In this document: positions 1 through 64,000 of the stretch, one piece after another
Layout: every line of letters begins with the position of its first letter
Numbering within the stretch: position 1 is the first letter of the stretch
Assembly (NCBI RefSeq): GCF_037042905.1
Contig: NW_026974141.1
Coordinates: 8,804,001-8,868,000, forward strand
Direction: 5' to 3'
Length of the DNA: 64,000 nucleotides
Source: Lytechinus pictus
Taxonomy: Eukaryota
Made by a program: the position numbers and the translations under genes
Notes under the pieces: generated by a model
Databases searched by the model: none
The model's input: only the letters and a program-made list of their open reading frames with translations
What the model was told of the DNA's origin: nothing

Positions 1-249
1 CACATTTTTTGTTTTATTTATTTATTATTTATTTATTGAATTATTAATTAATTTATTAATTAATTGATTTATTTATTTACAGTGTATTTATTCATGTATA
101 TTCTTATTTTTTTTATTATTGATTATTATTATTTTATTGATTTATTTGTTTTCATTTATTCACTTATTATTTTTTTCTGGGGGGGATGGCAAAGAGCCTC
201 CACGGATCTGTGCCTGACCTAAACCCCTTGCTGGATCTATAAACTCATT

Positions 250-488
250 GGGTGATTTCAAGTTCAGTGTTGACCTTTTGGTGTTGGTGTTAGGTCAATT
301 TTTACACGACTATATTACACCAAACATAAAATGAAGATGTTCCCGAAAAGTCACTCACTATAAGTTGTTGAGATGTCAATAGTGTGATCTGGATCGGTTT
401 TACGAACTCGGAATAAAGTTTGGAGCTAAGGGAAGCAATCCGAATTTCAACACCAACACCAAGGCCAACACCGGACTTGAAATCACCA
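250..488. mobile_element. MITE with GGGTGATTTCAAG TIRs and ATT TSD (PIF/Harbinger-Tourist-like)
   Basis: TIRs and 3-bp ATT on both sides; same family at 10302-10982 and a degraded copy near 42377-42695. Confidence 0.7.
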
Positions 489-1799
489 ATTGGAACCCAA
501 ATCCATTATACCATTGTTGCAGTGTACAACTTACATTTTAATGATAGCCCTTATTATGCTCCATGACATCTCCTTTCAGTATGAAGTTTCTCTCATAATT
601 TCATTCATACAAATTTGAATAATTCATTATGTTCACACCTTCAGTTGTGAACTTTGCGACTTTTGCTTTATTAAATTGGTCACAAATTTAATCCTTTGCA
701 TTTTTAGTAACGAGGATGGCGATTGTGTCGCAATATTTGCAACTGCAATCATCAAATTGGCAACCCAAATTCTCATGCTTTATTCCAGTGACCAATAGGA
801 AGAGGATGCCGATTCTAAAGCTCAAAGGTTCACTACTATGATTGTCAAATTGGCAACTATAATTTGGAAATAAAAATCTGACCATAATCATCCTCTTAGT
901 TTTAAGGTCATTAAATTGGCAACCTACAGTATGATCAGGAGTGCAAAAGCAACATGAGCTGTTAACGAGCATTATTCAGGGCTATTTTAATTTCATTTGC
1001 TGTGTGATAAAGATTAATCATCAGGTGTTCCTTTCCGCATGCCCCAATTATCTCTTTACTCTTTTTATATTATATTACATTCCATAAAGATTTCATACGA
1101 AACTTTGCAAGCCTTTTGAAATAAAAATCTACATTTACTGCCTTATTCTCGCCCATCTTCCACATGAACTCGGCAAGATAGCGTTCTGCTGGTATAACAC
1201 CAAGCAGGTATAACAAATAAAATTACACTAGTCCAATACTGTTCAGATAACTTTCTTAATCTAGGATTTTCCTCAAACCGTTAATGTTTTTTATTAATAC
1301 CTTTTCATGTATTTTTACAGCAAGCTTTTCATCAGCGTAAACAGTCCCTTTAAATGCATAATTTTCAGCATGATTGGTGAGAAATTATGATGCACAGGTA
1401 CACACTCTAATTTTTCATGGATTCAAAATGATTCCAGATCGGCTCTGAATAGTGACCACTTGTACTGTGGATTTATATTATAAATCCTTTGAGATAAAAA
1501 GAAAAAATCTAGAGGATTCAAATTTAATCAAGGATCTGACTTGCCACTCTTGATAATATTCTTCAAAGTTTTCTTAAAGAGCCCACAGAGCAAAGAGGCC
1601 AAACTTTAAAAACACGAAAGAGATAGAGATTGAAAACAATAAAGGGAATCAACTATTCAGTTGTTAATTGCCAAATGTCAGTCCTATAAAACAGTGTCAA
1701 TTAAGGCATGAAAAAAATAGATTTACTTTACTTCTTAAAAACCCTGTTTCATGTGTAGAAAAAAAATGGGTTTATTTTCGATTGGTCTACACTGTTAGA

Positions 1800-2550
1800 A
1801 AAATTTCCGTTTTTTAACGGAAAAAGTCCGGCAGCAGAATTTCCGGACTTTTTTTTTTTTTCCGTAAATTTACAGAAAGTGGTAATTTATGGAAAAGTTC
1901 TGTAAAATATACAAGATTCCGTAAATTACAATTCTTGAAAATACGGACTTTATTTACGGAAACTTTACAGAAAATTTACATAAATTAACATGATTCCGTA
2001 TAAATAATTAACGGAAAAAAAAAATTTGTCCGGAAATTTTGCTGCCGGAATTTTTTTTTTTTGTCCGTAATTTTACGGATTCCTTTTCCGTAAAATTACC
2101 GTACTTTTACAGATTCCCATGAAAAATACGGATTTTATGTACGGAAATTTTACAGAAAATTTACGTGAATTAACATGATTCCGTATAAATAATTAACGGA
2201 AAAAAAAAATTTGTCCGGAAATTTTGCTGCCGGAATTTTTTTTTTTGTCCGTAATTTTACGGATTCCTTTTCCGTAAAATTACCGTACTTTTACAAATTC
2301 CCATGTAAAATATGGATATTATTTACGGAAATTTTACAGAAAATTTACGTGAATTAACATGATTCCGTATAAATAATTAACGGGAAAAAAAAATTTGTCC
2401 GGAAATTTTGCTGCCGGAATTTTTTTTTTAAATCCGTAATTTTACGGATTCCTTTTCCGTAAAATTACCGTACTTTTACAAAATTCCCATGTAAATTTAC
2501 ACATTTCCGTAAAAAAACAAGTTTACAGAATTCTTAAATTTTTTACAGAT
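1800..2550. repeat. Left subterminal tandem array (about 185-bp unit, about 3.5 copies)
   Basis: Near-identical units starting near 1937, 2122 and 2306. Confidence 0.9.
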
Positions 2551-4062
2551 ATTTTTTAATCAGTAGATACCTTACAATAGGAACGCTGATTTGCTATTTA
2601 AACATGTACTCCCAAACACATGGTAGATTGTATGAATGCATTCACTTAAGGCCTGAACAAACATTGTGTTGCCCTTTTCTGACCTGGACAAATCGGGCCA
2701 GCTTTTTTCAATTTCTTTTTTCATACTAAGCTTACTATTTCTAGAATAAAACATGGCAACAGTGATAGTGTCTCGCCCACTCATGAAAATAACCAGAAAT
2801 ATCGTGATTTGCGAGGGCACACAACATAATTGTATTGAAACTTCATTGTGAAATGACTGGGATGGAATAACACTTGTCATAAGAGCCTTGCACATAAACT
2901 TTAATGTTGACCTGTAAATTCAATTCAATTCAAAATGGTTTATTAAAAATCCTTTCTTTGCGGCAAAAGCCGAATTGCGAAAATTTACATTTCAAACAAA
3001 ATCATCAATAACAAGGTAAAAAAAACTTATAGTACTACGAACAAATTTCAATATAGACATATGTAACAAAGTATATCATAAATAAATTTAAATTGATACT
3101 CACTGATCAATAAAAAAAATTGAAAAATATTCAAAATACATGTAAATATGAGTGGATAGAGGAAATGAATTGGAAAGCAGAAAGGAATAGAAATAGTGGA
3201 AGAGAGAAGAGAGGCAGAGAAAGAGAGAGAGAAGAAATTGATGGTGGAAGGGAAACAGAGAGAAAAGGGCGAAGAAGCAATTCAATTCAATTCAATTCAT
3301 TTATTTTCTCTTTCAATCTTTTTACATTTACAATGATAGTTCAATATACATATTTACAAAATATAACATTTAAATCATTTTTTTATAATACAATAATACC
3401 ATGAAATCGAAAGGGAAGGAGACCAACTAAAAAGCAGAGCTTGTAGGGTGAAGGCCCCCTTTTATAAGTAAATTTTATGAATAAAAAATAAGATAAAATT
3501 AAGAAATAAACAATATATATCAAATGAATAAAAAATAAACAAATAAAAATAAAAATAAATAAATAATAATAAAAATAAATGATTCAGTATACACTGTATA
3601 CAGAAATCATAAAACGATTAAACATATATACAAAGAGAAATTAATAAACACATTTACATATTCAGTTCTGAATTACATTACTTTGGGAAAAAACGATAAT
3701 CTAATATGCTGCAATAATACATAGTTTGGCAATTTTTATGACTTCAATTCAAATATTAAGTTTACGACTAGATATCAGTGAATAATTGCTCATATGAAAG
3801 AAAAATATTTTGATTAACAAAGTAAAATGAAATGAAATGAAACTTGAGTTCGCCAACATAAAGAGAACTCAACATTAGAATTAGTATGTAATCTGCATTT
3901 TATAAAAAACAATCTTTTAATGATATCACATTTTAAGAGTCCAATGAATGATGAGTTCTTTAATTCTCAGCCATTCGTAGTTTGATATTATTGTACATGT
4001 AACGATAGGGGAAGATATATACAAAAAAAACTACTCCTTGTAATCAATTCTTTTAGAGTTAA

Positions 4063-4456
4063 AGGTAAATGCTAGTTTTGGTAACGATATCAATATGAGT
4101 TCGTACAGAATCCAATGAAATGACCACCAAAGTGTCTGTTTGTATAAATAAAACATATGTGCCAAAGGATTCTGGAAGAAATTGTGTAATTGCTGAGAAA
4201 TCAGCAAATAAGCACAGGATTCGGGTAGAGCGTCGGGCCCGACATTCCAAGCAATAATTATACACTGTCCCACGTGCGCTTATCTGTGTTGGGGATCTTC
4301 AGCCTGAACATTTTTCAGCGTAGATTTCAAGATTTCACAAAGTTCAGTTTATGTAACTGTACCAGATCTAGATCCTCGATGATTAATGACAATTAAGCCT
4401 TGTTTTACAGACTTTCTCATGAAATCAGTGTTTACTGCAACTACTGGAATTTCTCT
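4063..4456. mobile_element. Non-autonomous TTAA-TSD DNA element (Kolobok/piggyBac-type)
   Basis: ttaa|aggtaaatgctagt...actggaatttctct|ttaa; inverted relative near 51966-52349. Confidence 0.7.
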
Positions 4457-4459
4457 TTA

Positions 4460-4960
4460 AGGTGCCGAATCAACGAGGGCAAGGGGCTATTTCTATATCG
4501 TGAAGTTCGACATCGCATCTCTACTGTTCCGGCCAAGCTTCTAGTCTGATATTGACAAGTCCTATTTTGAGGTAGAAGGTGATACAGTTTAGACGTGGGG
4601 ATTTGCATAGACTTCGCAAACGCAAGACAAAGAGTTTGATCCATCTATCTTCAAGAGACATCAGTTCTGACTGGAGTAAAGCATGCTCATATGAAGAATA
4701 TGCTGCTCCAAAAATGATTCTAAGGGCACGTTTCTGAATACGTTCGATGACTTGTACTTGTTGTTTTGTTAGTGCTCCTGACCATACAGGTACAGCATAT
4801 TCAACAACTGGTCTCACGAAACTAGTATATACAACTATAAGGTCCTGAAATTACAGACTATGATATTTCAAAGTGCGAAGAACATATAAACGACTTTTTG
4901 CGCGCTTGACCATATATTCAACATGTGTAGACCATTTCAAATCCGACTGGATTGCTACGA
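4460..4960 (-). mobile_element. LINE (L2/CR1-group) ORF2 3' fragment, degenerate
   Basis: SDLKWSTHVEYMVKRAKSRLY..., RPVVEYAVPVWS...IERIQKRALRII...SLEDR, with stops and frameshifts. Confidence 0.85.
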
Positions 4961-5132
4961 TGCAGTGACACATCATGGAGTGAGAGCACCGTCGGGTTTG
5001 GTACATTTCTACAAAAACTTTGAACACTTTGACCTTACCATGTGACCTCCGACTGCAGCATAATATGCAGGTCGCCTAAGTACATCTACCATCCAAGTTT
5101 GGTTGAAAAGTGACTTACGGTTGCGGAGTTAG

Positions 5133-8100
5133 GTGTGCTGCCAGGCCATCTGGCAACGATGCTTGTTATTTTCCCAGCCTGATCACAAACAACCTAGCAG
5201 AAGACAAAAGAGGAATATCAAATCTTACATTCATAACTGTCTCTATATCGTTCTGGGCACTTAATTTTCAATTTTCTTTGGGACATCCAATGGGAGCACA
5301 CAACAATTGAGTTTTGCAAGTTTATCACATATTTGGAATGCAATTTTAACATGCATGCACATAAAAATTATTGGTGTGCTTTCCATGTTAGGTTGATTTA
5401 TCCAACAATCACCCCACCCTTCCACTGCTTCAATTGCTCAGTACTTGCACACACACAAAAAAAAATATATATGCTACAGAATTAACTACTCATTTTAAAA
5501 ATTGCCCAATCAAATACGAATCGAATAATTACTATAAATGAAACTGAAGTGATAGGAAATCCTAGGAAAGAAAATTAATGTCACATTCTTTTTTTTTGCC
5601 AAACTTTATACAAAATAGTACATTGTTCTAGTTATAGTAATTTAAGTGGCTTTCACATTTGCTTGTATTAGCAATTTCAATCATTTGATCACAATATATG
5701 TCGCACACAATCACAAAGGTTGCAAGCAGTCTCAGCACTAATTGTGAAAAGGGCCTAAGAAAGGGTATAATTAATCTAACCTGAACATTGATCGAGTATC
5801 TATTCTTCCTGTTGAGGAAGTATATTGCCTGATCCCCACCAGGGCTCCTGATGTAGACATGTGTCCCATCAATTGCACCTATCACTCCTGGAAATCTGCA
5901 GTACTGGAAGAACTGTCGCTGAGTTGCTTCAACTTCTTCTCTTGTCGAAGGAAACTTCATGTATTGCCTTTTCCTTCTTGCTATAGCTTCTGACACATCT
6001 TTGATGATTCGACACATTGATGACTGTGATATTGCTGCCTCATCACCATGCATCTTTTGAAATGATCCTGTAAAATCAAACAAACCATATGGTTGATAGG
6101 TCATTGTTTCGAGGTAATTTTAAAACATTTCATTACACATACAGATGATACTTCTGATGACAAAAAAAATTAAGCACATATTTCATAAGAATATTCATCT
6201 TTTACAAATATCAGACAATTTTCTGCAATTCATTTTAACAAGTGGAAGGCCTCTTGCAGTGTCGCCATCATACGCGATTCGATATAGCAGCAGTACTGAC
6301 TTCAAAAACAGCTATTGAATAATGTTTATTTTCTGCCCCGTGCTTTTGACTTTTTACCTTGATGTTTTTGCACATCTATTGATAAAAAATCAAAAAAATT
6401 GGTCAGTACCCCCAAAGTGTACCACTATATAACATGGCGCGCAACATACATGGTATTTCCCATACATAGTAGATGTCTATGTGTGATCATTCACATGATT
6501 ATAATTCAAATAAAAAAACATTTCTAAATATTCATTTGGAACTTATGATAATCATGTGGAAACCAACTCGCATATCTAATGAGCTGTGACCTTTGACCTG
6601 CGGACTCCGAATTCGAACTGAGCCTGTATTTTGGTGTCCTATACCTACACACCAAACTTTTTTTATCCATTACATATTTTTTTACTTATTGCGCGGAAAC
6701 CAAGTGGGGGGTGGACGGACAGGGGCAATGCATGACCATCCAGGCGCCATTTTGTAAATTTCTAGTCCATTTGCATACTATTCCTAATCCCATCCTTACT
6801 CTCTTATCCTGCATGCTACACACTTCTAACAAATTGCTGTAGATTGTTTAAGAGTTGCTCTTCATATGAAAATATGACTTGCCCTTGAAAATGCCGTCTT
6901 CATGCCCTAAATTCAAATCCGAAATAGTCTACATTAAAAAAAATTCATATTTATTGAAATGTAAAGTAGGAAAATCATAAAATGGCCGTAACTTCCTTGT
7001 TTTTATTTATTTTGGTCTGATTTGGGAACATGCTTCCTTATTCATCTGTTTTTACGCATCAGTGACCATTACCTTTAGAAATAGCGCCCTCTATTGCAAA
7101 GTGGAATAATAGTAAAATGGCCATCACTTACTTGTTTTCATTTATTTCAGTTTCATATTTTCAGGGTTGACTTACGATAGTCCAAATTCAATTGTTTTTT
7201 TTTTTCATTTTACACATCAATGACCATTATCTTAAAAAATAGCGCCCTCTATTGCAAACTAAAGAAATATTATAATGGCCATGACGATAAGTTCCTAGTT
7301 TTCATTTATTTCGGTCTCATATTTTCAGGGTATGCTTATGGCATCATCCCTCATAATCCATGTTTTTTTACGCACATCAGTGACCATTACCTTAAAGAAA
7401 TAGCGCTCTCTATTAAAAAGTTGGAAAACAGTAAAATGGCCATCACTTCCTTGTTTCCATTTATCTTGGTATCACTTTTTTAGGGTTTGCTAATGGCATC
7501 ATCCCTCATATGCAAAATGTTTTTTTTACGCATCAGTGACCATTGCCTATAAAAATAGCGCCCTCTTAATATTTTGAAAATGTATATCCTCAGGAGTTTT
7601 CTCTTTATCTCCTTCTGTTTCTTGCCCTCCATAAAATCACAGGCGTCAATGCATGCACATTGTTCTGATACAATTGCAGCTCTAGTTTTTTGTGTGTATG
7701 TTCATCTCGAGTTGTTATCTATGTGCCAAATTTCATAGCTTTTCATCGCAACACAGCCAAGTTTCGGGGGGGGGGGGGGGGTGGGGGTGATCTGCCAATT
7801 TAGAGTTAATGACGAATTTATAACTCTAACCTGACATAACAGTTCTAACAGCAGAAACAGCAGAGCTTCACTCCTGCTGTGGTAGTTTTGGAATTTTTAA
7901 GCATGCAATTCATAGGTACTTGACTGTTTGCTTAAATGATACTCTTACTTATGTGATCCCTCTCTGATTTCTAGATATTGTCATCATCATCAACTTTGTC
8001 TGGAGTCCTAAAATTAATAGAAACAACCTCAGTCAAATAGATTTAACAGTGCCCAGAAACATTCAATAATCATTTAATTCAATTACTCACCCACTGCATG

Positions 8101-8652
8101 AAAACGGAGAGCTGTCAACACCTGCAAATAAACGGGAAGTGGATCATTCCTCTGTGTGTCCCTCTTCAATTTGGCTTCCAGCATGTTGATGATGTAAATG
8201 ACGGTTTCTTTTGACAGTTGATACCGATCTCGAAATGGCCCATCCTCATACGATTCCGATGGATTTCTAGCATCCCGTAGCCCACGACGTGGTCTTGGCA
8301 AAGGTAGCTGTACATGTATGCAGAAGAGTTGAATATTATTTTTAATTCTTTTATTTTGTGATCTTTATAAACGTTCCAAACAGTGAACATGTGCATGTAG
8401 ATTTGATTACACATCTACCAACATAATAACTGCAATCTTAATTGTCTTCCCAAGATTAACAAAAATTACATTCAAAATGTTATTTCAAGTTTTCATTTTT
8501 GTTATCTCATCAAATCATTTCAATAATACTTTTAAACAAATTAAAACAATGTAAACCAAATTTATCAATCATACCTCTCTTAGCAATTCAAGGTTGTGAA
8601 GGTGATGGAGATAATCCATGGGTATAGGTAGATGTCAACCGACGACGTAATT
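5133..8652 (-). pseudogene. PIF/Harbinger (HARBI1-like) DDE transposase gene, intron-containing, 3'-truncated; coding exons 8619-8575 (ATG), 8307-8091, 6067-5781, 5193-5133
   Basis: Spliced frame MDYLHHLHNLELLRE/LPLPRPRR..RYQLSKETV..LTALRFHAVG/SFQ..FPGVIGAIDGTHVYI..NRKNRYSINVQ/VVCDQAGKITSIVARWPGST, cut just before the expected HD; GT-AG sites with matching phases. Confidence 0.88.
6975..7566. repeat. Tandem repeat, about 135-160-bp unit, about 4 copies, in a transposase intron
   Basis: aatggccatcactt...cagtgaccatt...aaatagcgccctct recurring near 6981, 7116, 7274 and 7435. Confidence 0.85.
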
Positions 8653-9750
8653 CTGTGAAACAATTGTCAAATAACAACACAAACATTATTATTTAATAAA
8701 TACCGGTAGGCAAATAATTGGAAACATATACATATAAAAATAATTCATTGGTTTATCACTTTATACAGATCTCATAGTGAATGATAAATAAAACAAAAAC
8801 ATTGTAATCATTTGTGCGAGATGCCTTTAAAAATTAAAGTTTTTTTTTTGGGGGGGGCGCTATATTTTCTCTATTTGCAAGTGATATGAAAAAGATTTTA
8901 GAACGAAATTTAAGTAATCAACTCTTTAATATTTCAGCCTCTAAAAATTGGCCTGTGCCGAAAGCAAAAGAAAGGTATATTTTTAAATGCAATTTAGGCA
9001 AATTGAAAAAAAAAAGCATTTCTTTCTCCTCTTTAAATGCACCAAATAGTACAAAATTATATGGGGTCTTCGGAAATTTTATTTTATCTATGAGAAGCAA
9101 GTTCCCATAGAAGAATAATTACAGCTGAGAACAAATTTTGCTTTCTACTATATGGTCAACATATAGTCAATAGACCAGCATGTTTCCACTTATATTGCAC
9201 TTTCATTTGACCGGCATGTTTCCATTTTCATTACAGTGGACATTGTATAATAATTTAATGAAACACAAGTGAAGACTCTCTTTATTTGATATGTAATGGG
9301 AGAAATAGACTGAGGACAAAATAAAAGACCTGTTCTAAAACAAACAATTTAATCAAATAATTGGAATGTAGCAATCATCATTATAAAAATTTAAGCTTGA
9401 AAAGAGAATCATTTAATTATAGATAAACCCACAGAGCTGTAAGAAACTTCAACCCGGGCTTCAACCCTTCACAATCACATGCACACTGTCACTAAACCCA
9501 TGCCCACACCTCCAGAGGACACATGTACAGCACGCTTCGCATTACCTAAAGCGATGTTCGTGCAGGCTCCACTCCACTTCACTACCGCTACACTGTACGC
9601 TCCAACAAGGTCGTCTACATCGCTTGAGCTGAGGTAGCTTCGCATCACACATACACACATGGAACACACTGTCTTAACTGAATTATCAGTGAATGGCTGA
9701 GAATGGAAACCCGTCGGTCGCTAGCCAGCACTAAGTCATTACTAGATCTA

Positions 9751-10268
9751 CCTCGAGCGAAGTTCGTGCAGGCTCCACTCCACTTCACTACCGCTAGTGA
9801 CAAAGGTGGGATGGAAATGTTATTTATTGTAAAAATTATAGAAAAAAATAAAACGAGGAAATTTTTTTTTTCCCATACTCGTAGAATATTTTTGGTATTT
9901 TCTGAACCATCCAATAATAATATAAATATTTATGCTGTTTGACCTGCGACCGATCGCATGCGATGTTTTTAAATCGGCCATGAATAGTGACGTGTGAGGA
10001 AATAGATACTGGCTCAAAATCAACAATTTAGAGGATAACCAGAGGATGGACACGGAGTGAAATACGGGTGAAGAGTAAGAAATTAAGCTATTTTTCTTTC
10101 TCTTTATATTTTTTGTTACGATTTTTACAATAAATAACATTTCCATCGGCCACCCCACCTTTGTCACTCGGAATATCCGATCGAGTTCACCGTCCCGAAG
10201 TTTGGGTAGGTGGAGTGTAGTGTAGCGGTAGTGAAGTGGAGTGGAGCCTGCGCGAACTTCGCTTGAGG
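9751..10268. mobile_element. Foldback/MITE with long TIRs (CCTC..GAGG) and TA TSD; truncated copy near 9545-9636
   Basis: cctcgagcgaagttcgtgcaggctccactccacttcactaccgcta and its reverse complement; inner arms gtgacaaaggtggg/cccacctttgtcac. Confidence 0.75.
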
Positions 10269-10301
10269 TATTACTAGATCTAACTAACTGTAGTTGACAT
10301 T

Positions 10302-10982
10302 GGGTGATTTCAAGTTCGGTGTTGGTGTTGAGAGCGTAAAAAGGCCGCTGAACCGAGCTCCAACACCGAGCTGGGACTGGGTTCAGAGGAATGATACCAA
10401 TGGCGTTATCGATAGCACATGACGTCACGCCTCTGCGCTGCGCTGCTAAATCATCTCAACTTCACGCGAGAAGTCTCGACGACGAAAATGAAATCGGAAA
10501 GAAATGCATTAAATTCTCATCGTACAGAATACATGTACCAATGTTTTAATTAATTCAAGAATTCAAAAGAGTGAACATTATTCTTTATCAAAATACATAC
10601 AGCTCAAATGATTTGTTCTACTACTATACTACTAGTACTAGCTCATCTTAACTGTAAAAGCTAATTTTACGGGGATGTTTCATCGTGTTTGCCGCCTGTT
10701 CACGAGCTTGAGATTGCCAACACCAACACCGAACTTGAAACCATGATTTTCCCAATCCCTGGGGGTTGGTGTTGGTGAATGGGGAAATTGCACGTAGATC
10801 GTCAACACCAGCCGCAGTGCTGGGTTCAGCAGACGACATTCAACACGAACTGCCGGAAATACGTCATATTTTCCGAGGTCAATCCCAATTAACACCAGCC
10901 TGATTTCAAGTACGGTGTTGTGGCTGGTGTTGTCACAACACCAACACCAGATTTCAACACTGTACTTGAGTTGAAATCACCC
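10302..10982. mobile_element. MITE with GGGTGATTTCAA TIRs and ATT TSD
   Basis: att|gggtgatttcaa...ttgaaatcaccc|att; internal GGTGTTG/CAACACC repeats. Confidence 0.75.
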
Positions 10983-11574
10983 ATTCAATGCCATTGTCAT
11001 TGTCATTGATTTGATTTAGAATTAGATCATCTAGGCTACCGGCTAGGCCCTAATCTAATCTAGGCCTACCCCAAGTTTAAATAAGTTTAATTGCACAAAT
11101 TTAATATTTTGAGGTTTATATTTTCATCTTGACATTTACAAATGAAGATACAAATGAATATATAAATGGCATCATAATATAAAATATCCTTGTGAAGCTC
11201 ATAAAACAAGCTTGGCCCACGGCTTCGCACCTTCGATTCAATTCGTTCAACCACAGTGTCAAAATATCCAACACTCAAATGCACCAATGGGACTGTAGCA
11301 GCGCGTACGCGACGATACATTGCATCGTCTGGACTCGTCAATGCCAAAACCTTGTTCGTAATCATGAAAACCAACACTATTAATTTCATATAACTGCATA
11401 AAACGTATCAATATATTCCAGAGAGGCACAGCAGAAATTTCTTTTACGAATTCAAAGCAAAATACTTACGAATTTCTGATCAAGAAGATCACTTGACACA
11501 TCCAAGACCGGAAGGAAAATTCTCTTTGCTTCGCGGGCTTTTCACAAACTTCTCAAGTGCGCATGCTCGAAAAA

Positions 11575-12810
11575 GAAAACTTATCATTAACTTGATTTTT
11601 CTGTAAATTTTACAAAGTTTCCGTAGAAATTGCACTTTCCACATATTACGAATTAATCTGTTAAATCGTGTCTGTAAACTTAACATCTACTTTACAGTAA
11701 ATTTACAAAGATGTATCGTAAACGTCTCGATCCTTACGTCAGTAAATTTACCATTATAACCTGATTTTTCTGTAAATTTTACAAATTTTCTGAAGAAATT
11801 GCACTTTACACATATTACAAATTAATCTGTTAAATCTTGTCCATAAACTTACATCTACTTTACAGTAAATTTACAAGATGTATCGTAAACGTCTCCTTTC
11901 AATAATGATCTTCACTACAATTACGGACAATGTCAGTAAATTTATCATTATAACCTGATTTTTCTGTAAATTCTACAAAGTTTCCGTAGAAATTGCCATT
12001 TCTGTTAAATCTTGTCCGTAAATTTACAGCTACCTTTCTAGTAAATTTACAAAGATTTGTACCGTAAACCACTAAACGTCTCATTTCTGAGATTAATTTT
12101 TAATATATATATGTAAAGTGGAATTTCTACGGAAAATTTGTAAACTTTACAGAAAAATCAGGTTATATGATAAATTTTCTGACGTTGTCCGTAAACTTAC
12201 ATCTACTTTACAGTAAATTTACAAGATGTACCGTAAACGTCTCCTTTCAATAATGATCTTCTGTACAATTACGGATCAAAACGTTTGTAAAATTGATCAT
12301 TTACCTGATTTTTATGTAATTTTTACAAATTTTCCGTAGTTTGTATAGTACAAATTAATCTGTTAAATCTTGTCCGTAAACTTACAGCTACTTTCTAGTA
12401 AATTTACAAAGATTTGTACCGTAAACCACCAAACGTCTCCTTTCAAGAATGATCTTCACTACAATTACGGACAACGTCAGAAAATGTATCATTAACCTGA
12501 TTTTTCTGTAAATTTTACAAAATTTTCCGTAGAAAATGCACTTTACACATGTTACAAATTAATATGTTAAATCTTATCCGTAAACTTACATCTACTGACA
12601 GTAAATTTACAAGATGTATCGTAAACGCCTCCTTTCAATAATGATCTTCTGTACAATTACAGAAAACGTCCGTAAAATTGATCATTTACCTAATTATTAT
12701 GTAATTTTTACGGGTTTTCTGTAGAAATCCGTAAATTTACAATTTTTTTCCGTATTTTATCGTTTACGGACGATTTCTGTTAAAATTTGTCCGTAAAATT
12801 ACGGCAATTT
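11575..12810. repeat. Right subterminal repeat array (direct plus one inverted sub-block)
   Basis: Recurrent aacctgatttttctgtaaattttacaaa / gtccgtaaacttacatctactttacagtaaatttacaag units. Confidence 0.88.
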
Positions 12811-12962
12811 TTAACAGTGTAATGCCAATTCGTCCAATTACCAACTCGTCTAAGATCTTTTGGTCTACCATAAGTTCGTCCACTATCCAGTCTTAATTGT
12901 CATTTTGTTTATTAATATCCAGTTGGTCCAATAGCCAATTAGTCCACATACCATTTGGACTA

Positions 12963-13495
12963 CAGTAAACAAATATATCAGGCTTTGAGAAAGTATAGTG
13001 GAATTATTTATCCGAGGTTGGTCTGGCAATTACTATTTTTCCCGAGGGGCGAAGCCCCGAGGGAAATATAGTAGTTTTGCCAGTCCAACCGAGGATTAAT
13101 AATTCCAACTATGCTTTCGAATGAAACGCCTGGTATATTTGTTTTATATCCTACTTTTGGTAATTTACAACCAAACTCTTTGTGTTGAGCTTGCAAAGTC
13201 CGGTTACTTGAGTTGAATTACCTACTTTTCTCCGAGCCACCGCGCTCAGCGGAACGCAGATTAGTGCCTGCGCCGACGCATCGCTGGACTTGGCCGGGAG
13301 AGAGAGCGCGTTGGCCGGTGCGCCCGAGAGTTTAGCTAGATATCCAGTTTTGCGAAATAATGACGTCAGACCTCGATATATCCAAAAATATATCGAGGTC
13401 TGACGTCACGCAACATCATAGTTGAAATATATCAGGTCACATGATGCTACTTGAACCAATCACTATACAGGATTTACTCTATGTAGGATATAATA
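12963..13495. mobile_element. Unclassified non-autonomous element inserted in the host MITE
   Basis: Interrupts the host MITE between ttggacta and agtgttaatt, which are contiguous at 48895-48911; internal palindromes such as gacgtcagacctcgatata..tatatcgaggtctgacgtc. Confidence 0.65.
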
Positions 13496-14574
13496 AGTGT
13501 TAATTGGGCAAAATGAATGAAAATAAAATGGATATTAGACCAACTGGTCATGAGACGAAATGGTCACAGGCGAACTGGTGATTAGACGAAGTGATGATTG
13601 GACCAAATGATTATTGGATCAAGTAGACAAAATGTTGATGGACGGAATGGCATTAAACTATGAAGGTACATGTAGATCATGTGGTGAAAAAAAAGTACCT
13701 CACCACTGTTTCTTTCAGCAGAAATCCTCTTGGGAGGCTTCATGAAAAATAGTGACAAAAATTGAAAATACATTGCACCTTTGACTTGTATTAATTTTTC
13801 CAGACCTTTCATCTTTGCTGTTCAATAACCTTTGAAAACTTTTGTGTTGGGTGTTGATTTTTTGCCTTTTTTCACTTATGTATCTTTCAAGTTTCTGTAT
13901 TACCTTGTGTGCATTTGTGAATTTTGTATCATCTTCCTTTATGCCCGAATTGTGATTTCTATGCATCGTCTTTCAAAATGTGGTGTGAAACAAGATTATT
14001 ATGCATGCTGAAAAGAAATTGATTTTGTTTAATCATTATGATGTTAGTGATCATTTTGGTTTATTTCAATCTTTCATAGTTTTTATCGTAGAATTCTTGT
14101 TATAATGATCACTGGCTTTGTTTTAATGGATTCCTTTCAATGAGAGTTTAAAACGATTTTGATTCATTTTCACTTTCATTTATTACATAGTATGTTATCT
14201 GTTTTGATCAATAGCAAGGCGTAAATAAATCAAAGCCTTCTGAGGCCATNNNNNNNNNNNNNNNNNNNNNNNNNNNNNNNNNNNNNNNNNNNNNNNNNNN
14301 NNNNNNNNNNNNNNNNNNNNNNNNNNNNNNNNNNNNNNNNNNNNNNNNNNNNNNNNNNNNNNNNNNNNNNNNNNNNNNNNNNNNNNNNNNNNNNNNNNNN
14401 NNNNNNNNNNNNNNNNNNNNNNNNNNNNNNNNNNNNNNNNNNNNNNNNNNNNNNNNNNNNNNACCAAATCAACTTTGTAGAGTGCTCAAGGCGCATAAAG
14501 AGCTAAAGAGTTTTTAGAAGATTTTTGAAAGTCTCGACAGAGGTACATTTTTTCATTACTTTTATTCCTTCCAG

Positions 14575-14766
14575 TCTCCAGCCAAGAAAGACGACAGCAG
14601 CTTCAACGACCTCTTCTTCCGTGATGGCACACGACGGATCGACTTCGTCCTGGCTTACAGGAAGATGGAGAGTGAGGAGAGGGAAGAGAAGAGAGTGAGA
14701 AAGAGGACAAACTACGAGGCCAATCTCGTTGATGAAGGCCTTGAGCTTGAGTACGAGAACTCAGAG
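14575..14766 (+). CDS. Anoctamin exon SPAKKDD...[14 protein letters not shown]...LELEYENSE (first exon found, phase 0/0)
   Basis: ttccag acceptor, gtaaag donor, 192 nt, N-terminal domain motif. Confidence 0.92.
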
Positions 14767-17700
14767 GTAAAGTCTAATCATTTTGAGTTTCATTCATTTC
14801 GAGTTTGATGGTGCGTTTGAGTGTGAGTGTGAATTGGATTCAACTAACTCAAATTTAATTTTGTCTCACATTTTTGTAAAGCATTATCTACAAAAACTTG
14901 ACTATTTAAAGATAGAATTCAGAGAACTCAGAGGTAAATACCCATCATTTCGAGTTTGATTCATTTCGAGTTTGACGGTGAGTTTGAGTGTGAATTGGAT
15001 TCAACTAACTCAAATTCAATTTTGTCTCACCTTTTTGTAAAAGCATTCTCTACAAAAACTTGAATATTTAAAGATAGAATTTAGCATGAATTCACTATTT
15101 AATGATAGAATTTTATAAAGTATAGAAGTTTTCATTCAAAACTTAATTGACTCTTCAAAATTCATTCTTTGAAGAGTGAACGTTTTCTTTGTTATCATCA
15201 AGAGAGTATATTTTGGAATGAACTTGGGAGTTGGGGAAGTGTACTTCTGAAGCAAAGTTTTAAAACAAGTTTCCTTTTTACAATTACAGTTTGGATTAAT
15301 CCAAATATTTAATATTTTTTTATTTGTCTGAAAAATCTCAACCATCTGTAATTACTTTTTGCAAGGAATTGAGATTGTATTTTCAAATAATTCAACTCAA
15401 GGTCACATTCCAAACTATTAAGTTTTCAGTGTTTGAATTCAATAAGGGAATGCCTCTCGATTTTTCTGTCCTATGTTTGTTTTCTTTACTTGTAATAATA
15501 ATAATAATGTTCATCATCTTATGGTGTACATGTGGAAAAATGAATACTATAATTATTGATATTTCATGTATTATTTATTATTAATTATAATTATACATGT
15601 AGTTAAAATATATTTATAAATTCCTTATTTTCTATAGAAAAAACCCAGAGATTCAATAATTCTTTAATATCATACTCTGAACTAAATTTAATTTATTACA
15701 GTTTAAGGTTCAGTCCTTCAATTTTCACCAGGAGGAACCATTTTGATATCATAGTAAATTTCTTATTGTGGCCTAGACAATTTCTTTTGAAAACTCATGT
15801 GTATTAAAATTAATTGATTTATTATCATTTAATGCAAAAGTTTGTTAGCCCCCCATTAGAAAAAAAAATTGTGACAGTATTGAATTTTAAGATACGATGA
15901 TATATATTTTCGTCCATGAAGATTGCAAGAATATTAAAGGAAAAAGAGCATGATTTTTATGATTCGTGATCAGCTAGTGTTCCCCTGAAGTTTTTTCTTT
16001 CAAGGGCAAACAAATTTCATACCAAAAAGCTGTCAATTGTCAAGTGTGGCTAAATAAACACACTTTAAAAATAATCATTAGGAAAACACCCACTGATGTG
16101 ACAATGGATCGACTTGATTAAAGTTTTGATATATACATGTACAATAGAAAGAATGATTCAAATTATGAATCCTTCGATCATACAGCACATGCATGCATGA
16201 ACACATTGCTTTATTAGATATTTTGCTTTGATTTTAATACCTTGCTTTTGAATTTGGACAATAAAGAATGACTACACTAGTTATAGCTCTTTATGTTGCA
16301 TTGATTATAGTTTGAAATCATTTTAGTCCGAGGTACGATGCATGTAGATAGTTGAATTAGATTACATCATCAAGAAGTGGATGCGATGAAGGTGTTTAAA
16401 TTTTTTTGTTTGGGGTTTCTTCTGCCCGATTACATGTGGTGCTTTTTCTTGAATTACCCCACATACCCTTCTTGTTGAGCATGGAGCCCCATAAATTCTC
16501 ATTCTCAATTTCACGAAAAGCTTTGTTTTCTATTCACTGATTTAGACATGTTTTACAATTCATTATGCCGAAGCCATAACAAATTATGTTTCGAGTTTCA
16601 TTTTTCTAATTTTTTATTTTTTTTTTCAATGATACAAGAGAAAAATCATGTTTTTTTTTTAAAGCTATGTATTTTCTTTAAATTCCACTCGATGCTTGAT
16701 CTTGATGATTGTTTGCTGTTCGTTTGCTCAATACTTCTATTATCTTATGTTTGAATAACCATTACATGTTTATTGCATGAGTGCTTTTTATATAAAACAA
16801 ATGAAACATAATTATTCATGTTTGATTCTTAACCTTTTTTTCTTGATCTCAACCTTTTTATCTTAATTTCTTTCTCATCTACTCCATTTCGGTCCATCTT
16901 TTTATTTCTCTATCACCGCATCTGGCACCCTTTCTCCTCTTCCAATGCTGTTACATGCACGACACTCTGACCCCACCCTTCCTATAAAAAATGACCTCCA
17001 TTAAAAATTCTTCCCTCAAACTCTTCCCCCACTCAATTCCCACAACTTCCCCATTCCAATATCTTCCCCCCCCCCCGCCACCCTCTTTGCTTGATTGGCG
17101 TTGCATTCTCAAAACGTAACCCGCACACACACACCGAACTGACAACCCGTGTGCTCTATTAACTTCCACGCCCCCTTTCTTTGATGTGTATTGGTTGTCG
17201 TGGTAACGTCGGCATGCAGGGGCCGGAGCCGAACCCAGAAGACCCAGTGAGTATAGTTGTATGGTGAAGTATATGGGTCACACACAAAAAAGAAAAGAAA
17301 CATACATGTACCAATCCCAGTCCAAATCGGCCCCACCCCCACTGTAACAAATACTCCTGTGGGTGAAGGTTTACTTTCAATATATTTTATAATTCATGAT
17401 TATTTGGAGTTAAAGGTTATTATGATTTGTGAAGGGGGTATATAGATGTATTCATTTGAGTTTTATATATTTTTGGTTATTTGGCAATAATGTGTACTAC
17501 ATGAACGTGTGTTCTATGCAAGCAGTATCAGGTGCATATTGGTATTGGAAATTAATAACCATCCCGATATTAAACCCCTAATCAGTAAGTGATAACAGAG
17601 TAAAAGCATATTTGGAGGAACAATAACAAACATTTTTTTTGGACCAAGTTATTCATTTTAAAATACTAAACTCTATTTAATTACAAAAAGTAAAAGCCCC

Positions 17701-20700
17701 TTTGCACAGCTCTGTGACAGTCATTCGAGGCAATAGATACATTTCTTGAAAAAAATCTGAACAATATTTTCTTGTTTTGAAAATGATATATTCAGTTGAC
17801 TTACACTAGTCTACAGTTTATGTTCTTGTTGAAATAAAATTTAATGCTTTCGTTGCAGAATAAAATCTCTTTTGATTGAAGCGAATTTCAGTTGCTTCTT
17901 TAATAACAAATTAAAAGCTTCAGTGCTAACGAGACATATATATCAACAGTTTGCTGCGTTTATTTCAGCTTAAAACTAACCCCTTTTATCTTGATGATAA
18001 ATACTAACAGCTTTGACTCACATTACATTTTTCTTTATAACAACAGGATTTTATTCATACAAATAACGAAAATGTTTTATTTTGCAGACATGACACAACC
18101 GTTCATATCTACATCATATGCATGTCATGATACATACTCATTAATACAGAATAGAAGTTTTGGGGTTTTTAAGAATCATTTGCAATGTTATGTATTATAC
18201 AATACAGTATCTCCAACAAGTTGTGTGCATATCTATATTTGATGTTTGTGTATTAAAGAGGATTTAAAAAGATTAGCATTTCCCTAAGCTTTATCAAATT
18301 TTTTCAGATACGTACAGAAACAAATGTGAACCTTATCATCTTGAAGCTGATAGAGAGACTTATGGATTCTTACTATTTTTCATTTTTTCTTAATATTGAA
18401 TTAATCCTATAAAGTTGAACGGGTAGAGGGGCAATAAATTCTCGATCTTCATATTTAAATCTCAATATGGGTGAGAGTGAGACGGCTTTAATATCATAAG
18501 TACCGGTATTTATTATTGCTCATTTCAAAAGAAATATTAATGTGAAGTTGGGAGTGGATTAAGGTTAATTAATGGCAAAGGGAATATATATATATAGACT
18601 CGGGATTTTAAAATACCTGTCCCTGTTTCTACATGTATGTACAGTGTATTGCATGCAAGAATGTTGTGCCGGAAACTTTGTAAAAATTCAAGTATAAACC
18701 CTTGTTATGATCCCTCTCTATTGGTGTACGTCCCTTTTCATATAAACTTTAAAGCATTTGCAGTGAATTGTTCGATAGATCTAAATTTACCTCTGGGATG
18801 CACGGAAGTAGTGACATTAAAGTACAATTATATCTTCATGTAGATTGATACTAGTTAGTTAAGAATTGTTTCCTAGGAGGCGCATCCTTTCCCTCGTGCA
18901 CTTTTCAGTGTATTCATGTAGCAGGCAGAAAGTGGGAAGGGAGAAGAGGGAATGTGTGGTACAAAGTAATTGCAAAAAAAAAACATAACCAGTGACAATG
19001 TTTTCTTTTTTTGGGGGGGGGGGGAGGGGCAAGGACTCCACTCAAGAGCAATCTATTAGAAAAAAAGAAAAGCTGATTTTATCATGAAAATCAAAGAAAA
19101 TGAGGAACCTACATTTAGTGTAAATTTTGTATTACTTTAAAATGTACACCAGCTTAATGAGTATTTGGACACGCCCTTTGATTAAAGATGAAGAAGGGGG
19201 GGGGGGACTTGTAATGACTTTTATATAGGTTGTGATACACATGGGGCAGGGTAGAGTATAATTCCTTTAACGTATGGTTGTAAAAAGTAAAGAAAAAAAA
19301 TTATCACTTAAGCAGGGTTTGATATCCTTATACATGTAACACAGGTTGTTAAAAAGAGGAAAAACATTTTTTTTCGGGGGGGGGGGGGGGTGGGATTAAC
19401 TTTATTGGTTATGGTATCGATGGGGCACTAATTATAGGCCCTGATTTCTATAAAATTAAGTAAACACCATTTATACTGGATGAACCGTTAGCTGATGGGA
19501 AGCTATGAAATCCAGTATTCGGTCTGAAAGGATTGTTTTTCATTTGTCTTGGGTTGGATTTTCTTCCGCAGGAATCCCACGACAACCGCACCTTCTTCGT
19601 GAAGGTCCACGCTCCATGGGACCTGATGACTCGCTATGCTGAGGAACTCAAGATCAAGATGCCCATCGAGGTATTTAGAAAAGACTTGCAAATAATTAAT
19701 GAATAACATGGAATTAATTTCTGGAATCCTCTCTTCCAGTTGAGGAAAAGGTCAGCACAATCACTCAAAAACAGAAAGTCTCTAAAATAATATTTTCAGA
19801 ATTATTTCGGTTAGGTAGGCTTGTTTGATAAAAGCACCCACTCATGAAGCATGAGTACATTTATGATGAACCATGTGATTCTTTTATTACTCCTTCAATT
19901 TCTTTTTCCATCTGTTCTTCAAAATAGTCACAATATATTGGTGATGGCACTTTGTTATAAAAAAAGGAACTATAATTTTTTTTGGTTTAATCGAATAAAG
20001 GGAACTGGAAAACTAAATACTTTAATAGCTCTATTTACATGTAGTATTAAAGGTCAAGTCCACCTCAGAAAAATGTTGATTTGAATAAAAAGAGAAAAAT
20101 TCAACAAGCACAATGCTGAAAATTTCATCAAAATCGGATGTAAAATAAGAAAGTTATGACATTTCAAAGTTTCGCTTATTTTTAACAAAATAGTTATATG
20201 AACGAGCCAGTTACATCCAAATGAGAGAGTCGATGATGTCACTCACTCACTATTTCTTTTGTTTTTTTATTGTTTGAATTATACAATATTTCAATTTTTA
20301 CGAATTTGATGATTAGGACCTCCTTGCCTGAAGCACAAAATGTTAAAATAATGGAATTCCACGTGTTCAGGGAGGAATGAAACTTCATTTCACATGACAA
20401 TGACGAGAAAATCAAAATATTTCATATTTCATATAATAAAATACAAAAGAAATAGTGAGTGAGTGATGTCATCAGTTCCCTCATTTGCATACCAGCCAGG
20501 ATGTGCATATTACTGATTTGTGAAATGAAGCGAAACTTTAAAATGTCATAACTTTCTTATTTTACATCCGATTTTGATGAAATTTTCAGTGTTTTGCTTG
20601 TTGAATTTTTCTCTTTTTATTCCAATCAAGTTTTTGTTGGGGTGGACTTGTCCTTTAATAATATTATCATTATTATTTTGTTAAATCAAATGAAAGGGAA

Positions 20701-23700
20701 AATGAAAGTAAAGTACTCAAACTGGCAATAAGACATATAGGGTGTTGCAAGAAAATTGATCGCAAATATTTGCTTGCAACACCCCCATAGTGACATTAGA
20801 TTGAATCAAAACAAGTAGATCAAATTGTTAGTACTGACTGAACGATGTACAGTAAGCCTTTCAAAGTACTTATTAACCATCTGGCCATTACACTGAATGG
20901 TATATGAATACTCTAAAGAGGATCATACATTATAAATCTTTCATACCATCACTTCATATTTATAAAGTGTAAAGAGATGAATTATGGTTTCTAAGTTGAT
21001 CGACCTTGTCAGCCTTTCAGTGAGGTTTCAGTGGTTAATTAAAAAAGACATGTACAGTATCTTATGTGCCGTCGTGATGATTGCCACTTTAGCAATATTC
21101 CTGGTAGTTATTGACTATATATAAACCACAATGGAGTGAATATATATATATGTAACTGTCAGGATCTTTATGCGAGTGACAGTTACATGTGTAGTGTTAA
21201 ACAACACGGTTAACACTATAGGCCTAGTTATGCATGCATTGATGATGATAAGATTTCACATTGATTGGATAGCATACGTACATGTAGTGATACAAAGCCG
21301 AGTATGATGAAGATGATTAATGATGACAATGATAGTAGTCATGTGTTGAGGATGGGTGNNNNNNNNNNNNNNNNNNNNNNNNNNNNNNNNNNNNNNNNNN
21401 NNNNNNNNNNNNNNNNNNNNNNNNNNNNNNNNNNNNNNNNNNNNNNNNNNNNNNNNNNNNNNNNNNNNNNNNNNNNNNNNNNNNNNNNNNNNNNNNNNNN
21501 NNATGATCATGGTGATGATTAAGTTGAAAAGGAGGAGGAGGAGGATGATGATGATGATAAATATATTGGTGATGATGATATGATGGTGAAGATAGTAATG
21601 GTTGTTGTNNNNNNNNNNNNNNNNNNNNNNNNNNNNNNNNNNNNNNNNNNNNNNNNNNNNNNNNNNNNNNNNNNNNNNNNNNNNNNNNNNNNNNNNNNNN
21701 NNNNNNNNNNNNNNNNNNNNNNNNNNNNNNNNNNNNNNNNNNNNNNNNNNNNNNNNNNNNNNNNNNNNNNNNNNNNNNNNNNNNNNNNNNNNNNNNNNNN
21801 NNNNNNNNNNCTGGTGATTGTGATGACGATGATGGTGGTGATAATATTGATGAGGATGATAGTGATGATGATGATGGTGGTGGTGGTGATAGTGATGATG
21901 GTGATGATGGTGATGATGATGTTAATGATGTTGGTGGTGATAATATTGATGAGGATGATAGTGATGATGGTGACAGTGATGGTGATGATAGTGGTGATAA
22001 TTTTGGTGGTGGTGATGAGAATGATGATGATGGTGATGGTGGTGGTGGTGATGAGGATGATGTTAATTGTGGTTATGATTATGATAATAATGGTTATGGT
22101 GGCAAAGTCGACGATGATGGTGACGGTAATCCGATTGGTTAACATTGGTTTGACTTTTAAAAAATCTGAGCTAGAAGGTCACACTCGTCACCTGTGTCTG
22201 TGATATGTTACAAAAATGAAGCCCAGAAAAAATTGCATTCGAAAATAATTATTTAGTGCTTCAAAAATTGAAATATAAAGTGACCGAAAACACCATCTTA
22301 ATTTCATCCCATACACTTATGTGTACTATTTAGGCGTCTATAAGACGCCTATTTACAAAATCGGGGTTTGCATTGTAGTTTTAGCTTTTAATTCTCAATA
22401 ATGGTTGTTTTCAGGGTTTATTAGTTCTAATACATGCACTTGTACACATGTTTCATCTTGGTTTGATAATTTTTTAAATCGGCTGCTCACAAAGTCAAAC
22501 AATACCTTTAATGATGTTGATGGTGGTGGTAGAATTGACGGTTACAATTTTACTGACAGTGATGATCAAGATTAATTCAGTCATTGTTATACACATCCAA
22601 CAAACTTTGCATTGTTAATTTCCATAGGAAAACAACATGGAAGAACCTGTGAATGTATTCAACTGCATTGACAAGCTCTGGACTCCTTTTGAGCTGAGTG
22701 ATGATTATGTCAAGCCAGAGCCAGATGTCTTCACTGCCCCATTCATCAGGGACAGAGAAAATGAGTGAGTTCTTTGTTTTATTTATAATAATAATAATAA
22801 CGCAGTTCTTGTATAGCGCATATCCCATTATGTCATAACGTCCCTATGCTCTTCCAAAGGACATGGATATTATTACCCTGGCTTTAGCCCAGCAGCCTTT
22901 AACAGCGCGGTGGCATTTAAAGGAATAAGTTTCATCCAGGTACCCAGGGGGGGGGGGTCAATGCTAAAAAGCCCCATCCTGGACTAGATAGGGTTAAAGA
23001 GGGCAAGAGGTAAGATGTATGCAACTGCATACAAGTTTTGAACTCCATTCAAAATCCTTTTTGATCATGAAAATAAAGACTCATATGTGAGTGATAAAAC
23101 TGAACCCTAAAAGAGAATTGCATACTACAGATAGCTTATTATTTCTTTTAGCATGCAGTGTATATATATGAAACAAGAATAATTTCACGAATAAAAAAAA
23201 AGTAATTTTCACTGACTTTTGTTATAAGCTACTGAAATCCTTGCATCCGATTGGCTTAGAGCAAATTAGTCAGTGAAAATCTCAGACTATTTTCTCCATG
23301 AAACACTCTTTAGCAGCAAAGGGATTTGAGTGACATGTATGTGTAAGGGGGTGGATTGGGGGAAATTACTTCGGAAGTGAAGGGAAAAAGCTTGGATGTA
23401 TGGAGGGAGAGATACACGCAAAAGGAAGTTCGGAGGAAGAGGTTGATAAGTTCGGTATACAGGGATAGTGAAAGGGAAAGGGGTTGGGTTTTAATAGGGG
23501 TTTATCAAAGTGGAGGTAAACATCGAGAATCTGTTGGGAGTGTCGATATTGAAAGTGGATGTGCAACCCAGGTGGGTGTTTCATACATGTAAAGCTGTTC
23601 GTAAGATACAAATGACTTTACGCACGACACAAATGACTTTACTCACGGCTGGTGATCCTTTCTTGTGCTAAATGATACCCCTGTATAATTGATATATGAC

Positions 23701-26700
23701 CTAAGAACATGTTCCAGTCGTGCGTAAAGTTGTGCGTAACTTTACAAACAGCTTTATGAAACACCCACCCGGTTTAAAAATTTCCAAACAATATAGGAGG
23801 AAAGTTTTGAAATCTTGGTACATGTACATGTAGTGTTGACTACATGTATGTACAAAATTGATGCTTGTTTTGAGGCTGATCTCTCATTGAAAAATCCAAC
23901 CAACTCAACATGTTTGCATACATTTTTTTGATATCCCTTCCATTTGCTTTCAACATGACTTTCAAATGTCAACAGCTCCGTTTCTTCATATTGATTTAGA
24001 TGCAAATTATAGTGCGAACAAAACATGTACGCGTGCATTACATTTTCTCAATGTCGATGAATACTCACAGTGCATGAATGTTTGATTTTGAAGAAGATTT
24101 CAATTTTGTTTGGGATGGGGGGTGGTGCTATAATTTGTCAAGAGTTGACTACATTTTATGGTAGTGGAGGACATGTATAGCAGTGCAGCTGGAGATGAAA
24201 CATGAAACTATGTATTACATTGTTTACATGTTAAAAGGTCAAGCTGATATAGAGATGTACTGTAGATGTACGTATGCATTACACTTTTATGTAAGTAGAA
24301 TGTCGCACTTACCTACATGAAAGGGTAGGTGTATGACTTGGAAGATGACATGGCTGACTTATATTGAATTGAATTGAATTTATTCAAACCAGTCAAAGGA
24401 GAACAAAGTACAAACAAAATAAATGGTTACATTATAAAGAACTAAAACAAATGACAGGTTTGGGACCCCAAAGAAGCACAGCTTGTAATCAGGGGCCCCT
24501 GGTCATTACATAATGAAATCTATTATCGCATCAAGTTTTTACATTTGAATGTTGTAGTCACACTTATCTTCACTGAGGTGATAAAACCATGATTTTAAAA
24601 CTTTGACCTCCCCCAAAAAACAAAAGAACTGAGAGCAGCTCAGAAGAAGGTGAGTTTTAGATATGGCAATGTTTTCAACCTCATATAGTCTGACAACATA
24701 GATCTGTAAGTATGTTGTTTTAAAAGTATTAATGGTTTGCCTCTTTTTCTTTTGGTTTGAATTCACAGATTTATCATGCACAGCAGGGAAACGTTCTTTC
24801 CCAACAACATCCGCAACAGAGTGGTAAGATTTCCAAGTCTGATATCATAAAGGCAAAGTTCAACCCACCCCAACAAAAAGATGATCTGAATTAAAGGACA
24901 AAAGTCAAACAAACCTGACAATTTCTTTGAAATTAGAATGTTGTCCATTTTAATGTTTTTTTTAATCAAGGAGAAAAGCACTTGTTTGGCTACTTATTGT
25001 TGTAGGGATGAATTGACTAGCAGTGGTAGCTGATAAGTTTTAATCATTCAAGTGGGCCTATATCATAACAGAGCTGCCAACCAGTATTTTTTTGGCATAT
25101 TTAGTACGTGTTTGCAACCAAAATACGACAGTATGTTTTTTCTTTAAAATATACGATTAAAAATAAGGGGGAAAAAATTATCCTTTTTTTTTTTTAAACA
25201 AAATCGTTATTTATTGAGAAAAATCATCTCTATATGTCTCTATTTAAAAAAAACTTTCATAAACATTAATATGGTTATTGGATTATTTATGTAATTTCAG
25301 GTAACCTTTTTTAATCATTTTATTAAAACCAGGGTGAGATATGCACATGTTTCAATGTTTTTGGAAAATACATTTTTTCATCACAGAATACAGTTTTTCA
25401 TTCCCAGAGATTGGCAGGTCTGTCATAAGACTACACTGCTTTAAATGGGTCGGGAAACGGGCCACATTGAGAAGTTGAGGAATTGAGGTAGTGCCTTACA
25501 CGATTGCTTGTTCATATTAACTTTAAATACTTAGAACAAAAGGTACTTATGTTGATGGAACATATCTTCTTTTTCTCTCTCTCTTTTTCTCTTGTTTTCA
25601 TCAGGTTTATGAGATCTTAGAGAGGATGCGCTACGATCCAAATGACCCATCAAAGTTTGGTGAGTATTGATGTACTTCTTGAAGTGGCACGGCAAAACCC
25701 TCTCATTATTAACCCATGTAATAGAGGTAAAGTGGTAGAGGTGTTGTGGCACAGTGGATAAGTCTTCAGACTTTGAACCACAAGGTCCAGAGTTCAAATC
25801 CCACCGCAGCACTCACATCCTTTGGCGAGGCGTTTATCTACATTTGCCACTCTCCACTCTGGTGTAATGGTTACCTGGTAGGAACAAATTCCTTGACTGC
25901 TTGGGTGTCCGATCAGGATAACAGTGGTAAAGCCATGGTAAAGCCGGGCTAATAGTATGCAGCACTTAGAAACATTTTATTAAGCGCCATATAAATGTTG
26001 CATATTATTATTATCATTAAAATATTTCTTTTAGGAGACACATTTCCAGTTTCTCTTTATTAAATCTTCAAGAGTTGTAATGACACATGGAATATGATAA
26101 AAAGAGAAAACATGACTATTCATTCTGTATGTAGGTATTGACCACTTGATCGCTAATGGATCCTACTATGCCGTGTATGTGTTCAAGACTTGACCATTCA
26201 TTCTCTATGTAGGTATTGACCACTTGATCGCTAACGGATCCTACTACGCTGCCTATCCACTCCATGAGGGCAACTACAAGAGCGAGCATTCCTTACTGAC
26301 CCATGGGGCACTGAACGATAGACATGTGAGTACCTGGGAAAAATAAATTTTCATAAAAGAGAAGAAAGAGAGAAGTGAGAAAAAAATCCATCAAATGAAA
26401 AAGTTCTGAAAGTTTTTGAAGTCTCAACTTGAAATGGTGATCCTCAAACCTCTTCTCTCCATCATCATGGTTGATGCTTTCTTATTTTATTTTTTACATC
26501 TGTATGATGTTTGTCATGGGTATTAAAAGGAATGTGAATAGGTTCTTAAAAGATCTAGGTCCCGTAACACAATGGTTAGCGATTAATTGTACGCTTGATT
26601 TACTCGATCGATTGTACATTGCAGTCAATGGAATCAATTGTAGAAAAATGTTCTACGATCATTGCTATTAAAGCTTTGTGTTACGGGTCCCTGATCGTGA

Positions 26701-29700
26701 TGTGTCCATGTGGCATATTCCCTTGAGTATGTCATTTGAATGTGATTGAGAATGCACCCCCTGCCTTCCCCCCCCCCTCCCCTACCCCATTCCCCTCCCC
26801 CATCCCCTTAGCAGCATTACAGATGGAAAGGAATGGCAAGGGTAGATTTGATTTATTTGGATGTATTAGATACCCCCCCCCCCCTCCCCTCGAATTCACC
26901 ATGACTGGTGTTTTTGGATCTTATTTTCTTCGGAGCAAAGACATCAAATTGTGTAGAATTAAAAATGCTATAAAATGACATTTGAGACAAGGGAATCGAA
27001 ATACGATATCTTCTTTTACAGCAACTGCATCTTTTCTATTTCCCTGAACATGCATACTCATACTAGGTAAAAGAAATAAAAGTTGTCAGTGTTAAACTGT
27101 TCAATTTTCCTCATGTATTCATCACAAATGCTCTACTTTTCCATTTGATGTAGAATGTTGTTTTGAATGTGTTGAATAATATCTATTTTGTGGCTCGAAT
27201 TCATACCTTCATTAAAAAAAAAAGCAAAATGAGCAGCTGCCAGTTTGGGCTCGACCCAATTTTAGAAATGTAAGTATTTGACCTTTATATGCATGCGGAC
27301 GGATTAATGCCAGTGGATCTACATGCTCATGGTTTAATACACGAACACTCTAAAAACTCAACTGACTCAACTACAATTATGATTTTCTTGTTAATAGTTT
27401 CATTTAACGACCATTCCCGACCTGCCACCCCAAAACCAACAATAAGTTGTCCAAAATGAATTATATGGCAAAAAGAAGCTGCTGAAAACTGCTTATCTAA
27501 TAAAAGAGAGCCAATGGAGTAAATTAGAAAGTCAAAAGGGGCCTAAGCTTTCGATCCTAGCAGAATCTTCGTCGGAGGCAAAAAAAAGAAAAGAAATGAA
27601 TTCTGATATTTTATCAAGCTTGAAAAAGCACACCGTCGTACTTTGATACAAAATTGATCAACGGCAATCCTCACAAGTATGTGATGGAGTGAAATTCAGT
27701 GAAAGTTTTGAAGAATATAAATAAGGTTTGAAATTTTGAGTTCACCCAAGCACAAGATGTGCATACTTTACAATCTCTGTCAAGCTTCTAAGAAGTCCAA
27801 AGTAAAGAATTTAAAGGAGCTTTTACATATAACTTTACAACTTTACAAATTTGGACATTTTTAAGGACAAGAATTATTCTTTCAAGTAGGCTAATTTTCA
27901 CTTTTGAAGACAAATTTACTGTGTTGGCCATTTTCAGAGACTCTTCGCTGGCGACTTATTGTTGGTTTTGAAGTCACGATTCACATTTATGTTCATACTT
28001 GATATTTTTTTTAAAGCTCTCTTCAGTTTATTTTGTGATTAGAATTGTAATAAGGCCATAGATCACTGGTTTTTGATAGCTAGTGTATTATGAAATGCCT
28101 ATCTAAATTTGGAGATTTTAAAAAACCATTTCATTACATTAAACACTCTGCCAGTCAAATAAACTTTATGGGTTGAGTGAATATCATATACAATAATATA
28201 AAAAGGAAACATATGAATGCCATTTTCTATGATAATGTGAACCTTGTGTGGTTTGTACATATCTTCATTTTTTCTATAAATTTGAAGAAAACAACACATT
28301 GGTCATTATACTACAATAAAGTTTACAGTCAGAACAAGTTCATCCAAACTTCAAATACAGCCGGAGAAATTTAACAAGTCGACCCGGTTGAAAGAGGACC
28401 CTTTGATAAATGGGATTATATCTTCCATATCATTTTATGATTTTATGATTTTCTTTTTTTTTCCCGCTTTGTAATCCAAACTATTGCATGCTATTAACAA
28501 AATATATCTGATAATACACAGAAAGGATTTTAATTAGGGACATTTGTTGGTGAAATATTCAGGTTTGATTTGGATATCTGTATTTAGAACATTTGGGTGT
28601 GTCATCGGCATAGAAATTAATTTGATTTTCAGAAAATTTATTTAATTTATGTTTAATTCATTACAGTGTAGGTTTCCCTCTAGGGCTGGATTTGGGTAAT
28701 TCCACACAAGAAAAATAGTCAAATGAATGCATAGTAAAAAAATATAGATAATGCTAGAATACTTAAATTCCTGGATTAAATCATAAATCCGAAATTGTGT
28801 CACGATATTCAGTATTTTCATAGTGCATGTTTTATTTTTGAAAACACCATTATTCTGTGAAAGGGACTCAATTTACTGTGTGTAAATAATAGAAAATGAC
28901 ATAAAAATCCTCTAAAAATCATTAAAAAAATGATATGTAATGTAGTACATATCCGCAATATTTATGTAATACATAGTTCTTAAACATACAGCTCAGATTG
29001 CACCACAGCGTATCTAGCAATCCAGAGCTTGACCTGGCCAAAAGGGTCGGGTGCTATGAACACATAATTTGACGTCACTCCCTATCTTATGTCCAGAAGT
29101 TGGCATCTCTACAGCATACATGTATATGGTTAATCATACATTGTATTAACTCATATGATAACAATCGTCTTCTCAACTACCATTATGAGATAAGAGAGTT
29201 TTGTGCATTTTTGGAAATTGCAAGCATAAATGCTCATATCATGGCTGAATAATCCTTTCTCTAATGGAAGCATTGTGAGTATGTTGTACAATGTCGGAAC
29301 ACCTTTCACAACTTAAGCATTCATCAACCATTCCTGTTCATTCAGGATGTGTAAGCACCATGCATTCAGCAACTCATTGATGATGAGCAACTATTAAAAT
29401 CTCTATTATGATTATGCTAGAACACACATTTCCCCTAAACACCAGCATNNNNNNNNNNNNNNNNNNNNNNNNNNNNNNNNNNNNNNNNNNNNNNNNNNNN
29501 NNNNNNNNNNNNNNNNNNNNNNNNNNNNNNNNNNNNNNNNNNNNNNNNNNNNNNNNNNNNNNNNNNNNNNNNNNNNNNNNNNNNNNNNNNNNNNNNNNNN
29601 NNNNNNNNNNNNNNNNNNNTAGTAGTAGTAGAAGTAGTGGTACTTAGTAGTAGAAGTGCATGTAATAGTGTCAGTAGTACATGTAGTACTAGCTAGTAGC

Positions 29701-32700
29701 AGTAACAGTAGTAGTCGTAGCATAGGAGTAAAAGTAGAAGTAGTTGAACAAACAGATCACTAGAGAGAGATTTTCAGTTTACGAATTGATAGTGTTTGAG
29801 GTTCGACCGTTCGCGCCCTTATGGTGTCTTTCGAATGGTGAATTTTATAGTCGGTCCCAAAAGCAAATGATAACACATTGATACATCGCTATAAAGCCTC
29901 AAGTACAAACACTCAGTATCCTCTTTCTATACTACGCCGCATGTTCCACGACCTTCCGGATCTTCTCTTTCATTGTCTTGATTAGCAACAGCATGCCAAT
30001 GGCTGCCCAAACTGCATTCGCTTTGAATGAGTTGATGATGAGGCTCTGAACAAACTTCTATTTCTTCCTTTATAAAAATTATAACTACATGTATCTCTTT
30101 TGACAGTTGGCATTATGAAATAAAGACCGTGCATAACGTATCGTATCATATTAGGATCCTTCTTGTCGCTATCAACTTTGAGTATCATGTACATGTACAT
30201 GTAGAAGTACATCATGCACCAATAGCAACCTCTGAAGAGCTACAAGCAAGAGTCGTAACTGGCAATCTTTACAGAAACACATGTTCTGTTGTACATAAAT
30301 GCAATAAAAAATGAATGAAACTATGGTATTGAATGTAGTGTACATGTGTACATACTAACATTTTTGTGAAAGTGAAAATTGTGTTTCATAAAGCTGTTTG
30401 TATTAAAGCTATGAGCAACTTTATAAATGACTCTGTACCCTATTCTTGTTGTAAATGATATACACCAGATTTGCATAGGTGGTGATTTAGTTCCTAAGAA
30501 AGGATCACCAGTAAAGTCGCTTGTTACGTAATGTACGAACAGCTCTATTAAACACTTACCTGAGGGGTGTTTCATGAAAGTTGTCAGCGCTGACTAAATT
30601 GTCAGAGCTGACAATTTCAGTAAAATCCTTGGTTTTGATTGGCTGAGAGGTACTAACCTCTGACTGTTACCATGGTAACTGTCAGAGAAAGACAAGTTGT
30701 CAGTGCTGACAACTTCATGAAACGGTCCCCAGGTTTCCAACCTTAGAGTTAAATGTATAGTGGTGCCCGAAAGTTAGTGAACCCCATCAGAAAAAGAAGT
30801 ATTCAAGTTCTGCAATGTTTTAATGTAGATATTGAATTGTGAAGTCAGGTGATAAAATAATGCATTTGATTCAATAAAGTTTGTTTCTCCAGACCTGCAG
30901 AACATTGTAGTGTTGTCTATAATTCAACACTCAGCATGAAGGAGTGCATGTTGCGGTGGGGTTCACTAACTTTTTAGCACAACTGTATGTGTAGATGTAA
31001 GAGTGTACAGGACCCACTAGATGGATGGAGCTTATAAAGTTGGCTGATGTTTTGATAATGCTATGTTTTTAATGATTTTTTTCCTAGCTGCTGTACGAAG
31101 AATGGGCAAGGCCAGGAAGATGGTACAAGAAGCAACCTTTGGATCTTATCAGGTTTGTCAACATGCAATAAAACAGAGAAACCTGTCTATAGTGACCACC
31201 TAGAAAAAAATGTGGTACTTACTGGTGGATGGCTCCTATAGATCGGTTCTTATACACATACATGTATATACACATGGAAACTGGTCTGAAGGGACCACCT
31301 TTATAAAGGGAGGTGGCTGCTATAGACATTTTTTTATATACACATACACATGCGCAATGACACTTGTTTTTAATGACCACCTATTAAGGTGAACAATTGT
31401 GACCTTTTTGAGTAGGTGGCTGCTATAGACAGGTTCTTACGATTTTAACCTGAAAAAGATAAATGTTTATGGGAGATGAAACAAATTATATGAGAATTTA
31501 TTTGCTCTACCATTTCAATTTATTAAGCATTGTGAAATTATGTAATTTATTATCGTGTAATATATAGGCCTATGTAATAATAGCAGGGCCCGCAGGGAGA
31601 ACAGTTTTCGTAAATGAAGTGGCTACCCTGGGTAAATATGCTGTTATTATTATTATTATTGAGTTTGAGTTTATTCTATATTATTATATTCTTGTTCTTG
31701 TCTTATAAAACATTCTGCAATTCAGCCTCTGGCTGCAAATAAATTGTTTTATAAACCATGGAGGGTAATTCATGGAGGGCAGTTGACAGGTGCATTCACT
31801 GTGAAAACAGGAGTTAGACAAGGGTGTCTCCTTTCACCCTTTCTCTTCTTTTTGGCCATTGACTGGATTATGAAGTCTTTCACCATTACCGAGCGCAATT
31901 GAGTTTGAGATTAGTGCACTGATACGCATTCTTCTCACATTAATGAACATTATAATTATACTCTTTTTTAATACTCTTTATGATTACAGGCGGTACTTTG
32001 GAGAGAAGATTGGTATCTACTTCTGTTGGTTGGGTTTCTACACCGAGATGTTGACATGGGCTGGATTTGTTGGTCTGATTGTATTCCTCTATGGATGTAT
32101 CTCCCTACCGAGCAGTACAGTGGTGTAAGTACTTTCATCTTTTCCTTTGGGATGTTGTCCAGTTCGCTTTTTCTTTCTTTCTTTTGCTTTGTTGCTGTTT
32201 TTGTTGCTCTTGTTCCTCTTCNNNNNNNNNNNNNNNNNNNNNNNNNNNNNNNNNNNNNNNNNNNNNNNNNNNNNNNNNNNNNNNNNNNNNNNNNNNNNNN
32301 NNNNNNNNNNNNNNNNNNNNNNNNNNNNNNNNNNNNNNNNNNNNNNNNNNNNNNNNNNNNNNNNNNNNNNNNNNNNNNNNNNNNNNNNNNNNNNNNNNNN
32401 NNNNNNNNNNNCCTCCTTGTTGTTATTCTCCTCCTCATTTTCTCCTCTCCCCTCCATCTTTTCTTTCCTTCCTCTTCTTTTTCTTATGCTTCATTTTCTT
32501 ATGCTTCAATCCCAATCTCCATCCTCTTCCTCCTCTCCTTTCCTCTTCATCTCAATCTTATACTTGCCTCTTTTTTGGTCTTTTCAATAATGTTGTTTTG
32601 TTCTATTTATCTGGTTTAATATAATAATATTACCCAGTTCTTGTATAGCGATTATCATGTACCAGTCCACTTCCAAAGGTACTACAATGTTATTACCCCG

Positions 32701-35700
32701 GCTTTAGCTTGGCAAGTTTTTTACAACGCACAAACATTGCAAGGAACCAACTCTTGCCAGATACCCATTTACCTCATCTGGGTTGAGTGCATCACGATGT
32801 GGATTATTATCTGTTTCTATTTTTGCTATACTAGGAACGAGATCTGTGAAGGCACTGACATCATCATGTGTCCGCTGTGTGATAAGAGATGTCCGTACTG
32901 GACGTTATCGGACAGTTGTTTCTACTCTAAGGTGAGTGAGAGATTGTTGTTCCATTGCCCATATTCTGAAGGTTGTGGTGTAACTATGGATAGCCAATTG
33001 TTTTTAATCTCAAACGAGAAAGATATAAATTGACAGCACATTCGATTCAGTGCTCTCTTCCTTCATAACTGTTTGTGAATGATGAATGAAATAGTTCTCT
33101 TCACCAAAAAAGCTTTGAAAGAGAACACTGAAGTTATTGGAAGCATACGATTTTAATAAGATTTTGTACATTTCGGATTTCCATGTTTTTAGCTCAGAGT
33201 TAGACCATGGCCAAGTTAAACCTGACTTCAGCATTTGGGCCCATATATACATTATCATCTGCATCCGTGAGTCTCGAAATATGATGATTAAGCGCTAGGT
33301 AATGCATTTCCTAGAGTGGTTGTACAGTACAGTCCCATAGAGTGGCAATCTCTAGAGCAATTTGTACAGATGAAGGAAAGTTGGTGCTGAGACAGATGTG
33401 CTGCCCTTCCCTTCCTCTTAGCTCTTCAGTTTGCTAGTTAAACACGCTGATCATTTCAACCTCTACCCTAAAAGAGACTTTTGTCACAATTGGCTGTCCA
33501 TACAATGTAGTTGAACCAAAGTCTAGACCAGAGTTTCAATTAAACCCAAGTTCTGAATACAAGCCTACATGTATGAATGCTACTGTGCTGTTATTATTAT
33601 CAATTGTGGAATCATTAGAATTTCATACATTTTTTCCGTCAAATCTCTCTTCACAGCTGACGTACCTGTTTGATAATGAAGCGACGGTCTTCTTTGCTTG
33701 TTTCATGTCCCTCTGGGGTGAGTATATTGAACTCATAGAGACACACAGCTTTCATAAGGTTTCAAACTTAATCTGCTTTTGATCCACAAATTGGCAACAA
33801 TTGTTGATTTTCATTACATTTTCATACTTTGAAAAATAGAATGTTGATATGACTTGATCAAAAGCTTAAAAAAAACCCATTTTATTAGTGATTTTGTTTC
33901 CATTACATTGCCAATTTGCATGTTATTAGTGATTTTGTTGTTTCCATTGCATTGCCAATTTAGAGTGTGTAATATGATAAAATTAATCTGTTTTTGGTCC
34001 TCAAATTGGCAGCAGTTGTTAGGTTTGTATTCATTATATCCATTGTCATACCTTAAAAATAGAATATGGATCTGACATGAGTGGATGAATAGAAGAAAAT
34101 GGTGCCGATTTATATTTTATTAGTTTAATATCTTATTATTTCCATTACTCTGCCAATTTAGAGTGTTAAATGATTTGCTTGATAATTGTGTCAAACAAAA
34201 TTCATGATGAACTCTACAATGCAAGTGTAAATGTGAGTTAGCGAACATCTTGAATTTTGATATAGAAATCAATTTTGTTATAAAGCTGTTTGATTGATCA
34301 GGAATTTAATATTTTTCTTTTCTTGTTTGTTAACTTATTTTTTTGTTTTTGCAGCCACCATGTTCTGTGAATTCTGGAAAAGAAGACAGAACACGATTGA
34401 CTATGACTGGGACTTGTTTGGCTTTGAAGAACAGGAGGTATGCTATAATCAGAACCAGCGGGTGTTACATAAAATAGATATACTTGATATTTACAATTGA
34501 TCATAACCTTTTGTACATGGTTTACTATAGACTTCAATTTATGTTTGATTGATGAATTTATTATATCTTGTATGTCATAGGAAGCTAGTTTTTAAAGTCA
34601 AAGTGATGAAAGTTCATAATATTAATCAGTGGCGGACCGTGACCCGGAGGAGACAAAGCATTGGAGGGGCACAGCATTGTTCACAAACAATACAGTGCCC
34701 TTCCAATCATTTGTCTCTCCGGGTCACGGTCCGCCACTGATATTAATAATAATAATAATAGTCAGTTCCTGTATAGCGCATAACACATTATGAATAACGT
34801 CTCTATGCGCTTCCAAAGGACTTGGATATTATTACCCCGGCTGTAGTTCAAGCAGCCTTTCCAGCGCTCGGCATTTCAAGGAATAAATTCCTGCCAGGTA
34901 CCCATTCACCTCACCTGCGTTGAGTGGAGCACAATGTGGATAAATTTCTTGCTGAAGGAAACTATGCCATGGCTGGGATTTGAACCCAGGACCCTCTGTT
35001 TCAAAGTCCAGAGACTAATCCACTGGGCCACAATGCTCCACAATTTGTTTCTTTTCTTATTTAAGTTTTTATTGAAAGTTAGTTTCTATCTTACCAGTGG
35101 CGTATTAAAAAAAAAAACGTGTGGAACAGAACATCGTGTATCAGAAAAATTTACTGGATTGTCGCAAATAAAGTTACCCTTTGAAAGTTGTGGTGGAATA
35201 GAACATAATCAACTAATTTTTATGTAAAATTACTATTACATGTAGGGCTTACAGTTGATTTTGGAACGTATGCTTGATTTGGCAATGAGTGCAAGTTTCT
35301 TGCAATGCCCCATAAGATGTTTGCCATTAAATCAATGCCAGAATTTCTTTTAATTTTCATAATAATTTGAAACCAAAAAAATATGCTACAAGAATATTTT
35401 CCCTCTTTTTAGGAGAACATTCGTCCTGAGTTTGAGGCCAAGGCACCAGACCGAAGAGTCAGTCCCATCACCAACGTAAGTTATTCAAATCATGTTTTCC
35501 TCCTATTTTCTTAACAGTTTGATCTCGCAGTAATATGTTAACAAACAATGTGAAAAATAGAATACTTCAGATGTCCACTTTCTCAACAGACACCTGTTCC
35601 AAAAAGAGTCTTAAAAATTATTGTCCCAAACAAATTACTTTATATTCATGATATATGAAATTATATAAAGAAGTACAATTCATTTTGGCATGAATAAGTT

Positions 35701-38700
35701 ATGACCAAACTTTTATTTTTGGAGAATAAAAAAAAATAATGATTTACTTCACTTAAATGAATAAAAAGATATTAATGAAAATTGAAGATTCCTTTCATAA
35801 TTTATATTGGAAGTAAATTCTGCAAAACAGATATTGATAGTGCCATATTTAGGGAAGTAATTTTGAATATGCAACCTTTGATGTGAATTTGATTATTCAT
35901 ATTACTCTGCCAGATGTTTGAGTTTATATCAATTATTTATGACAATGCATGGGCTCTGTTCCATTGAAGTTGTTATCAATGACATTTTAAAATACACTGC
36001 TTTAAGATAAAAAAAATCCTTGTCCATGATTTCCTGAGAGCAAGGTTGTCATCGAACATCTAATTACTGTTATGGAAACATGTTTTGTGGAACAGGGTTC
36101 ATTCAAACAGTGGTTTTTCTTTGTAGTGCTTGTTTCCAGATCATTTTGATGTTCTTTCACTTTATATTTCTGAGATTTTTTCCATTTATAATAAACATCT
36201 AGTGTGTTCATTGATGCCTCCTGTTTGATAATGCTGTAAAGCCTTCCTCACACTGACTGATTGATTGTTGCAACTGGATATTCATATAAATCGCAAAAAG
36301 ATGGGATATGGAGTTTCAAATTTTTAGGTGTATCTGACCGTGTTCCAAAATTATCTTCCAAACTTAAATTTTTCAATTTTTAGCTTTTAAGTCATAGGAG
36401 GGGCCAAACTGAATCCCAGTTGACCAGGGCCCTGTCTTACAAAGACTTATGATTGATCCAATCAATCTCAAGTATATGGAAATCCATCAATGGCATAATT
36501 TTTTCTGTAGGAAATTTGCTCAATGTCCTTTGAAAACAAAGAGAAGCATACTGAATTGTCAAGGAAAGCAGTAAACGTATGAACATACATCATTTCTACA
36601 AAATATTCTTGAACAAACATATCTATTAGATGTTGATGTTGCTGGCTTTCCATAGTTGTGGTTGATTGGGTCAGTGGCAACTCTTTGTAAGAAGGGCCCC
36701 AGCTGTGATTGGTGTGACCTCACTGTGACTTTGTCCCATTTTGCCATTGTCTAGAAATAAATGGGCCACCTGCAATCTTGGTATTCCTTTTCATTCAGGA
36801 TATCAATTCAAAAGAAAAGAATTTTCCTTGTAATTATTGTAGGCAACATCCTGATTTCTTTAAAAATAAGAAATCCAGTCGCAACCAATCACACAGTCTG
36901 AGGCAGGTTTGATATTGCCTCTGCTATTGATGCCATGCACGTTTTCCCCCCCAAAAGAAATATAATGCAACAATCATCATCTTGATCGTCTTCTTTTATA
37001 CTGACCAGTTCTTCTCCACTCCCTGTATGCAGAGGTGCCAAAAAACCCTTGTTTGGAAGCCGAAGAGATGGGAACCAGAAACAACTTTGAAATTATGGAT
37101 CTCCTGTCCTGTCATCTTGTTCTTTTGTGTGTCTCTCCATGTTTGCTGTTAAAAGTTTGTTCTCTTTTTCAGATTGTAAGAGGTTGGACAAAGGAACTTC
37201 TACTCACGGTCCCGTTTCATAAAGACTTGTTATAATAACAAATGTTCGAATTCTGTAACAAATCTACTATCAGCCAATCAGATTGAAGGATTTCAGTGTC
37301 TTACACGTATATCTGTGATTGTGTTATTATAACAAGTTTTATGAAACTGACCCCATGAATGAGTCTAAGTATGGAATACCAATTGCCAATTAATGATTGC
37401 TGATTGAACAAGTTCATTTCCAAGCCAACTCATTTTCATTTGCTTCTTGTGCACTATTGTACAATCGGTCACCATTAAATATCCCCTTTTCCACCCGAAT
37501 CTTGTAGAATCACGAGTCGTACATCAAACCGAGAAAGAGGTTCCCCCGTGTCTGGGCCTCGGTGCTGTCTGTCGTTTTCCTGGTGAGGAGATTTCAGAAA
37601 GGACCGTGAAAATGTCTCCACTTTGTAACATTTCTTGATGTGAACTAATATTATTTGCTTGATGCTTCTCAGGTTGATGCATTGTCGTCACTGGCTCGTG
37701 GATCGTGACCACACACCTTTCAAGTATTCTTAAAACCTGGGGAGCATTTCATGAAACAGTGAATTTCACTCACTACGTTATAAGCTACCAAAATCCTTGC
37801 ATCTGATTGGCTCAGAGCAAATGTGTATTTGAAAAACACTATTTCTTCCATGAAACAGTTCCCAGGCTTGCTATTTCAGTTTTCTTTTTTAATGTAAATT
37901 ATTGTCCAAATTAAAATGCATTCCGGTAGAGCGGGAGTCTTTGGATTTTCCACATTTGAATATAGACCCAAGCCAAGCAGCCATCCATTCCGACAGGAAC
38001 AACTATGCAATGTTTCATAAAGACTTGCTATTGTAGCTTGTCCAATGGTACGACTTGAATGAGTAGACCTTCCATAAGTTGAATATTCACTAAATTTTAT
38101 ACGATTTTGCAAAAAAAATTGTCATGTACCTTTTCTATTAAATCAAATTTCTCATGAGTCAAACAGGTTTCTGTTGTCCCAAAAGATTCAAAGGCAAATT
38201 TACCTGTTAAATGAAATGCCTAATTTTTATTGGCTGCTGAATCATAATGGCAAAGTTTTGAAGATCTCTATGAAACTAGGCCCAATTGAGACATTTTTGG
38301 GTCATATTATGAATGGGTAAAAAATAATATCTTTATCATAAATTGCTTGATTTTTTTTTTGGTGTTGGATAAGAAGAATGGATTCTCATCTAGGCATGAA
38401 TAATCAACATTTCTTTGTTTGCAGGCATCCTGACTGAAATGCACATTATTGGTGTTGATGATTTAAAACATATGCATTTTATATCAGGTTCACTTGAAAG
38501 CAAATATCTACCTGGTGATTGGATTATCTCCGAATATATGTTGGCAGGATCATGAATATTCATTATGTCTATATCACATTATGTCCTGTGGTTAAATTGT
38601 TTTCTTGTTACATTGCATATGTCCAATGTACATTTCAATGTGTGTTTTTGGATACATGAATATTCATTGATTCGTTTGAGAATATTCATGATGTATCCCA

Positions 38701-41700
38701 CCGCTGCCACCAAAATGTGAACAGCCATACATGATGCTCATGAATATTCAATTTATTTGTGATATTCATCTTGTATCCCACCGCTGCCACCAAATGGTGG
38801 ACAACCAAACACGATACTCATGAATATTCATAGATTGTGATTTGTTATTTGTTATGTGCATTCATGGTTCATGCTCACGTTTTCTTGATCATGTCACCTT
38901 TGTTTCTTAACATACGCTGTTTGACCGCATGACGTGTGAATTGATTTATGGCGCCCTCAGCTCACCGAGCCTTACATGAAGTTCTCGAAAAAGTTCCCAA
39001 GATTCTCGGCATCGGTTGCATCCATTTTCTTCATGGTGAGACTTGACAAGAATTCAACAAGAATTCAACATGAAAAACAATAACAAAGAAACCCCCGAAA
39101 TGCCAAATGTAGTTGCTATCCCAATGCGATGATTGTATCATTGCATTACTAGATGGCATCATGTTCATATCATACATAACTTTTGTGCATGTATTTCTCC
39201 ATTGTTGTGCATCTGATAATTCTGTGTAGCTCCCAGAGCCGTACATGAAGTTCTACCGTCGCTTCCCACGCTTTATGACGTCCATCACTACAATTGCGTT
39301 TATGGTGAGAGATTACGAACCGGTGCTTCCCGACAGCACACGGCAAATCCTTCTACCTTACAAACCCTGTTTTATGTTCAGTTGTGTCGCCTGGAACCCT
39401 CAAAGTGTATCTTCTACTCAACTAACCTTTGCAAATGCTTGCATATTTCACCTTCATCTACTTTTATTCGAGTGACTCTGACACTACTTTGTTTGCATCT
39501 TATCTGATTGCTATAATCTAACATTGGATTGGGTTTTGACTTCAAGTGTATATATCACGTAACTTTCTATCTTGCAATCTCTTGTATGTACACGCATTTA
39601 ACACTTGCAAACAATAGATGGCTGACAGCATCTTTTCCAACTATTCTTGTCAATTTCTTCCCCTTTATTTACCTTTTTGTTTCTTCACTCACTTATAATT
39701 TTCTTTTTGACCTATCATGCATGTTTATTTATCCTGATTCTGCTATTTTTCCACTATTCTTTCCTCGTCCACAGTGAATTTGATGAATCAGTTTGATTTT
39801 GTTCAGTCCTCTATGTAAATTGGTCTGTTTTGGGATCAGTCACTTGGTGTCTTTTGCACTAATTTTTAATTTGATCTTTTTTATTCTTTCTCCCTTCTTT
39901 CCAAAATTCACTCACTATGTGACATTACACTCTGTCTCGTGTGGTTCTGTCAAAATCGTATTTGATCATTTATGTCTGATCATACTCCTTAACAATATTG
40001 ATAATTGTTAATCGGGGCCGGGACAAATGTAATTCTATATATATTTCATTCCCCCCTTGAACATTGCTAAACTGATACAAATAAAAATATCTTCTAACTG
40101 CATTTCTTGCTAATATTGAAATAAAATCTGTTGGTACGTCCTCCAATTATTAATTTTATGCCATTAAAAAAATAATTTATGTACATGTGTATATTGGAAA
40201 CTTATATGCAAATTCATAAAATTCAAAATCATTAAAAATCATTCTTACTAAAACGAAAATTGGGATTCATGTTATTACAATATTCACTCCGCATACACAT
40301 GCAAATATCCAAATTAAATAACTGCGTATAAACTGTATTTGGTAAATGAAATTGTACTCGATTAATTAAAATTGTATTATAAAACTCAAAATTGTGTTTT
40401 ATTTAATATCAAATTGGGATTTGTGTCATTCATTCATTCATTCATTCATCATGCATTGCGACTTCCATTAACACCCTCAATCTCAAATGTGTGTGATCCA
40501 TGCCATTGATAATGCACCTCACAAAAACCACCCATGCATGTGGCAACTAAAACTTTGGATTCTGGATGACCTTTGGCCCATGGATGACCCCACGGCGTGA
40601 CCTCTATTAACCCTTGTGCGACCTGGTCAACTAACCTTACACCCTGGTGCACGTGCATGATGATGGCTTCCCCATGAGTTCTGGTAACACCCACACAATT
40701 TTCTCTCTTTTTCTTTACACATCTGCTGGGTTTTTTCTTGGATAACAAACATGACCCCTTGGTGACCTCTAATCTGACCTCATCCTGACCCCTGACACTG
40801 TATGTAATTACGGTGTCCCTTAATCCTGCTAACATCCACACAATCTTTTCTTGTTAATTACATATCTGCTGGGTTTTTCCTGGATAAAAAACATAACCCC
40901 TCTCTTAACCTTCCATCTGACCTCTGTTTTGACCCTTGACCCCTGTAGAGAGAGGAGCCATTTGTTCCCCTGAGAGTGCGATTTCCCCGCATCATAGGGG
41001 GTCTAGCGATTATCCTATTCATGGTAGGGTGAAATAATTATGTTACTTAAAGCCATACAAGATACTAACTGCCCTTTCACACGGTAAAAAATCGTAATTT
41101 GAATGATGATTCCAGTGAAAAATGAGGTTAATGGCGAATTTTTAGCACGTGTGAAACCAAACTAGAATGGCGAACGTTAATCACAACCACGAATTCAAAT
41201 TCTATTCCAGATGTGAATTCCAGTTAAGTTTCACTCAAATTACGGTATGAAGTTTCCGTGTGAAAGGTCTGATGATTCGAAAGATGAATTGCAATCATCA
41301 TTACAATGATGATTCAAGATTCACGTGTGAAAAGGCCCCTAGAGACTGCCACACAGAAATTCTATTAGCGCTAACACAGCACGAACAGTATTAAGCTCAG
41401 TCACTTTTTTCGGATTGTAATTTCAAATGTTGATCAAAGATGTAAACAACGCATTGTTACATCAGCATTGCTATGACATTATTGTAACAGGGCTTCTATT
41501 AAAGCATTGTTAGCACTACCAACGTTTCTGTGTGGCCTCCACAGTTATATACACTGTACAGTGTGTCCCAGAAAAAAGGAAACCTGGATTCCCACATCTT
41601 TTTCTTCAAAGGCAAATTAATCCTGATATTTCATTCACATCATCATACAATTCAATTATTCCTCTACATTTTGATACCTAATTAATTGACAAACACTTCA

Positions 41701-44700
41701 CCCATTAATGAGCAATACAAGTTGAAATTTTAATGTCAAAATCAGGTTTTGCAGAAAAATTGGACAAGATTGGTTTGTGATACGACAACCGTGCTTATTC
41801 GCTGATTGGCTCATTAGCATTTCTTTTGTATTATTTATTAAGTTTCTATCACTGATCCCTAATGAATGATTTGATAAGCTGTTGGTCTCAAATTAAAGAT
41901 GAGACTCCACTCTTACCATAAGTATCAAATTCATAGTAAAAACATTTTTGATAATTGTGAAATATATCTCTGAAAACAGGTTTCCTTTTTTTGCGAGACG
42001 CATTGTATAGTGCCATTGTGTCCTCAACAAGGCTAGATGCACGTTTTGATTCATTTTGTGATTGATGTGATTGCCCAACTTGAACCTACAATAAGTCAGC
42101 CAACATGAATTTGTATTTTTGACATAGTTTGAAAAATCTTTTAATGATTAAAATAATTACAGAATTAATCAATTAAAACCCATACATATTCTTCTATCTT
42201 GTGTTTCTTCTTTCAGAGGAGATTGAAAAAAAAGTTAACCTTTCAGTTCGTAATTTTCAAAATTTTGATTTAAAAAAAAACTCAAATAACTATTTTGGCT
42301 TAATACAAAGCAACTTACTGGTTTATTGTTTGTTTGAAGTTGGGTAGGACATTGCATTACTGAATGGATTTAGAGATTTCAAGCTTGGTGTTGACCGAAT
42401 GGTGTTGGCCTAGTTTTTATTTCAGCACAGCACCAGACTTGAATTGGAAGCAGGTGTTGGTGTTTAGCTTCATGAATCAATGATGTGCACAGCACCAAAC
42501 TTGTTCGAAAGCTGGTCTTGGTGTTGAGCTACATGTACATGAATCAATAATGTGCATAGCACCAAACTAGAATTGGAATCTGGTTTTGGTGTTTATAGCA
42601 GCATGTATTATTAATGTGATATTATGTATCATATTTTGTTTAAACCTTTCATTAAATGCCAAATCAGGCACAAACACCAAACTTGAACTCACCCAGTATG
42701 AATATTATAAATTTAGCAATATTTGTGACCATTAATTTTCACATACACTCACATGTATTATGCGCTAAGAAATGGGACAAGTGCAAATTTTGAACTATCA
42801 AAACATCATTTTCTCACCTTTTTTTAATTTAAAGGTAACAGCTTTTTTTTTTTAAGTGGGCTTGATGACAATAATCTGTTGCAAATGAAAGGAATGAGAG
42901 AATATTAGAACAAAAGATTGGTGTATTATTTGCTTCTACATGTATTAAATCACTTTATTGTGTTCTATTGTTATTGAAAATGGGTAGGTGGTATTGATAT
43001 TAAAACTCTGAGGTGGATATTGCATTAATAGAATTTATATTTGAAATATGTTTTAACTAAATCCCTTAACATAATGATATAGCCAAATCTCGGGAGAATA
43101 TTGTTTCCATTAAAACATAGAAGAACAAATTCAAATATTATCCAAATTAGTTTAAAAATGAGAGTGTTATGAACATTTAACAAATCTGAATTATTGAATT
43201 GACAAGATAACTTCATATGGAATACTTGAAAAGTTCAACACCTGACAGTGTTTTTTCCATCATGTACAATTTCCAGATTCTTTTGTGAAATATATGTAGT
43301 TTCCACAGTCTTCAATTTTTAGGAAATGTCAATTAAAAAAAAATCACATAAATTAATGATAAAACTTATAACTCTCATTTTGCCATTCATTTGTGTAGAT
43401 AGCGCTTTTGACAAATTATCTTTTCTGTCCCCACTTTTCTTTGAAATTAATGTAAATTAGTGATCAGGTTCAGTGTTTTTGAAGATTTTGTGTGGACTAA
43501 ACATGAATATATTTGTGGTTTCTGATTATTTGCTGTACTGATCTTTGTATAATAATATACTATTACTATATCTCTTTTAATATAACTATATGTAAATCAC
43601 ATTCGTTCTCATAGACAGATTTTGTTTTCAAGTTTTCAATCTTGTATGGCTCTTTAACAGTTATTCAATATAGATGTACGTTGCTAATCTTCATTGTATA
43701 GAAGAGTATTATTGACTGTCTAATCAAATTGAATGAATCTTTATAGAGAGATTCCATCAACCATTTGCAAACATATACCTGGTGAATTTCTATTCAGAAG
43801 AATTTAAGCATGTATGGCATTTCAGAAAGTTCAAATCCTCTACAATAAAGCATTTTTCTTCAAGTACATGGACATATTAATTTGAAAGGGACATAAATAT
43901 ATCGCAAAAGAAGCCTCTGCATTCCCCCCCCCCAAGAAAAAAAAAAGACATTTAAACATATGCTTGTTCGAGTTTGTCAATAATGTAATGTACAAACTCT
44001 GTTCATAATTTTATTGATAGAGATCCCCCAAACCTTTTAAGCACCCCCCCAAAAAAAAACTCTTCAGCAATATCTACATTTCCATATGTACGGTATGCCA
44101 GTGTATATTATGTAGTGTGTATTGCATAACTATATACATGTACATACAGAAGCAGAAGCTTATTAGGTATTGGAAGTGCTAGGTGTTTGCGGATGGTTGA
44201 TGTCTTCTTTCCTCCCTGAATAAGTGTTCTCTATGGCCCGTATTCTGAAGTCGGGTTTAACTTTAACTCAGGTTTAAAGTTGTGGTTTAAGTATGGATAG
44301 CCAATTGTTACATAAATTAGTAACAGTAGAGATATCACATTTCAGCTCATTTGGCTTTCAAATCTTTCATAATTGTGTAGGAAGTATGAATAGATAATTG
44401 TCTACATCAATGATAAAGAGCAAAGTAAACATAAACATACAACTTAATAGAAATGTTGACACTTTTGGCTTCCCATAATTTTAGCAGAGTTAAACCATGG
44501 TCTAAGTTAAACCTGACTTTAGAATACGGGCCTATATGTGTATCTAGTTACTGGTGCATTCACCCCCCTGTTCATTTTCTTTGGGACGGGGGTGTTCCAT
44601 GCTTACCAATGGGCTGTTAAAACTCTTGTACAGTATCTCAAAATGTAAAGATTTTGAAGACAGCGTAGAAAATGTTTTATATTAGATTTATGATAAAAGC

Positions 44701-47285
44701 AACCTTCTTTTATCTAGAATTAGTTCTTCCCATGAATAAGAAGACCGTTTTCTAGCACTATGAGGTTGCCACCAGTGCTGCCATATGGCTATTTCTGAGC
44801 TGCCTCATTAAAAATAAAAATTCTAGATAGTTTTAACAGCCCATTGACAGTATACTGACATATCAATAATTCATGGATATTGATTTTTTACCCCTATACT
44901 ACCTATACCTATGTAAACTACTCAAAACTGTTTTGATAACTTTCAGTAATATGAATATATTGTTCATTACCAGCCACCCTGAAACCAATATGTCACCCAA
45001 AATGAAGTTTAAAATTTTTATTTAAAGTGATTGGTTAACATTGGTTTGACTTTGAAAAAATCTGAGCTAGAAGGTCACACTTGTCACCTGTGTCTGTGAT
45101 ATGTTACAAAAATGAAGCCCAGAAAAAAATTGCGTTTGAAAATAATTATTTAGTGCTTCAAAAATTGAAATATAAAGTGACTGAAAACACCATCTTAATT
45201 TCATCCCATACACTTATGTGTACTATTTAGGCGTCTATAAGACGCCTATTTACAAAATCGGGGTTTGCCTTGTAGTTTAAGCTTTTCATTCTCTATAATG
45301 GTTGTTTTCAGAGTTTATTAGTTCTAATACATGCACTTGTACACATGTTTCATCTTGGTTTGAGAATTATTTAAATCGGCTGCTCACAAAGTTAAACAAT
45401 ACCTTTAACATGCAAAATCACATCCTAAAATGATATATAACTTTTCAAAATTGATCAACAATAACCCTCACAGGTACTCAATTGTAAGCAGAATAAATTC
45501 TGCAGAAGCTTGAAAAATAAAGGATAAAACAAGGGTTGAAGTTTGGGGTTCACTTGAACATGAGATATGCGCAGAGTGCAATCTCAATGAAGCTTTCAAG
45601 CAATCTGCTAAAAATGGTTACTGAAGAAACTTGTATCTTTGATTTTGATTCACCTTTACCACTGCAAATTTGGCAGTGTGAAGAAGAATTACTCTTTCAG
45701 ATAATTAATTTTCATATTTTTGCTCTTTGAAGACCCAATTACTATTTTGACTATTTACAAATAACATTCCCTGACAACTTACTGTTGGCTTTGGGGTGAC
45801 TGGTCATATTTGATTTGCTTCTATCATTTATAATCAATTATTATATTTTCATGTACTGTGTCACTTTATATTCTTATACAAATTCTATGATAAAGCAATG
45901 TTTATTTAATTTTATTTGTTCTTATTACGTTTAAAAAAATGCATGAAAAGTGACCCTATTTGGCATGGACAACACTTTTATTGATTTATCAGCAATTTAT
46001 TTTTTTCAAATTTTAAATTATGCACTGCCTAACGAATGAGGAAATTATGCACATTTGCAAAGCATTCTTTGCATTACTTTCCAAATGAAATTTGCAGATA
46101 TTTAAATTTTCACTCTAGTGCATTTTGCAAATCATAATTTTTGGTATCTCATGGAAATATTAAGTATATACATGTATGCTCTAACATTTACATTGAAGAA
46201 ATATGATTCAGAATCATTTAAGTATTCTTTTATTTATTAAATTGTAATTAAATGGATACATGAGAAGTTCAATTTATCAAGAGTAAATCACCTTGAGATT
46301 TATTTTGGTTCAGAATAAACTTATATTAACAGCAGATTATTCTAAAGGTCCCCTTGAAGAGCCTTATCTCTCAGTATTCAGAACTTCCAAATTAACACCA
46401 CATTACACAAAGCCATATAGAGACTGAATATCTGTTATTCAGAGTAAATTTTGAGTTGATACAAATATTTCTAAAAGAAGTATAAAAATTGTCATATTAT
46501 GGGCTTGAACCACTGTTTAAAGATTAAAAAACAAAACCAAAACAACCCCAAACAATGATTGTTTGAAGGGGGATGGGGGTATTTTTTTCTTAGAATACCT
46601 AAGTTGAGGGAAAATCTAACTGATTTCCTTTTGGTCTTGTGACCAATTTTCTCCCTAAATGCCTCTCTAGATTCTGCTCGTCATGGCAGCTGTCATGACC
46701 GTCATCATCTACAGAATCGTCGTCAAGGCAGCCATCTTCTCAATCGACCAGGAATTCATCTCATCTTTCTCCTCCATCATCACCTCGGTAACGGCTTCCT
46801 GCATCTCTCTCATCCTCATCATGATCCTTCAACTGGTGAGTATCATACTTCATGCACAATATATCCTGAAGGGGTGGCATAAACATTATGAAAAGCAATG
46901 GACCAGTGATAGAGCCTTGAGGGATTCCATGGCTCATGATGTTTTCACATGGTGACTGCTGAGCTACAAAACCACCAATAAAGTGTGGTTTTCATTTGCA
47001 TACCTCATGTATCATATAGAGTGTGTCAGTAGGATATCCTGAAGGGAATATATAACCATTGTGAAAAACAGTGGACCAGTGATGGAGCCTTGTGGGACTC
47101 CACACCTAATCATGATTTTTTGACATGGTGAGTTTTTTATTTCTCTGCCAAACCCAAAACCTGTGTTGCTATCACTTGCATACTTGCATACAAGCTCATA
47201 GAGCTTACTCTGTATGATGCTCCACTCATGTATATATATATAACATGAATGATTATACTAATATGAATATTATGTAATGTTGAAA

Positions 47286-47337
<52 letters not shown>

Positions 47338-50300
47338 TAAAATCAAAATCAAATCAAATACTTCATGCATTATATAGAGTGACACTCAATAATTCACATT
47401 GTTAATAATATGGAAATAAAACTAAATATGCCAGCTTTACATGTTGATGAATTTTATATATATGTTTTTTTTTACAGTTGTACGAACGGATTGCTGTGTG
47501 GCTAACCAACCTTGGTAAGTAACATGCAGTACAAGTATAAATCATACTAAGTGTTTATCCTTGTAGTGTACTTACAGATTTAGAAATAAGAGTCAAAGTA
47601 ATGTAGAAAATGCTACTTCTTTTAAAGCCTAAAGCTTCGGTAAAGGATCAGTGAGGTTGTGTCATGCATTGTTTATTGCCTTAGAGTAATGTAGAAATGT
47701 GTTAATTTGTTAAAGGGGCAATTCGGACAGGTCATGGGAATCGATACGTACAGAAACATGAGAGGTTAGCTATTTACAGGTACCAGTCATGAGCAAACCT
47801 GCCTGTTAGAATAATGACAGGTCACATAATAGATCTCAGTCAATTGATTATGATCCTCATCACATTACAATGTATCATTTCTTCTCACAGAATTGCACCG
47901 AACGGAAACCGAGTACGAAGACAGTTTCACCTTCAAGATGTATCTCTTTGCATTCGTCAACTACTACTCTACCAGTTTTTACATTGCGTTCTTCAAGGGA
48001 CGGTAGGTTTCACAATGATGATAATAGGGACGGTACATGTATGTCTCTAAATGATGATAATACAAAATAATACAAATGTTTTAAGGTATCTCTTGTGTGG
48101 TTTAGATGAAACTTTGTTTACGTATAAAATTAATTGGATAAAGATGTTGATTATTTTTTGTGGCATTCCTCTCTTTTCTTTTAAACAGCCTACCCGGTAC
48201 TCCAGCTGACTATGGCCGTGTGTTTGGTATCTGGCGTCAAGAAGAGGTGAGGAAAAACAATGCAAAAATTAAACAATGCAAAAATTTTGTTCAATTTTTA
48301 TTTTTTTATAAAGCGGAGATAGCAATTAAATATTTAAACCTTATAATCATTTAGCTAAATACGCTTGTCGTTGCACGGCTGGCAGAAGGGCTCCAATTTC
48401 TCGCCAAGCAGGAGGGCGCACATACCAAATCCCATCTAACCTATAAAATATCCACTTATTTCAGACCAAATTTACTATGCATGTTTCATTTCATCCCTTT
48501 ATTCAATCATTTAAGTTTGGTTTAAAATAAGTTGATATTTTATAGGTTAGATGGGATTTAGTGTGTTTGCCCTTCTGCCTGCCGCGCGACGATATTACAT
48601 GAAATGTTTATGAATCGATGTTTGCTTGACAAAGTGAAAAAACGTTAAGTAGAAGAAGTGGAAGACGGCCATCTTGGCGTGAGACTCTCAACATTCAGGT
48701 GGAGTATTTGGGTTTATTCCAGTTCGTCTAATGCCAATACATCCAATTGCCAACTCGTCTACTCTCATTTGGTCTACCATCAGTTCGTCCACTATCCACA
48801 TGGTCCAATTGCCAATTTGTCCACTCACCATTTCGTCTAATATTATAACCAGTTGGTCCAGTAGCCATTTAGTCCATATACCATTTGGTCTAATTGGACT
48901 AAGTGTTAATTGTGTAAAATGAATGAAAATGAAATAAATATTAGACCAACTGGTTATGAGACGAAACGGTCATAGACGAAATGGTGATTTATTAGGCTAA
49001 ATGAAATTAGACCATGTGGTGAGTGGACGAGTTGGCAGTAGACGAATTGGCAATTTCCCTCTTGCATGTAGTGATGGTTGGACTAAATCATAACTCCACC
49101 ATATTAATTGTACACCAAGTGGCTTTTAGCTATAATAATGGAAGAGACGATCTGAGAATTAGATCTACCAGAAGACCTAGTGGATGCAAACAGTAATTCT
49201 AGGCTTTCAAATGCTAGAGGTGTTGTGGCTCAGTGGATAAGTCTCCGGACTGTGAACCACAAGGTCCGGGGTTCAAATCTCACCGCAGCACTAGCATCCT
49301 TTGGCAAGGCATTTATCTACATTTGCCACTCTCGACCCAGGTGTAGTAAATGGGTACCCGGTAGGAAGGAATTCTTTTTGAATGCTCGATGCGCCCGATC
49401 AGGGTAGCCGTGCTAAAGCCGGGGTAAAATTATGCGGCGCTTAGAAACATTTGTATTAAGTGCTATATAAATGTTGCATATTATTATTATTAGAAGCCAT
49501 AAATCGTGACAGATACTGTAAAAATTTATTAATTTTTTGTCTCTCTTCTTCTTCGTAGTGTGATCCAGCTGGATGCATGCAGGAACTATTCATCAACATT
49601 GCCATCACTATGTGTGGAAAGCAGTTCTTCAATAACTTCATGGAATTGGCTTTGCCGTAAGTAGTTTTGAGGAGACATTCTACCTGACTTGCGGTTGATT
49701 TTAATGAAAGCGTACGACAATTGAACATTTTGTTGCTTTGGTGAAAATAACAGCACATGTTGTTATGAATTAAAAAAATTACCCTCCTAGGCAAGTATTC
49801 TGAAGTCAGGTTTAACTTGGACCATGGTCTATCTCTGTGCTAAAATTATGGGGAGCCAAAAATTAAGAAATTCTGTCTATATTATATATTTCTTATACAT
49901 GTATTTACTATTTTTGTTTCCTTTTGCTTTTATAATGAAGGAAAACACTTCAGTTATCATTCCCAGACAATTATGGACAATTTCGGTGTCATACGAGTTA
50001 ATTAATTGAATGTGTACTGTTAGGGATTTGTGCCCCAATTGGCTCTCCATAGTTAAACCACAACTTTAGACCAGGGTTTAATTTCAACCCAAGTTCAGAA
50101 TATGGGCCAAAGTGAAAAAATTAGATAGGGGTGAACTGATAGTTTGCCGGAACGGCAACTGTAGCAGTACATGTATACTGAATTGTTCCCCTATGCAGTT
50201 ATAGATTGTGATATTATCTGTGGACATACATGTACAGTACATGTACATGTGTATGATATGAACATACTAGAAACTTTTTCTTTCCCTCTGCAAAGTGTCG

Positions 50301-53300
50301 TCTTGAACTTCTGGCGCTCCCGTACTGGTCGCAAGGAAGAAAAGAGCGGCAAGGGACGCTACGAGCAGTGGGAGCAAGATGCTGACTTGGCCGACCTTGG
50401 ACCACGAGGGCTCTTCAAAGAATACCTTGAGATGGGTACGTAAACGGCCTGGGGCCCATTTGATAAAGAGTTACAACCATTGTAACTTTACCATTTTGGC
50501 CACTACCATGGTAGCATGGCTCCGCAGCCAATTACAATGAAGAATTTCACGGTAGTCACAGTAACGACATATTTGAATTATGTGTAAATCCTTGTGAAAT
50601 AGGCCTGTGGGGACTAATTTTTTTTTAATAGTATAACAAGGCCAAAGGTTATGAGAGGTATTCTAAACTTAAATTTAAACTCTGGTCTAAAGATGTGGTT
50701 TATGGATAGTCATAAGTAATAAGCAATTGTGACAGGTTCTCTCTCAGTACAAGTTCCACTTGTCAGCTCATTTGATACTCAAATAATTCATAACTGACTG
50801 GGAATAGTTACTGAAATGATTCCCTATATCACTGAACCATGAGTAAAAAGCCATGTAAATGCATTTTGAAATGTTTGGCTTCCCTTAATATTAATACAGT
50901 TAGACCATGGCCTAAGTTAAATGGGACTTTAGAGTACGGGCCTTTGAGAATAATGTAATGATAGGGTTTGTGTCATCAGACTAGGCCTCATTACTTTTTA
51001 CAATACGAAACATAAGGATTCAGATTGAATTCCACCCATCGAGCAGCTCGGCCGGTGCGGTGCATTGCATAAATCCATGCTCTCCTCGGTTAGGAGTAGT
51101 GGCACAGATTGAGAAGAGACTTAAAATATGATAAAAAGCATAAAGACAGCATTCCCCATCTCCCATAGGTGGTGTTCTTTATCTCATTTATTTGACTATC
51201 TGTTTCTCATTCCTCTTCTCTTCTGATTTTCAGTTGTTCAGTTTGGTTTCTCAACCATCTTCGTGGCTGCTTTCCCCCTTGCCCCTCTCTTCGCTCTTCT
51301 CAACAACCTTATCGAGGTCCGTCTCGATGCCTACAAATTCATCTCTCAGCTTCGACGACCCGTCGCCAAGCGGGCTCAAGATATCGGTAAGAGCAGATCA
51401 TTTGCTAACATGTGAATGGGAATTTAAGATTAATATTCTGTTTAAAAGGGAATTATTTTCATTTTGTACCAGAAAAGTTACCTGTCAATTATTACTAAAT
51501 CCACAATAATCAAAAGTTCGTGAATACAGTACATGGTGTGAATTTGTGATTCACTTTGCGCACTGAACAAGAAATTCTACTTCTTTTTCAGTGATGTGAT
51601 ACTAAACATTGTCCGGTCTACTCATACTCATACCATAGCTAGTGCTAGTCTAGTGGCAATAACTTTCGCACTGTGTGCTCGATGTCCTCTTATATTTTGA
51701 GGCGGTACATGTATCATTGTAAAACTTGCTACTCGTGTCATCCCTCTTGCTCTATACTATTCTTTCCCTCAAGCTACTGGAAGTTACCGGAAACAGCGTA
51801 AGCTACATCCCGGAACTTATGGTTATTGCCGATTGCGAGAATTTGTGCATGACCCTAAACTCTCATGAATTGACCTCTAGTATCGAATCATGATATTTCC
51901 CTTTGTTTATGTAAATTACGTTTCATTTAAACAGCGAAAGGTGAGCTCTTGTACCTAAAGGTTAAAGAGTAGTAGTAGTTGCAGCAAACAATTATTTCAT
52001 GAAAAAGTCTTTCAGGTTAATTGTTCCCATATTGTCATATATCTAGATCTTGTATATTAATGTAATCTTATATTTGTGAAATCATGAAATCTTTGCTCAA
52101 AACCAATAATTCTGATGATCACTAACATAGAAAAGCATATGTGGGACAGTTTATTAATATTGCTCGGTAAATTACCTGATATTTGATCGAATTCCCTGCT
52201 TATTTTGCTCATTTCTCAGCAATTACTAATTTTCTTCCAGACCCACTAGGCACATATTTTTTATTCATACATATAAACACTTGGGTTGTAGATTTATTGG
52301 ATTCTCTTCAAACTCATTTTGAGATCGTTACCGCAACTGGTATTAATCTTTAACTTTTATTTAATCTTTTTTATGTTTTTACTTTTCAGGTGCTTGGTAT
52401 GCAATCCTAGTTTCCATTGGAAACCTGTCTGTCTTGACTAATGTAAGTATATACGTTCAACCAGGGAGCGGAGGGTGTTTAACAGAGATTTAAGTATGGC
52501 TTAGAGTCGCACTTAAATTCCTAGTTGTGTGCGTTAGAAAAGGCATGACCGCATTTGTTAGATCATGCCAAGAGGACGTGCACTACTGCATATTTTTAGC
52601 TCATCCGGCCCTTTGGGCCGGATGAGCTTATCACGTGGCGTCCATCATCTGTCATCCGTCCACAATTTCAGAATGCTTCTTCTTCGTCATTTCAAGTCTG
52701 TTTGCTTTAAATGATAGCTCTAGGTGGGGGATTCAAAACTTATACACAGAATTTTGAAACTAATTAAATATGCTAATTTTTGCGAATTTTTCCAAGTTCA
52801 CAAAAAATGCTTCTTTATTTTTTGACTGATTTTGATTTTTTTGCCTCCATCTGGTAAAGTTTTTTTAAGAGGTTCACCTGACTTCTACCAAGGAGGTTTC
52901 AAATGAGATTGAGTAACAACAAATAAAATCCCTTTGAACAAGGTTAAAAACCGCCTGCAGAAAGTATGTCAGGCATGCACTTTGCTCAACATTTCTTGCA
53001 ATTGTGTAGACAAACAATTCCCGCATGACTCCGCAGCTATAGGTCATATATAAAGGGAAATATGCTATTGTGATGATAATTACTTTTTCGCTGCATCTTC
53101 TACACAGAATTTTGAAATTTCGAGTAGAAAATTATTTATGCTAATTTATGCGAAATCTCAGAAAAAAAACTTTTTCCCCTTCATTTGTTGATCGATTTCA
53201 ATTTTGTTTGCTTGATATGATACTGTAGCTCTAGGTGGGGATACTAAATTTCACAGAATTTAGAAACTCACTAAATATGCTAATTTATGCATATTTCTCA

Positions 53301-56300
53301 AAACTCACAAAAATGCTTCTTATTTGTTTACTGATTTTGATTTTTTTTTGTTCCATCTGAGAGCCTCATGAAGTTCACCAATTTCAATTTTGTTTCCTCA
53401 ATTATGTCACCAATATAATTCACTACAGTGTCAACTGGGCTAAATTAAAAAATTGTGTGAAAATTTGTTGCGAGATGCCGGATAAGCTCCACATCATTGA
53501 TGTGCTGGTTCAATAAGCTTGCGCGTTGCATATCATATTCGCGTCGTCAGTCGAGTGCAACACAAAGTCATACTTAAAACATTGTAAAACACTCCCCTAT
53601 GGTACATGTATGTTTCACAAAGAGCCAAGTTTGAATACTATTGGTCATTTTGCTCCCCTTCAGAGGATTTATCTTGTAATATTGACGGTTTTAAATGTTT
53701 TTTGTTTGTTTACAGGCACTCGTCATTGCTTTTACCTCTGAGTTCATCCCCCGTCAAGTTTATAAATATTACTACAGTGGCGAAGAAAACAGTCTTGTTG
53801 GCTACAACAATTGGTCATTTTGCTCCTCTTCAGAGGATTTATCTTGTAATATTGACGGTTTTAAATGCTTTTTTTTTTTTTTTACAGGCACTCGTCATTG
53901 CTTTTACCTCTGAGTTCATCCCCCGTCAAGTTTATAAATATTACTATGGTGGCAAAGAAAACAGTCTTGTTGGCTACAACAACTGGTCACTTTCCTATTT
54001 CCAGACCAAGGATTTCCAGGAAGATTCGAAGCCTTCTGATCCGTCTTACCCAAGGGTTGAACCAGATGACCCGAACTATGGTCTTAACGTCTCTATGTGC
54101 AGGTAAAAGATGAAGCTGACTCTACAAAAAAGATGAGTTTGGTATAAAGCATTGTCTTGAGAAGAATTTCTAGAAACAGAGTACTGGTAGTCCGTCTGAT
54201 CGATTCTAATGTTGAAAATCGCTTTAAAAAAAAAATTAAAAAAGAAGAAAAATACACTGTTAACCAAACTTATCTTTTAAGGTTTCTTCATTGAAATGAT
54301 GCCATGATATGAAGTAATAATTTTTTTGATAGGTGAAAGTTTGAACAATATCAGACAAACAATAAGAAAGTTATGAATTTTAACAGTTGTAAATATTGGT
54401 AATCATTATACTCATGGAGACTTTAAATTGGGCGCATAGCAGATGTCATAGTGATGTAAGGCAAGGACTCCTCGTCCATTGTACTCCAATACATAAAATG
54501 GCAAAAAAAATTCTTCAAAGGTTTTACTTTAAATAATATTTATCTTTAATGAGGATATAAAACAACATACTTCCATAGTTATATTTAGATAACTGCCCCA
54601 GGGGCCCCCTGATAATTAAGTACACGGGCTATGGGAAAGTTGTCCTTGCCCCTTGTCATAATCTACTCACCCTGTTGCCAATTTGAAATCGACATAGTCT
54701 AAGGGATCTTAAATTTAAAGCAGCGGTAACTTTCTTATTGCTCATCCGATTCCCTTCAGACCTTAACCATTTGGTTTTATTATTTAATTTTTCTCCTTTC
54801 CACACAACATTTTATGACCAAGGCTGGACTCACCTTTCATTCCTCATTTAAAGGGGAATCCAGCTTTGGCCATAAAATGTTGTGTTGGGAAGGAGTAAAA
54901 TAAATCAAACAAAATGGCGAAAGTCTGAAAGAAATCGGACAAGCAATAAGAAAGTTATACATGTAGCTGCTTTAAAATTGAGATCACTAATACTACGTAG
55001 ATTTCAAATTGGCAACTGGGTAAGTAAATTATGACAAAGGGCAAGGACAACTTTCCCATAGGCCATGTACTTTATTATCAGGGATTTGTGGTTTTCTCCC
55101 AAGTACCAATTCCCCTGGGGCAGTAATCTACATTTGTAAATATAACCCAGGTACATGTAGTATATTGTTTTATGTCCTCATGAAAGAAAAATATAATTTG
55201 AAATAAAACTTTTGGGAAAAATGACATTTTAGCCATAATATGTATTGGAGTACATGGTAGTCCTTGCCTTACATCACTAGGACATCCCATATGCGGCCAA
55301 TTTGAAGTCTCCATGGGGATAGTGATTACCAATATTTACAACTTTTAAAGATTCATAACTTTCTTGTTGTTTGTCCAATATTGTTCAAACTTTCACTTAT
55401 CAACTTGTCTGATTTTTCTTTTCCTTATAAAAACAAGTTTTTATTTGGGTTGGATTCCCCTTTAAGTGGAGTCGGTCATTTTCATTTTGATTTGGATTCT
55501 TTCAGATACCGTGGCTACTACGATGAGAATTACGAGGTTACTTTGGACTACTGGCTTATAATCGCGATCAAGCTGGCCTTCATCTTGCTCTATGAGGTAA
55601 GTATTGTACCCAAATATCAAATAGTAGCTTCCCATTTAATGTACCGTCACTGTGATAAAGAGACTGTTCGATTTCTTTTTAGAGAGGGTGATGCTGTGAG
55701 ATAATTTTGTTTTCCTTTTTTGTTTAAATCGCAAATAGAGCCATCAGGCTTGTACAGCACCTCAAAACTTGAAATTGATCTTGCAAGTGAAAGTAATTTC
55801 TCTTAATTCTTTGGTATTATTAGTCATAAGGGTACATAGGGTTTATTGTACAACAGGGCTCCATAACTGAAAGGGATGCTTCAGGCTGAAAATAATATGA
55901 TTTGAATAAATAAAGCAAAATCAGGCAAACAAAAGACTGAAAATTTGATCAAAATCGTACAAGGAATAACAAAGATATGGTATTTTAAAGATATATATAT
56001 GCATTATTCCAGTAAAATAATTCTAGGCATGTCGTCATGCCTACTCAATGAGCAATCTGATGATGTCATATCCCCACTTGTTCTTTTGTATTTTATTATA
56101 TGAAATTAGGTTTATTCAATTTTTTCCTCCGAGAATTGAAAATATTGGAACGACAACTGATTCAGTACATTTGATATTATTGCTGCAACTTATTTCATAA
56201 GAGGAGAGACATAACATTCACACATGTATAAAAAAATCAAACAAATATGATTTCATGTAATAAGATAAGAAAAGGAAAGTGGGGATTTGACATCATCAGC

Positions 56301-59300
56301 CCACCTAATGAATATTCATGCCGACGGCATGTAACCGTTTTCACAATATATTGCCGAACTTTAACTTTCAATAACTTCGCTATTTGTAATCAGATTTTGA
56401 TGGAATTTTCTGCATTTTGCTCTATTTATTTACATATGAATATTTCCAGCAGAATATCCCTTGAAAGCTTAGTGATTAGTGAAGGCAAATATTTATAAAT
56501 GATCATACACCCCCATCTTATTGTTATGATTTTGAGTAATTTGTTTTTGCATTTTCTTTCAATTGGTTGAAGTAAGGTCAGCAGATATAAATGATATGGA
56601 TTAAAATGTCTTGCTGAGAAATACATGGAAATGCGATTTATTACTTAGTTGAGGCATAGGTTTATCATACGGTGACACAACATTTGCTCCGGTCTTAATA
56701 TTTCAGAGTGCATAGGGTTAGAGTTATGATTGTATTAGAGTATTTGGTTCAGAATAATGTAAAGATAAGGATTAGGGTTTAATTAGTTTTGGAGGTTAAG
56801 ATTTTATGTATGGCTTAACATGCAGATTTTCCATCTGAGCAAGCGTCGCTAGAGCAAATGTCATGGAACCATATCATATACATGTACATGTATTAGGCTA
56901 TTTCATGATAATTGCTGATATTGGTGTGGTGTCTTTGGGGGTTTTTATGGGCTACTTACTGTGGTGTTTGGATGCTAATACAAGGGATGTAGACAAGGTG
57001 GTATTTTGGAGTCACAAGGTCGCGGGACAGAGCCTTTATCCATAGACTTTGTACATGTAACTCGGGCCAAGGCCAAGGTACAGGTTGGCTAAATGTGGTC
57101 TCGAGGCTGGTTTGGACTACATCTCTCGCTAATACCTATGCGGAGCTACTCCTTAGAGTGATTTTGTCTCTTTACTTGGAAGTCTTTTGAAAGTGTGATG
57201 CGGTAGTAGGAGGAACACTTACCAGTAGTAAACATCCACCATTTGCCCCTCCTGCTTTTAAGGTTTCCCATATGTACAGTATGTTTGTTCTCATTGCCTT
57301 TGAATAAAGAGTCTTGAAAAATCACCCACTGAATAATTATGTAGATATACTTGGTAATAACTTGGCAAAATATATGAAAATACTAATAAATATTTATATG
57401 AATGTATCAAAGGTGAAGGGTTAAAAAGTAAGAAGAGAATACAATTCTTCTTATAGCTTGAGCCAGGAAACTGGTGTTCCCCAGGGATCAATCATAGGTG
57501 CACTTATATTTTTTGAAAGATCATGTGCTATAATTTTATAGAAAAATAGGTTTTGTTTTACTCACAATAATTGTCAGGTCACATCTACTAAAATGCTACT
57601 CATTTTCATCAAACACTCACAGCTCACATTGTTGCCTCTCAGAGTTATTTGCTCATTGTATCTTGTTGATAATGTGTGCTCATATTCCAAACACATGCCA
57701 ATTCAATACAAAAGCAAGTGCACCTGCCATAATTCATGTTCCTGTATATGTGTTAATGCTCCAATACATTAAACTTTGTCCTTTTTTGTTGCAATTGTCA
57801 TGTCTAAATTCATGGACATTTTAAAACTTGTCCTTTTTCAAATCAGATGTATTCATCATGTTTCAAATGTCATTGTTTGTATATTTAATTCTGCATGAAG
57901 TTATTATTATTATTATTATTATTTTTATTTTATTCGGCAATTAAAAATACATAAATTGTAGTACAATACAAATCACACAAACAATAGGACATAGGTGACA
58001 TAGTACAAACGACCTGGAATAGAGATGAAGGGGCTGCCTGGGTTTGGAAAAGGTAAACTGAATTACCATGGCCCACAGGCCTTCCTTCCCACACCCCTTA
58101 ACCTTAACTACATGTATGCATAATACGCATTTATAAAGCATAAGCTGTTTCCATTTTCTTGTACAAATTATGCCAAGGAGACTTCTGATATGGTTTAAAA
58201 TAAGAGGAAATGTGATGAATTTTGTTGTGGAAAAATTATTGAATTCTTAAGACACATATGCCTGTTGCAAGATGCTAATAAATAGTTTGTGTGGAAAAAA
58301 GAATTTACTGAAATTAATTTTCTTTAGTTCCTTTGTAGATTCCGTAGTAGATTCCTTTATACCTTTATTTATTATAATAAGTAATGATGGTAATAAACAT
58401 AAATTTGTGTAGCATTTCAAACAATAAAGCATTACAACGGTCCATGTACTTGTAATCGGAGCATTTATCACCAATCTTCTTGCTGCGTATTATCATCCAT
58501 AACTTTGCCTATGGGCTGTATAGTGTAGTTTGCAATACATGTTTAACTCTTGAGTCTAAATGATGATAGATGTTGAATCTGAAAATAACAAACTTGCTAA
58601 ATGTAGGTCCTTGTGTTTGTATATATGTAAAACTTCTAGTCCTTATCATTATATCTCTTACTTCTGGTACTAATAATAACACTTGTCTGAAGTCTTCTTT
58701 CGAAGAATGATTCCTTGTCAACTGAAGACCATATCATAATACAACACTAATTTTTATTAATGATAACTAATCTCCTTGTCATTCATGTTATATCCTGTTT
58801 AATATCTTACCAAAATGATGACTGCAGAATTTTCCTTTTTTTTTTGCATTTCAGAGTTTTTGATACCATAATTTGGTTGAGCATGCATACCTCCATATGA
58901 TCCCAAATTTGGTGGGAATTAGTCCATGGAAATCCAAGATATGACCTCATGAATACATAATCAGCCCATTAATGTATTATTGGCCTTGTTCTAAATGTTA
59001 TGAACCATTAATTAACTTTATTGCCCAGGATAATTACGTATTCATGAGGTCATATTTTGGGGCACTCATGAGCCAATTCCCACAAAATCCTGGGTGTGGA
59101 GGTATTTCGTAGAGGTGTTGTTGCTTAGTGGATAAGTCTCCAGACTTTAAACCACAAGGTCCTAGGTTCCAATCCCACCACAGCGCTCCCGTCCTTTGGC
59201 AAGGCGTTTACCTATATTTGCCACTCTTCACCCATGTGTAGTAAATGGGTACCCGGTAAGAAGGAATTCCTTGAATGCTCGAGCGCCCGATCAGGGTAGC

Positions 59301-62300
59301 CGTGCTAAAGCCGGGGTAATAGTATGCAGCATTTAGGAACATTTGTGTTAAGCGCTATATAATTGTTGCATATTGTTATTATTATTTCACAATGCGTTAC
59401 CAAAATATGGTATAAAAAAATTCTGAAATGCAAAAACTGAATATTGATGATGTCACACTTTGGTTCTCCATACTAACCTTCGTTATTGCATGGAATTATT
59501 ATCAACTGTAAGATATTCAAATTCATTAACTATCCAGCTTACTAATTTTCATACCTATCAGATTATTATCATGAAATTTACAGACTTCTAATCCATTTTT
59601 TAATTAAAATGGAAAAAAGGGGAAAAAAATCAAGTTATATATAAAAGAGAAGACATTTCAAACTAGGATGCCATTAGCTGTGTCATGTCCTTTGTATTTA
59701 AAAGAATGAACAAATTTGCTATGATAGTCCAACATTTCTCATCTTATGTAAAAGAAAAGACATTTTGTTGCATTCCATTTTGTTGTATCATGAAATAGAA
59801 ATGTCAGTTGTTCTTTCTAGATCTTTTTTCTTGTTTTCCAATTTATTAAATCTCTTTCTCTTTCAATTAAAAATAAGTCTTTTGTGTGCCTTTCCCATTC
59901 AATGTTTGTTATGTTTCCCCTTTTATTACCTGTGTGCTCGCTCATTAACTTTTTGTGTTTTCTTTTCTCACTTTCATTGTCTCTCTTCCTACATGTATCT
60001 CTCTTTCACTCTGTTTCGACAGCTCTCACATTATTAAACTTTTGTTGTTGTTGATTTCTTTCACTTTTTGATCTACCTTTTTAATGTCTTTTCCCCCTAT
60101 TTCTTTCCCTTTTTAGCCTCCTGCTCCTGTCTTTTCTGTTCTCTTTTCTCAAATTTCTCTTAAAATTTGTCACCATCCCGATATATGTTTGTTCCTGTTA
60201 TCTATCTATCTACCTACCTACCTATCTCTTGCTCTCTCGCTCTACTTTTTTTTTTCTCTTTTACAGCTTGTACACACTCTTTCTTTTACTGTTCATGTGT
60301 ACTATGAACGAATGTTGTCAGTCTATTTCATTATTTATTTTATTCCCACCCCCTCTTCACCTTCTCTCTCTCTCTCTTTCTCTATATCTGCCTATCATTT
60401 CGATTCTGTCCTAGAGATTGTTCCCAGTACTCTCTTTCAGTGCTAAACTATACCTGTAACCTTTCTCTATTTTCCACTCTGTAAACTCCTCCTGAACGTA
60501 ACAGACCTCTTCTTTTGTCTATGTCAGCCTCTTTCATTATCTGTCTTGGTCCTACCTCTCCCTCTCTTTTTCTCTCGCTGTCTCTCTGTTTCCTCTTTGT
60601 ATCTTTACTTGCCTTATCATTTTGGTCCTGTCCTGGAGGACATACCCTCTCTCATTGTACCTATATCCTTTCTATATTTCCACTCTGTAAACTCCTCCCG
60701 AATGTGACACACCTCTTCTTTTCTCAGTCTCTTTCATTATTTGCCTTTCTCCTGCTTCTCCCTCTCTTCTTTCTCTCTCGCTGTCTCTCTGTTTCCTCTT
60801 TGTATCTTTACTTGCCTTATCATTTTGGTCCTGTCCTGGAGGACATACCCTCTCTCATTGTACCTATATCCTTTCTATATTTCCACTCTGTTAACTCCTC
60901 CCGAACGTGACACACCTCTTCTTTTCTCAGTCTCTTTCATTATTTGCCTTTCTTCTGCTTCTCCCTCTCTTCTTTCTCTCTCGCTGTCTCTCTGTTTCCT
61001 CTTTGTATCTATACCTGCCTTATCATTTTGGACCTGTCCTGGAGGACATGCATGTACCCTCTCTCAGTGTACCTATATCCTTTCTCTATTTTCACTCTGT
61101 AAACTCTTCCCGAATGTGACAAACCTCTTTTTTTGTCAGTCCCTTTCATTATATGCCTTGCTCCTGCTTCTCCCTCCCCTTTTGCTCTCTCTGTCTCTCT
61201 ATCTTTCTCTTCTAATCTTTACCTGCCTCTTACTTCGATTCTGTCCAAGAGATTGTACACGCTCTCATTCTGTGTGAATTCGTATAACCATAATATACCC
61301 TCTCTTCACCTTCTGTAGCATCTCGTCTTATTCATCAAGTTCTTTGTGGCCTACATCATTCCCGACATGCCCGATTTCGTCAAGAACCAGATCAAGCGCG
61401 AGAACTACCTAGCCCAGCAGGCCTTGCGCACGGCCTTGGTAGAGAACCGGGGCAAGAGCAAGAAGATGGTCCCGCCCGGCGGACCTGAAGACTCCTCCGG
61501 CGCTTCCGGCCCCGTCGAGCCCTAAACCGGCTTCCCGTCGCCACGACTACGCATCATCCATCAGCGATCTTCACTATCATCGCGTCTGCATCCACTCATT
61601 TCAAACCAGAGCATATCTTTCTAAATCCGACTTGCCTCGTACACGACAGTGGCCTCTGTGGAGCTATTCACTTCCTCATAGAACATATTTCGTACTGTAT
61701 TTTATATATAGCCCCCTCTATAGACCAAAACTGTCAGTAGTGATGGTTGTTCATATTTTTCTGTCATAGCTGTTTTCTGTCATTCTTGTATATATCAATA
61801 CCTGACTTTGTATTGTACCATATTCTGTATCATTTAAAAAAAGTGTTAAAGCTTTTACATATATATCATTTACTTTTATACTTTCCGTACCCTATTTCTT
61901 TGAATGCTGTGTCTCGATTCAGAATTAGAACAAGAATCCATGTTCAGTGTTATTTCTGTTCTCATTCTTCATAAGAAAGTTTGATTCTTGAAATATGCAT
62001 GTGACTTTCCTAACAGGGTTTCACCTTCTAAATCTTGTTATTAACAAGTGTTCTCGAATTGACGTTTCTACATTTAATTGATCAAAACATGTGTTATACT
62101 AGCATTTCATAAGAGGCTTGACTTTTGAATAATGGAAATATTGATATATGTTGTATCATGTAATTATGCTCTATGCACTTAAGAACGAAAGGAGAGAAAA
62201 ATCATCATCAGTTGCTGCTTCACCTATTTTGTCATGTGGTAATGTGTTTGCAATCATCTTTACCCCTATTTACCCCTTATTTCACTCTCACTTGGCATAA

Positions 62301-63774
62301 ATTCTTTCATGAAATCTTTTTATCTATTGCCAATTTGAAGAATGCAGTGATCTCGCACTCTAAATTAATGTTAGTAGCATATTGTCAATTTTGAACCTGC
62401 CTTTGCTGTAATACATACAAACTTGGCTGAAGAATAATATCGTGGCACAAATCGTTGCATTTTAAGTTTTAAAAAGAAGTAAAATATATATGCCGAGGAT
62501 TGTGAATATTCATCATTTTTTACAATGTCCATATTTAAATAATTTATTATGTTCAGAACTATGCAACAAACTGCCATCATGGTTATACCAGTCCGTGTCA
62601 TTGGGTTCATAAAAAAAAGCAATTGCACGAATACAATGTGATCCATCGCATACCCTAAAATGAAGAATGAAAATCATCCTTAATTCTCAAATTTGTTTAT
62701 TGGGTTTAAGTGTTACTTTCTTGGACTGTGGACGAAATGAACCGTCGTAAACTGGCTCTTTTTTTACATACATGTATACCTCCAAGCTACATTATGACAA
62801 GAAATGTCTAGTTGTGTGTAGCTTTGTACATTACCCTGTTATGAAATATCAGATATTGGTGATGTTGATCTTGTCCCCAGTTGTCTTGAATGAATGATCC
62901 TGTGTTTACATGAATTTCATTCAAGTTCTCTGTGAATAAGTTGTCTACATATCATTCGCTCTGTCTATATAAAATCATCACTCAGTCTTGTTGTTAGCTC
63001 ATTCGTCATACATGTTGCTTTCAAAATTTTCTTTGAAAAATAGCATTGCCTGTACGTAAAACAACCCCACAATTGACCTACCGTATGCATGGAATTATCT
63101 GAAATATGTATGGTTGTGTATATTGTAATCAGTGTCACCTGTTTATATTATAACAAAAAAAATAAGTCTATACCTTTCTCTCTTTTTTTGCATCCTCAAT
63201 ATTTCAAGTATGAGTGTGCTAGCTTAGAGGCATGCAGGGTTGAATGTATGTGGTTTTGTTGTATTGAGTATCAGCAGTCTGAGTTTGATTTGGTTGTCAG
63301 TTTTCAGGAATTTAACTTACCGGTATTTGATCCTCACTCCACTCATGCCTGGCTTATGTATATGATTTGAATATTTGCATCATTAGGATTTGAGATTATT
63401 TTCATTTCCAATTTGATTTGAAGTTTGTTTTCCAAGTCATCTCATTACTTTATGATTTATTTCTTTTCCTTTCCCATCCCTCGCGCATGAACCCGCTTCC
63501 TCATTACCTGACATTGCATTACCCCCGAAACCCATTTCTGCATCCCGACCAATTGCTTCTGATTGCCGTGGCAACCGCATCCCAGCATGTCATCATCATC
63601 GTGAAGATGTTCACTGCTTACGTCATCCCGGATATGCCCGATAACGTCAAGAACCAGATAAAGAGGGAGAACTTCCTCGCCCAGCAGGCGCTACATGAGC
63701 TTACCTTGAGCAAGGGTAAGGCGAAGTCGGCAGAGGCCGCCATACCCCCTCACGAGGCAGACGCAATGGTATAA
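14575..63774 (+). CDS. ANO: Anoctamin/TMEM16 family gene (ANO1-7-like), multi-exon, 5'-partial; about 850 aa from the exons below
   Basis: Phase-compatible GT-AG exons give one frame with family motifs [117 protein letters not shown]. Paralogue identity not resolved. Confidence 0.96.
17220..17246 (+). CDS. Candidate 27-nt cassette microexon GPEPNPEDP
   Basis: atgcag acceptor, gtgagt donor, phase 0/0 matching flanking exons, 436-nt AG-free zone upstream. Confidence 0.7.
19572..19670 (+). CDS. Anoctamin exon [16 protein letters not shown]...KMPIE
   Basis: cgcag/gtattt, 99 nt. Confidence 0.93.
20051..20654. mobile_element. TTAA-TSD MITE (Kolobok-like)
   Basis: ttaa|aggtcaagtccac...gtggacttgtcct|ttaa with long imperfect TIRs. 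Confidence 0.85.
21300..22130. repeat. (GAT/GGT)n low-complexity microsatellite with N blocks
   Basis: Direct reading; source of the spurious M/V/I/T-rich ORFs. Confidence 0.95.
22133..22507 (+). mobile_element. TTAA-type element, near-identical to 45026-45404
   Basis: gattggttaacattggtttgac...aaacaatacct|ttaa in both copies. Confidence 0.85.
22628..22764 (+). CDS. Anoctamin exon ENNMEEP...[11 protein letters not shown]
   Basis: catag/gtgagt, 137 nt. Confidence 0.9.
24769..24823 (+). CDS. Anoctamin exon [18 protein letters not shown]
   Basis: cacag/gtaaga, 55 nt, phase 2/0. Confidence 0.9.
25605..25659 (+). CDS. Anoctamin exon [18 protein letters not shown](G)
   Basis: atcag/gtgagt, 55 nt. 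Confidence 0.9.
25737..26014 (+). mobile_element. tRNA-derived SINE
   Basis: A-box tggcacagtgg, B-box gagttcaaatccc, (ATT)n tail; copies at 49216 and 59111. Confidence 0.88.
26213..26325 (+). CDS. Anoctamin exon [20 protein letters not shown]...NDRH
   Basis: tgtag/gtgagt, 113 nt; partial duplicate acceptor at 26135. Confidence 0.92.
27541..27579 (-). ncRNA. Minimal hammerhead ribozyme remnant (Penelope-like element type), core mutated
   Basis: Minus strand gcct-CCGACGA-agattctgctaggatc-GAAA-gctt-aggc: stem I, stem II, palindromic AAGCTT; CUGANGA reads CCGACGA. Confidence 0.7.
30564..30730. mobile_element. Palindromic MITE (tttcatgaaa..gattggctgag family; relatives near 23185-23310, 37207-37354, 37739-37864, 63848-63998)
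   Basis: ggggtgtttcatgaaagttgtcagcgctgac / gtcagtgctgacaacttcatgaaacggtcccc. Confidence 0.8.
30759..30985. mobile_element. Tc1/mariner-like MITE
   Basis: TA-flanked TIRs ...aaagttagtgaacccc / gggttcactaactttt...ctg|ta. Confidence 0.6.
31088..31152 (+). CDS. Anoctamin exon [22 protein letters not shown]
   Basis: cctag/gtttgt, 65 nt. Confidence 0.93.
31757..31880 (+). mobile_element. RTE-clade LINE reverse transcriptase fragment
   Basis: Translates [23 protein letters not shown]. Confidence 0.8.
31990..32124 (+). CDS. Anoctamin exon [18 protein letters not shown]... (TM1)
   Basis: tacag/gtaagt, 135 nt. Confidence 0.95.
32835..32931 (+). CDS. Anoctamin exon NEICEG...[22 protein letters not shown]
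   Basis: actag/gtgagt, 97 nt. Confidence 0.95.
33657..33717 (+). CDS. Anoctamin exon [20 protein letters not shown] (TM2)
   Basis: cacag/gtgagt, 61 nt. Confidence 0.95.
34355..34437 (+). CDS. Anoctamin exon [28 protein letters not shown]
   Basis: tgcag/gtatgc, 83 nt. Confidence 0.95.
34627..34739. mobile_element. 113-bp hAT-type MITE, near-perfect hairpin
   Basis: cagtggcggaccgtgacccgg TIR; 8-bp TSD atattaat on both sides. Confidence 0.9.
34743..35039 (-). mobile_element. tRNA-derived SINE, related family; partial copies near 22786-22945 and 32620-32805
   Basis: Reverse-strand A/B boxes (tggcccagtgg, ggttcaaatccc), (ATT)n tail. Confidence 0.85.
35413..35475 (+). CDS. Anoctamin exon [21 protein letters not shown]
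   Basis: tttag/gtaagt, 63 nt, phase 0/0. Confidence 0.93.
37508..37582 (+). CDS. Alternative exon A of the pre-TM3/TM3 cluster: [25 protein letters not shown]
   Basis: tgtag/gtgagg, 75 nt, phase 0/0, FPR motif shared with B-D. Confidence 0.85.
38961..39035 (+). CDS. Alternative exon B: [25 protein letters not shown]
   Basis: ctcag/gtgaga, 75 nt, phase 0/0. Confidence 0.9.
39230..39304 (+). CDS. Alternative exon C: [25 protein letters not shown]
   Basis: tgtag/gtgaga, 75 nt, phase 0/0. Confidence 0.9.
40949..41023 (+). CDS. Alternative exon D: [25 protein letters not shown]
   Basis: tgtag/gtaggg, 75 nt, phase 0/0. Confidence 0.88.
44235..44532. mobile_element. Harbinger/Tourist-like MITE (relatives near 32956-33242, 49793-50108, 50655-50942)
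   Basis: tat|ggcccgtattctgaagtc...gactttagaatacgggcc|tat. Confidence 0.8.
45026..45404 (+). mobile_element. TTAA-TSD element nested in an older repeat (related to 27400-28090)
   Basis: ttaa on both sides; highly similar to 22133-22507. Confidence 0.85.
46671..46835 (+). CDS. Anoctamin exon [15 protein letters not shown]...[10 protein letters not shown] (TM3-TM4)
   Basis: tctag/gtgagt, 165 nt. Confidence 0.95.
46860..47132 (-). mobile_element. Two tandem copies of a short LINE RT fragment
   Basis: Minus strand [13 protein letters not shown] and [13 protein letters not shown]. Confidence 0.7.
47478..47514 (+). CDS. Anoctamin exon [12 protein letters not shown]
   Basis: tacag/gtaagt, 37 nt. 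Confidence 0.93.
47891..48002 (+). CDS. Anoctamin exon [38 protein letters not shown] (TM5)
   Basis: cacag/gtaggt, 112 nt. Confidence 0.95.
48189..48246 (+). CDS. Anoctamin exon [19 protein letters not shown]
   Basis: aacag/gtgagg, 58 nt. Confidence 0.93.
48710..49056. mobile_element. MITE with internal ttcgtc/ttggtc repeats; intact reference for the split copy at 1768-13655
   Basis: Inverted arms aattgccaactcgtctact / gtagacgaattggcaatt. Confidence 0.75.
49216..49491 (+). mobile_element. tRNA-derived SINE (same family)
   Basis: tggctcagtgg, ggttcaaatc, (ATT)n tail. Confidence 0.88.
49559..49656 (+). CDS. Anoctamin exon [33 protein letters not shown] (TM6)
   Basis: cgtag/gtaagt, 98 nt. 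Confidence 0.95.
50296..50435 (+). CDS. Anoctamin exon VVLNFWRSR...GLFKEYLEM
   Basis: caaag (AAG) acceptor/gtacgt, 140 nt; Ca-binding EYLE motif. Confidence 0.92.
51234..51386 (+). CDS. Anoctamin exon [35 protein letters not shown]...AQDI (TM7-TM8)
   Basis: ttcag/gtaaga, 153 nt. Confidence 0.96.
52390..52442 (+). CDS. Anoctamin exon [18 protein letters not shown] (TM9)
   Basis: ttcag/gtaagt, 53 nt. Confidence 0.94.
53888..54102 (+). CDS. Anoctamin exon [16 protein letters not shown]...NVSMCR
   Basis: tacag/gtaaaa, 215 nt; partial duplicate starts at 53716. Confidence 0.93.
54330..55461. mobile_element. Head-to-head pair of Kolobok-like MITEs (54330-54837 inverted; 54852-55461 complete with TTAA TSD)
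   Basis: Reverse complement of 54330-54837 aligns along 54852-55400. Confidence 0.85.
55506..55596 (+). CDS. Anoctamin exon [30 protein letters not shown] (TM10 start)
   Basis: ttcag/gtaagt, 91 nt, ends phase 0. Confidence 0.95.
55870..56462. mobile_element. Degenerate Kolobok-like MITE related to 20051-20654
   Basis: Shared ctgaaaatttgatcaaaatcg / gattttgatggaatttt arms. Confidence 0.65.
59111..59385 (+). mobile_element. tRNA-derived SINE (same family)
   Basis: Collinear with the 25737 and 49216 copies. Confidence 0.88.
60330..61270. repeat. Pyrimidine-rich tandem repeat, about 205-bp unit, about 4.5 copies
   Basis: Units starting near 60460, 60667, 60870 and 61079. Confidence 0.9.
61319..61525 (+). 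CDS. Alternative C-terminal exon 1: [38 protein letters not shown]...GPVEP*
   Basis: tgtag acceptor, phase 0, TAA at 61523-61525. Confidence 0.9.
   Translation, partial: HLVLFIKFFVAYIIPDMPDFVKNQIKRENYLAQQALRTALVENRGKSKKMVPPGGPEDSSGASGPVEP
63586..63774 (+). CDS. Alternative C-terminal exon 2: [38 protein letters not shown]...EADAMV*
   Basis: cccag acceptor, phase 0, TAA at 63772-63774; ORF 63418..63774. Confidence 0.88.
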   Translation, partial: HVIIIVKMFTAYVIPDMPDNVKNQIKRENFLAQQALHELTLSKGKAKSAEAAIPPHEADAMV

Positions 63775-64000
63775 TGAGAGGTTTGGAGGATTTGGGAGGG
63801 ACAGTGACAGCTCACAGTGGGACCACACCCATTCTCTCATCAACTCTTGGTTCCTGTTTCTTGAAGACTTGTTACAATGACAAATGACCAATTTCTGTTA
63901 CAAGTTTTCTCTAAGCCAATCAAATTGAATGATTTCAGTAGCTTGAAACTGTTATTGCAAGTTTGTTTTTATAACATGTTTTATTAAACAGGCACCCAAA

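What the first reader, a model, noticed from the sequence alone, without database searches (positions are those of the whole stretch)
16782..17252. 27-nt microexon with a 436-nt AG-free upstream zone and a UGC motif
Seen: cag|GGG CCG GAG CCG AAC CCA GAA GAC CCA|gtgagt would insert GPEPNPEDP in frame between ..ENSE and ESHD.. in the cytosolic N-terminal domain. There is no AG from 16782 to 17217, the tract is C/T-rich, and GCATG/TGC sits immediately before the AG. Known: bilaterian neural microexons (3-27 nt) regulated by the Srrm2/3/4 eMIC domain are frame-preserving and carry UGC near the 3' splice site; GCAUG is the Rbfox motif. Inference: a neural or tissue-specific microexon that gene predictors would probably miss.
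Basis: partly seen in the sequence, partly recalled or inferred. Interest (0 to 1): 0.72.

Follow-up and report, generated by a model that had tools for sequence, protein, structure and literature searches.

The report
Real, already annotated anoctamin microexon
The 27-base exon in this sea-urchin anoctamin (TMEM16) gene is real, is spliced into most transcripts sampled and is shared by other echinoderms. It is already in public gene annotation, so the only fresh point is the unusually long AG-free stretch of intron in front of it.

Summary
There is a 27-nt exon at 17220-17246, flanked by cag| and |gtgagt. It is in frame and adds GPEPNPEDP. The 436 nt upstream (16782-17217) contain no AG, against 10 expected; 1 of 200,000 shuffles matched this. 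GCAUG and UGC abut the 3' splice site.

RNA reads from three stranded runs and one transcript contig show both junctions, 14766->17220 and 17246->19572. The exon's read depth is about equal to that of its neighbour exons, so it is mostly included in these samples. No skipping junction was listed.

The gene is RefSeq 'anoctamin-4-like' of Lytechinus pictus, and the exon is already annotated: at least 8 isoforms carry it and 3 lack it. So the claim that predictors would miss it is wrong.

Orthologous cassette microexons, with and without the insert in RefSeq isoforms, sit at the same intron position in other urchins, starfish, a brittle star, a sea cucumber and crinoids. A scallop has a cassette there too, and an abalone has an 11-aa insert in some isoforms.

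S. purpuratus keeps a 396-nt AG-free zone, although the middle of that zone has diverged. A second copy in this genome keeps 443 nt. The other 26 acceptors of the gene have 18-125 nt.

My reading is a default-included cassette exon with a weak 3' splice site and a distant-branch-point type of architecture. Neural specificity is untested and looks unlikely to be strict. The scan has noted similar AG-free zones elsewhere in this genome.

The parts
14575..14766 (+). Upstream constitutive exon (...LELEYENSE), donor GT at 14767
   Evidence: RefSeq proteins map to it exactly. RNA contig and reads cover it.
16774..16779 (+). UGCAUG at the 5' edge of the AG-free zone; the last AG upstream is at 16780-16781
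   Evidence: The block TATTGCATGA is conserved in S. purpuratus, where UGCAUG lies at -420.
16782..17217 (+). 436-nt AG exclusion zone, 67% pyrimidine
   Evidence: S. purpuratus has 396 nt. A second copy in this genome has 443 nt.
16827..16867 (+). Cluster of branch-point-like motifs: UCUUAAC (A at 16832, -388), UCUUGAU (-374), UCUUAAU (-354). These are the candidate distant branch points.
   Evidence: The cluster overlaps the alignment window of locally raised identity to S. purpuratus that starts at 16810 (0.75; the windows starting at 16830 and 16850 score 0.57 and 0.47, against about 0.45 around).
16834..16935 (+). Strong U/C-rich tract directly downstream of the distal branch-point candidates (about 80% pyrimidine)
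17157..17163 (+). UAUUAAC, the candidate proximal branch point (A at 17162, -58), followed by a C/U tract at 17164-17182
   Evidence: It is conserved in S. purpuratus at -70.
17212..17219 (+). GCAUG and UGC abutting the 3' splice-site AG (17218-17219). The last 22 nt before the AG are only 50% pyrimidine, tied with acceptor 27225 for the lowest value in the gene.
   Evidence: S. purpuratus has UGCAUGCAG.
17220..17246 (+). 27-nt cassette microexon encoding GPEPNPEDP (residues 182-190 of XP_063970934.1)
   Evidence: Junction reads and a transcript contig. Exact RefSeq mapping. Isoforms with and without it.
17247..17281 (+). Strong donor GUGAGU plus an intron block that is nearly identical in S. 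purpuratus
19572..19670 (+). Downstream constitutive exon ([16 protein letters not shown]...), AG-free distance 39 nt

Best explanation
This is a conserved, already annotated cassette microexon of the echinoderm anoctamin-4-like (TMEM16) gene. It inserts nine acidic, proline-rich residues into a surface loop of the N-terminal cytosolic Anoct_dimer domain, between a helix (...[12 protein letters not shown]) and the strand FFVKVHAPW.

Shown: it is spliced with exactly the predicted junctions and is the major form in the RNA sampled. Skipped forms exist in RefSeq models.

Inferred mechanism: the exon has a weak 3' splice site, with no pyrimidine tract in the last 40 nt, and a strong donor. Its branch point and polypyrimidine tract are displaced upstream. 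One candidate is the conserved UAUUAAC at -58. The other is a cluster of UCUUAAC-type motifs with an 80% pyrimidine tract at -350 to -390, at the 5' end of the AG-free zone. The first AG downstream of a branch point is normally taken as the acceptor, so selection has removed every AG over 436 nt. The interval, together with the GCAUG/UGC at the acceptor, is the likely platform on which regulators decide between inclusion (the default) and skipping.
For: RNA evidence:
- Junction 14766->17220 was seen in 1, 3 and 4 reads of X8, X9 and X10. Junction 17246->19572 was seen in 5, 3 and 3 reads.
- Both junctions are GT..AG, and the strand of the reads fits a + strand mRNA.
- An X1 transcript contig of 1635 nt carries 29 letters between 14764 and 19572, which equals 2 + 27.
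- Depth over the microexon is about equal to that of the flanking exons.

Annotation and conservation of the exon:
- RefSeq L. pictus proteins map exactly onto the window with these junctions. The exon is present in at least 8 isoforms and absent in 3.
- Other echinoderms have cassette microexons at the same position, with and without the insert: S. purpuratus GPEPKEDDP, Diadema PPEPKDDDP, Anneissia ERATPT + NPDDP, Antedon EREDET, Acanthaster PRHDLD, Patiria PSQD, Asterias TL + IEED, plus Amphiura and Apostichopus.

AG-free zone:
- 0 AG against 10 expected, with GA at 10.
- S. purpuratus has 396 nt, with 124 mismatches and 68 gap columns inside the zone.
- When the diverged bases are shuffled among the mismatch columns, zero AG results in only 2-3% of trials per species.
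- The second genomic copy keeps 443 nt.
- The other 26 acceptors of the gene have 18-125 nt.

Other points:
- Branch-point candidates and conserved blocks.
- Domain position and insertion relative to mouse TMEM16F.
- The link between a long AG-free zone, a distant branch point and alternative splicing is established in PMC1431707.
Against: No branch point was mapped. A conserved near-consensus UAUUAAC at -58/-70 could be the only branch point used, and in that case the upstream 380 AG-free nt need another explanation.

No skipping reads were seen here. Two low-support joints were not displayed. Alternative use therefore rests on RefSeq models.

Starfish and crinoid orthologues have AG-free zones of only 40-123 nt. 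The very long zone is thus an urchin feature and is not required for the exon.

The shuffle test on diverged bases is only moderately significant (2-3% per species).

The function of the nine residues is unknown.
Confidence: 0.6

Rival explanations
1. This is an eMIC (Srrm2/3/4)-dependent neural microexon. Inclusion would be switched on in neurons through the UGC next to the acceptor, and skipping would be the default elsewhere.
For: The exon is 27 nt and frame-preserving. UGC lies at -5 (S. purpuratus also has one at -9). The donor GUGAGU is strong, the proximal 3' splice site is weak, and the AG-free zone is long. These are the features published for eMIC-dependent exons and for the 'long BP-AG distance, strong 5'ss' core architecture.
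Against: The exon is included at about the level of its neighbour exons in all three raw-read RNA runs, and it is present in the X1 transcript contig. It is present in most RefSeq isoforms and in the S. purpuratus cDNA entries named '122 kDa protein TMEM16', which I recall as a sperm protein. Only one UGC lies in the last 60 nt in L. pictus. Neither tissue of origin nor Srrm dependence was tested. A Pfam SRRM_C scan of the genome was blank, but so were its controls, so it is uninformative.
Confidence: 0.12
2. This is a default-included exon that is repressed in particular cells by factors bound upstream. Rbfox would act on the GCAUG that overlaps the acceptor and on the UGCAUG at the far edge of the zone. 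PTB-type proteins would act on the C/U-rich zone. Skipping, not inclusion, would be the tissue-specific (possibly neural or muscle) state.
For: Inclusion is high in the sampled RNA. GCAUG lies at -8 in both urchins, with UGCAUG at -446/-420 in conserved blocks. None lies within 500 nt downstream. GCAUG lies at -15 and -99 in the starfish, and UGCAUG at -44 before the second crinoid microexon. Upstream Rbfox sites generally promote skipping, and distant-branch-point exons are classic PTB targets (established knowledge; PMC1431707; PTB is discussed for eMIC exons).
Against: The argument rests on motifs only. GCAUG occurs about 1.1 times per kb by chance. No tissue data and no binding data are available. 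This reading is compatible with the best explanation and refines it more than it competes with it.
Confidence: 0.2
3. The AG-free zone is a compositional or repeat by-product with no role in splicing. The exon would use only the proximal branch point at -58.
For: A conserved UAUUAAC with a C/U tract lies at -58/-70. Gooding et al. describe long AG-free zones that are due to repeats. The zone is C/U-rich. Starfish and crinoid orthologues manage with 40-123 nt.
Against: AG occurs 0 times against 10 expected, while GA occurs 10 times against 10 expected; 1 of 200,000 shuffles matched. The sequence is not a dispersed repeat: only one other copy exists in the 812-Mb genome, and that is the paralogous or allelic gene copy. 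The zone is kept in S. purpuratus despite sequence turnover. It ends exactly at a used acceptor and is an outlier among 27 acceptors.
Confidence: 0.15

Closest known systems
Distant-branch-point exons marked by AG exclusion zones (Gooding et al. 2006, PMC1431707), e.g. PTB exon 11 (AGEZ 381) and nPTB exon 10 (AGEZ 438, predicted branch point -389)
   Same: The AG-free zone is of the same size (436 nt). Branch-point-like motifs and a strong pyrimidine tract lie at its 5' end (-354 to -388). The exon is alternatively spliced. The zone is conserved in an orthologue.
   Different: This is an invertebrate deuterostome and the exon is only 27 nt. A good proximal branch-point consensus is also present at -58. 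No branch point has been mapped.
eMIC/Srrm3/4-dependent neural microexons (bioRxiv 10.1101/2021.02.24.432780; 10.1101/2024.09.17.613571)
   Same: Length of 27 nt or less, frame preservation, UGC next to the acceptor, a long AG-free zone, a CU-rich displaced pyrimidine tract, a strong donor, and deep conservation of the cassette.
   Different: The exon is mostly included in the RNA sampled and is present in cDNA entries of a sperm protein. Neural enrichment and Srrm dependence are untested. The AG-free zone is several times longer than the roughly 75-nt scale analysed for those exons.
Alternative segments of vertebrate TMEM16A/ANO1 (segments b, c = EAVK, d; from my own knowledge)
   Same: Small in-frame cassette exons modulate cytosolic parts of an anoctamin.
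   Different: The site is different: the helix-to-strand loop early in the Anoct_dimer domain. The paralogue is also different; the closest solved relative here is TMEM16F/ANO6. No functional data exist.

Membership tests
Microexon (3-27 nt, frame-preserving cassette) | Length of 27 nt or less and a multiple of 3 | tested here: met
   17220-17246 is 27 nt and encodes GPEPNPEDP in frame.
Microexon (3-27 nt, frame-preserving cassette) | Actually spliced into mRNA with both junctions | tested here: met
   the two junctions were seen in 8 and 11 reads over three runs, plus one transcript contig.
Microexon (3-27 nt, frame-preserving cassette) | Alternative: both the included and the skipped form exist | tested here: inconclusive
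   Skipped isoforms exist in RefSeq for L. pictus (X19, X21, X24), S. purpuratus and Diadema. No skipping junction was listed.
eMIC/Srrm3/4-dependent neural microexon | [quoted passage not shown] | tested here: met
   UGC lies at -5 in L. pictus and at -9 and -5 in S. purpuratus.
eMIC/Srrm3/4-dependent neural microexon | Long AG exclusion zone or long BP-AG distance, weak 3' splice site, strong 5' splice site | tested here: met
   The AG-free zone is 436 nt. The 22 nt before the acceptor AG (-4 to -25) are 50% pyrimidine, tied with acceptor 27225 for the lowest value in the gene. The donor is GUGAGU.
eMIC/Srrm3/4-dependent neural microexon | Neural-enriched inclusion | not testable with these tools
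   Run tissues are coded. High inclusion in all runs laid and presence in the S. purpuratus TMEM16 cDNA entries argue against strict neural restriction.
eMIC/Srrm3/4-dependent neural microexon | Inclusion depends on Srrm234 | not tested
   This needs a knock-down. The SRRM_C scan of the genome was uninformative because its controls were also blank.
Distant-branch-point exon (AGEZ class) | AG exclusion zone of 100-150 nt or more, beyond what composition explains | tested here: met
   436 nt; 0 AG against 10 expected; 1 of 200,000 shuffles.
Distant-branch-point exon (AGEZ class) | Branch-point consensus plus pyrimidine tract near the 5' end of the zone | tested here: met
   UCUUAAC at -388, UCUUGAU at -374 and UCUUAAU at -354, each followed by about 80% pyrimidine. 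The block is locally conserved.
Distant-branch-point exon (AGEZ class) | No good branch point in the conventional position | tested here: not met
   A conserved UAUUAAC lies at -58 (L. pictus) and -70 (S. purpuratus).
Distant-branch-point exon (AGEZ class) | Zone conserved in orthologues | tested here: met
   S. purpuratus has 396 nt and the second L. pictus copy 443 nt. Starfish and crinoid have only 40-123 nt.
Distant-branch-point exon (AGEZ class) | Branch point mapped experimentally | not testable with these tools
   This needs lariat RT-PCR or lariat reads.
Anoctamin/TMEM16 | Anoct_dimer and Anoctamin Pfam domains | tested here: met
   PF16178 covers residues 131-361 (E 3.6e-76) and PF04547 covers 364-938 (E 6.6e-155) of P0154. 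The microexon is residues 182-190.

The most novel reading that the evidence does not exclude
The 436-nt AG-free zone marks genuine use of branch points about 350-390 nt upstream of a 27-nt exon. It would be one instance of a widespread sea-urchin habit of controlling regulated exons through very distant branch points. The same gene has an 839-nt AG gap before another alternative exon. The S. purpuratus orthologue has several gaps of 350-830 nt. The scan has noted other such zones in this genome. UGCAUG elements at both ends of the zone may act together to switch the exon off in particular cell types.
Probability: 0.3. Interest if true: 0.5.

Novelty: new member of a known kind. Interest (0 to 1): 0.3.

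Why it matters
The exon itself adds nothing to the catalogue, because it is already in RefSeq and in cDNA entries.

Three points may be useful:
- One loop of the N-terminal domain of this anoctamin carries alternatively spliced, mostly acidic microexons in all five echinoderm classes, and apparently in some molluscs. That marks the loop as a regulated surface of a channel/scramblase family whose N-terminal domain is poorly understood.
- The urchin version is a clean, conserved, testable example of an extreme AG exclusion zone in front of a microexon. It links two published architectures, distant-branch-point exons and eMIC-type microexons, in a species where embryos can be injected with minigenes and morpholinos.
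- It shows that a reader working from sequence alone can call a microexon correctly from splice signals and AG exclusion.

Tried and rejected
- Tissue specificity could not be addressed. The run identities are coded, and the single read-laying run is spent.
- A skipping junction 14766->19572 was not among the listed joints. Two low-support joints were not shown, so skipping is neither shown nor excluded.
- The Pfam SRRM_C (PF15230) search of the genome for the eMIC regulator found nothing, but its controls were also blank. It is uninformative.
- An RNA structure that might bring a distal branch point close to the acceptor was tested on 16800-17260. The z-score was -0.44, so there is no support.
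- Genomic loci of Diadema antillarum and D. setosum could not be fetched because the gene range exceeds 100 kb. Several isoform look-ups were not on record. Logan contigs of a further urchin were too short to reach the microexon.
- The dispersed-repeat explanation was rejected: only one other copy exists in the genome.
- The purely compositional explanation was rejected.
- A literature search for anoctamin microexons found nothing.
- The heavy read piles at 19001-19029 and 19376-19394 are poly-G runs that catch sequencing artefacts, not transcripts.
Full report
**1. Is the observation in the sequence?**

Yes. The window reads ...ggcatgcag|GGGCCGGAGCCGAACCCAGAAGACCCA|gtgagt. The AG is at 17218-17219, the 27-nt exon at 17220-17246 and the donor at 17247-17252. 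The upstream exon ends ...GAG AAC TCA GAG at 14766 (ENSE). The downstream exon begins GAA TCC CAC GAC at 19572 (ESHD).

The last AG before the acceptor is at 16780-16781, so 16782-17217 (436 nt) is free of AG. The zone is 35% T, 33% C, 23% A and 10% G. From that composition 10.0 AG are expected and none is seen. The mirror dinucleotide GA is seen 10 times against 10.0 expected. Only 1 of 200,000 shuffles had no AG.

Leaving aside gaps that contain N runs, this is the second-longest AG gap in the window. The other 26 acceptors of the same gene have AG-free distances of 18-125 nt, with a median near 46. GCAUG (17212-17216) and UGC (17215-17217) abut the AG.

**2. Is it an exon?**

Three stranded, ribo-depleted RNA runs of the same species label (X8-X10, raw reads) and one contig set (X1) were laid on 14480-19900.
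- Junction 14766->17220 was printed as 14764->17218 with 'cut +2' and GT..AG. It was seen in 1, 3 and 4 reads.
- Junction 17246->19572 (GT..AG) was seen in 5, 3 and 3 reads.
- All reads have the first mate on the minus strand, as expected for a + strand mRNA in a dUTP-type library.
- In X1 a 1635-nt contig (depth 321) aligns to 14574-14764 with its letters 1-191 and to 19572-19671 with its letters 221-320. The 29 letters between equal 2 + 27. Its loose end after 19671 reads the next exon ([10 protein letters not shown]). X1 is therefore spliced RNA that contains the microexon.

I converted bin depths to exon depths:

| Run | Microexon | Upstream exon | Downstream exon |
|---|---|---|---|
| X8 | 5.4 | 5.9 | 8.3 |
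| X9 | 4.3 | 5.0 | 9.4 |
| X10 | 6.8 | 6.1 | 4.4 |

The exon is therefore mostly included in these samples. A skipping junction 14766->19572 was not listed. Two weakly supported joints were not displayed, so low-level skipping is not excluded.

**3. What gene is it, and is the exon known?**

The flanking exon finds anoctamin fragments and full-length anoctamins. Using the Acanthaster protein as a bridge I retrieved RefSeq 'anoctamin-4-like' of Lytechinus pictus.

Isoforms X1 and X11 (XP_063970923.1, XP_063970934.1) map onto the window exon by exon. They match residue for residue in all but a few places, and the junctions are exactly 14766->17220 and 17246->19572. This also supports the earlier scan note that the genome is L. 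pictus.

The microexon is therefore already annotated. Among the members listed, it is present in X1, X5, X11, X15, X16, X18, X27 and X30, and in a second gene model, XP_063971237.1. It is absent in X19, X21 and X24.

Pfam places residues 131-361 in Anoct_dimer, and the microexon is residues 182-190. Against mouse TMEM16F/ANO6, the closest solved relative (E 8e-46), the segment [11 protein letters not shown] aligns to a gap between ...LQLEATRSV and [14 protein letters not shown]. By the alignment it is thus an extra piece of loop between a helix and a strand. That it lies on the surface and is disordered is my inference.

**4. Conservation of the exon**

| Group | Species | Insert(s), in isoforms with and without unless noted |
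|---|---|---|
| Echinoids | L. variegatus | GPEPNPEDP; only forms with the insert among those listed |
| Echinoids | S. purpuratus | GPEPKEDDP; absent in X5 and X10; present in NP_001073009 / Q1AP35 / Q1AP37 |
| Echinoids | Diadema antillarum | PPEPKDDDP |
| Crinoids | Anneissia | ERATPT (18 nt) and NPDDP (15 nt); all four combinations annotated |
| Crinoids | Antedon | EREDET |
| Asteroids | Acanthaster | PRHDLD |
| Asteroids | Patiria | PSQD |
| Asteroids | Asterias | TL (6 nt) and IEED (12 nt); all four combinations |
| Ophiuroid | Amphiura | A 12-aa insert, a 10-aa insert, or none |
| Holothuroid | Apostichopus | An 11-aa acidic insert |
| Mollusc | Pecten | KSSK |
| Mollusc | Haliotis cracherodii | An 11-aa insert in some isoforms |

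The S. purpuratus entries are named 'transmembrane protein 16' and '122 kDa protein TMEM16'. From memory these come from Galindo and Vacquier's 2005 work on sperm. TMEM16 has also been detected in Arbacia sperm flagella (PMC7024835), though I did not check whether that is this paralogue.

The hemichordate and amphioxus isoforms that I saw have no insert.

The sequence is conserved among echinoids, and its second half (NPEDP against NPDDP) is recognisable in a crinoid. Beyond that, only the position, the small size and the mostly acidic character are shared. I cannot tell whether the mollusc cases are homologous or convergent.

**5. Conservation of the AG-free zone**

In the S. purpuratus locus (L002) the 27-nt exon lies at 44206-44232. 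It is preceded by 396 AG-free nt, against 7.8 AG expected, with GA seen 7 times.

The alignment shows near identity over about 50 nt upstream (0.95) and about 35 nt downstream of the exon. Identity is raised but patchier (0.55-0.72) back to about 130 nt upstream. There is also a patch of raised identity at the 5' end of the zone (window starting at 16810). The middle of the zone has diverged: 124 mismatches and 68 gap columns over the whole zone.

When the diverged bases are shuffled among the mismatch columns, an AG-free result arises in only 2.9% (S. purpuratus) and 2.1% (L. pictus) of trials. This is moderate evidence that new AGs have been removed since the two lineages split.

The 601 nt around the exon occur only once more in the 812-Mb genome. 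That copy lies 1.46 Mb away on the opposite strand and is 95-98% identical. It has an identical microexon and a 443-nt AG-free zone. It may be a recent duplicate or an uncollapsed haplotype. Either way the zone is not a dispersed repeat.

In Patiria (L006:40118-40129) the zone is 123 nt. In Anneissia the zones are 40 and 121 nt. The extreme length is therefore an urchin trait.

**6. Mechanism**

The acceptor is poor. The 22 nt before the acceptor AG are 50% pyrimidine, tied with one other acceptor for the lowest value in the gene, and they are G/U-rich. The donor GUGAGU is strong.

Two sets of branch-point candidates exist:
- A conserved UAUUAAC at -58 (L. pictus) / -70 (S. purpuratus), followed by CCACGCCCCCUUUCUUU.
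- A cluster at the 5' end of the zone: UCUUAAC at -388, UCUUGAU at -374 and UCUUAAU at -354. Each is followed by about 80% pyrimidine. S. purpuratus has equivalents at -388 and -312.

The acceptor is normally the first AG downstream of the branch point, so an AG-free interval reaching back to -436 is what use of the distal sites predicts. This is the architecture defined by Gooding et al. 2006 (PMC1431707). Their nPTB example has an AG-free zone of 438 nt and a predicted branch point at -389. That class is enriched in alternative exons, and regulatory elements often sit within the interval.

Long AG-free zones, UGC near the acceptor and CU-rich tracts are also the published signature of eMIC-dependent microexons.

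GCAUG occurs at -8 in both urchins, and as UGCAUG at the 5' edge of the zone (-446/-420). None occurs within 500 nt downstream. By the usual position rule for Rbfox (my own knowledge), upstream sites favour skipping.

No stable RNA structure spans the zone (z = -0.44).

I therefore favour a default-included cassette whose skipping is the regulated event, with the displaced or distant branch-point region as the regulatory platform. Which branch point is used, and which factors act, is inference.

**7. Comparison with what is known, and novelty**

The exon is already known to databases. As a kind of element it belongs with cassette microexons and with distant-branch-point (AGEZ) exons.

I found no paper describing an anoctamin microexon at this site, nor its distribution across echinoderms. 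The scan has noted other long AG-free zones in this genome, including an 839-nt AG gap before another alternative exon of the same gene. The S. purpuratus orthologue has several AG gaps of 350-830 nt. The feature may therefore be common in urchins.

**8. Verdict**

- Observation: confirmed.
- Interpretation: partly supported. The microexon is real and in frame, and its cis features are of the eMIC type. It was not missed by annotation. Neural specificity is untested and, in its strict form, unlikely.
- Interest: modest. This is a correct call of an already annotated exon, plus a neat, conserved example of a known splice-site architecture.

Noticed in passing
G000:C21:7359949-7360558 (minus strand; locus L008): A second copy of the microexon region lies 1.46 Mb away on the same contig. 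It is 95-98% identical, has an identical exon and a 443-nt AG-free zone, and probably belongs to the separate RefSeq model XP_063971237.1. It could be a recent inverted duplication or an uncollapsed haplotype. It carries a 14-nt insertion after the UAUUAAC motif at the same place as a 13-nt insertion in S. purpuratus. The window copy may therefore have lost these bases, but I did not compare the two inserted sequences.
   Followed up: partly
window 27225-27269: Another small cassette exon (45 nt, [12 protein letters not shown]...) of the same gene is present in RefSeq isoform X1 but not in X11. Its acceptor is preceded by an A-run and has a weak pyrimidine tract (50%).
   Followed up: no
window 38961-39304, 53698-54103 and 61319-63765: The gene has duplicated exon pairs or sets that look mutually exclusive: the TM3 region, a late extracellular-loop exon, and two alternative C-terminal exons. 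The first set is the subject of an earlier scan note.
   Followed up: no
L002 (S. purpuratus orthologue): AG gaps starting at 72937, 91734, 67049, 94377 and 66202: The S. purpuratus gene contains several further AG-free stretches of 346-831 nt. The starfish and crinoid orthologues have none above 220 nt. Very long AG-free zones may be a general sea-urchin feature.
   Followed up: no
L001:25489-25506 and 28672-28686 (Anneissia); Asterias isoforms: Crinoid and Asterias orthologues split the insert into two independently used microexons. In Asterias one of them appears to be only 6 nt (TL).
   Followed up: partly
window 19013-19029 and 19377-19394: Poly-G runs attract hundreds of RNA reads with poly-G loose ends and odd 'goes back' joints. 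These are sequencing artefacts, not transcription.
   Followed up: yes
window 16601-16650: A T-rich, low-complexity stretch collects 7-12x stranded read depth, with poly-T loose ends. The reads are probably mis-placed from elsewhere.
   Followed up: no

Follow-up and report, generated by a model that had tools for sequence, protein, structure and literature searches.

What are the four short, similar exons in the middle of a Lytechinus pictus anoctamin (TMEM16) gene: exchangeable versions of one protein segment, freely combined cassettes, or in part dead copies? The region lies in a window of 64 kb, the whole stretch of DNA that was analysed, and very probably holds four coding exons (A to D) that arose by tandem duplication and are used in a mutually exclusive manner, flanked by constitutive ones:

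35413..35475, + strand: upstream constitutive exon, 63 nt, phase 0/0; spliced in RNA from its donor to 39230
37508..37582, + strand: alternative exon A, 75 nt; the most basic variant, with FL at the end
38961..39035, + strand: alternative exon B, 75 nt; its peptide is present in L. pictus RefSeq isoforms
39230..39304, + strand: alternative exon C, 75 nt; predominates in the four RNA runs
40949..41023, + strand: alternative exon D, 75 nt; acidic start, Gly-Gly in the helix, final position in the cluster
46671..46835, + strand: downstream constitutive exon, 165 nt; outer half of TM3, loop and TM4

The + strand translates into the four variants at exactly these positions, with AG before and GT after each of the four exons, and the flanking exons have AG/GT borders and read through in frame 0. 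The preliminary description of four paralogous 75-nt, phase-0/0 AG/GT exons between constitutive exons was thereby confirmed in coordinates, frame and splice sites. On the + strand of the entire window, the motif [RK]FP[RK] is confined to exons A to D, and tblastn over the same 64 kb found no fifth copy. Cross-matches among the copies (B-C, E = 6e-8; A-B, 2e-4; B-D, 5e-3) ruled out chance open reading frames as their source. When the copies are compared, conservation is highest at codon position 2 (56-80%) and close to random at position 3 (16-44%), and the introns flanking the four exons are unrelated to one another. Such a pattern is characteristic of coding exons duplicated long ago. Thus, the region contains adjacent homologous exons of equal length and phase with their own splice sites, as found in known clusters of mutually exclusive exons. 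Exon A is the most divergent of the four copies, and exon D represents an ancestral-looking type.

Judged from its sequence, the window protein is an anoctamin (TMEM16), with predicted Ca2+-activated channel or scramblase activity. Matches to Pfam PF04547 above the curated cut-off lie on both sides of the cluster and on the same strand (34318-34518, 47809-48027, 49535-50434 and 51230-51391; up to 80 bits), and the protein cluster of the gene carries PF04547 together with PF16178, the dimerisation domain. The full protein matches the solved structures of TMEM16F (694 bits) and TMEM16A (673 bits) over ~850 residues with E about 1e-200, and the Ca2+-site motifs N..E, EYLEM and E.R.D in TM6-TM8, including the acidic residues, are identical in the alignment to TMEM16F. 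Profile, structure and TMEM16A alignment thus uphold both the anoctamin identity and the likeness to the RFP...SIIFM segment of TMEM16A that had been proposed. The subfamily is ambiguous at this level: ANO6 and ANO1 structures score about equally against the full-length protein, and the nearest vertebrate proteins in searches with the TM2-TM4 region are ANO5 and ANO7. On chromosome C21 of L. pictus the locus is present twice, as near-identical copies in inverted orientation; over 300 exon bases they show 3 differences, all at third codon positions, and in the flanking DNA they differ by 4-10%. The RefSeq isoform series X1-X30 is annotated on the second, near-identical copy; for the window copy there is a single model, which contains exon C. 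In a profile search for the cluster in other anoctamin paralogs of L. pictus, only the window locus and its near-identical copy were found.

Mutually exclusive use of the exons is supported by transcripts and gene models. In the proposed arrangement, each mature mRNA would contain a single one of the four exons, spliced between exon 35413-35475 and exon 46671-46835. Tracing junctions from 35475 to each of the four exons, as had been suggested, revealed the junction to exon C (35475 to 39230, GT..AG) in four of four RNA runs (X1, X2, X21, X22), with a contig depth of about 200 and 8 and 10 raw reads, but no other junction from the upstream exon among the 15 of 84 joints listed for these runs. 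Bin depth over exon C (79-83) is on par with that over the constitutive exon (66-72). Exon B reaches about one tenth of the depth of C, and exons A and D are at intron background in the four runs. In run X2, a contig stops at the donor of exon B with 27 additional letters. The L. pictus RefSeq models covered (12 of about 31) use variants B, C and D: the exact exon B peptide occurs in isoforms P0157, P0227, P0233, P0234 and P0236, the C variant in P0235 and P0232 among others, and the D variant in P0226 and P0229. The same three variants are used by the S. purpuratus isoforms (all 12 XP isoforms covered). Moreover, two S. purpuratus cDNA clones are equal in length and differ chiefly in this segment, which is B-type in one (NP_001073009) and C-type in the other. 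Across 13 ambulacrarian species, each of ~150 RefSeq isoforms contains exactly one 25-aa variant, never zero or two; these XP models are computational and RNA-guided, and the 13 species were annotated independently. The earlier claim of one exon per mRNA thus holds for B, C and D in models and cDNAs, with junction reads in addition for C, but not for A, which was found in no sea-urchin transcript covered.

One might object that the four are ordinary cassette exons, combinable or all skippable, and that the apparent rule of one per mRNA is an artefact of the annotation pipeline. Double inclusion or skipping of 75-nt exons preserves the frame and escapes NMD, the B-C intron of 194 nt is long enough for splicing, and scans for docking/selector pairing revealed no exclusivity mechanism. 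However, two or zero segments were seen in none of the ~150 models from independently annotated species and in neither of the two cDNAs, and joints from A to B, B to C or C to D are absent among the 15 of 84 joints listed for the four runs. Furthermore, a doubled or missing half TM helix would be expected to break the ten-helix topology. We therefore consider free combination of the exons highly improbable. Given mutually exclusive use, all isoforms are equal in length and differ in 25 residues, since each mRNA takes up one 75-nt exon, and the isoform diversity annotated for the window gene is real. Exon choice may be specific to cell type or developmental stage.

Exon A deserves separate consideration. 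It was found in no sea urchin model or cDNA covered, and no protein containing it occurs among the 12 S. purpuratus XP isoforms, the 2 cDNA-derived proteins and the 27 Lytechinus and Diadema proteins. In the four RNA runs there is no A junction, and the exon is covered by a single unspliced low-depth contig. A 71-aa exon A query against a 5.8-billion-protein set returned zero candidates of any sort, a result with no bearing on the use of A. The lack of transcripts and proteins would fit a scenario in which only C (and B and D) is live and A is a relic or decoy that never enters productive sea-urchin mRNA; the strong divergence of A from the other copies and the loss of the F of the otherwise invariant FPR in S. 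purpuratus, where it reads VPR, point in the same direction. On the other hand, the open frame, AG and GT of exon A are kept in both L. pictus gene copies and in the S. purpuratus ortholog (L004:42773-42847), and of the 18 substitutions that separate the two species, 12 are synonymous, as compared with 4.3 expected (pN 0.10, pS 0.67, pN/pS 0.16; binomial p = 1.4e-4). In addition, A groups in a FastTree analysis (support 0.85, 25 residues only) with an exon used by starfish, and this starfish exon is the commonest variant in the 15 listed Asterias isoforms (A. rubens and A. amurensis). That A is such a relic or decoy is thus unlikely. As a member of the set of exchangeable exons, A might serve in a rare cell type or under a condition outside the sampled runs.

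As judged from sequence comparison between L. pictus and S. purpuratus, purifying selection acts on all four exons, B, C and D having pN/pS values of 0.18, 0.40 and 0.20 beside that of A. Genomic clusters of orthologous exons, in the same order and with AG/GT sites, are present in S. purpuratus (4 exons), Patiria (4) and Anneissia (2), and in all three the D-type exon is the last. Both the view of old duplicates under selection, with pN/pS well below 1, and the prediction that the copies would be conserved in other genomes are borne out by these findings. The D-type clade takes in hemichordates and crinoids in the FastTree analysis, whose supports, based on 25 columns, are indicative only. According to isoform models, Asterias, Acanthaster and Patiria have 4 variants each, Amphiura 6, Apostichopus 3, and crinoids and Ptychodera 2. 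Cluster size thus ranges from 2 exons, in crinoids and Ptychodera, through 3-4 (sea cucumbers, urchins, starfish) to 6 in a brittle star. Variation at this site was found in none of the coral, mollusc, nemertean, priapulid, spider, fish and bird relatives sampled. The cluster is common to echinoderms and acorn worms and restricted to them among the taxa sampled.

The 25 variable residues align to residues ~476-500 of mouse TMEM16A. These comprise the final stretch of the TM2-TM3 loop, a basic residue that corresponds to R486, and the half of TM3 that faces the cytosol. The upstream exon 35413..35475 encodes the TM2-TM3 loop end, and its Arg aligns with R455 of mouse TMEM16A. The PIP2 site of TMEM16A consists of R455, R486, K571 and R579, and TMEM16 gating takes place at the cytosolic TM3-TM5 interface, where TMEM16A binds PIP2. 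Alignment and literature are thus in accordance with the earlier placement of a PIP2-contacting Arg next to TM3. The variants differ in net charge (about +4 in A, +3 in B and C, and +2 in D) and in helix composition, which is Ser/Thr-rich in A to C and contains Gly-Gly in D. By analogy with TMEM16A, we infer that the isoforms may differ in PIP2 dependence or gating. Through charge and helix packing, exon choice would tune regulation at the cytosolic TM3-TM5 interface, be it PIP2 dependence, Ca2+ gating or the opening of the lipid/ion groove.

Exchange of a piece of a TM segment has precedents. CaV1.2 exons 8/8a and NaV exons 5N/5A are mutually exclusive pairs that swap part of a TM segment and tune gating while protein length is unchanged. 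Like these pairs, the exons described here are tandem paralogs of equal length and phase, used one per mRNA, and replace a helix segment. Unlike them, they reside in a TMEM16 gene, number four (2-6 across Ambulacraria) instead of two and, among the taxa sampled, occur only in echinoderms and hemichordates. In TMEM16A (ANO1), segments a-d are cassette exons, c and d of which lie in the TM2-TM3 loop, and their splicing tunes Ca2+/voltage gating. Family and intracellular loop region are the same; however, segments a-d are included or skipped, change protein length and are confined to the loop, whereas the substitution seen here includes the R486 equivalent and half of TM3. A literature search found no paper describing a mutually exclusive exon cluster in a TMEM16 gene, in agreement with the preliminary description, which knew of none. 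The cluster is already visible in gene annotations. Two to six natural versions of this PIP2-site/TM3 piece have persisted in evolution for hundreds of millions of years, an isoform series for testing the part that the segment plays in Ca2+/PIP2 sensitivity and in channel versus scramblase behaviour. If the proposed reading is true, the gene provides a set of natural chimeras for the study of TMEM16 gating and serves as a model of multi-exon exclusive splicing in deuterostomes.

How could exclusivity be kept? All four exons measure 75 nt, the donors are U2-like, all sites are GT-AG, and the shortest internal intron (B-C) has 194 nt. As 75 nt is a multiple of 3, NMD cannot police inclusion, and both NMD and steric hindrance appear excluded as exclusivity mechanisms. 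Since frame-based policing cannot work, some other mechanism must be present. For splicing biology, this is a multi-member exclusive cluster in deuterostomes that is beyond the reach of such policing. Clusters of more than two duplicated exons, of which strictly one is chosen, are found at exons 4, 6 and 9 of Drosophila Dscam1 and in metazoan muscle myosin heavy chain genes (PMC1397879, PMC3912159). The TMEM16 cluster resembles them as an old array with lineage-specific expansion. In Dscam exon 6, choice involves pairing between docking-site and selector RNA, whereas the far smaller TMEM16 array yielded no consistent conserved signal of such pairing in searches of limited sensitivity (shared complementary 11-mers; duplex scans of constitutive-exon against variant flanks). 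The comparison with Dscam made at the outset is thus apt as an analogy but does not extend to docking/selector pairing. The only complementary 11-mers common to L. pictus and S. purpuratus are palindromes inside the A-B intron:

38552..38831, + strand: ATGAATATTCAT palindromes in an array, within the intron between A and B; conserved in S. purpuratus, putative RNA structure

A (U)GCAUG element is located at -43 of exon C and at -34 of exon B in both urchins, positions that are not conserved in Patiria or Anneissia; Rbfox-type regulation of the cluster is a lead only. A tract rich in TGACC lies ahead of exon D. In its widest form, the interpretation is possible if somewhat doubtful: the cluster may be an ambulacrarian invention more than 500 million years old, which supplies interchangeable PIP2-site/inner-TM3 modules chosen per cell type, A being kept for a rare one, and exclusivity may be achieved without NMD, steric hindrance or U12 incompatibility, possibly via the palindrome array or (U)GCAUG. 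The palindrome array folds better than shuffled sequences in both species, with z values of -3.85 in L. pictus and -3.04 in S. purpuratus.

Four paralogous exons, A to D, occupy the 11.2-kb interval between two constitutive exons of an anoctamin (TMEM16) gene. The preliminary description of four 75-nt AG/GT exons in frame with both flanks holds for the following features.

35413-35475, forward strand: upstream constitutive exon, AG/GT-bounded, frame 0
37508-37582, forward strand: exon A, 75 nt, AG before, GT after
38961-39035, forward strand: exon B, 75 nt, AG before, GT after
39230-39304, forward strand: exon C, 75 nt, AG before, GT after
40949-41023, forward strand: exon D, 75 nt, AG before, GT after
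46671-46835, forward strand: downstream constitutive exon, AG/GT-bounded, frame 0

As both flanking exons are AG/GT-bounded and in frame 0, the open reading frame is unbroken with any one of A-D. All four peptides share E3, F12-P13-R14 and F24. No fifth copy was found in the 64-kb window, where the motif [RK]FP[RK] is confined, on the forward strand, to exons A-D. Between the copies, codon position 2 is the most conserved and position 3 is approximately random, and the introns flanking A-D are mutually unrelated. The exons are thus old coding duplicates.

The gene is annotated as 'anoctamin-4-like'; the window corresponds to G000:C21:8804001-8868000 of the 812-Mb Lytechinus pictus genome. Pfam Anoctamin matches exons both upstream and downstream of the cluster, and the protein scores 694 bits against mouse TMEM16F and 673 bits against TMEM16A along about 850 residues. 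Alignment with TMEM16 structures revealed intact Ca2+-site motifs, and searches with the TM2-TM4 region returned ANO5 and ANO7 as the closest vertebrate proteins.

The region aligns to residues 455-522 of mouse TMEM16A (HMMER). The upstream constitutive exon supplies the equivalent of R455, as the Arg of its RPEFEA, and the basic residue preceding F-P in every variant corresponds to R486, in agreement with the proposed placement at a PIP2-contacting Arg and TM3. The variant exon ends at the equivalent of M500, 10 residues short of G510. In TMEM16A, the PIP2 site made up of R455, R486, K571 and R579 lies at the TM3-5 interface on the cytosolic side, and G510-A523 is described as the part of TM3 in the upper pore (PMC7910439). 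Taken together, alignment and PIP2-site map indicate that the exon runs from the end of the TM2-TM3 loop, through one PIP2-contacting position, to the cytosolic half of TM3. Exon A carries five basic residues and B, C and D four each; D has two acidic residues. The helix is Ser/Thr-rich in A-C and contains Gly-Gly in D. We infer that exon choice may tune regulation by PIP2 or Ca2+, or the opening of the groove.

That one exon is included per mRNA had been deduced from the exon arrangement. In support of this, listing protein cluster members and cutting out the segment gave exactly one 25-residue variant in every isoform, about 150 in total across 13 ambulacrarian species. Every isoform follows the order RP(E/Q)(F/Y)E, 18 residues, one variant and the constitutive I-x-L-V exon.

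Variants of the segment in ambulacrarian isoforms
L. pictus (sea urchin): B in 5 models, C in 5, D in 2, among the models listed
S. purpuratus (sea urchin): C-type in 8 models, B-type in 4 including cDNA-derived NP_001073009, D-type in 1
S. purpuratus cDNA AAY82885: C-type segment
Diadema (sea urchin): 3 variants
Asterias, Acanthaster, Patiria (starfish): 4 variants each
Amphiura (brittle star): 6 variants
Apostichopus (sea cucumber): 3 variants
Anneissia, Antedon (crinoids): 2 variants each
Ptychodera (acorn worm): 2 variants

The two cDNA-derived S. purpuratus proteins, 921 aa each, are 98% identical, and 8 of their 17 differences sit in the 25-residue segment. The isoform sets of spiders, Priapulus, corals, oysters, the nemertean Lineus, gadid ANO5b and duck ANO7 showed no variation at the segment.

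Four RNA sets, two of contigs (X1, X2) and two of raw reads (X21, X22), were mapped on 35400-41399; the splice joints read were the 15 listed of 84. The joint from 35475 to exon C at 39230, with GT..AG ends, occurred in all four RNA sets (contig depth about 200; 8 and 10 raw reads). No transcript was found for A, whose only coverage is an unspliced contig with a depth of 3. Read depth in the exon C bin equals that of the constitutive exon bin, exon B reaches about 7-12 and exon D remains at intron background. Exon C dominates in the four RNA samples. One contig stops exactly at the exon B donor and continues with 27 letters from outside the mapped stretch, consistent with B being spliced to the downstream exon. 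Very high RNA depth was also seen in the intronic stretches 36400-36800, 37200-37400, 37600-38000 and 41000-41400, where many reads fit partly, on both strands and with rearranged joints; these are most likely copies of abundant transcribed repeats outside this gene's mRNA.

A profile search with the four peptides found them, identical, at C21:7337247-7340934 on the opposite strand. An inverted second copy on this chromosome, at a distance of about 1.5 Mb (G000:C21:7313363-7366000), is collinear with the whole window at about 85-98% identity, with indels; the fetched part of that copy lacks a match to some 12 kb of the window, roughly from 1.8 to 13.7 kb. RefSeq isoforms X1-X30 match the second copy, not the window copy, for which the only model is XP_063971237.1 (P0235), carrying exon C. 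Only 3 of 300 bases of exons A-D differ between the copies, all at third codon positions, and the surrounding DNA differs by 4-10%. The second copy may represent either a true segmental (inverted) duplication or a haplotype that was left uncollapsed.

The suggestion that these are old duplicates under selection is supported by orthologous clusters in S. purpuratus, Patiria and Anneissia. At the S. purpuratus locus (L004), four AG/GT exons follow the order of L. pictus. Four exons are likewise present in Patiria (L005) and two in the crinoid Anneissia (L006), the last exon in both being an acidic, glycine-containing D-type. Between L. pictus and S. purpuratus, pN/pS is 0.16 for A, 0.18 for B, 0.40 for C and 0.20 for D; in A, synonymous changes make up 12 of the 18 differences (4.3 expected, p 1.4e-4). 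These low ratios indicate that all four exons, including A, have been kept as coding sequence. In a FastTree of the variants, whose groupings are indicative only at 25 residues, D-type exons of urchins, starfish, sea cucumber, crinoids and hemichordates cluster together (0.88-0.92) with outgroup duck ANO7 inside the group, and urchin exon A pairs with the commonest variant of the listed Asterias isoforms (0.85). The single exon of the coral Porites is D-like by eye, but the tree places it elsewhere.

How exclusivity is achieved is less obvious. As 75 is a multiple of three, inclusion of two exons or none stays in frame, and NMD therefore cannot enforce the pattern. All splice sites of A-D are GT-AG with U2-type donors, and the shortest internal intron, B-C, spans 194 nt and has a probable branch site close to the acceptor. 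A search for conserved docking/selector complementarity found none. Both urchins carry, in the A-B intron 140-410 nt upstream of B, an array of 4-5 ATGAATATTCAT palindromes (window 38552-38831; L004:43415-43653), exactly preserved in S. purpuratus within intron of about 76% identity. The window holds 8 matches to ATGAATATTCAT vs 1 expected, and the array folds better than shuffles into predicted nested stems (z -3.85 and -3.04). Likewise in both urchins, (U)GCAUG, the consensus for Rbfox proteins, lies at -34 of exon B (window 38926-38931; L004:43765) and at -43 of exon C (window 39186-39191; L004:44016); it is absent upstream of the B/C equivalents in Patiria and Anneissia. We regard the array and these sites as leads only. 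The roughly 400 nt before D (40540-40948) are rich in repeated TGACC(C/T) and AACCCTT units, as are the S. purpuratus tracts before exons D and A; the tract may be a shared splicing-regulator site.

Full-text literature searches on anoctamin/TMEM16 with mutually exclusive or duplicated exons, and searches on sea urchin mutually exclusive splicing, gave no such cluster, consistent with the initial statement that none was known in a TMEM16 gene. The data are public, as RefSeq isoforms and as two cDNAs deposited in GenBank years ago, but have, as far as can be seen, gone uninterpreted. The cluster adds to a well-known type of arrangement; its age, lineage-specific expansion (2 to 6 exons), placement on an element of gating and lipid binding, and exclusivity without obvious mechanism set it apart.

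Further duplications occur in the same gene. A 172-nt tandem duplication (53716-53820 vs 53888-54102) copied the acceptor and first 35 or so codons of an exon; its upstream copy does not share the reading frame of the real exon, is missing from all isoforms seen and is possibly a decoy acceptor or pseudo-exon. Two paralogous alternative last exons (window 61319-61525 and 63586-63774) encode the end of TM10 and the C-terminus, and both occur in L. pictus RefSeq isoforms, paired with any of B, C and D.

Follow-up and report, generated by a model that had tools for sequence, protein, structure and literature searches.

We analysed a 64,000-nt stretch of the Lytechinus pictus genome (the window), whose gene is L. 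pictus anoctamin-4-like. The gene carries a cluster of four mutually exclusive 75-nt exons, A to D, of which exon D is the last, and the donor at 35476 is common to all four. The exons and the exon D acceptor are located as follows, with the support for each in brackets.

35413-35475, + strand: upstream constitutive exon, 21 residues (tblastn with P0003; exact peptide in L. pictus isoforms; RNA-read junction)
37508-37582, + strand: alternative exon A, 75 nt, phase 0-0 (76% amino acid identity with S. purpuratus L002 41273-41347)
38961-39035, + strand: alternative exon B, 75 nt (exact peptide in isoforms P0023, P0143, P0149, P0150 and P0152)
39230-39304, + strand: alternative exon C, 75 nt (RNA junctions; isoforms P0140, P0144, P0147, P0148 and P0151)
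40947-40948, + strand: acceptor AG of exon D
40949-41023, + strand: alternative exon D, 25 residues (exact peptide in L. pictus isoforms X16 (P0142) and X30 (P0145))
46671-46835, + strand: downstream constitutive exon, joined to whichever alternative exon is used (L. pictus isoforms)

Exon D encodes the anoctamin segment immediately before and into TM3, and its start was set at 40949 since the RefSeq isoforms read PITN followed directly by REEPFVPL at this junction. The exon shares 80% amino acid identity with its S. purpuratus counterpart (L002 44046-44120). We found that exons B, C and D each appear alone, distributed over different L. pictus RefSeq isoforms, and that the exon A peptide is present in none of the 15 L. 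pictus isoforms listed. The use of exon D in L. pictus is annotated, as indicated by RefSeq models and coding conservation. A possible fifth exon, 'A2' (37818-37893), was rejected because it has the wrong phase and sits in a repeat that is read on both strands. We also mapped reads to 35350-41150 from three rRNA-depleted RNA runs (X20-X22, about 6% of each) together with one contig set (X1). The junction 35475 to 39230, which leads into exon C and has GT..AG ends, was covered by 8, 10 and 4 reads in X20-X22 and by one X1 contig at depth 201, and it was the sole junction from the common donor in this sample. Neither coverage of exon D and the AG-depleted zone described below nor back-joining (lariat) reads were found in the same 6% of the three runs, which lack exon D expression, or in the contig set. 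A run search with 40800-41040 returned only runs that hold unspliced sequence (shares 0.5-0.88).

The intron between exons C and D is strongly depleted of AG dinucleotides. The initial annotation had described a single AG, a GAG, within the 1.1 kb upstream of exon D, and our direct count on the + strand agreed, giving AGs at 39838, 40677 and 40947 with no others between them.

39838-39839, + strand: last AG before the zone, its 5′ boundary (AG count)
39840-40946, + strand: AG exclusion zone, 1107 nt, with one GAG (AG count, composition, shuffles; the S. purpuratus zone, L002 43206-44043, is AG-free)
40676-40678, + strand: sole AG of the zone, a GAG and hence in a weak acceptor context, specific to L. 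pictus and lying within copy 1 of a tandem duplication

The acceptor of exon D is therefore the first YAG, and the second AG, past the 5′ boundary of the zone. The three AGs leave gaps of 839 and 270 nt, the former being the longest in the window and in accord with the earlier remark that the first 837 nt or so contain no AG. The zone is composed of 321 A, 246 C, 144 G and 396 T (29% A, 13% G), and this base composition predicts 41.8 AGs as compared with the one observed. Moreover, 20,000 mononucleotide shuffles of the zone gave a mean of 41.7 AGs and a minimum of 21. The reverse complement CT occurred 85 times versus 88 expected, indicating that the depletion is strand-specific. Every AG context is missing from the zone, rather than one motif, and the sequences of its two gaps are not of low complexity (34 and 7 AGs expected). 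The impression that AGs are far denser elsewhere was borne out by the whole window, in which AG-to-AG gaps have a median of 13 nt, a mean of 20.7 and a 99th percentile of 109, and just three N-free gaps exceed 200 nt, namely the 839- and 270-nt gaps in this intron and one of 438 nt. This last gap also lies in the anoctamin gene, where it precedes a putative microexon. The AG-free stretch before exon B is 127 nt long, and those at the other acceptors of the anoctamin gene are 20-75 nt. Altogether, these results confirm that the AG depletion is real.

The same depletion was identified in the orthologous intron of S. purpuratus, as the initial annotation had proposed to check. Exon D of S. purpuratus is preceded by an uninterrupted 839-nt zone with no AG versus 28.6 expected, in which CT is again close to expectation (70 versus 72), and the AG-free zone ends at the orthologous acceptor. 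Of the 817 ungapped columns in the alignment of the two urchin zones, 32% are mismatched; the AT-rich centre can scarcely be aligned, and it is as free of AG as the conserved blocks. In a neutral substitution simulation, 20,000 runs gave a mean of 21.5 AGs and a minimum of 5 (P(<=1)=0). The retention of an AG-free zone despite 32% divergence, when about 21 AGs would be expected under neutrality, argues that the zone is kept nearly AG-free by natural selection. Its conservation, seen in S. purpuratus and as shorter zones in three other classes, goes beyond what sequence identity explains.

We then scanned the intron for branch-point motifs and pyrimidine tracts, and identified a distal candidate at the 5′ edge of the zone and a proximal one nearer to exon D.

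39857-39863, + strand: CACTAAT, best candidate distant branch point (motif scan; predicted branch A 39862, 1087 nt upstream of exon D)
39870-39904, + strand: pyrimidine tract adjoining the candidate distant branch point (motif scan; conserved in S. purpuratus)
40827-40833, + strand: TGCTAAC, proximal branch-point consensus and rival branch point (A 40832, position -117)

The distal CACTAAT aligns with AGCTAAC in S. purpuratus, where the predicted branch A is L002 43210, at position -836; the L. pictus motif is thus a CUAAU, not a CUAAC. Across the whole C-D intron just two 30-nt windows reach 87% pyrimidine or more, and the adjoining tract holds one of them. In all five eleutherozoans compared (L. 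pictus, S. purpuratus, Acanthaster, Patiria and Holothuria), a CURAY and a 73-83% pyrimidine 30-mer come no more than 21 nt after the bounding AG, as against a background of 0.3-0.9% of AGs per locus that was taken from all AGs, not just from those beside AG-free, and hence pyrimidine-enriched, stretches. The two urchin sequences are homologous and do not count as independent cases. The proximal TGCTAAC corresponds to GGCTAAC at -62 in S. purpuratus.

The initial annotation had inferred that the choice of exon D is governed by an extremely distal branch point, or else by strong selection that removes cryptic acceptors. The core idea fits the S. purpuratus zone and the motif and tract at the boundary, with control of exon D choice as a possible role, whereas two of the branch points it listed fail. 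The ACTAAC at 39421 is followed by five AGs (39627, 39773, 39790, 39805 and 39838) before the zone begins, which breaks the first-AG rule, and the CTAAC at 40094 has no conserved counterpart in S. purpuratus. Its third site, the ACTAAC at 40630, is conserved and was retained, as a minor candidate compared with the CACTAAT at 39857, which was absent from that list. Both this ACTAAC and the TGCTAAC at 40827 are conserved, and both may serve as branch points. Folding of the two urchin zones gave minimum free energies of -201.8 and -152.5 kcal/mol and structural path lengths of 32 and 27; these values match those of dinucleotide shuffles, and RNA folding as a means of shortening the branch-to-acceptor distance was set aside as uninformative.

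Conserved non-coding sequence makes up the 3′ half of the zone and includes TGCATG, GGCAACTAAAAC and a repeated TGACC, and many URAC motifs lie in the last 100 nt before exon D.

40535-40540, + strand: TGCATG (Rbfox-type) in the conserved block CCATGCATGTGGCAACTAAAAC, conserved in S. purpuratus
40654-40659, + strand: second conserved TGCATG, in GTGCATGATGATGGCTT, conserved in S. purpuratus
40672-40816, + strand: copy 1 of a tandem duplication, about 145 nt long and specific to L. pictus (repeat search; 83% identity between copies; single copy in S. purpuratus)

TGCATG lies within the AG-free stretch in five of five eleutherozoans, and in the three outgroups (Acanthaster, Patiria and Holothuria) it is found 26-40 nt before the exon. 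As in Rbfox-regulated exons, a conserved (U)GCAUG is therefore present close to the exon, upstream of the D-type exon in five echinoderms and always inside the AG-free stretch; this likeness is one of motifs, whose count is modest (two in L. pictus, four in S. purpuratus and one per outgroup). Rbfox sites upstream of an exon usually repress it. The tandem duplication covers the region immediately upstream of exon D, and the place aligned to the GAG at 40676-40678 reads CCA-AAC in S. purpuratus. Copy 1 reads TGTATG where copy 2 carries the acceptor TGTAG. We considered this as a natural experiment in which a duplicated AG had been lost, and rejected it since the boundary of the duplication cannot be placed exactly, so that such a loss cannot be claimed.

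The length of the AG-free stretch before the D-type exon varies widely among echinoderms: an ordinary 41 nt in a crinoid, 116, 129 and 171 nt in a sea cucumber and two starfish, and 839 nt and about 1.1 kb in the urchins. In the sea cucumber and the starfish the elements stand in the same order as in urchins, over 116-171 nt only, with a predicted branch point at about -100 to -110. We infer that the order of branch point, pyrimidine tract, UGCAUG and acceptor was ancestral to eleutherozoans at a spacing of about 100-170 nt, and that in sea urchins this ancestral unit grew to 0.84-1.1 kb.

The explanation that we favour, and consider fairly probable, is a real AG exclusion zone under selection, with a distant branch point about 1087 nt upstream that serves exon D. 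When exon D is chosen, the U2 snRNP would form the branch at, or also at, the distant unit on the 5′ edge of the zone, made up of CACUAAU (branch A near 39862) followed by the pyrimidine tract at 39870-39904. The second splicing step would then use the first suitable AG downstream, at 40947-40948. Any AG arising between branch and acceptor would serve as a wrong acceptor, so that AG-creating mutations would be purged, while the lone GAG, in the weakest acceptor context, would be tolerated. The conserved elements between branch point and exon (the two UGCAUG and the URAC runs) probably control the use of exon D. A branch-point distance of about a kilobase would be among the longest proposed.

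Three other readings were weighed against this one. The main branch may instead form at the proximal CUAAC or in the URAC run adjoining the acceptor, the AG-free 0.7-1 kb upstream acting as protection only. Branch-like motifs and pyrimidine tracts in this stretch would then occasionally assemble spliceosomes, for which an AG would be a competing or decoy acceptor at a weak regulated exon. The conservation of the CTAAC at -117 and -62, the abundance of URAC in the last 100 nt, and the inferred branch point of starfish and sea cucumber, which lies near the L. pictus proximal site, all speak for such a proximal branch, as does the finding in human minigenes that distal branch points made only a modest contribution relative to those within the expected zone (PMC5378181). 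However, AGs upstream of a used branch point are normally neutral, and their complete purging across 700-970 nt in two lineages would need frequent upstream branching, which comes close to the main explanation. In both urchins, moreover, the 5′ edge of the zone is formed by a conserved branch-point motif and pyrimidine tract, and the outgroup TGCATG stands between branch point and acceptor, an order that only the distal site keeps in urchins. We regard a mainly proximal branch as rather unlikely.

It is far less probable that AG is avoided for a reason unrelated to acceptors, such as the exclusion of sites for purine-motif RNA-binding proteins (GAAG and UAGG enhancer-type) from a silencer or regulatory region, or another constraint on the transcript. 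The motif-bearing conserved 3′ half would suit such a constraint, and the link between the zone and branch formation is indirect. Yet all AG contexts are absent, the poorly conserved AT-rich centre is as depleted as the conserved blocks, the zone runs from the branch-point motif and tract exactly to the used acceptor, and the one AG tolerated is a GAG, the poorest acceptor (PMC7969005). Chance, composition or a functionless pyrimidine-rich or repetitive insert, comparable to the AG gaps that CT microsatellites leave in other parts of the gene, is less credible still, to the point of being negligible. Repeats can indeed leave long gaps: the S. purpuratus stretches L002 36709-37283 and 35859-36208 are CT repeats in which close to 0 AGs are expected, a 369-nt zone caused by a repeat has been described (Gooding et al., PMC1431707), and L. 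pictus gained 145 nt by tandem duplication. In this zone, however, 42 AGs are expected and shuffles never gave fewer than 21, CT on the same strand occurs as often as expected, and the S. purpuratus zone is free of AG in spite of its divergence. Apart from the local 145-nt tandem duplication, no further copy of the zone was found in 380 kb (the window and five loci), and no Rfam match was obtained at E<=1. For practical purposes, an origin by chance, composition or repeat is refuted by composition, shuffles and conservation.

AG exclusion zones are known to mark distant branch points at regulated or mutually exclusive exons (PMC1431707; PMC5378181). The element upstream of exon D is most likely of this known kind, in which a distant branch point, here predicted, is paired with an AG exclusion zone ahead of a regulated exon. 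As in the class described by Gooding et al. 2006 (PTB exon 11 and the alpha-actinin SM exon), a long AG-free stretch, here 839 and 270 nt with one GAG and so well above 100 nt, ends at the used acceptor of the regulated exon. The 5′ end of this stretch carries a branch-point consensus beside a pyrimidine tract, regulatory motifs lie between branch point and exon, and the stretch is conserved in the orthologue. The exon is alternatively spliced according to RefSeq isoforms, with reads confirming exon C alone. Unlike that class, the stretch reaches 839-1109 nt in this gene and is conserved between two urchin families, the organism is an echinoderm, and the branch point is a predicted one. Such zones had been said to span usually at most a few hundred nt, which holds for mapped vertebrate distant branch points (100-400 nt; PMC1431707), but kilobase precedent exists in human PTPRS, with a predicted zone of 1126 nt (229 nt in mouse), besides the predicted 590 nt at Fugu PTB exon 11 (Gooding et al. 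2006, PMC1431707).

The cluster also resembles alpha-tropomyosin exons 2/3 and OGDH exons 4a/4b, in which the downstream member of a set of duplicated mutually exclusive exons is preceded by a long pyrimidine tract, an extended AG-free stretch and a distant (here predicted) branch point, although the urchin cluster has four exons rather than two. In OGDH of a fish, a GAG 'spoiler' is tolerated and YAG is purged (PMC7969005), and the same holds for the zone of exon D, from which YAG is absent. We rejected the steric hindrance by which exclusivity is enforced in alpha-tropomyosin and OGDH. The candidate branch A lies 557 nt from the exon C donor in L. pictus (39305 to 39862) and 575 nt in S. purpuratus (42635 to 43210), not a few tens of nucleotides, and at distances so far beyond any steric threshold it cannot enforce exclusivity sterically.

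Tightly regulated and mutually exclusive exons are known to be marked by distant branch points and their AG-free zones, and how an acceptor is found over a long distance in the second catalytic step is a standing question of the splicing field. A stronger proposal, to which we give a little less than even chances, is that urchin spliceosomes routinely branch about 0.84-1.1 kb from the acceptor. No natural, conserved branch point known would then lie farther from its acceptor, and the case would belong to a class of echinoid kilobase-scale zones that includes the one of about 430 nt in the same gene. [quoted passage not shown] The orthologous D exon provides a natural series of predicted branch-to-acceptor distances, with the short form of about 100-170 nt persisting in starfish and sea cucumbers, and the competing positions 39862 and 40832 are testable in an organism with routine embryo injection and morpholinos. 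At the protein level, isoforms of nine ambulacrarian species (L. pictus and eight others) include a D-type exon as their one choice from the cluster, which shows that the swap of the pre-TM3/TM3 segment in anoctamin is an old regulatory choice conserved across ambulacrarians.

A dinucleotide scan of the window placed + strand AGs at 39838, 40677 and 40947 and none in between, in agreement with the initial annotation, which had reported a single AG, within a GAG, in the zone 39840-40946 directly upstream of the exon D acceptor. The composition of these 1107 nt is unremarkable (A 29%, C 22%, G 13%, T 36%), and 1 AG was observed against 41.8 predicted from base composition, while CT (AG on the opposite strand) occurred 85 times against 88 expected. 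When the zone was shuffled 20,000 times, the AG count was always at least 21. TG and GG are over-represented in the zone as an arithmetic consequence, because G after A is forbidden in a CpG-poor sequence. AG had also been described as recurring every few tens of nt nearby, and the AG-to-AG distance across the 64-kb window indeed has a median of 13 nt and a 99th percentile of 109 nt. N-free AG gaps longer than 200 nt numbered only three in the window: the two in the zone and one of 438 nt upstream of a putative microexon in the gene that contains the zone.

Translations of the exons exactly matched RefSeq isoforms of the anoctamin-4-like gene of Lytechinus pictus.

Exons and an AG-poor region of the alternative cluster (window coordinates, + strand)
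35413-35475: upstream constitutive exon, single donor at 35476
37508-37582: alternative exon A
38546-38959: AG-poor region upstream of exon B (42126-42298 in L002, the orthologous Strongylocentrotus purpuratus locus)
38961-39035: alternative exon B
39230-39304: alternative exon C
40949-41023: alternative exon D
46671-46835: downstream constitutive exon

The four alternative exons are paralogous, each 75 nt long and in phase 0, and code for the protein segment that runs into TM3. Of the L. pictus isoforms listed, five contain exon B, five C and two (X16 and X30) D, never more than one together. A D-type exon is annotated as a single choice in S. purpuratus, Diadema, Apostichopus, Patiria, Asterias, Anneissia, Antedon and the hemichordate Ptychodera. 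The isoforms read PITN/REEPF, indicating that the exon D acceptor is the AG at 40947-48, which is the first YAG downstream of the zone start. Upstream of exon B, too, AG is missing over some distance: S. purpuratus lacks it for 172 nt and L. pictus for 127 nt, beyond which AGs are still sparse. Moderately distant branch points may serve more than one exon of the cluster.

Three rRNA-depleted RNA runs, each sampled to ~6%, and one contig set supported the junction 35475->39230 to exon C with 22 reads plus one contig; they contained nothing from exon D or the zone and no back-joining reads. Use of exon D in L. pictus is predicted from RefSeq models and conservation. Three intronic segments of the gene (36320-36707, 37096-37300 and 37678-37871) were covered deeply on both strands in every RNA run and showed numerous loose ends as well as inverted-strand joints. 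They represent repeats, dispersed or inverted, outside the gene's mRNA. An exon-like ORF, 'A2' (37818-37893), was rejected, being in the wrong phase and inside one of these segments.

The depletion is conserved in the orthologous intron, a comparison that the initial annotation had suggested. Upstream of exon D of S. purpuratus (L002 44046-44120; 80% amino acid identity) lie 839 nt without a single AG, where 28.6 are expected, and CT was found 70 times against 72 expected. The two zones are 68% identical over 817 ungapped columns, with a barely alignable AT-rich centre. Random substitution of the same amount on the S. purpuratus zone gave a mean of 21.5 AGs and a minimum of 5 (20,000 trials), indicating that AG was removed by selection in both urchin lineages; selection against cryptic acceptors was one of the two options initially proposed. 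Other long AG gaps in the S. purpuratus locus consist of CT microsatellites or of sequence very rich in pyrimidines (expected AG 0-5) and are different in kind from the exon D zone.

AG-free stretch before the D-type exon and 5'-edge CURAY motif
Anneissia (crinoid): 41 nt
Holothuria (sea cucumber): 116 nt; TACTAAC
Acanthaster (starfish): 129 nt; TTCTAAC
Patiria (starfish): 171 nt, joint longest gap in its 80-kb locus; AACTGAC
S. purpuratus (sea urchin): 839 nt; AGCTAAC
L. pictus (sea urchin): 839 + 270 nt; CACTAAT

In all five eleutherozoans, the zone-bounding AG was followed by CURAY within 21 nt and then by 73-83% pyrimidines over 30 nt. AGs with this arrangement make up 0.3-0.9% of all AGs per locus, a background unconditioned on an adjoining AG-free stretch and to be read with the two urchins as non-independent. 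Only two strong pyrimidine windows exist in the 1644-nt L. pictus intron, one being the tract at 39870-39904. Gooding et al. used the arrangement of branch-point motif and pyrimidine tract for predicting distant branch points (PMC1431707).

A conserved block makes up the 3' half of the urchin zone and contains two TGCATG (40535 and 40654), GGCAACTAAAAC, GGTAACACCCA and TGACC/URAC runs; each of the two starfish and the sea cucumber likewise has one TGCATG, 26-40 nt upstream of the exon. At least ten TGACC(T/C) copies occupy the last 390 nt upstream of exon D (40560-40947), and S. purpuratus has them too. Reverse-complemented, this motif corresponds to the nuclear-receptor half-site AGGTCA; as it stands, it also resembles a branch point (CUGAC/UUGAC). 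Neither folding nor the Rfam and repeat searches of the zone gained anything further. An L. pictus-specific tandem duplication added ~145 nt (copies 40672-40816 and 40817-40960), and the lone GAG, which S. purpuratus lacks, lies in the older-looking copy. Tolerance of GAG with purging of YAG has been described in the distant-branch-point intron of OGDH in a fish (PMC7969005).

The candidate branch site for exon D is most likely the CACUAAU plus pyrimidine-tract unit at 39857-39904 (-1087 in L. pictus, -836 in S. purpuratus). The known process that renders all AGs past a given position harmful is the choice of the first AG beyond the branch, and the purging of AG across the whole 0.84-1.1 kb therefore implies sufficiently frequent branching at or close to the 5' edge. 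The main rival places the branch, instead or additionally, at an exon-proximal CUAAC (-117 in L. pictus, -62 in S. purpuratus), which is likewise conserved in both urchins; however, the outgroup order of branch point, TGCATG and acceptor is kept in urchins only with the distal site. With the distal site, the branch would form at the 39857-39904 unit, the first suitable AG downstream would then be taken, and the conserved elements in between, notably UGCAUG, would be regulators. Unlike in alpha-tropomyosin and OGDH, a steric mechanism is inapplicable here because the distal candidate lies more than 550 nt from the exon C donor, and the enforcement of mutual exclusion is thus a separate question.

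Just upstream of the distal candidate (39627-39830), a 146-nt AG-free pyrimidine-rich stretch leads to a good acceptor-like site, ttctttcctcgtccacAG at 39773, with a donor-like GTAAAT (39826) ~50 nt later; at approximately corresponding positions, S. purpuratus reads cactgacttttcctcttAG and GTGAAT. The pair may delimit a small exon of the decoy or poison type, or may provide a U1 site by the branch point; the RNA runs and contig set gave no reads supporting its use.

AG exclusion zones with distant branch points are a well-known kind of element (PMC1431707; PMC5378181; PMC7969005), and a predicted 1126-nt zone is on record for human PTPRS, with 229 nt in mouse (PMC1431707). What is new is a kilobase-scale zone with selection demonstrated in two genera, an expansion traceable from a short ancestral form, and such a zone in an echinoderm.

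Long AG-free zones may be a class in urchins instead of a one-off, since the same gene carries a conserved microexon zone of ~430 nt (AG-to-AG gaps 438 nt in L. pictus, 412 nt in S. purpuratus). The L. pictus zone (16780-17246) has no AG in 436 nt, where 10 are expected, and terminates in TGCATGCAG at the putative microexon of 27 nt (GGGCCGGAGCCGAACCCAGAAGACCCAG/GTGAGT). Over the 410 nt of the S. purpuratus counterpart (L002 16515-16927), 8 AGs are expected and none occurs, and its junction GCATGCAG/GGGCCGGAGCCGAA matches L. pictus. An 849-nt AG gap in S. purpuratus (L002 65871-66720), ending at an alternative C-terminal exon acceptor (AG/CATTTCGTCCTATTCACCAAG...), is largely compositional because pyrimidines strongly predominate there (A 12%, G 5%; expected AG 4.8); its L. 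pictus counterpart, at 61319, spans 67 nt only.

Follow-up and report, generated by a model that had tools for sequence, protein, structure and literature searches.

Kondrashov and Koonin in 2001 and Letunic, Copley and Bork in 2002 reportedly described alternative exons that originate from tandem exon duplication. In the tropomyosin genes, homologous alternative C-terminal exons (9a–9d) provide partner-changing ends and are usually described with 3′ ends of their own. Alternative splicing also occurs in the anoctamin (TMEM16) family itself, where the well-known vertebrate segments, such as segments a–d of TMEM16A/ANO1, are N-terminal or loop cassettes. The literature on sea-urchin anoctamin splicing and on TMEM16 alternative C-terminal exons was searched, and no description of the urchin event presented here was found.

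The window, a stretch of 64,000 nucleotides of Lytechinus pictus DNA, carries an anoctamin-4-like (TMEM16) gene with two terminal coding exons, exon 1 and exon 2, which give rise to type-1 and type-2 proteins, respectively. The two qualify as tandem-duplicated alternative exons in that they are adjacent, homologous, of equal phase and served by a common donor; as in that class, they also encode the same structural segment and are used one per protein. However, tandem-duplicated internal exons differ from the urchin pair, which is terminal and whose exclusivity would need no special mechanism; a further difference is that the second urchin copy appears to persist untranslated in type-1 mRNA. 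The gene resembles tropomyosin exons 9a–9d in that duplicated last coding exons supply alternative C-terminal ends, but in the urchin the evidence points to a single composite terminal exon whose two acceptors lie 2.27 kb from each other. With TMEM16A/ANO1 segments a–d it has in common the protein family and the alteration of cytosolic regulatory parts by splicing, whereas the well-known vertebrate segments do not represent a duplicated exon that covers helix 10 and the tail.

Our main reading, to which we assign a probability of roughly 80%, is that the last coding exon of the anoctamin-4-like gene was tandem-duplicated in the sea-urchin lineage and that both copies were kept as alternative ends, the distal copy lying within the 3′-untranslated region (UTR) of type-1 mRNA. 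The event is of a familiar, ordinary alternative-splicing kind and is already present in automatic annotations. The twist, unsurprising to splicing specialists, is that the second copy would be carried as silent 3′UTR in the type-1 mRNA. The gene offers a clean, conserved case of a duplicated terminal exon yielding an alternative protein end without a mutual-exclusion mechanism.

The exons in the window are 100% identical to RefSeq XP_063971237.1 (P0117, anoctamin-4-like) wherever a tblastn match is confined to one exon, and locus L005 of assembly GCA_037042905.1 equals the window letter for letter over 55001–64000. The constitutive upstream exon (55506–55596, plus strand) encodes the outer half of helix 10 and ends in ..LLYE followed by gtaagt, so that the donor GAG/GTAAGT is common to both terminal exons. 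On the same strand, the coding segment of exon 1 (61319–61525) comprises 68 amino acids and a TAA stop, and that of exon 2 (63586–63774) comprises 62 amino acids and TAA, followed by TGA. Each encodes the inner half of helix 10, a conserved C-terminal helix, a tail and a stop; both are in phase 0, lie directly behind an AG acceptor and continue the frame of the upstream exon. The original prediction of two phase-0 exons that both continue exon 55506–55596 was thus borne out by frames, acceptors and translations, as was its claim of a common core with synonymous differences followed by unrelated tails. In the first 37 codons, the two exons differ at 10 codons synonymously and at 11 non-synonymously, and beyond QQAL the tails are unrelated. 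Exactly two copies were found in the window by tblastn. Each exon peptide alone matches positions 433–460 of 460 of the Pfam Anoctamin model (PF04547; the last 28 positions) at 17–19 bits against a cut-off of 28, and both align to mouse TMEM16F from residue 844 (E = 5e-6 and 2e-5); because both match the end of the Pfam family and TMEM16F from the same residue, their similarity is not due to chance. Against PF04547, full-length orthologous isoforms P0038 and P0040 reach 522 and 518 bits, respectively; against PF16178 (Anoct_dimer) they reach 245 bits.

On the same scaffold (JAZDCF010000020.1) there is another copy of the entire gene. The window's copy lies at 8.82–8.87 Mb on the plus strand, and the sister copy (L006) is found at 7.31–7.39 Mb on the minus strand, that is, inverted and 1.43 Mb away. 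The two are about 95.5% identical, introns included, and both terminal exons recur in the sister copy at a spacing of 2,248 nt; this state is due either to a recent inverted duplication or to a retained haplotig. RefSeq places a single model on the window's copy, the type-1 model P0117, which terminates at exon 1, and isoforms numbered up to X30 on the sister copy. All type-2 RefSeq models of L. pictus sit on the latter, where the gene annotation extends as far as the stop of exon 2 and where tail 2 is paired with three TM3 variants. The original estimate of at least 16 isoforms can be set beside these numbers, which are those of models rather than of long reads. Elsewhere in the window, upstream of those anoctamin exons that make up the P0117 model, a called gene of 126 amino acids on the minus strand (about 5086–6053; 1427–2394 in L005) contains a DDE_Tnp_4 (Harbinger-type transposase) domain.

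RNA was mapped to positions 61200–64000 from two contig sets (X1 and X22) and two raw total-RNA runs (X19 and X20, sampled at about 6%), so that joints from 55596 are visible only as loose ends in this region. Reads were mapped at 95% identity, and some may derive from the 95.5% identical sister copy. At both acceptors the loose-end consensus is ..CATCTTGCTCTATG, the 3′ end of exon 55506–55596. The junction 55596–61319 appears as loose ends before 61317 in 13 raw reads (five from X19 and eight from X20) and in one X1 contig, with loose letters ..GATCAAGCTGGCCTTCATCTTGCTCTATG that equal the end of the same exon; in addition, an X22 contig at the exon-1 acceptor carries 169 spliced upstream letters. 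The junction 55596–63586 comes from one X1 contig with the overhang ATCTTGCTCTATG before 63584, which amounts to 13 letters (15 with the shared AG) in a single assembled contig of L. pictus; this contig has zero differences from the window. It was not listed in the roughly 6% samples of X19 and X20, and a word-index search with the exon-2 peptide returned one short Logan open reading frame and no spliced L. pictus fragment of 34–108 amino acids. The three read polymorphisms in exon 2 (63732, 63738 and 63747) are all synonymous. Both junctions are therefore present in RNA, the second from one contig, and RefSeq has models with either tail for three urchin species, which upholds the proposal that a single TMEM16 gene possesses duplicated alternative C-terminal exons.

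In the proposed mechanism, the donor at 55596 would be joined to one of two acceptors, the proximal (61319) or, 2,267 nt further on, the distal (63586), within what would effectively be one long terminal exon with two acceptors. The proximal copy provides a stop codon, with no donor and no evident polyadenylation signal, so that type-1 mRNAs would continue through the distal copy as untranslated 3′UTR; in type-2 mRNAs, the proximal copy would be removed along with the intron. Exclusivity at the protein level would follow from the stop codon and the lack of a donor in the proximal copy. The inter-exon stretch (61526–63585, plus strand) would accordingly serve as 3′UTR in type-1 mRNAs and as part of the intron upon use of the distal acceptor.

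This arrangement, in which exon 2 was expected to be a distal acceptor inside the 3′UTR of exon 1, has to be weighed against classical alternative last exons with polyadenylation sites of their own, where the type-1 end would lie at a non-canonical site near 61770–61860 and the inter-exon RNA would be precursor or retained intron. Separate ends of this kind would explain why raw-read depth in X19 and X20 drops sharply past about 61764 and is near zero at 61860–62230, and why one X1 contig stops at 61766, although the gap in depth could reflect either a proximal non-canonical polyadenylation site or haplotypes that mismatch at the 95% cut. They do not fit the absence of AATAAA, already noted in the original prediction, and likewise of ATTAAA from the exon-1 stop to 63983. 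Moreover, the 2.06 kb between the exons have an mRNA-like, contig-tiled depth of 67–210 in X1 and 19–60 in X22, whereas the true intron just before exon 1 (61200–61293) has a depth of 0 in all four runs, from which it follows that DNA or precursor RNA is negligible in these libraries. One X22 contig is continuous over 61317–62361, starting at the spliced junction, and the X1 and X22 contigs tile the whole gap, without proving a single molecule that spans exon 1 to exon 2. A further X1 contig (62867–63613, depth 210) passes the exon-2 acceptor unspliced; compared with a depth of 431 in exon 2, this suggests that unspliced and spliced forms are roughly equal there in X1. A comparable link is provided by L002, a spliced mRNA Logan contig of another urchin (SRR6173504) that maps exon by exon to the window and includes 55506–55596 as a spliced exon. 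Its 454 amino acids score 370 bits against PF04547 and align to mouse TMEM16F 460–890 (E = 2e-108). The reading frame closes with the type-1 tail at 1365, and the contig then continues through 2.2 kb to the exon-2 homologue at 3555–3758, whose AG is intact, such that spliced type-1 coding sequence and exon 2 are joined in a single contig. Taken together, the RNA depth, the unspliced X1 contig and the read-through in L002 support the distal acceptor within the exon-1 3′UTR, and separate last exons are considered unlikely.

Two other explanations concern exon 2 itself, which might be an unused relic (pseudo-exon) that merely lies within the 3′UTR. In X22 the exon-2 region is indeed one unspliced contig with a depth equal to that of the 3′UTR, and the RefSeq model of the window's copy ends at exon 1. 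A relic, however, would hardly combine a dN/dS of 0.07–0.10 with a reading frame, acceptor AG and stop that are kept in four urchin lineages while the flanks diverge, nor would it account for the spliced overhang in X1 and the type-2 RefSeq isoforms in three species; we regard this explanation as very improbable. It is scarcely credible, too, that exon 2 is part of a different, paralogous gene or stems from an error of assembly, an outcome that the original prediction had named as fatal to itself. The presence of two near-identical gene copies on one scaffold of the assembly might raise that suspicion, but exon 1 is followed by exon 2 in both copies (2.25–2.27 kb apart) and, in the same order, in L002, and exon 2 codes for the C-terminal end only and is spliced to the donor of the anoctamin gene.

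Beyond exon 2, the 3′UTR (63775–64000, plus strand) is probably common to both mRNA forms. Contigs past exon 2 extend to 63886 and 63938, and no polyadenylation site was found; candidate signals are ATTAAA at 63983 and 64319, and the first AATAAA lies at 66086 in L005. This region contains a 15-nt motif, GACCRCACCCATTCT, at 63821–63835, 47 nt past the exon-2 stop, which also occurs twice in L001 (567 and 694) and in L006 and is absent from L002. From about 63914, a repeat element occupies the remaining positions to 64000, where contig depth jumps to 1,400–3,800 with many divergent loose ends and reads of both strands. Before exon 2, unspliced RNA of the same strand at 62870–63585 matches the depth of exon 1 in some runs (up to 6x in X19; the X1 contig at 210), even though raw reads leave 61860–62230 almost empty. 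It is possible that this RNA represents molecules with a long 3′UTR, haplotype mismatch, or a separate transcript start.

Both tails are found in RefSeq models of L. pictus, Strongylocentrotus purpuratus and Diadema antillarum. In L. pictus, five type-1 models (the P0090 group) and six type-2 models (the P0108 group) were examined. In S. purpuratus, isoform X4 (P0089) is of type 2, and the other isoforms and the cloned TMEM16 cDNAs are of type 1. Three of the models examined in D. antillarum are of type 1, ending in ..GAEP, and 11 are of type 2, ending in ..LEDV; the one model of D. setosum is of type 1. Exon 1 has conserved counterparts in S. purpuratus, L. variegatus, Diadema and the L002 species; L001 and P0001 represent the exon-2 region in S. 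purpuratus or a near relative; and Lytechinus, Strongylocentrotus, Diadema and the L002 species all possess both types. The comparison of related species, as had been called for, thus confirmed that both exons are conserved across sea urchins. Identity is 75–87% in the coding part vs. 58–69% in the flanks, dN/dS for exon 1 is 0.05–0.08, close to the range given above for exon 2, and purifying selection is acting on both copies. The type-1 tail conserves TALVExRGKSxKLVPPGGP, and the type-2 tail conserves ALH(E/Q)xTL and the terminal Val.

With regard to the age of the duplication, the starfish models (Acanthaster, Patiria and Asterias) have one tail type, and the second copy is absent at the Acanthaster locus L004, including about 11 kb downstream. 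Since both tails are present in Diadema and camarodonts and only one in starfish, the duplication predates the split between Diadema and camarodonts. It looks echinoid-wide and, with starfish as the outgroup compared, may be echinoid-specific. In Asterias rubens and A. amurensis, isoforms P0037, P0053 and P0056 differ at the extreme end of the single tail (..STSSWVKWDGNN.. vs. ..STSGQP), suggesting that starfish have a smaller alternative 3′ event of their own.

At the protein level, the exon boundary was placed by homology to solved TMEM16 structures. The hydrophobic stretch straddles the exon junction, with H..AYIIPD behind it; what the alternative exons contribute is thus helix 10's inner half, followed by the conserved first cytosolic helix and by a tail of 26–32 residues. 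Type-1 and type-2 proteins therefore have the outer half of helix 10 in common; its inner half and the first cytosolic helix differ conservatively, whereas the 26–32-residue tails differ completely. In the structure of mTMEM16A, what is left of the C-terminus is probably unstructured (PMC5470873). The expectation that the isoforms would differ in dimerisation was not supported: because the part that contributes to the dimer interface is encoded by the constitutive upstream exon, altered dimerisation is not a likely consequence. Different partners, sorting or regulation, set by the tails, would be a more likely effect.

It had also been suggested that the terminal -AMV is a PDZ ligand. The last three residues were compared with the PDZ class motifs [ST]-x-hydrophobic, hydrophobic-x-hydrophobic and [DE]-x-hydrophobic. 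Type-2 proteins end in AMV, GMV, EMV or EDV, so that the terminal Val is kept in all four urchin lineages, but position −2 varies (A, G, E and E). A PDZ ligand at the type-2 C-terminus is possible but unproven, since conservation is confined to the final residue.

A TMEM16 protein has been detected in the sperm flagella of Arbacia, and the TMEM16 cDNAs that were cloned as a 122-kDa protein belong to the S. purpuratus ortholog (PMC7024835). On the strength of these two observations, the tails may matter for localisation or regulation in sperm as opposed to other cells. A more far-reaching and rather doubtful proposal is that of a regulated distal switch, whereby a distant branch point would let some tissues or stages skip the strong proximal acceptor. 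One terminal exon would then give either a type-1 protein, with the silent second copy in a long 3′UTR, or a type-2 protein with the conserved final Val, and the tails would steer the channel or scramblase towards distinct compartments or partners, such as the sperm flagellum versus somatic membranes. The event shows that echinoid anoctamin-4-like proteins carry two conserved cytosolic tails; its general importance is modest.

The pyrimidine tract is better at the proximal acceptor and weaker at the distal one. The distal acceptor is preceded by a pyrimidine-rich zone of 147 nt that is free of AG (63437–63583, plus strand), in agreement with the approximate length originally predicted, vs. an AG-free span of 65 nt before exon 1; the window contains 16 AG-free gaps of at least 147 nt. 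The long AG-free zone is conserved as a feature, its homologue being at least 282 nt in length in L001 and 106 nt in L002. The zone is probably the span from a distant branch point to the acceptor AG, and the choice of acceptor may be regulated through this long zone before the weaker distal site. Of the strong internal donor that, it was suggested, could extend exon 2, the sequence is present (GT at 63716–63717, in AAGG/GTAAGG), but its use is not borne out by RNA, in which no joint or loose end occurs at this site and contigs traverse the GT. Use of this donor was rejected for want of both RNA support and conservation, its GT context being weaker in L001 and missing from L002.

A search for selector arms (inverted repeats) between the intron 55597–61318 and the region before exon 2 gave only short, AT-rich matches of chance quality, and an Rfam scan of 61000–64000 gave nothing credible (best match 24 bits, cut-off 75). 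Within the same intron, a pyrimidine-rich unit of 203 nt is repeated 3.8 times in tandem at 60451–61228 of the window, stopping 90 nt short of the exon-1 acceptor; in the sister copy there appears to be about one such unit.
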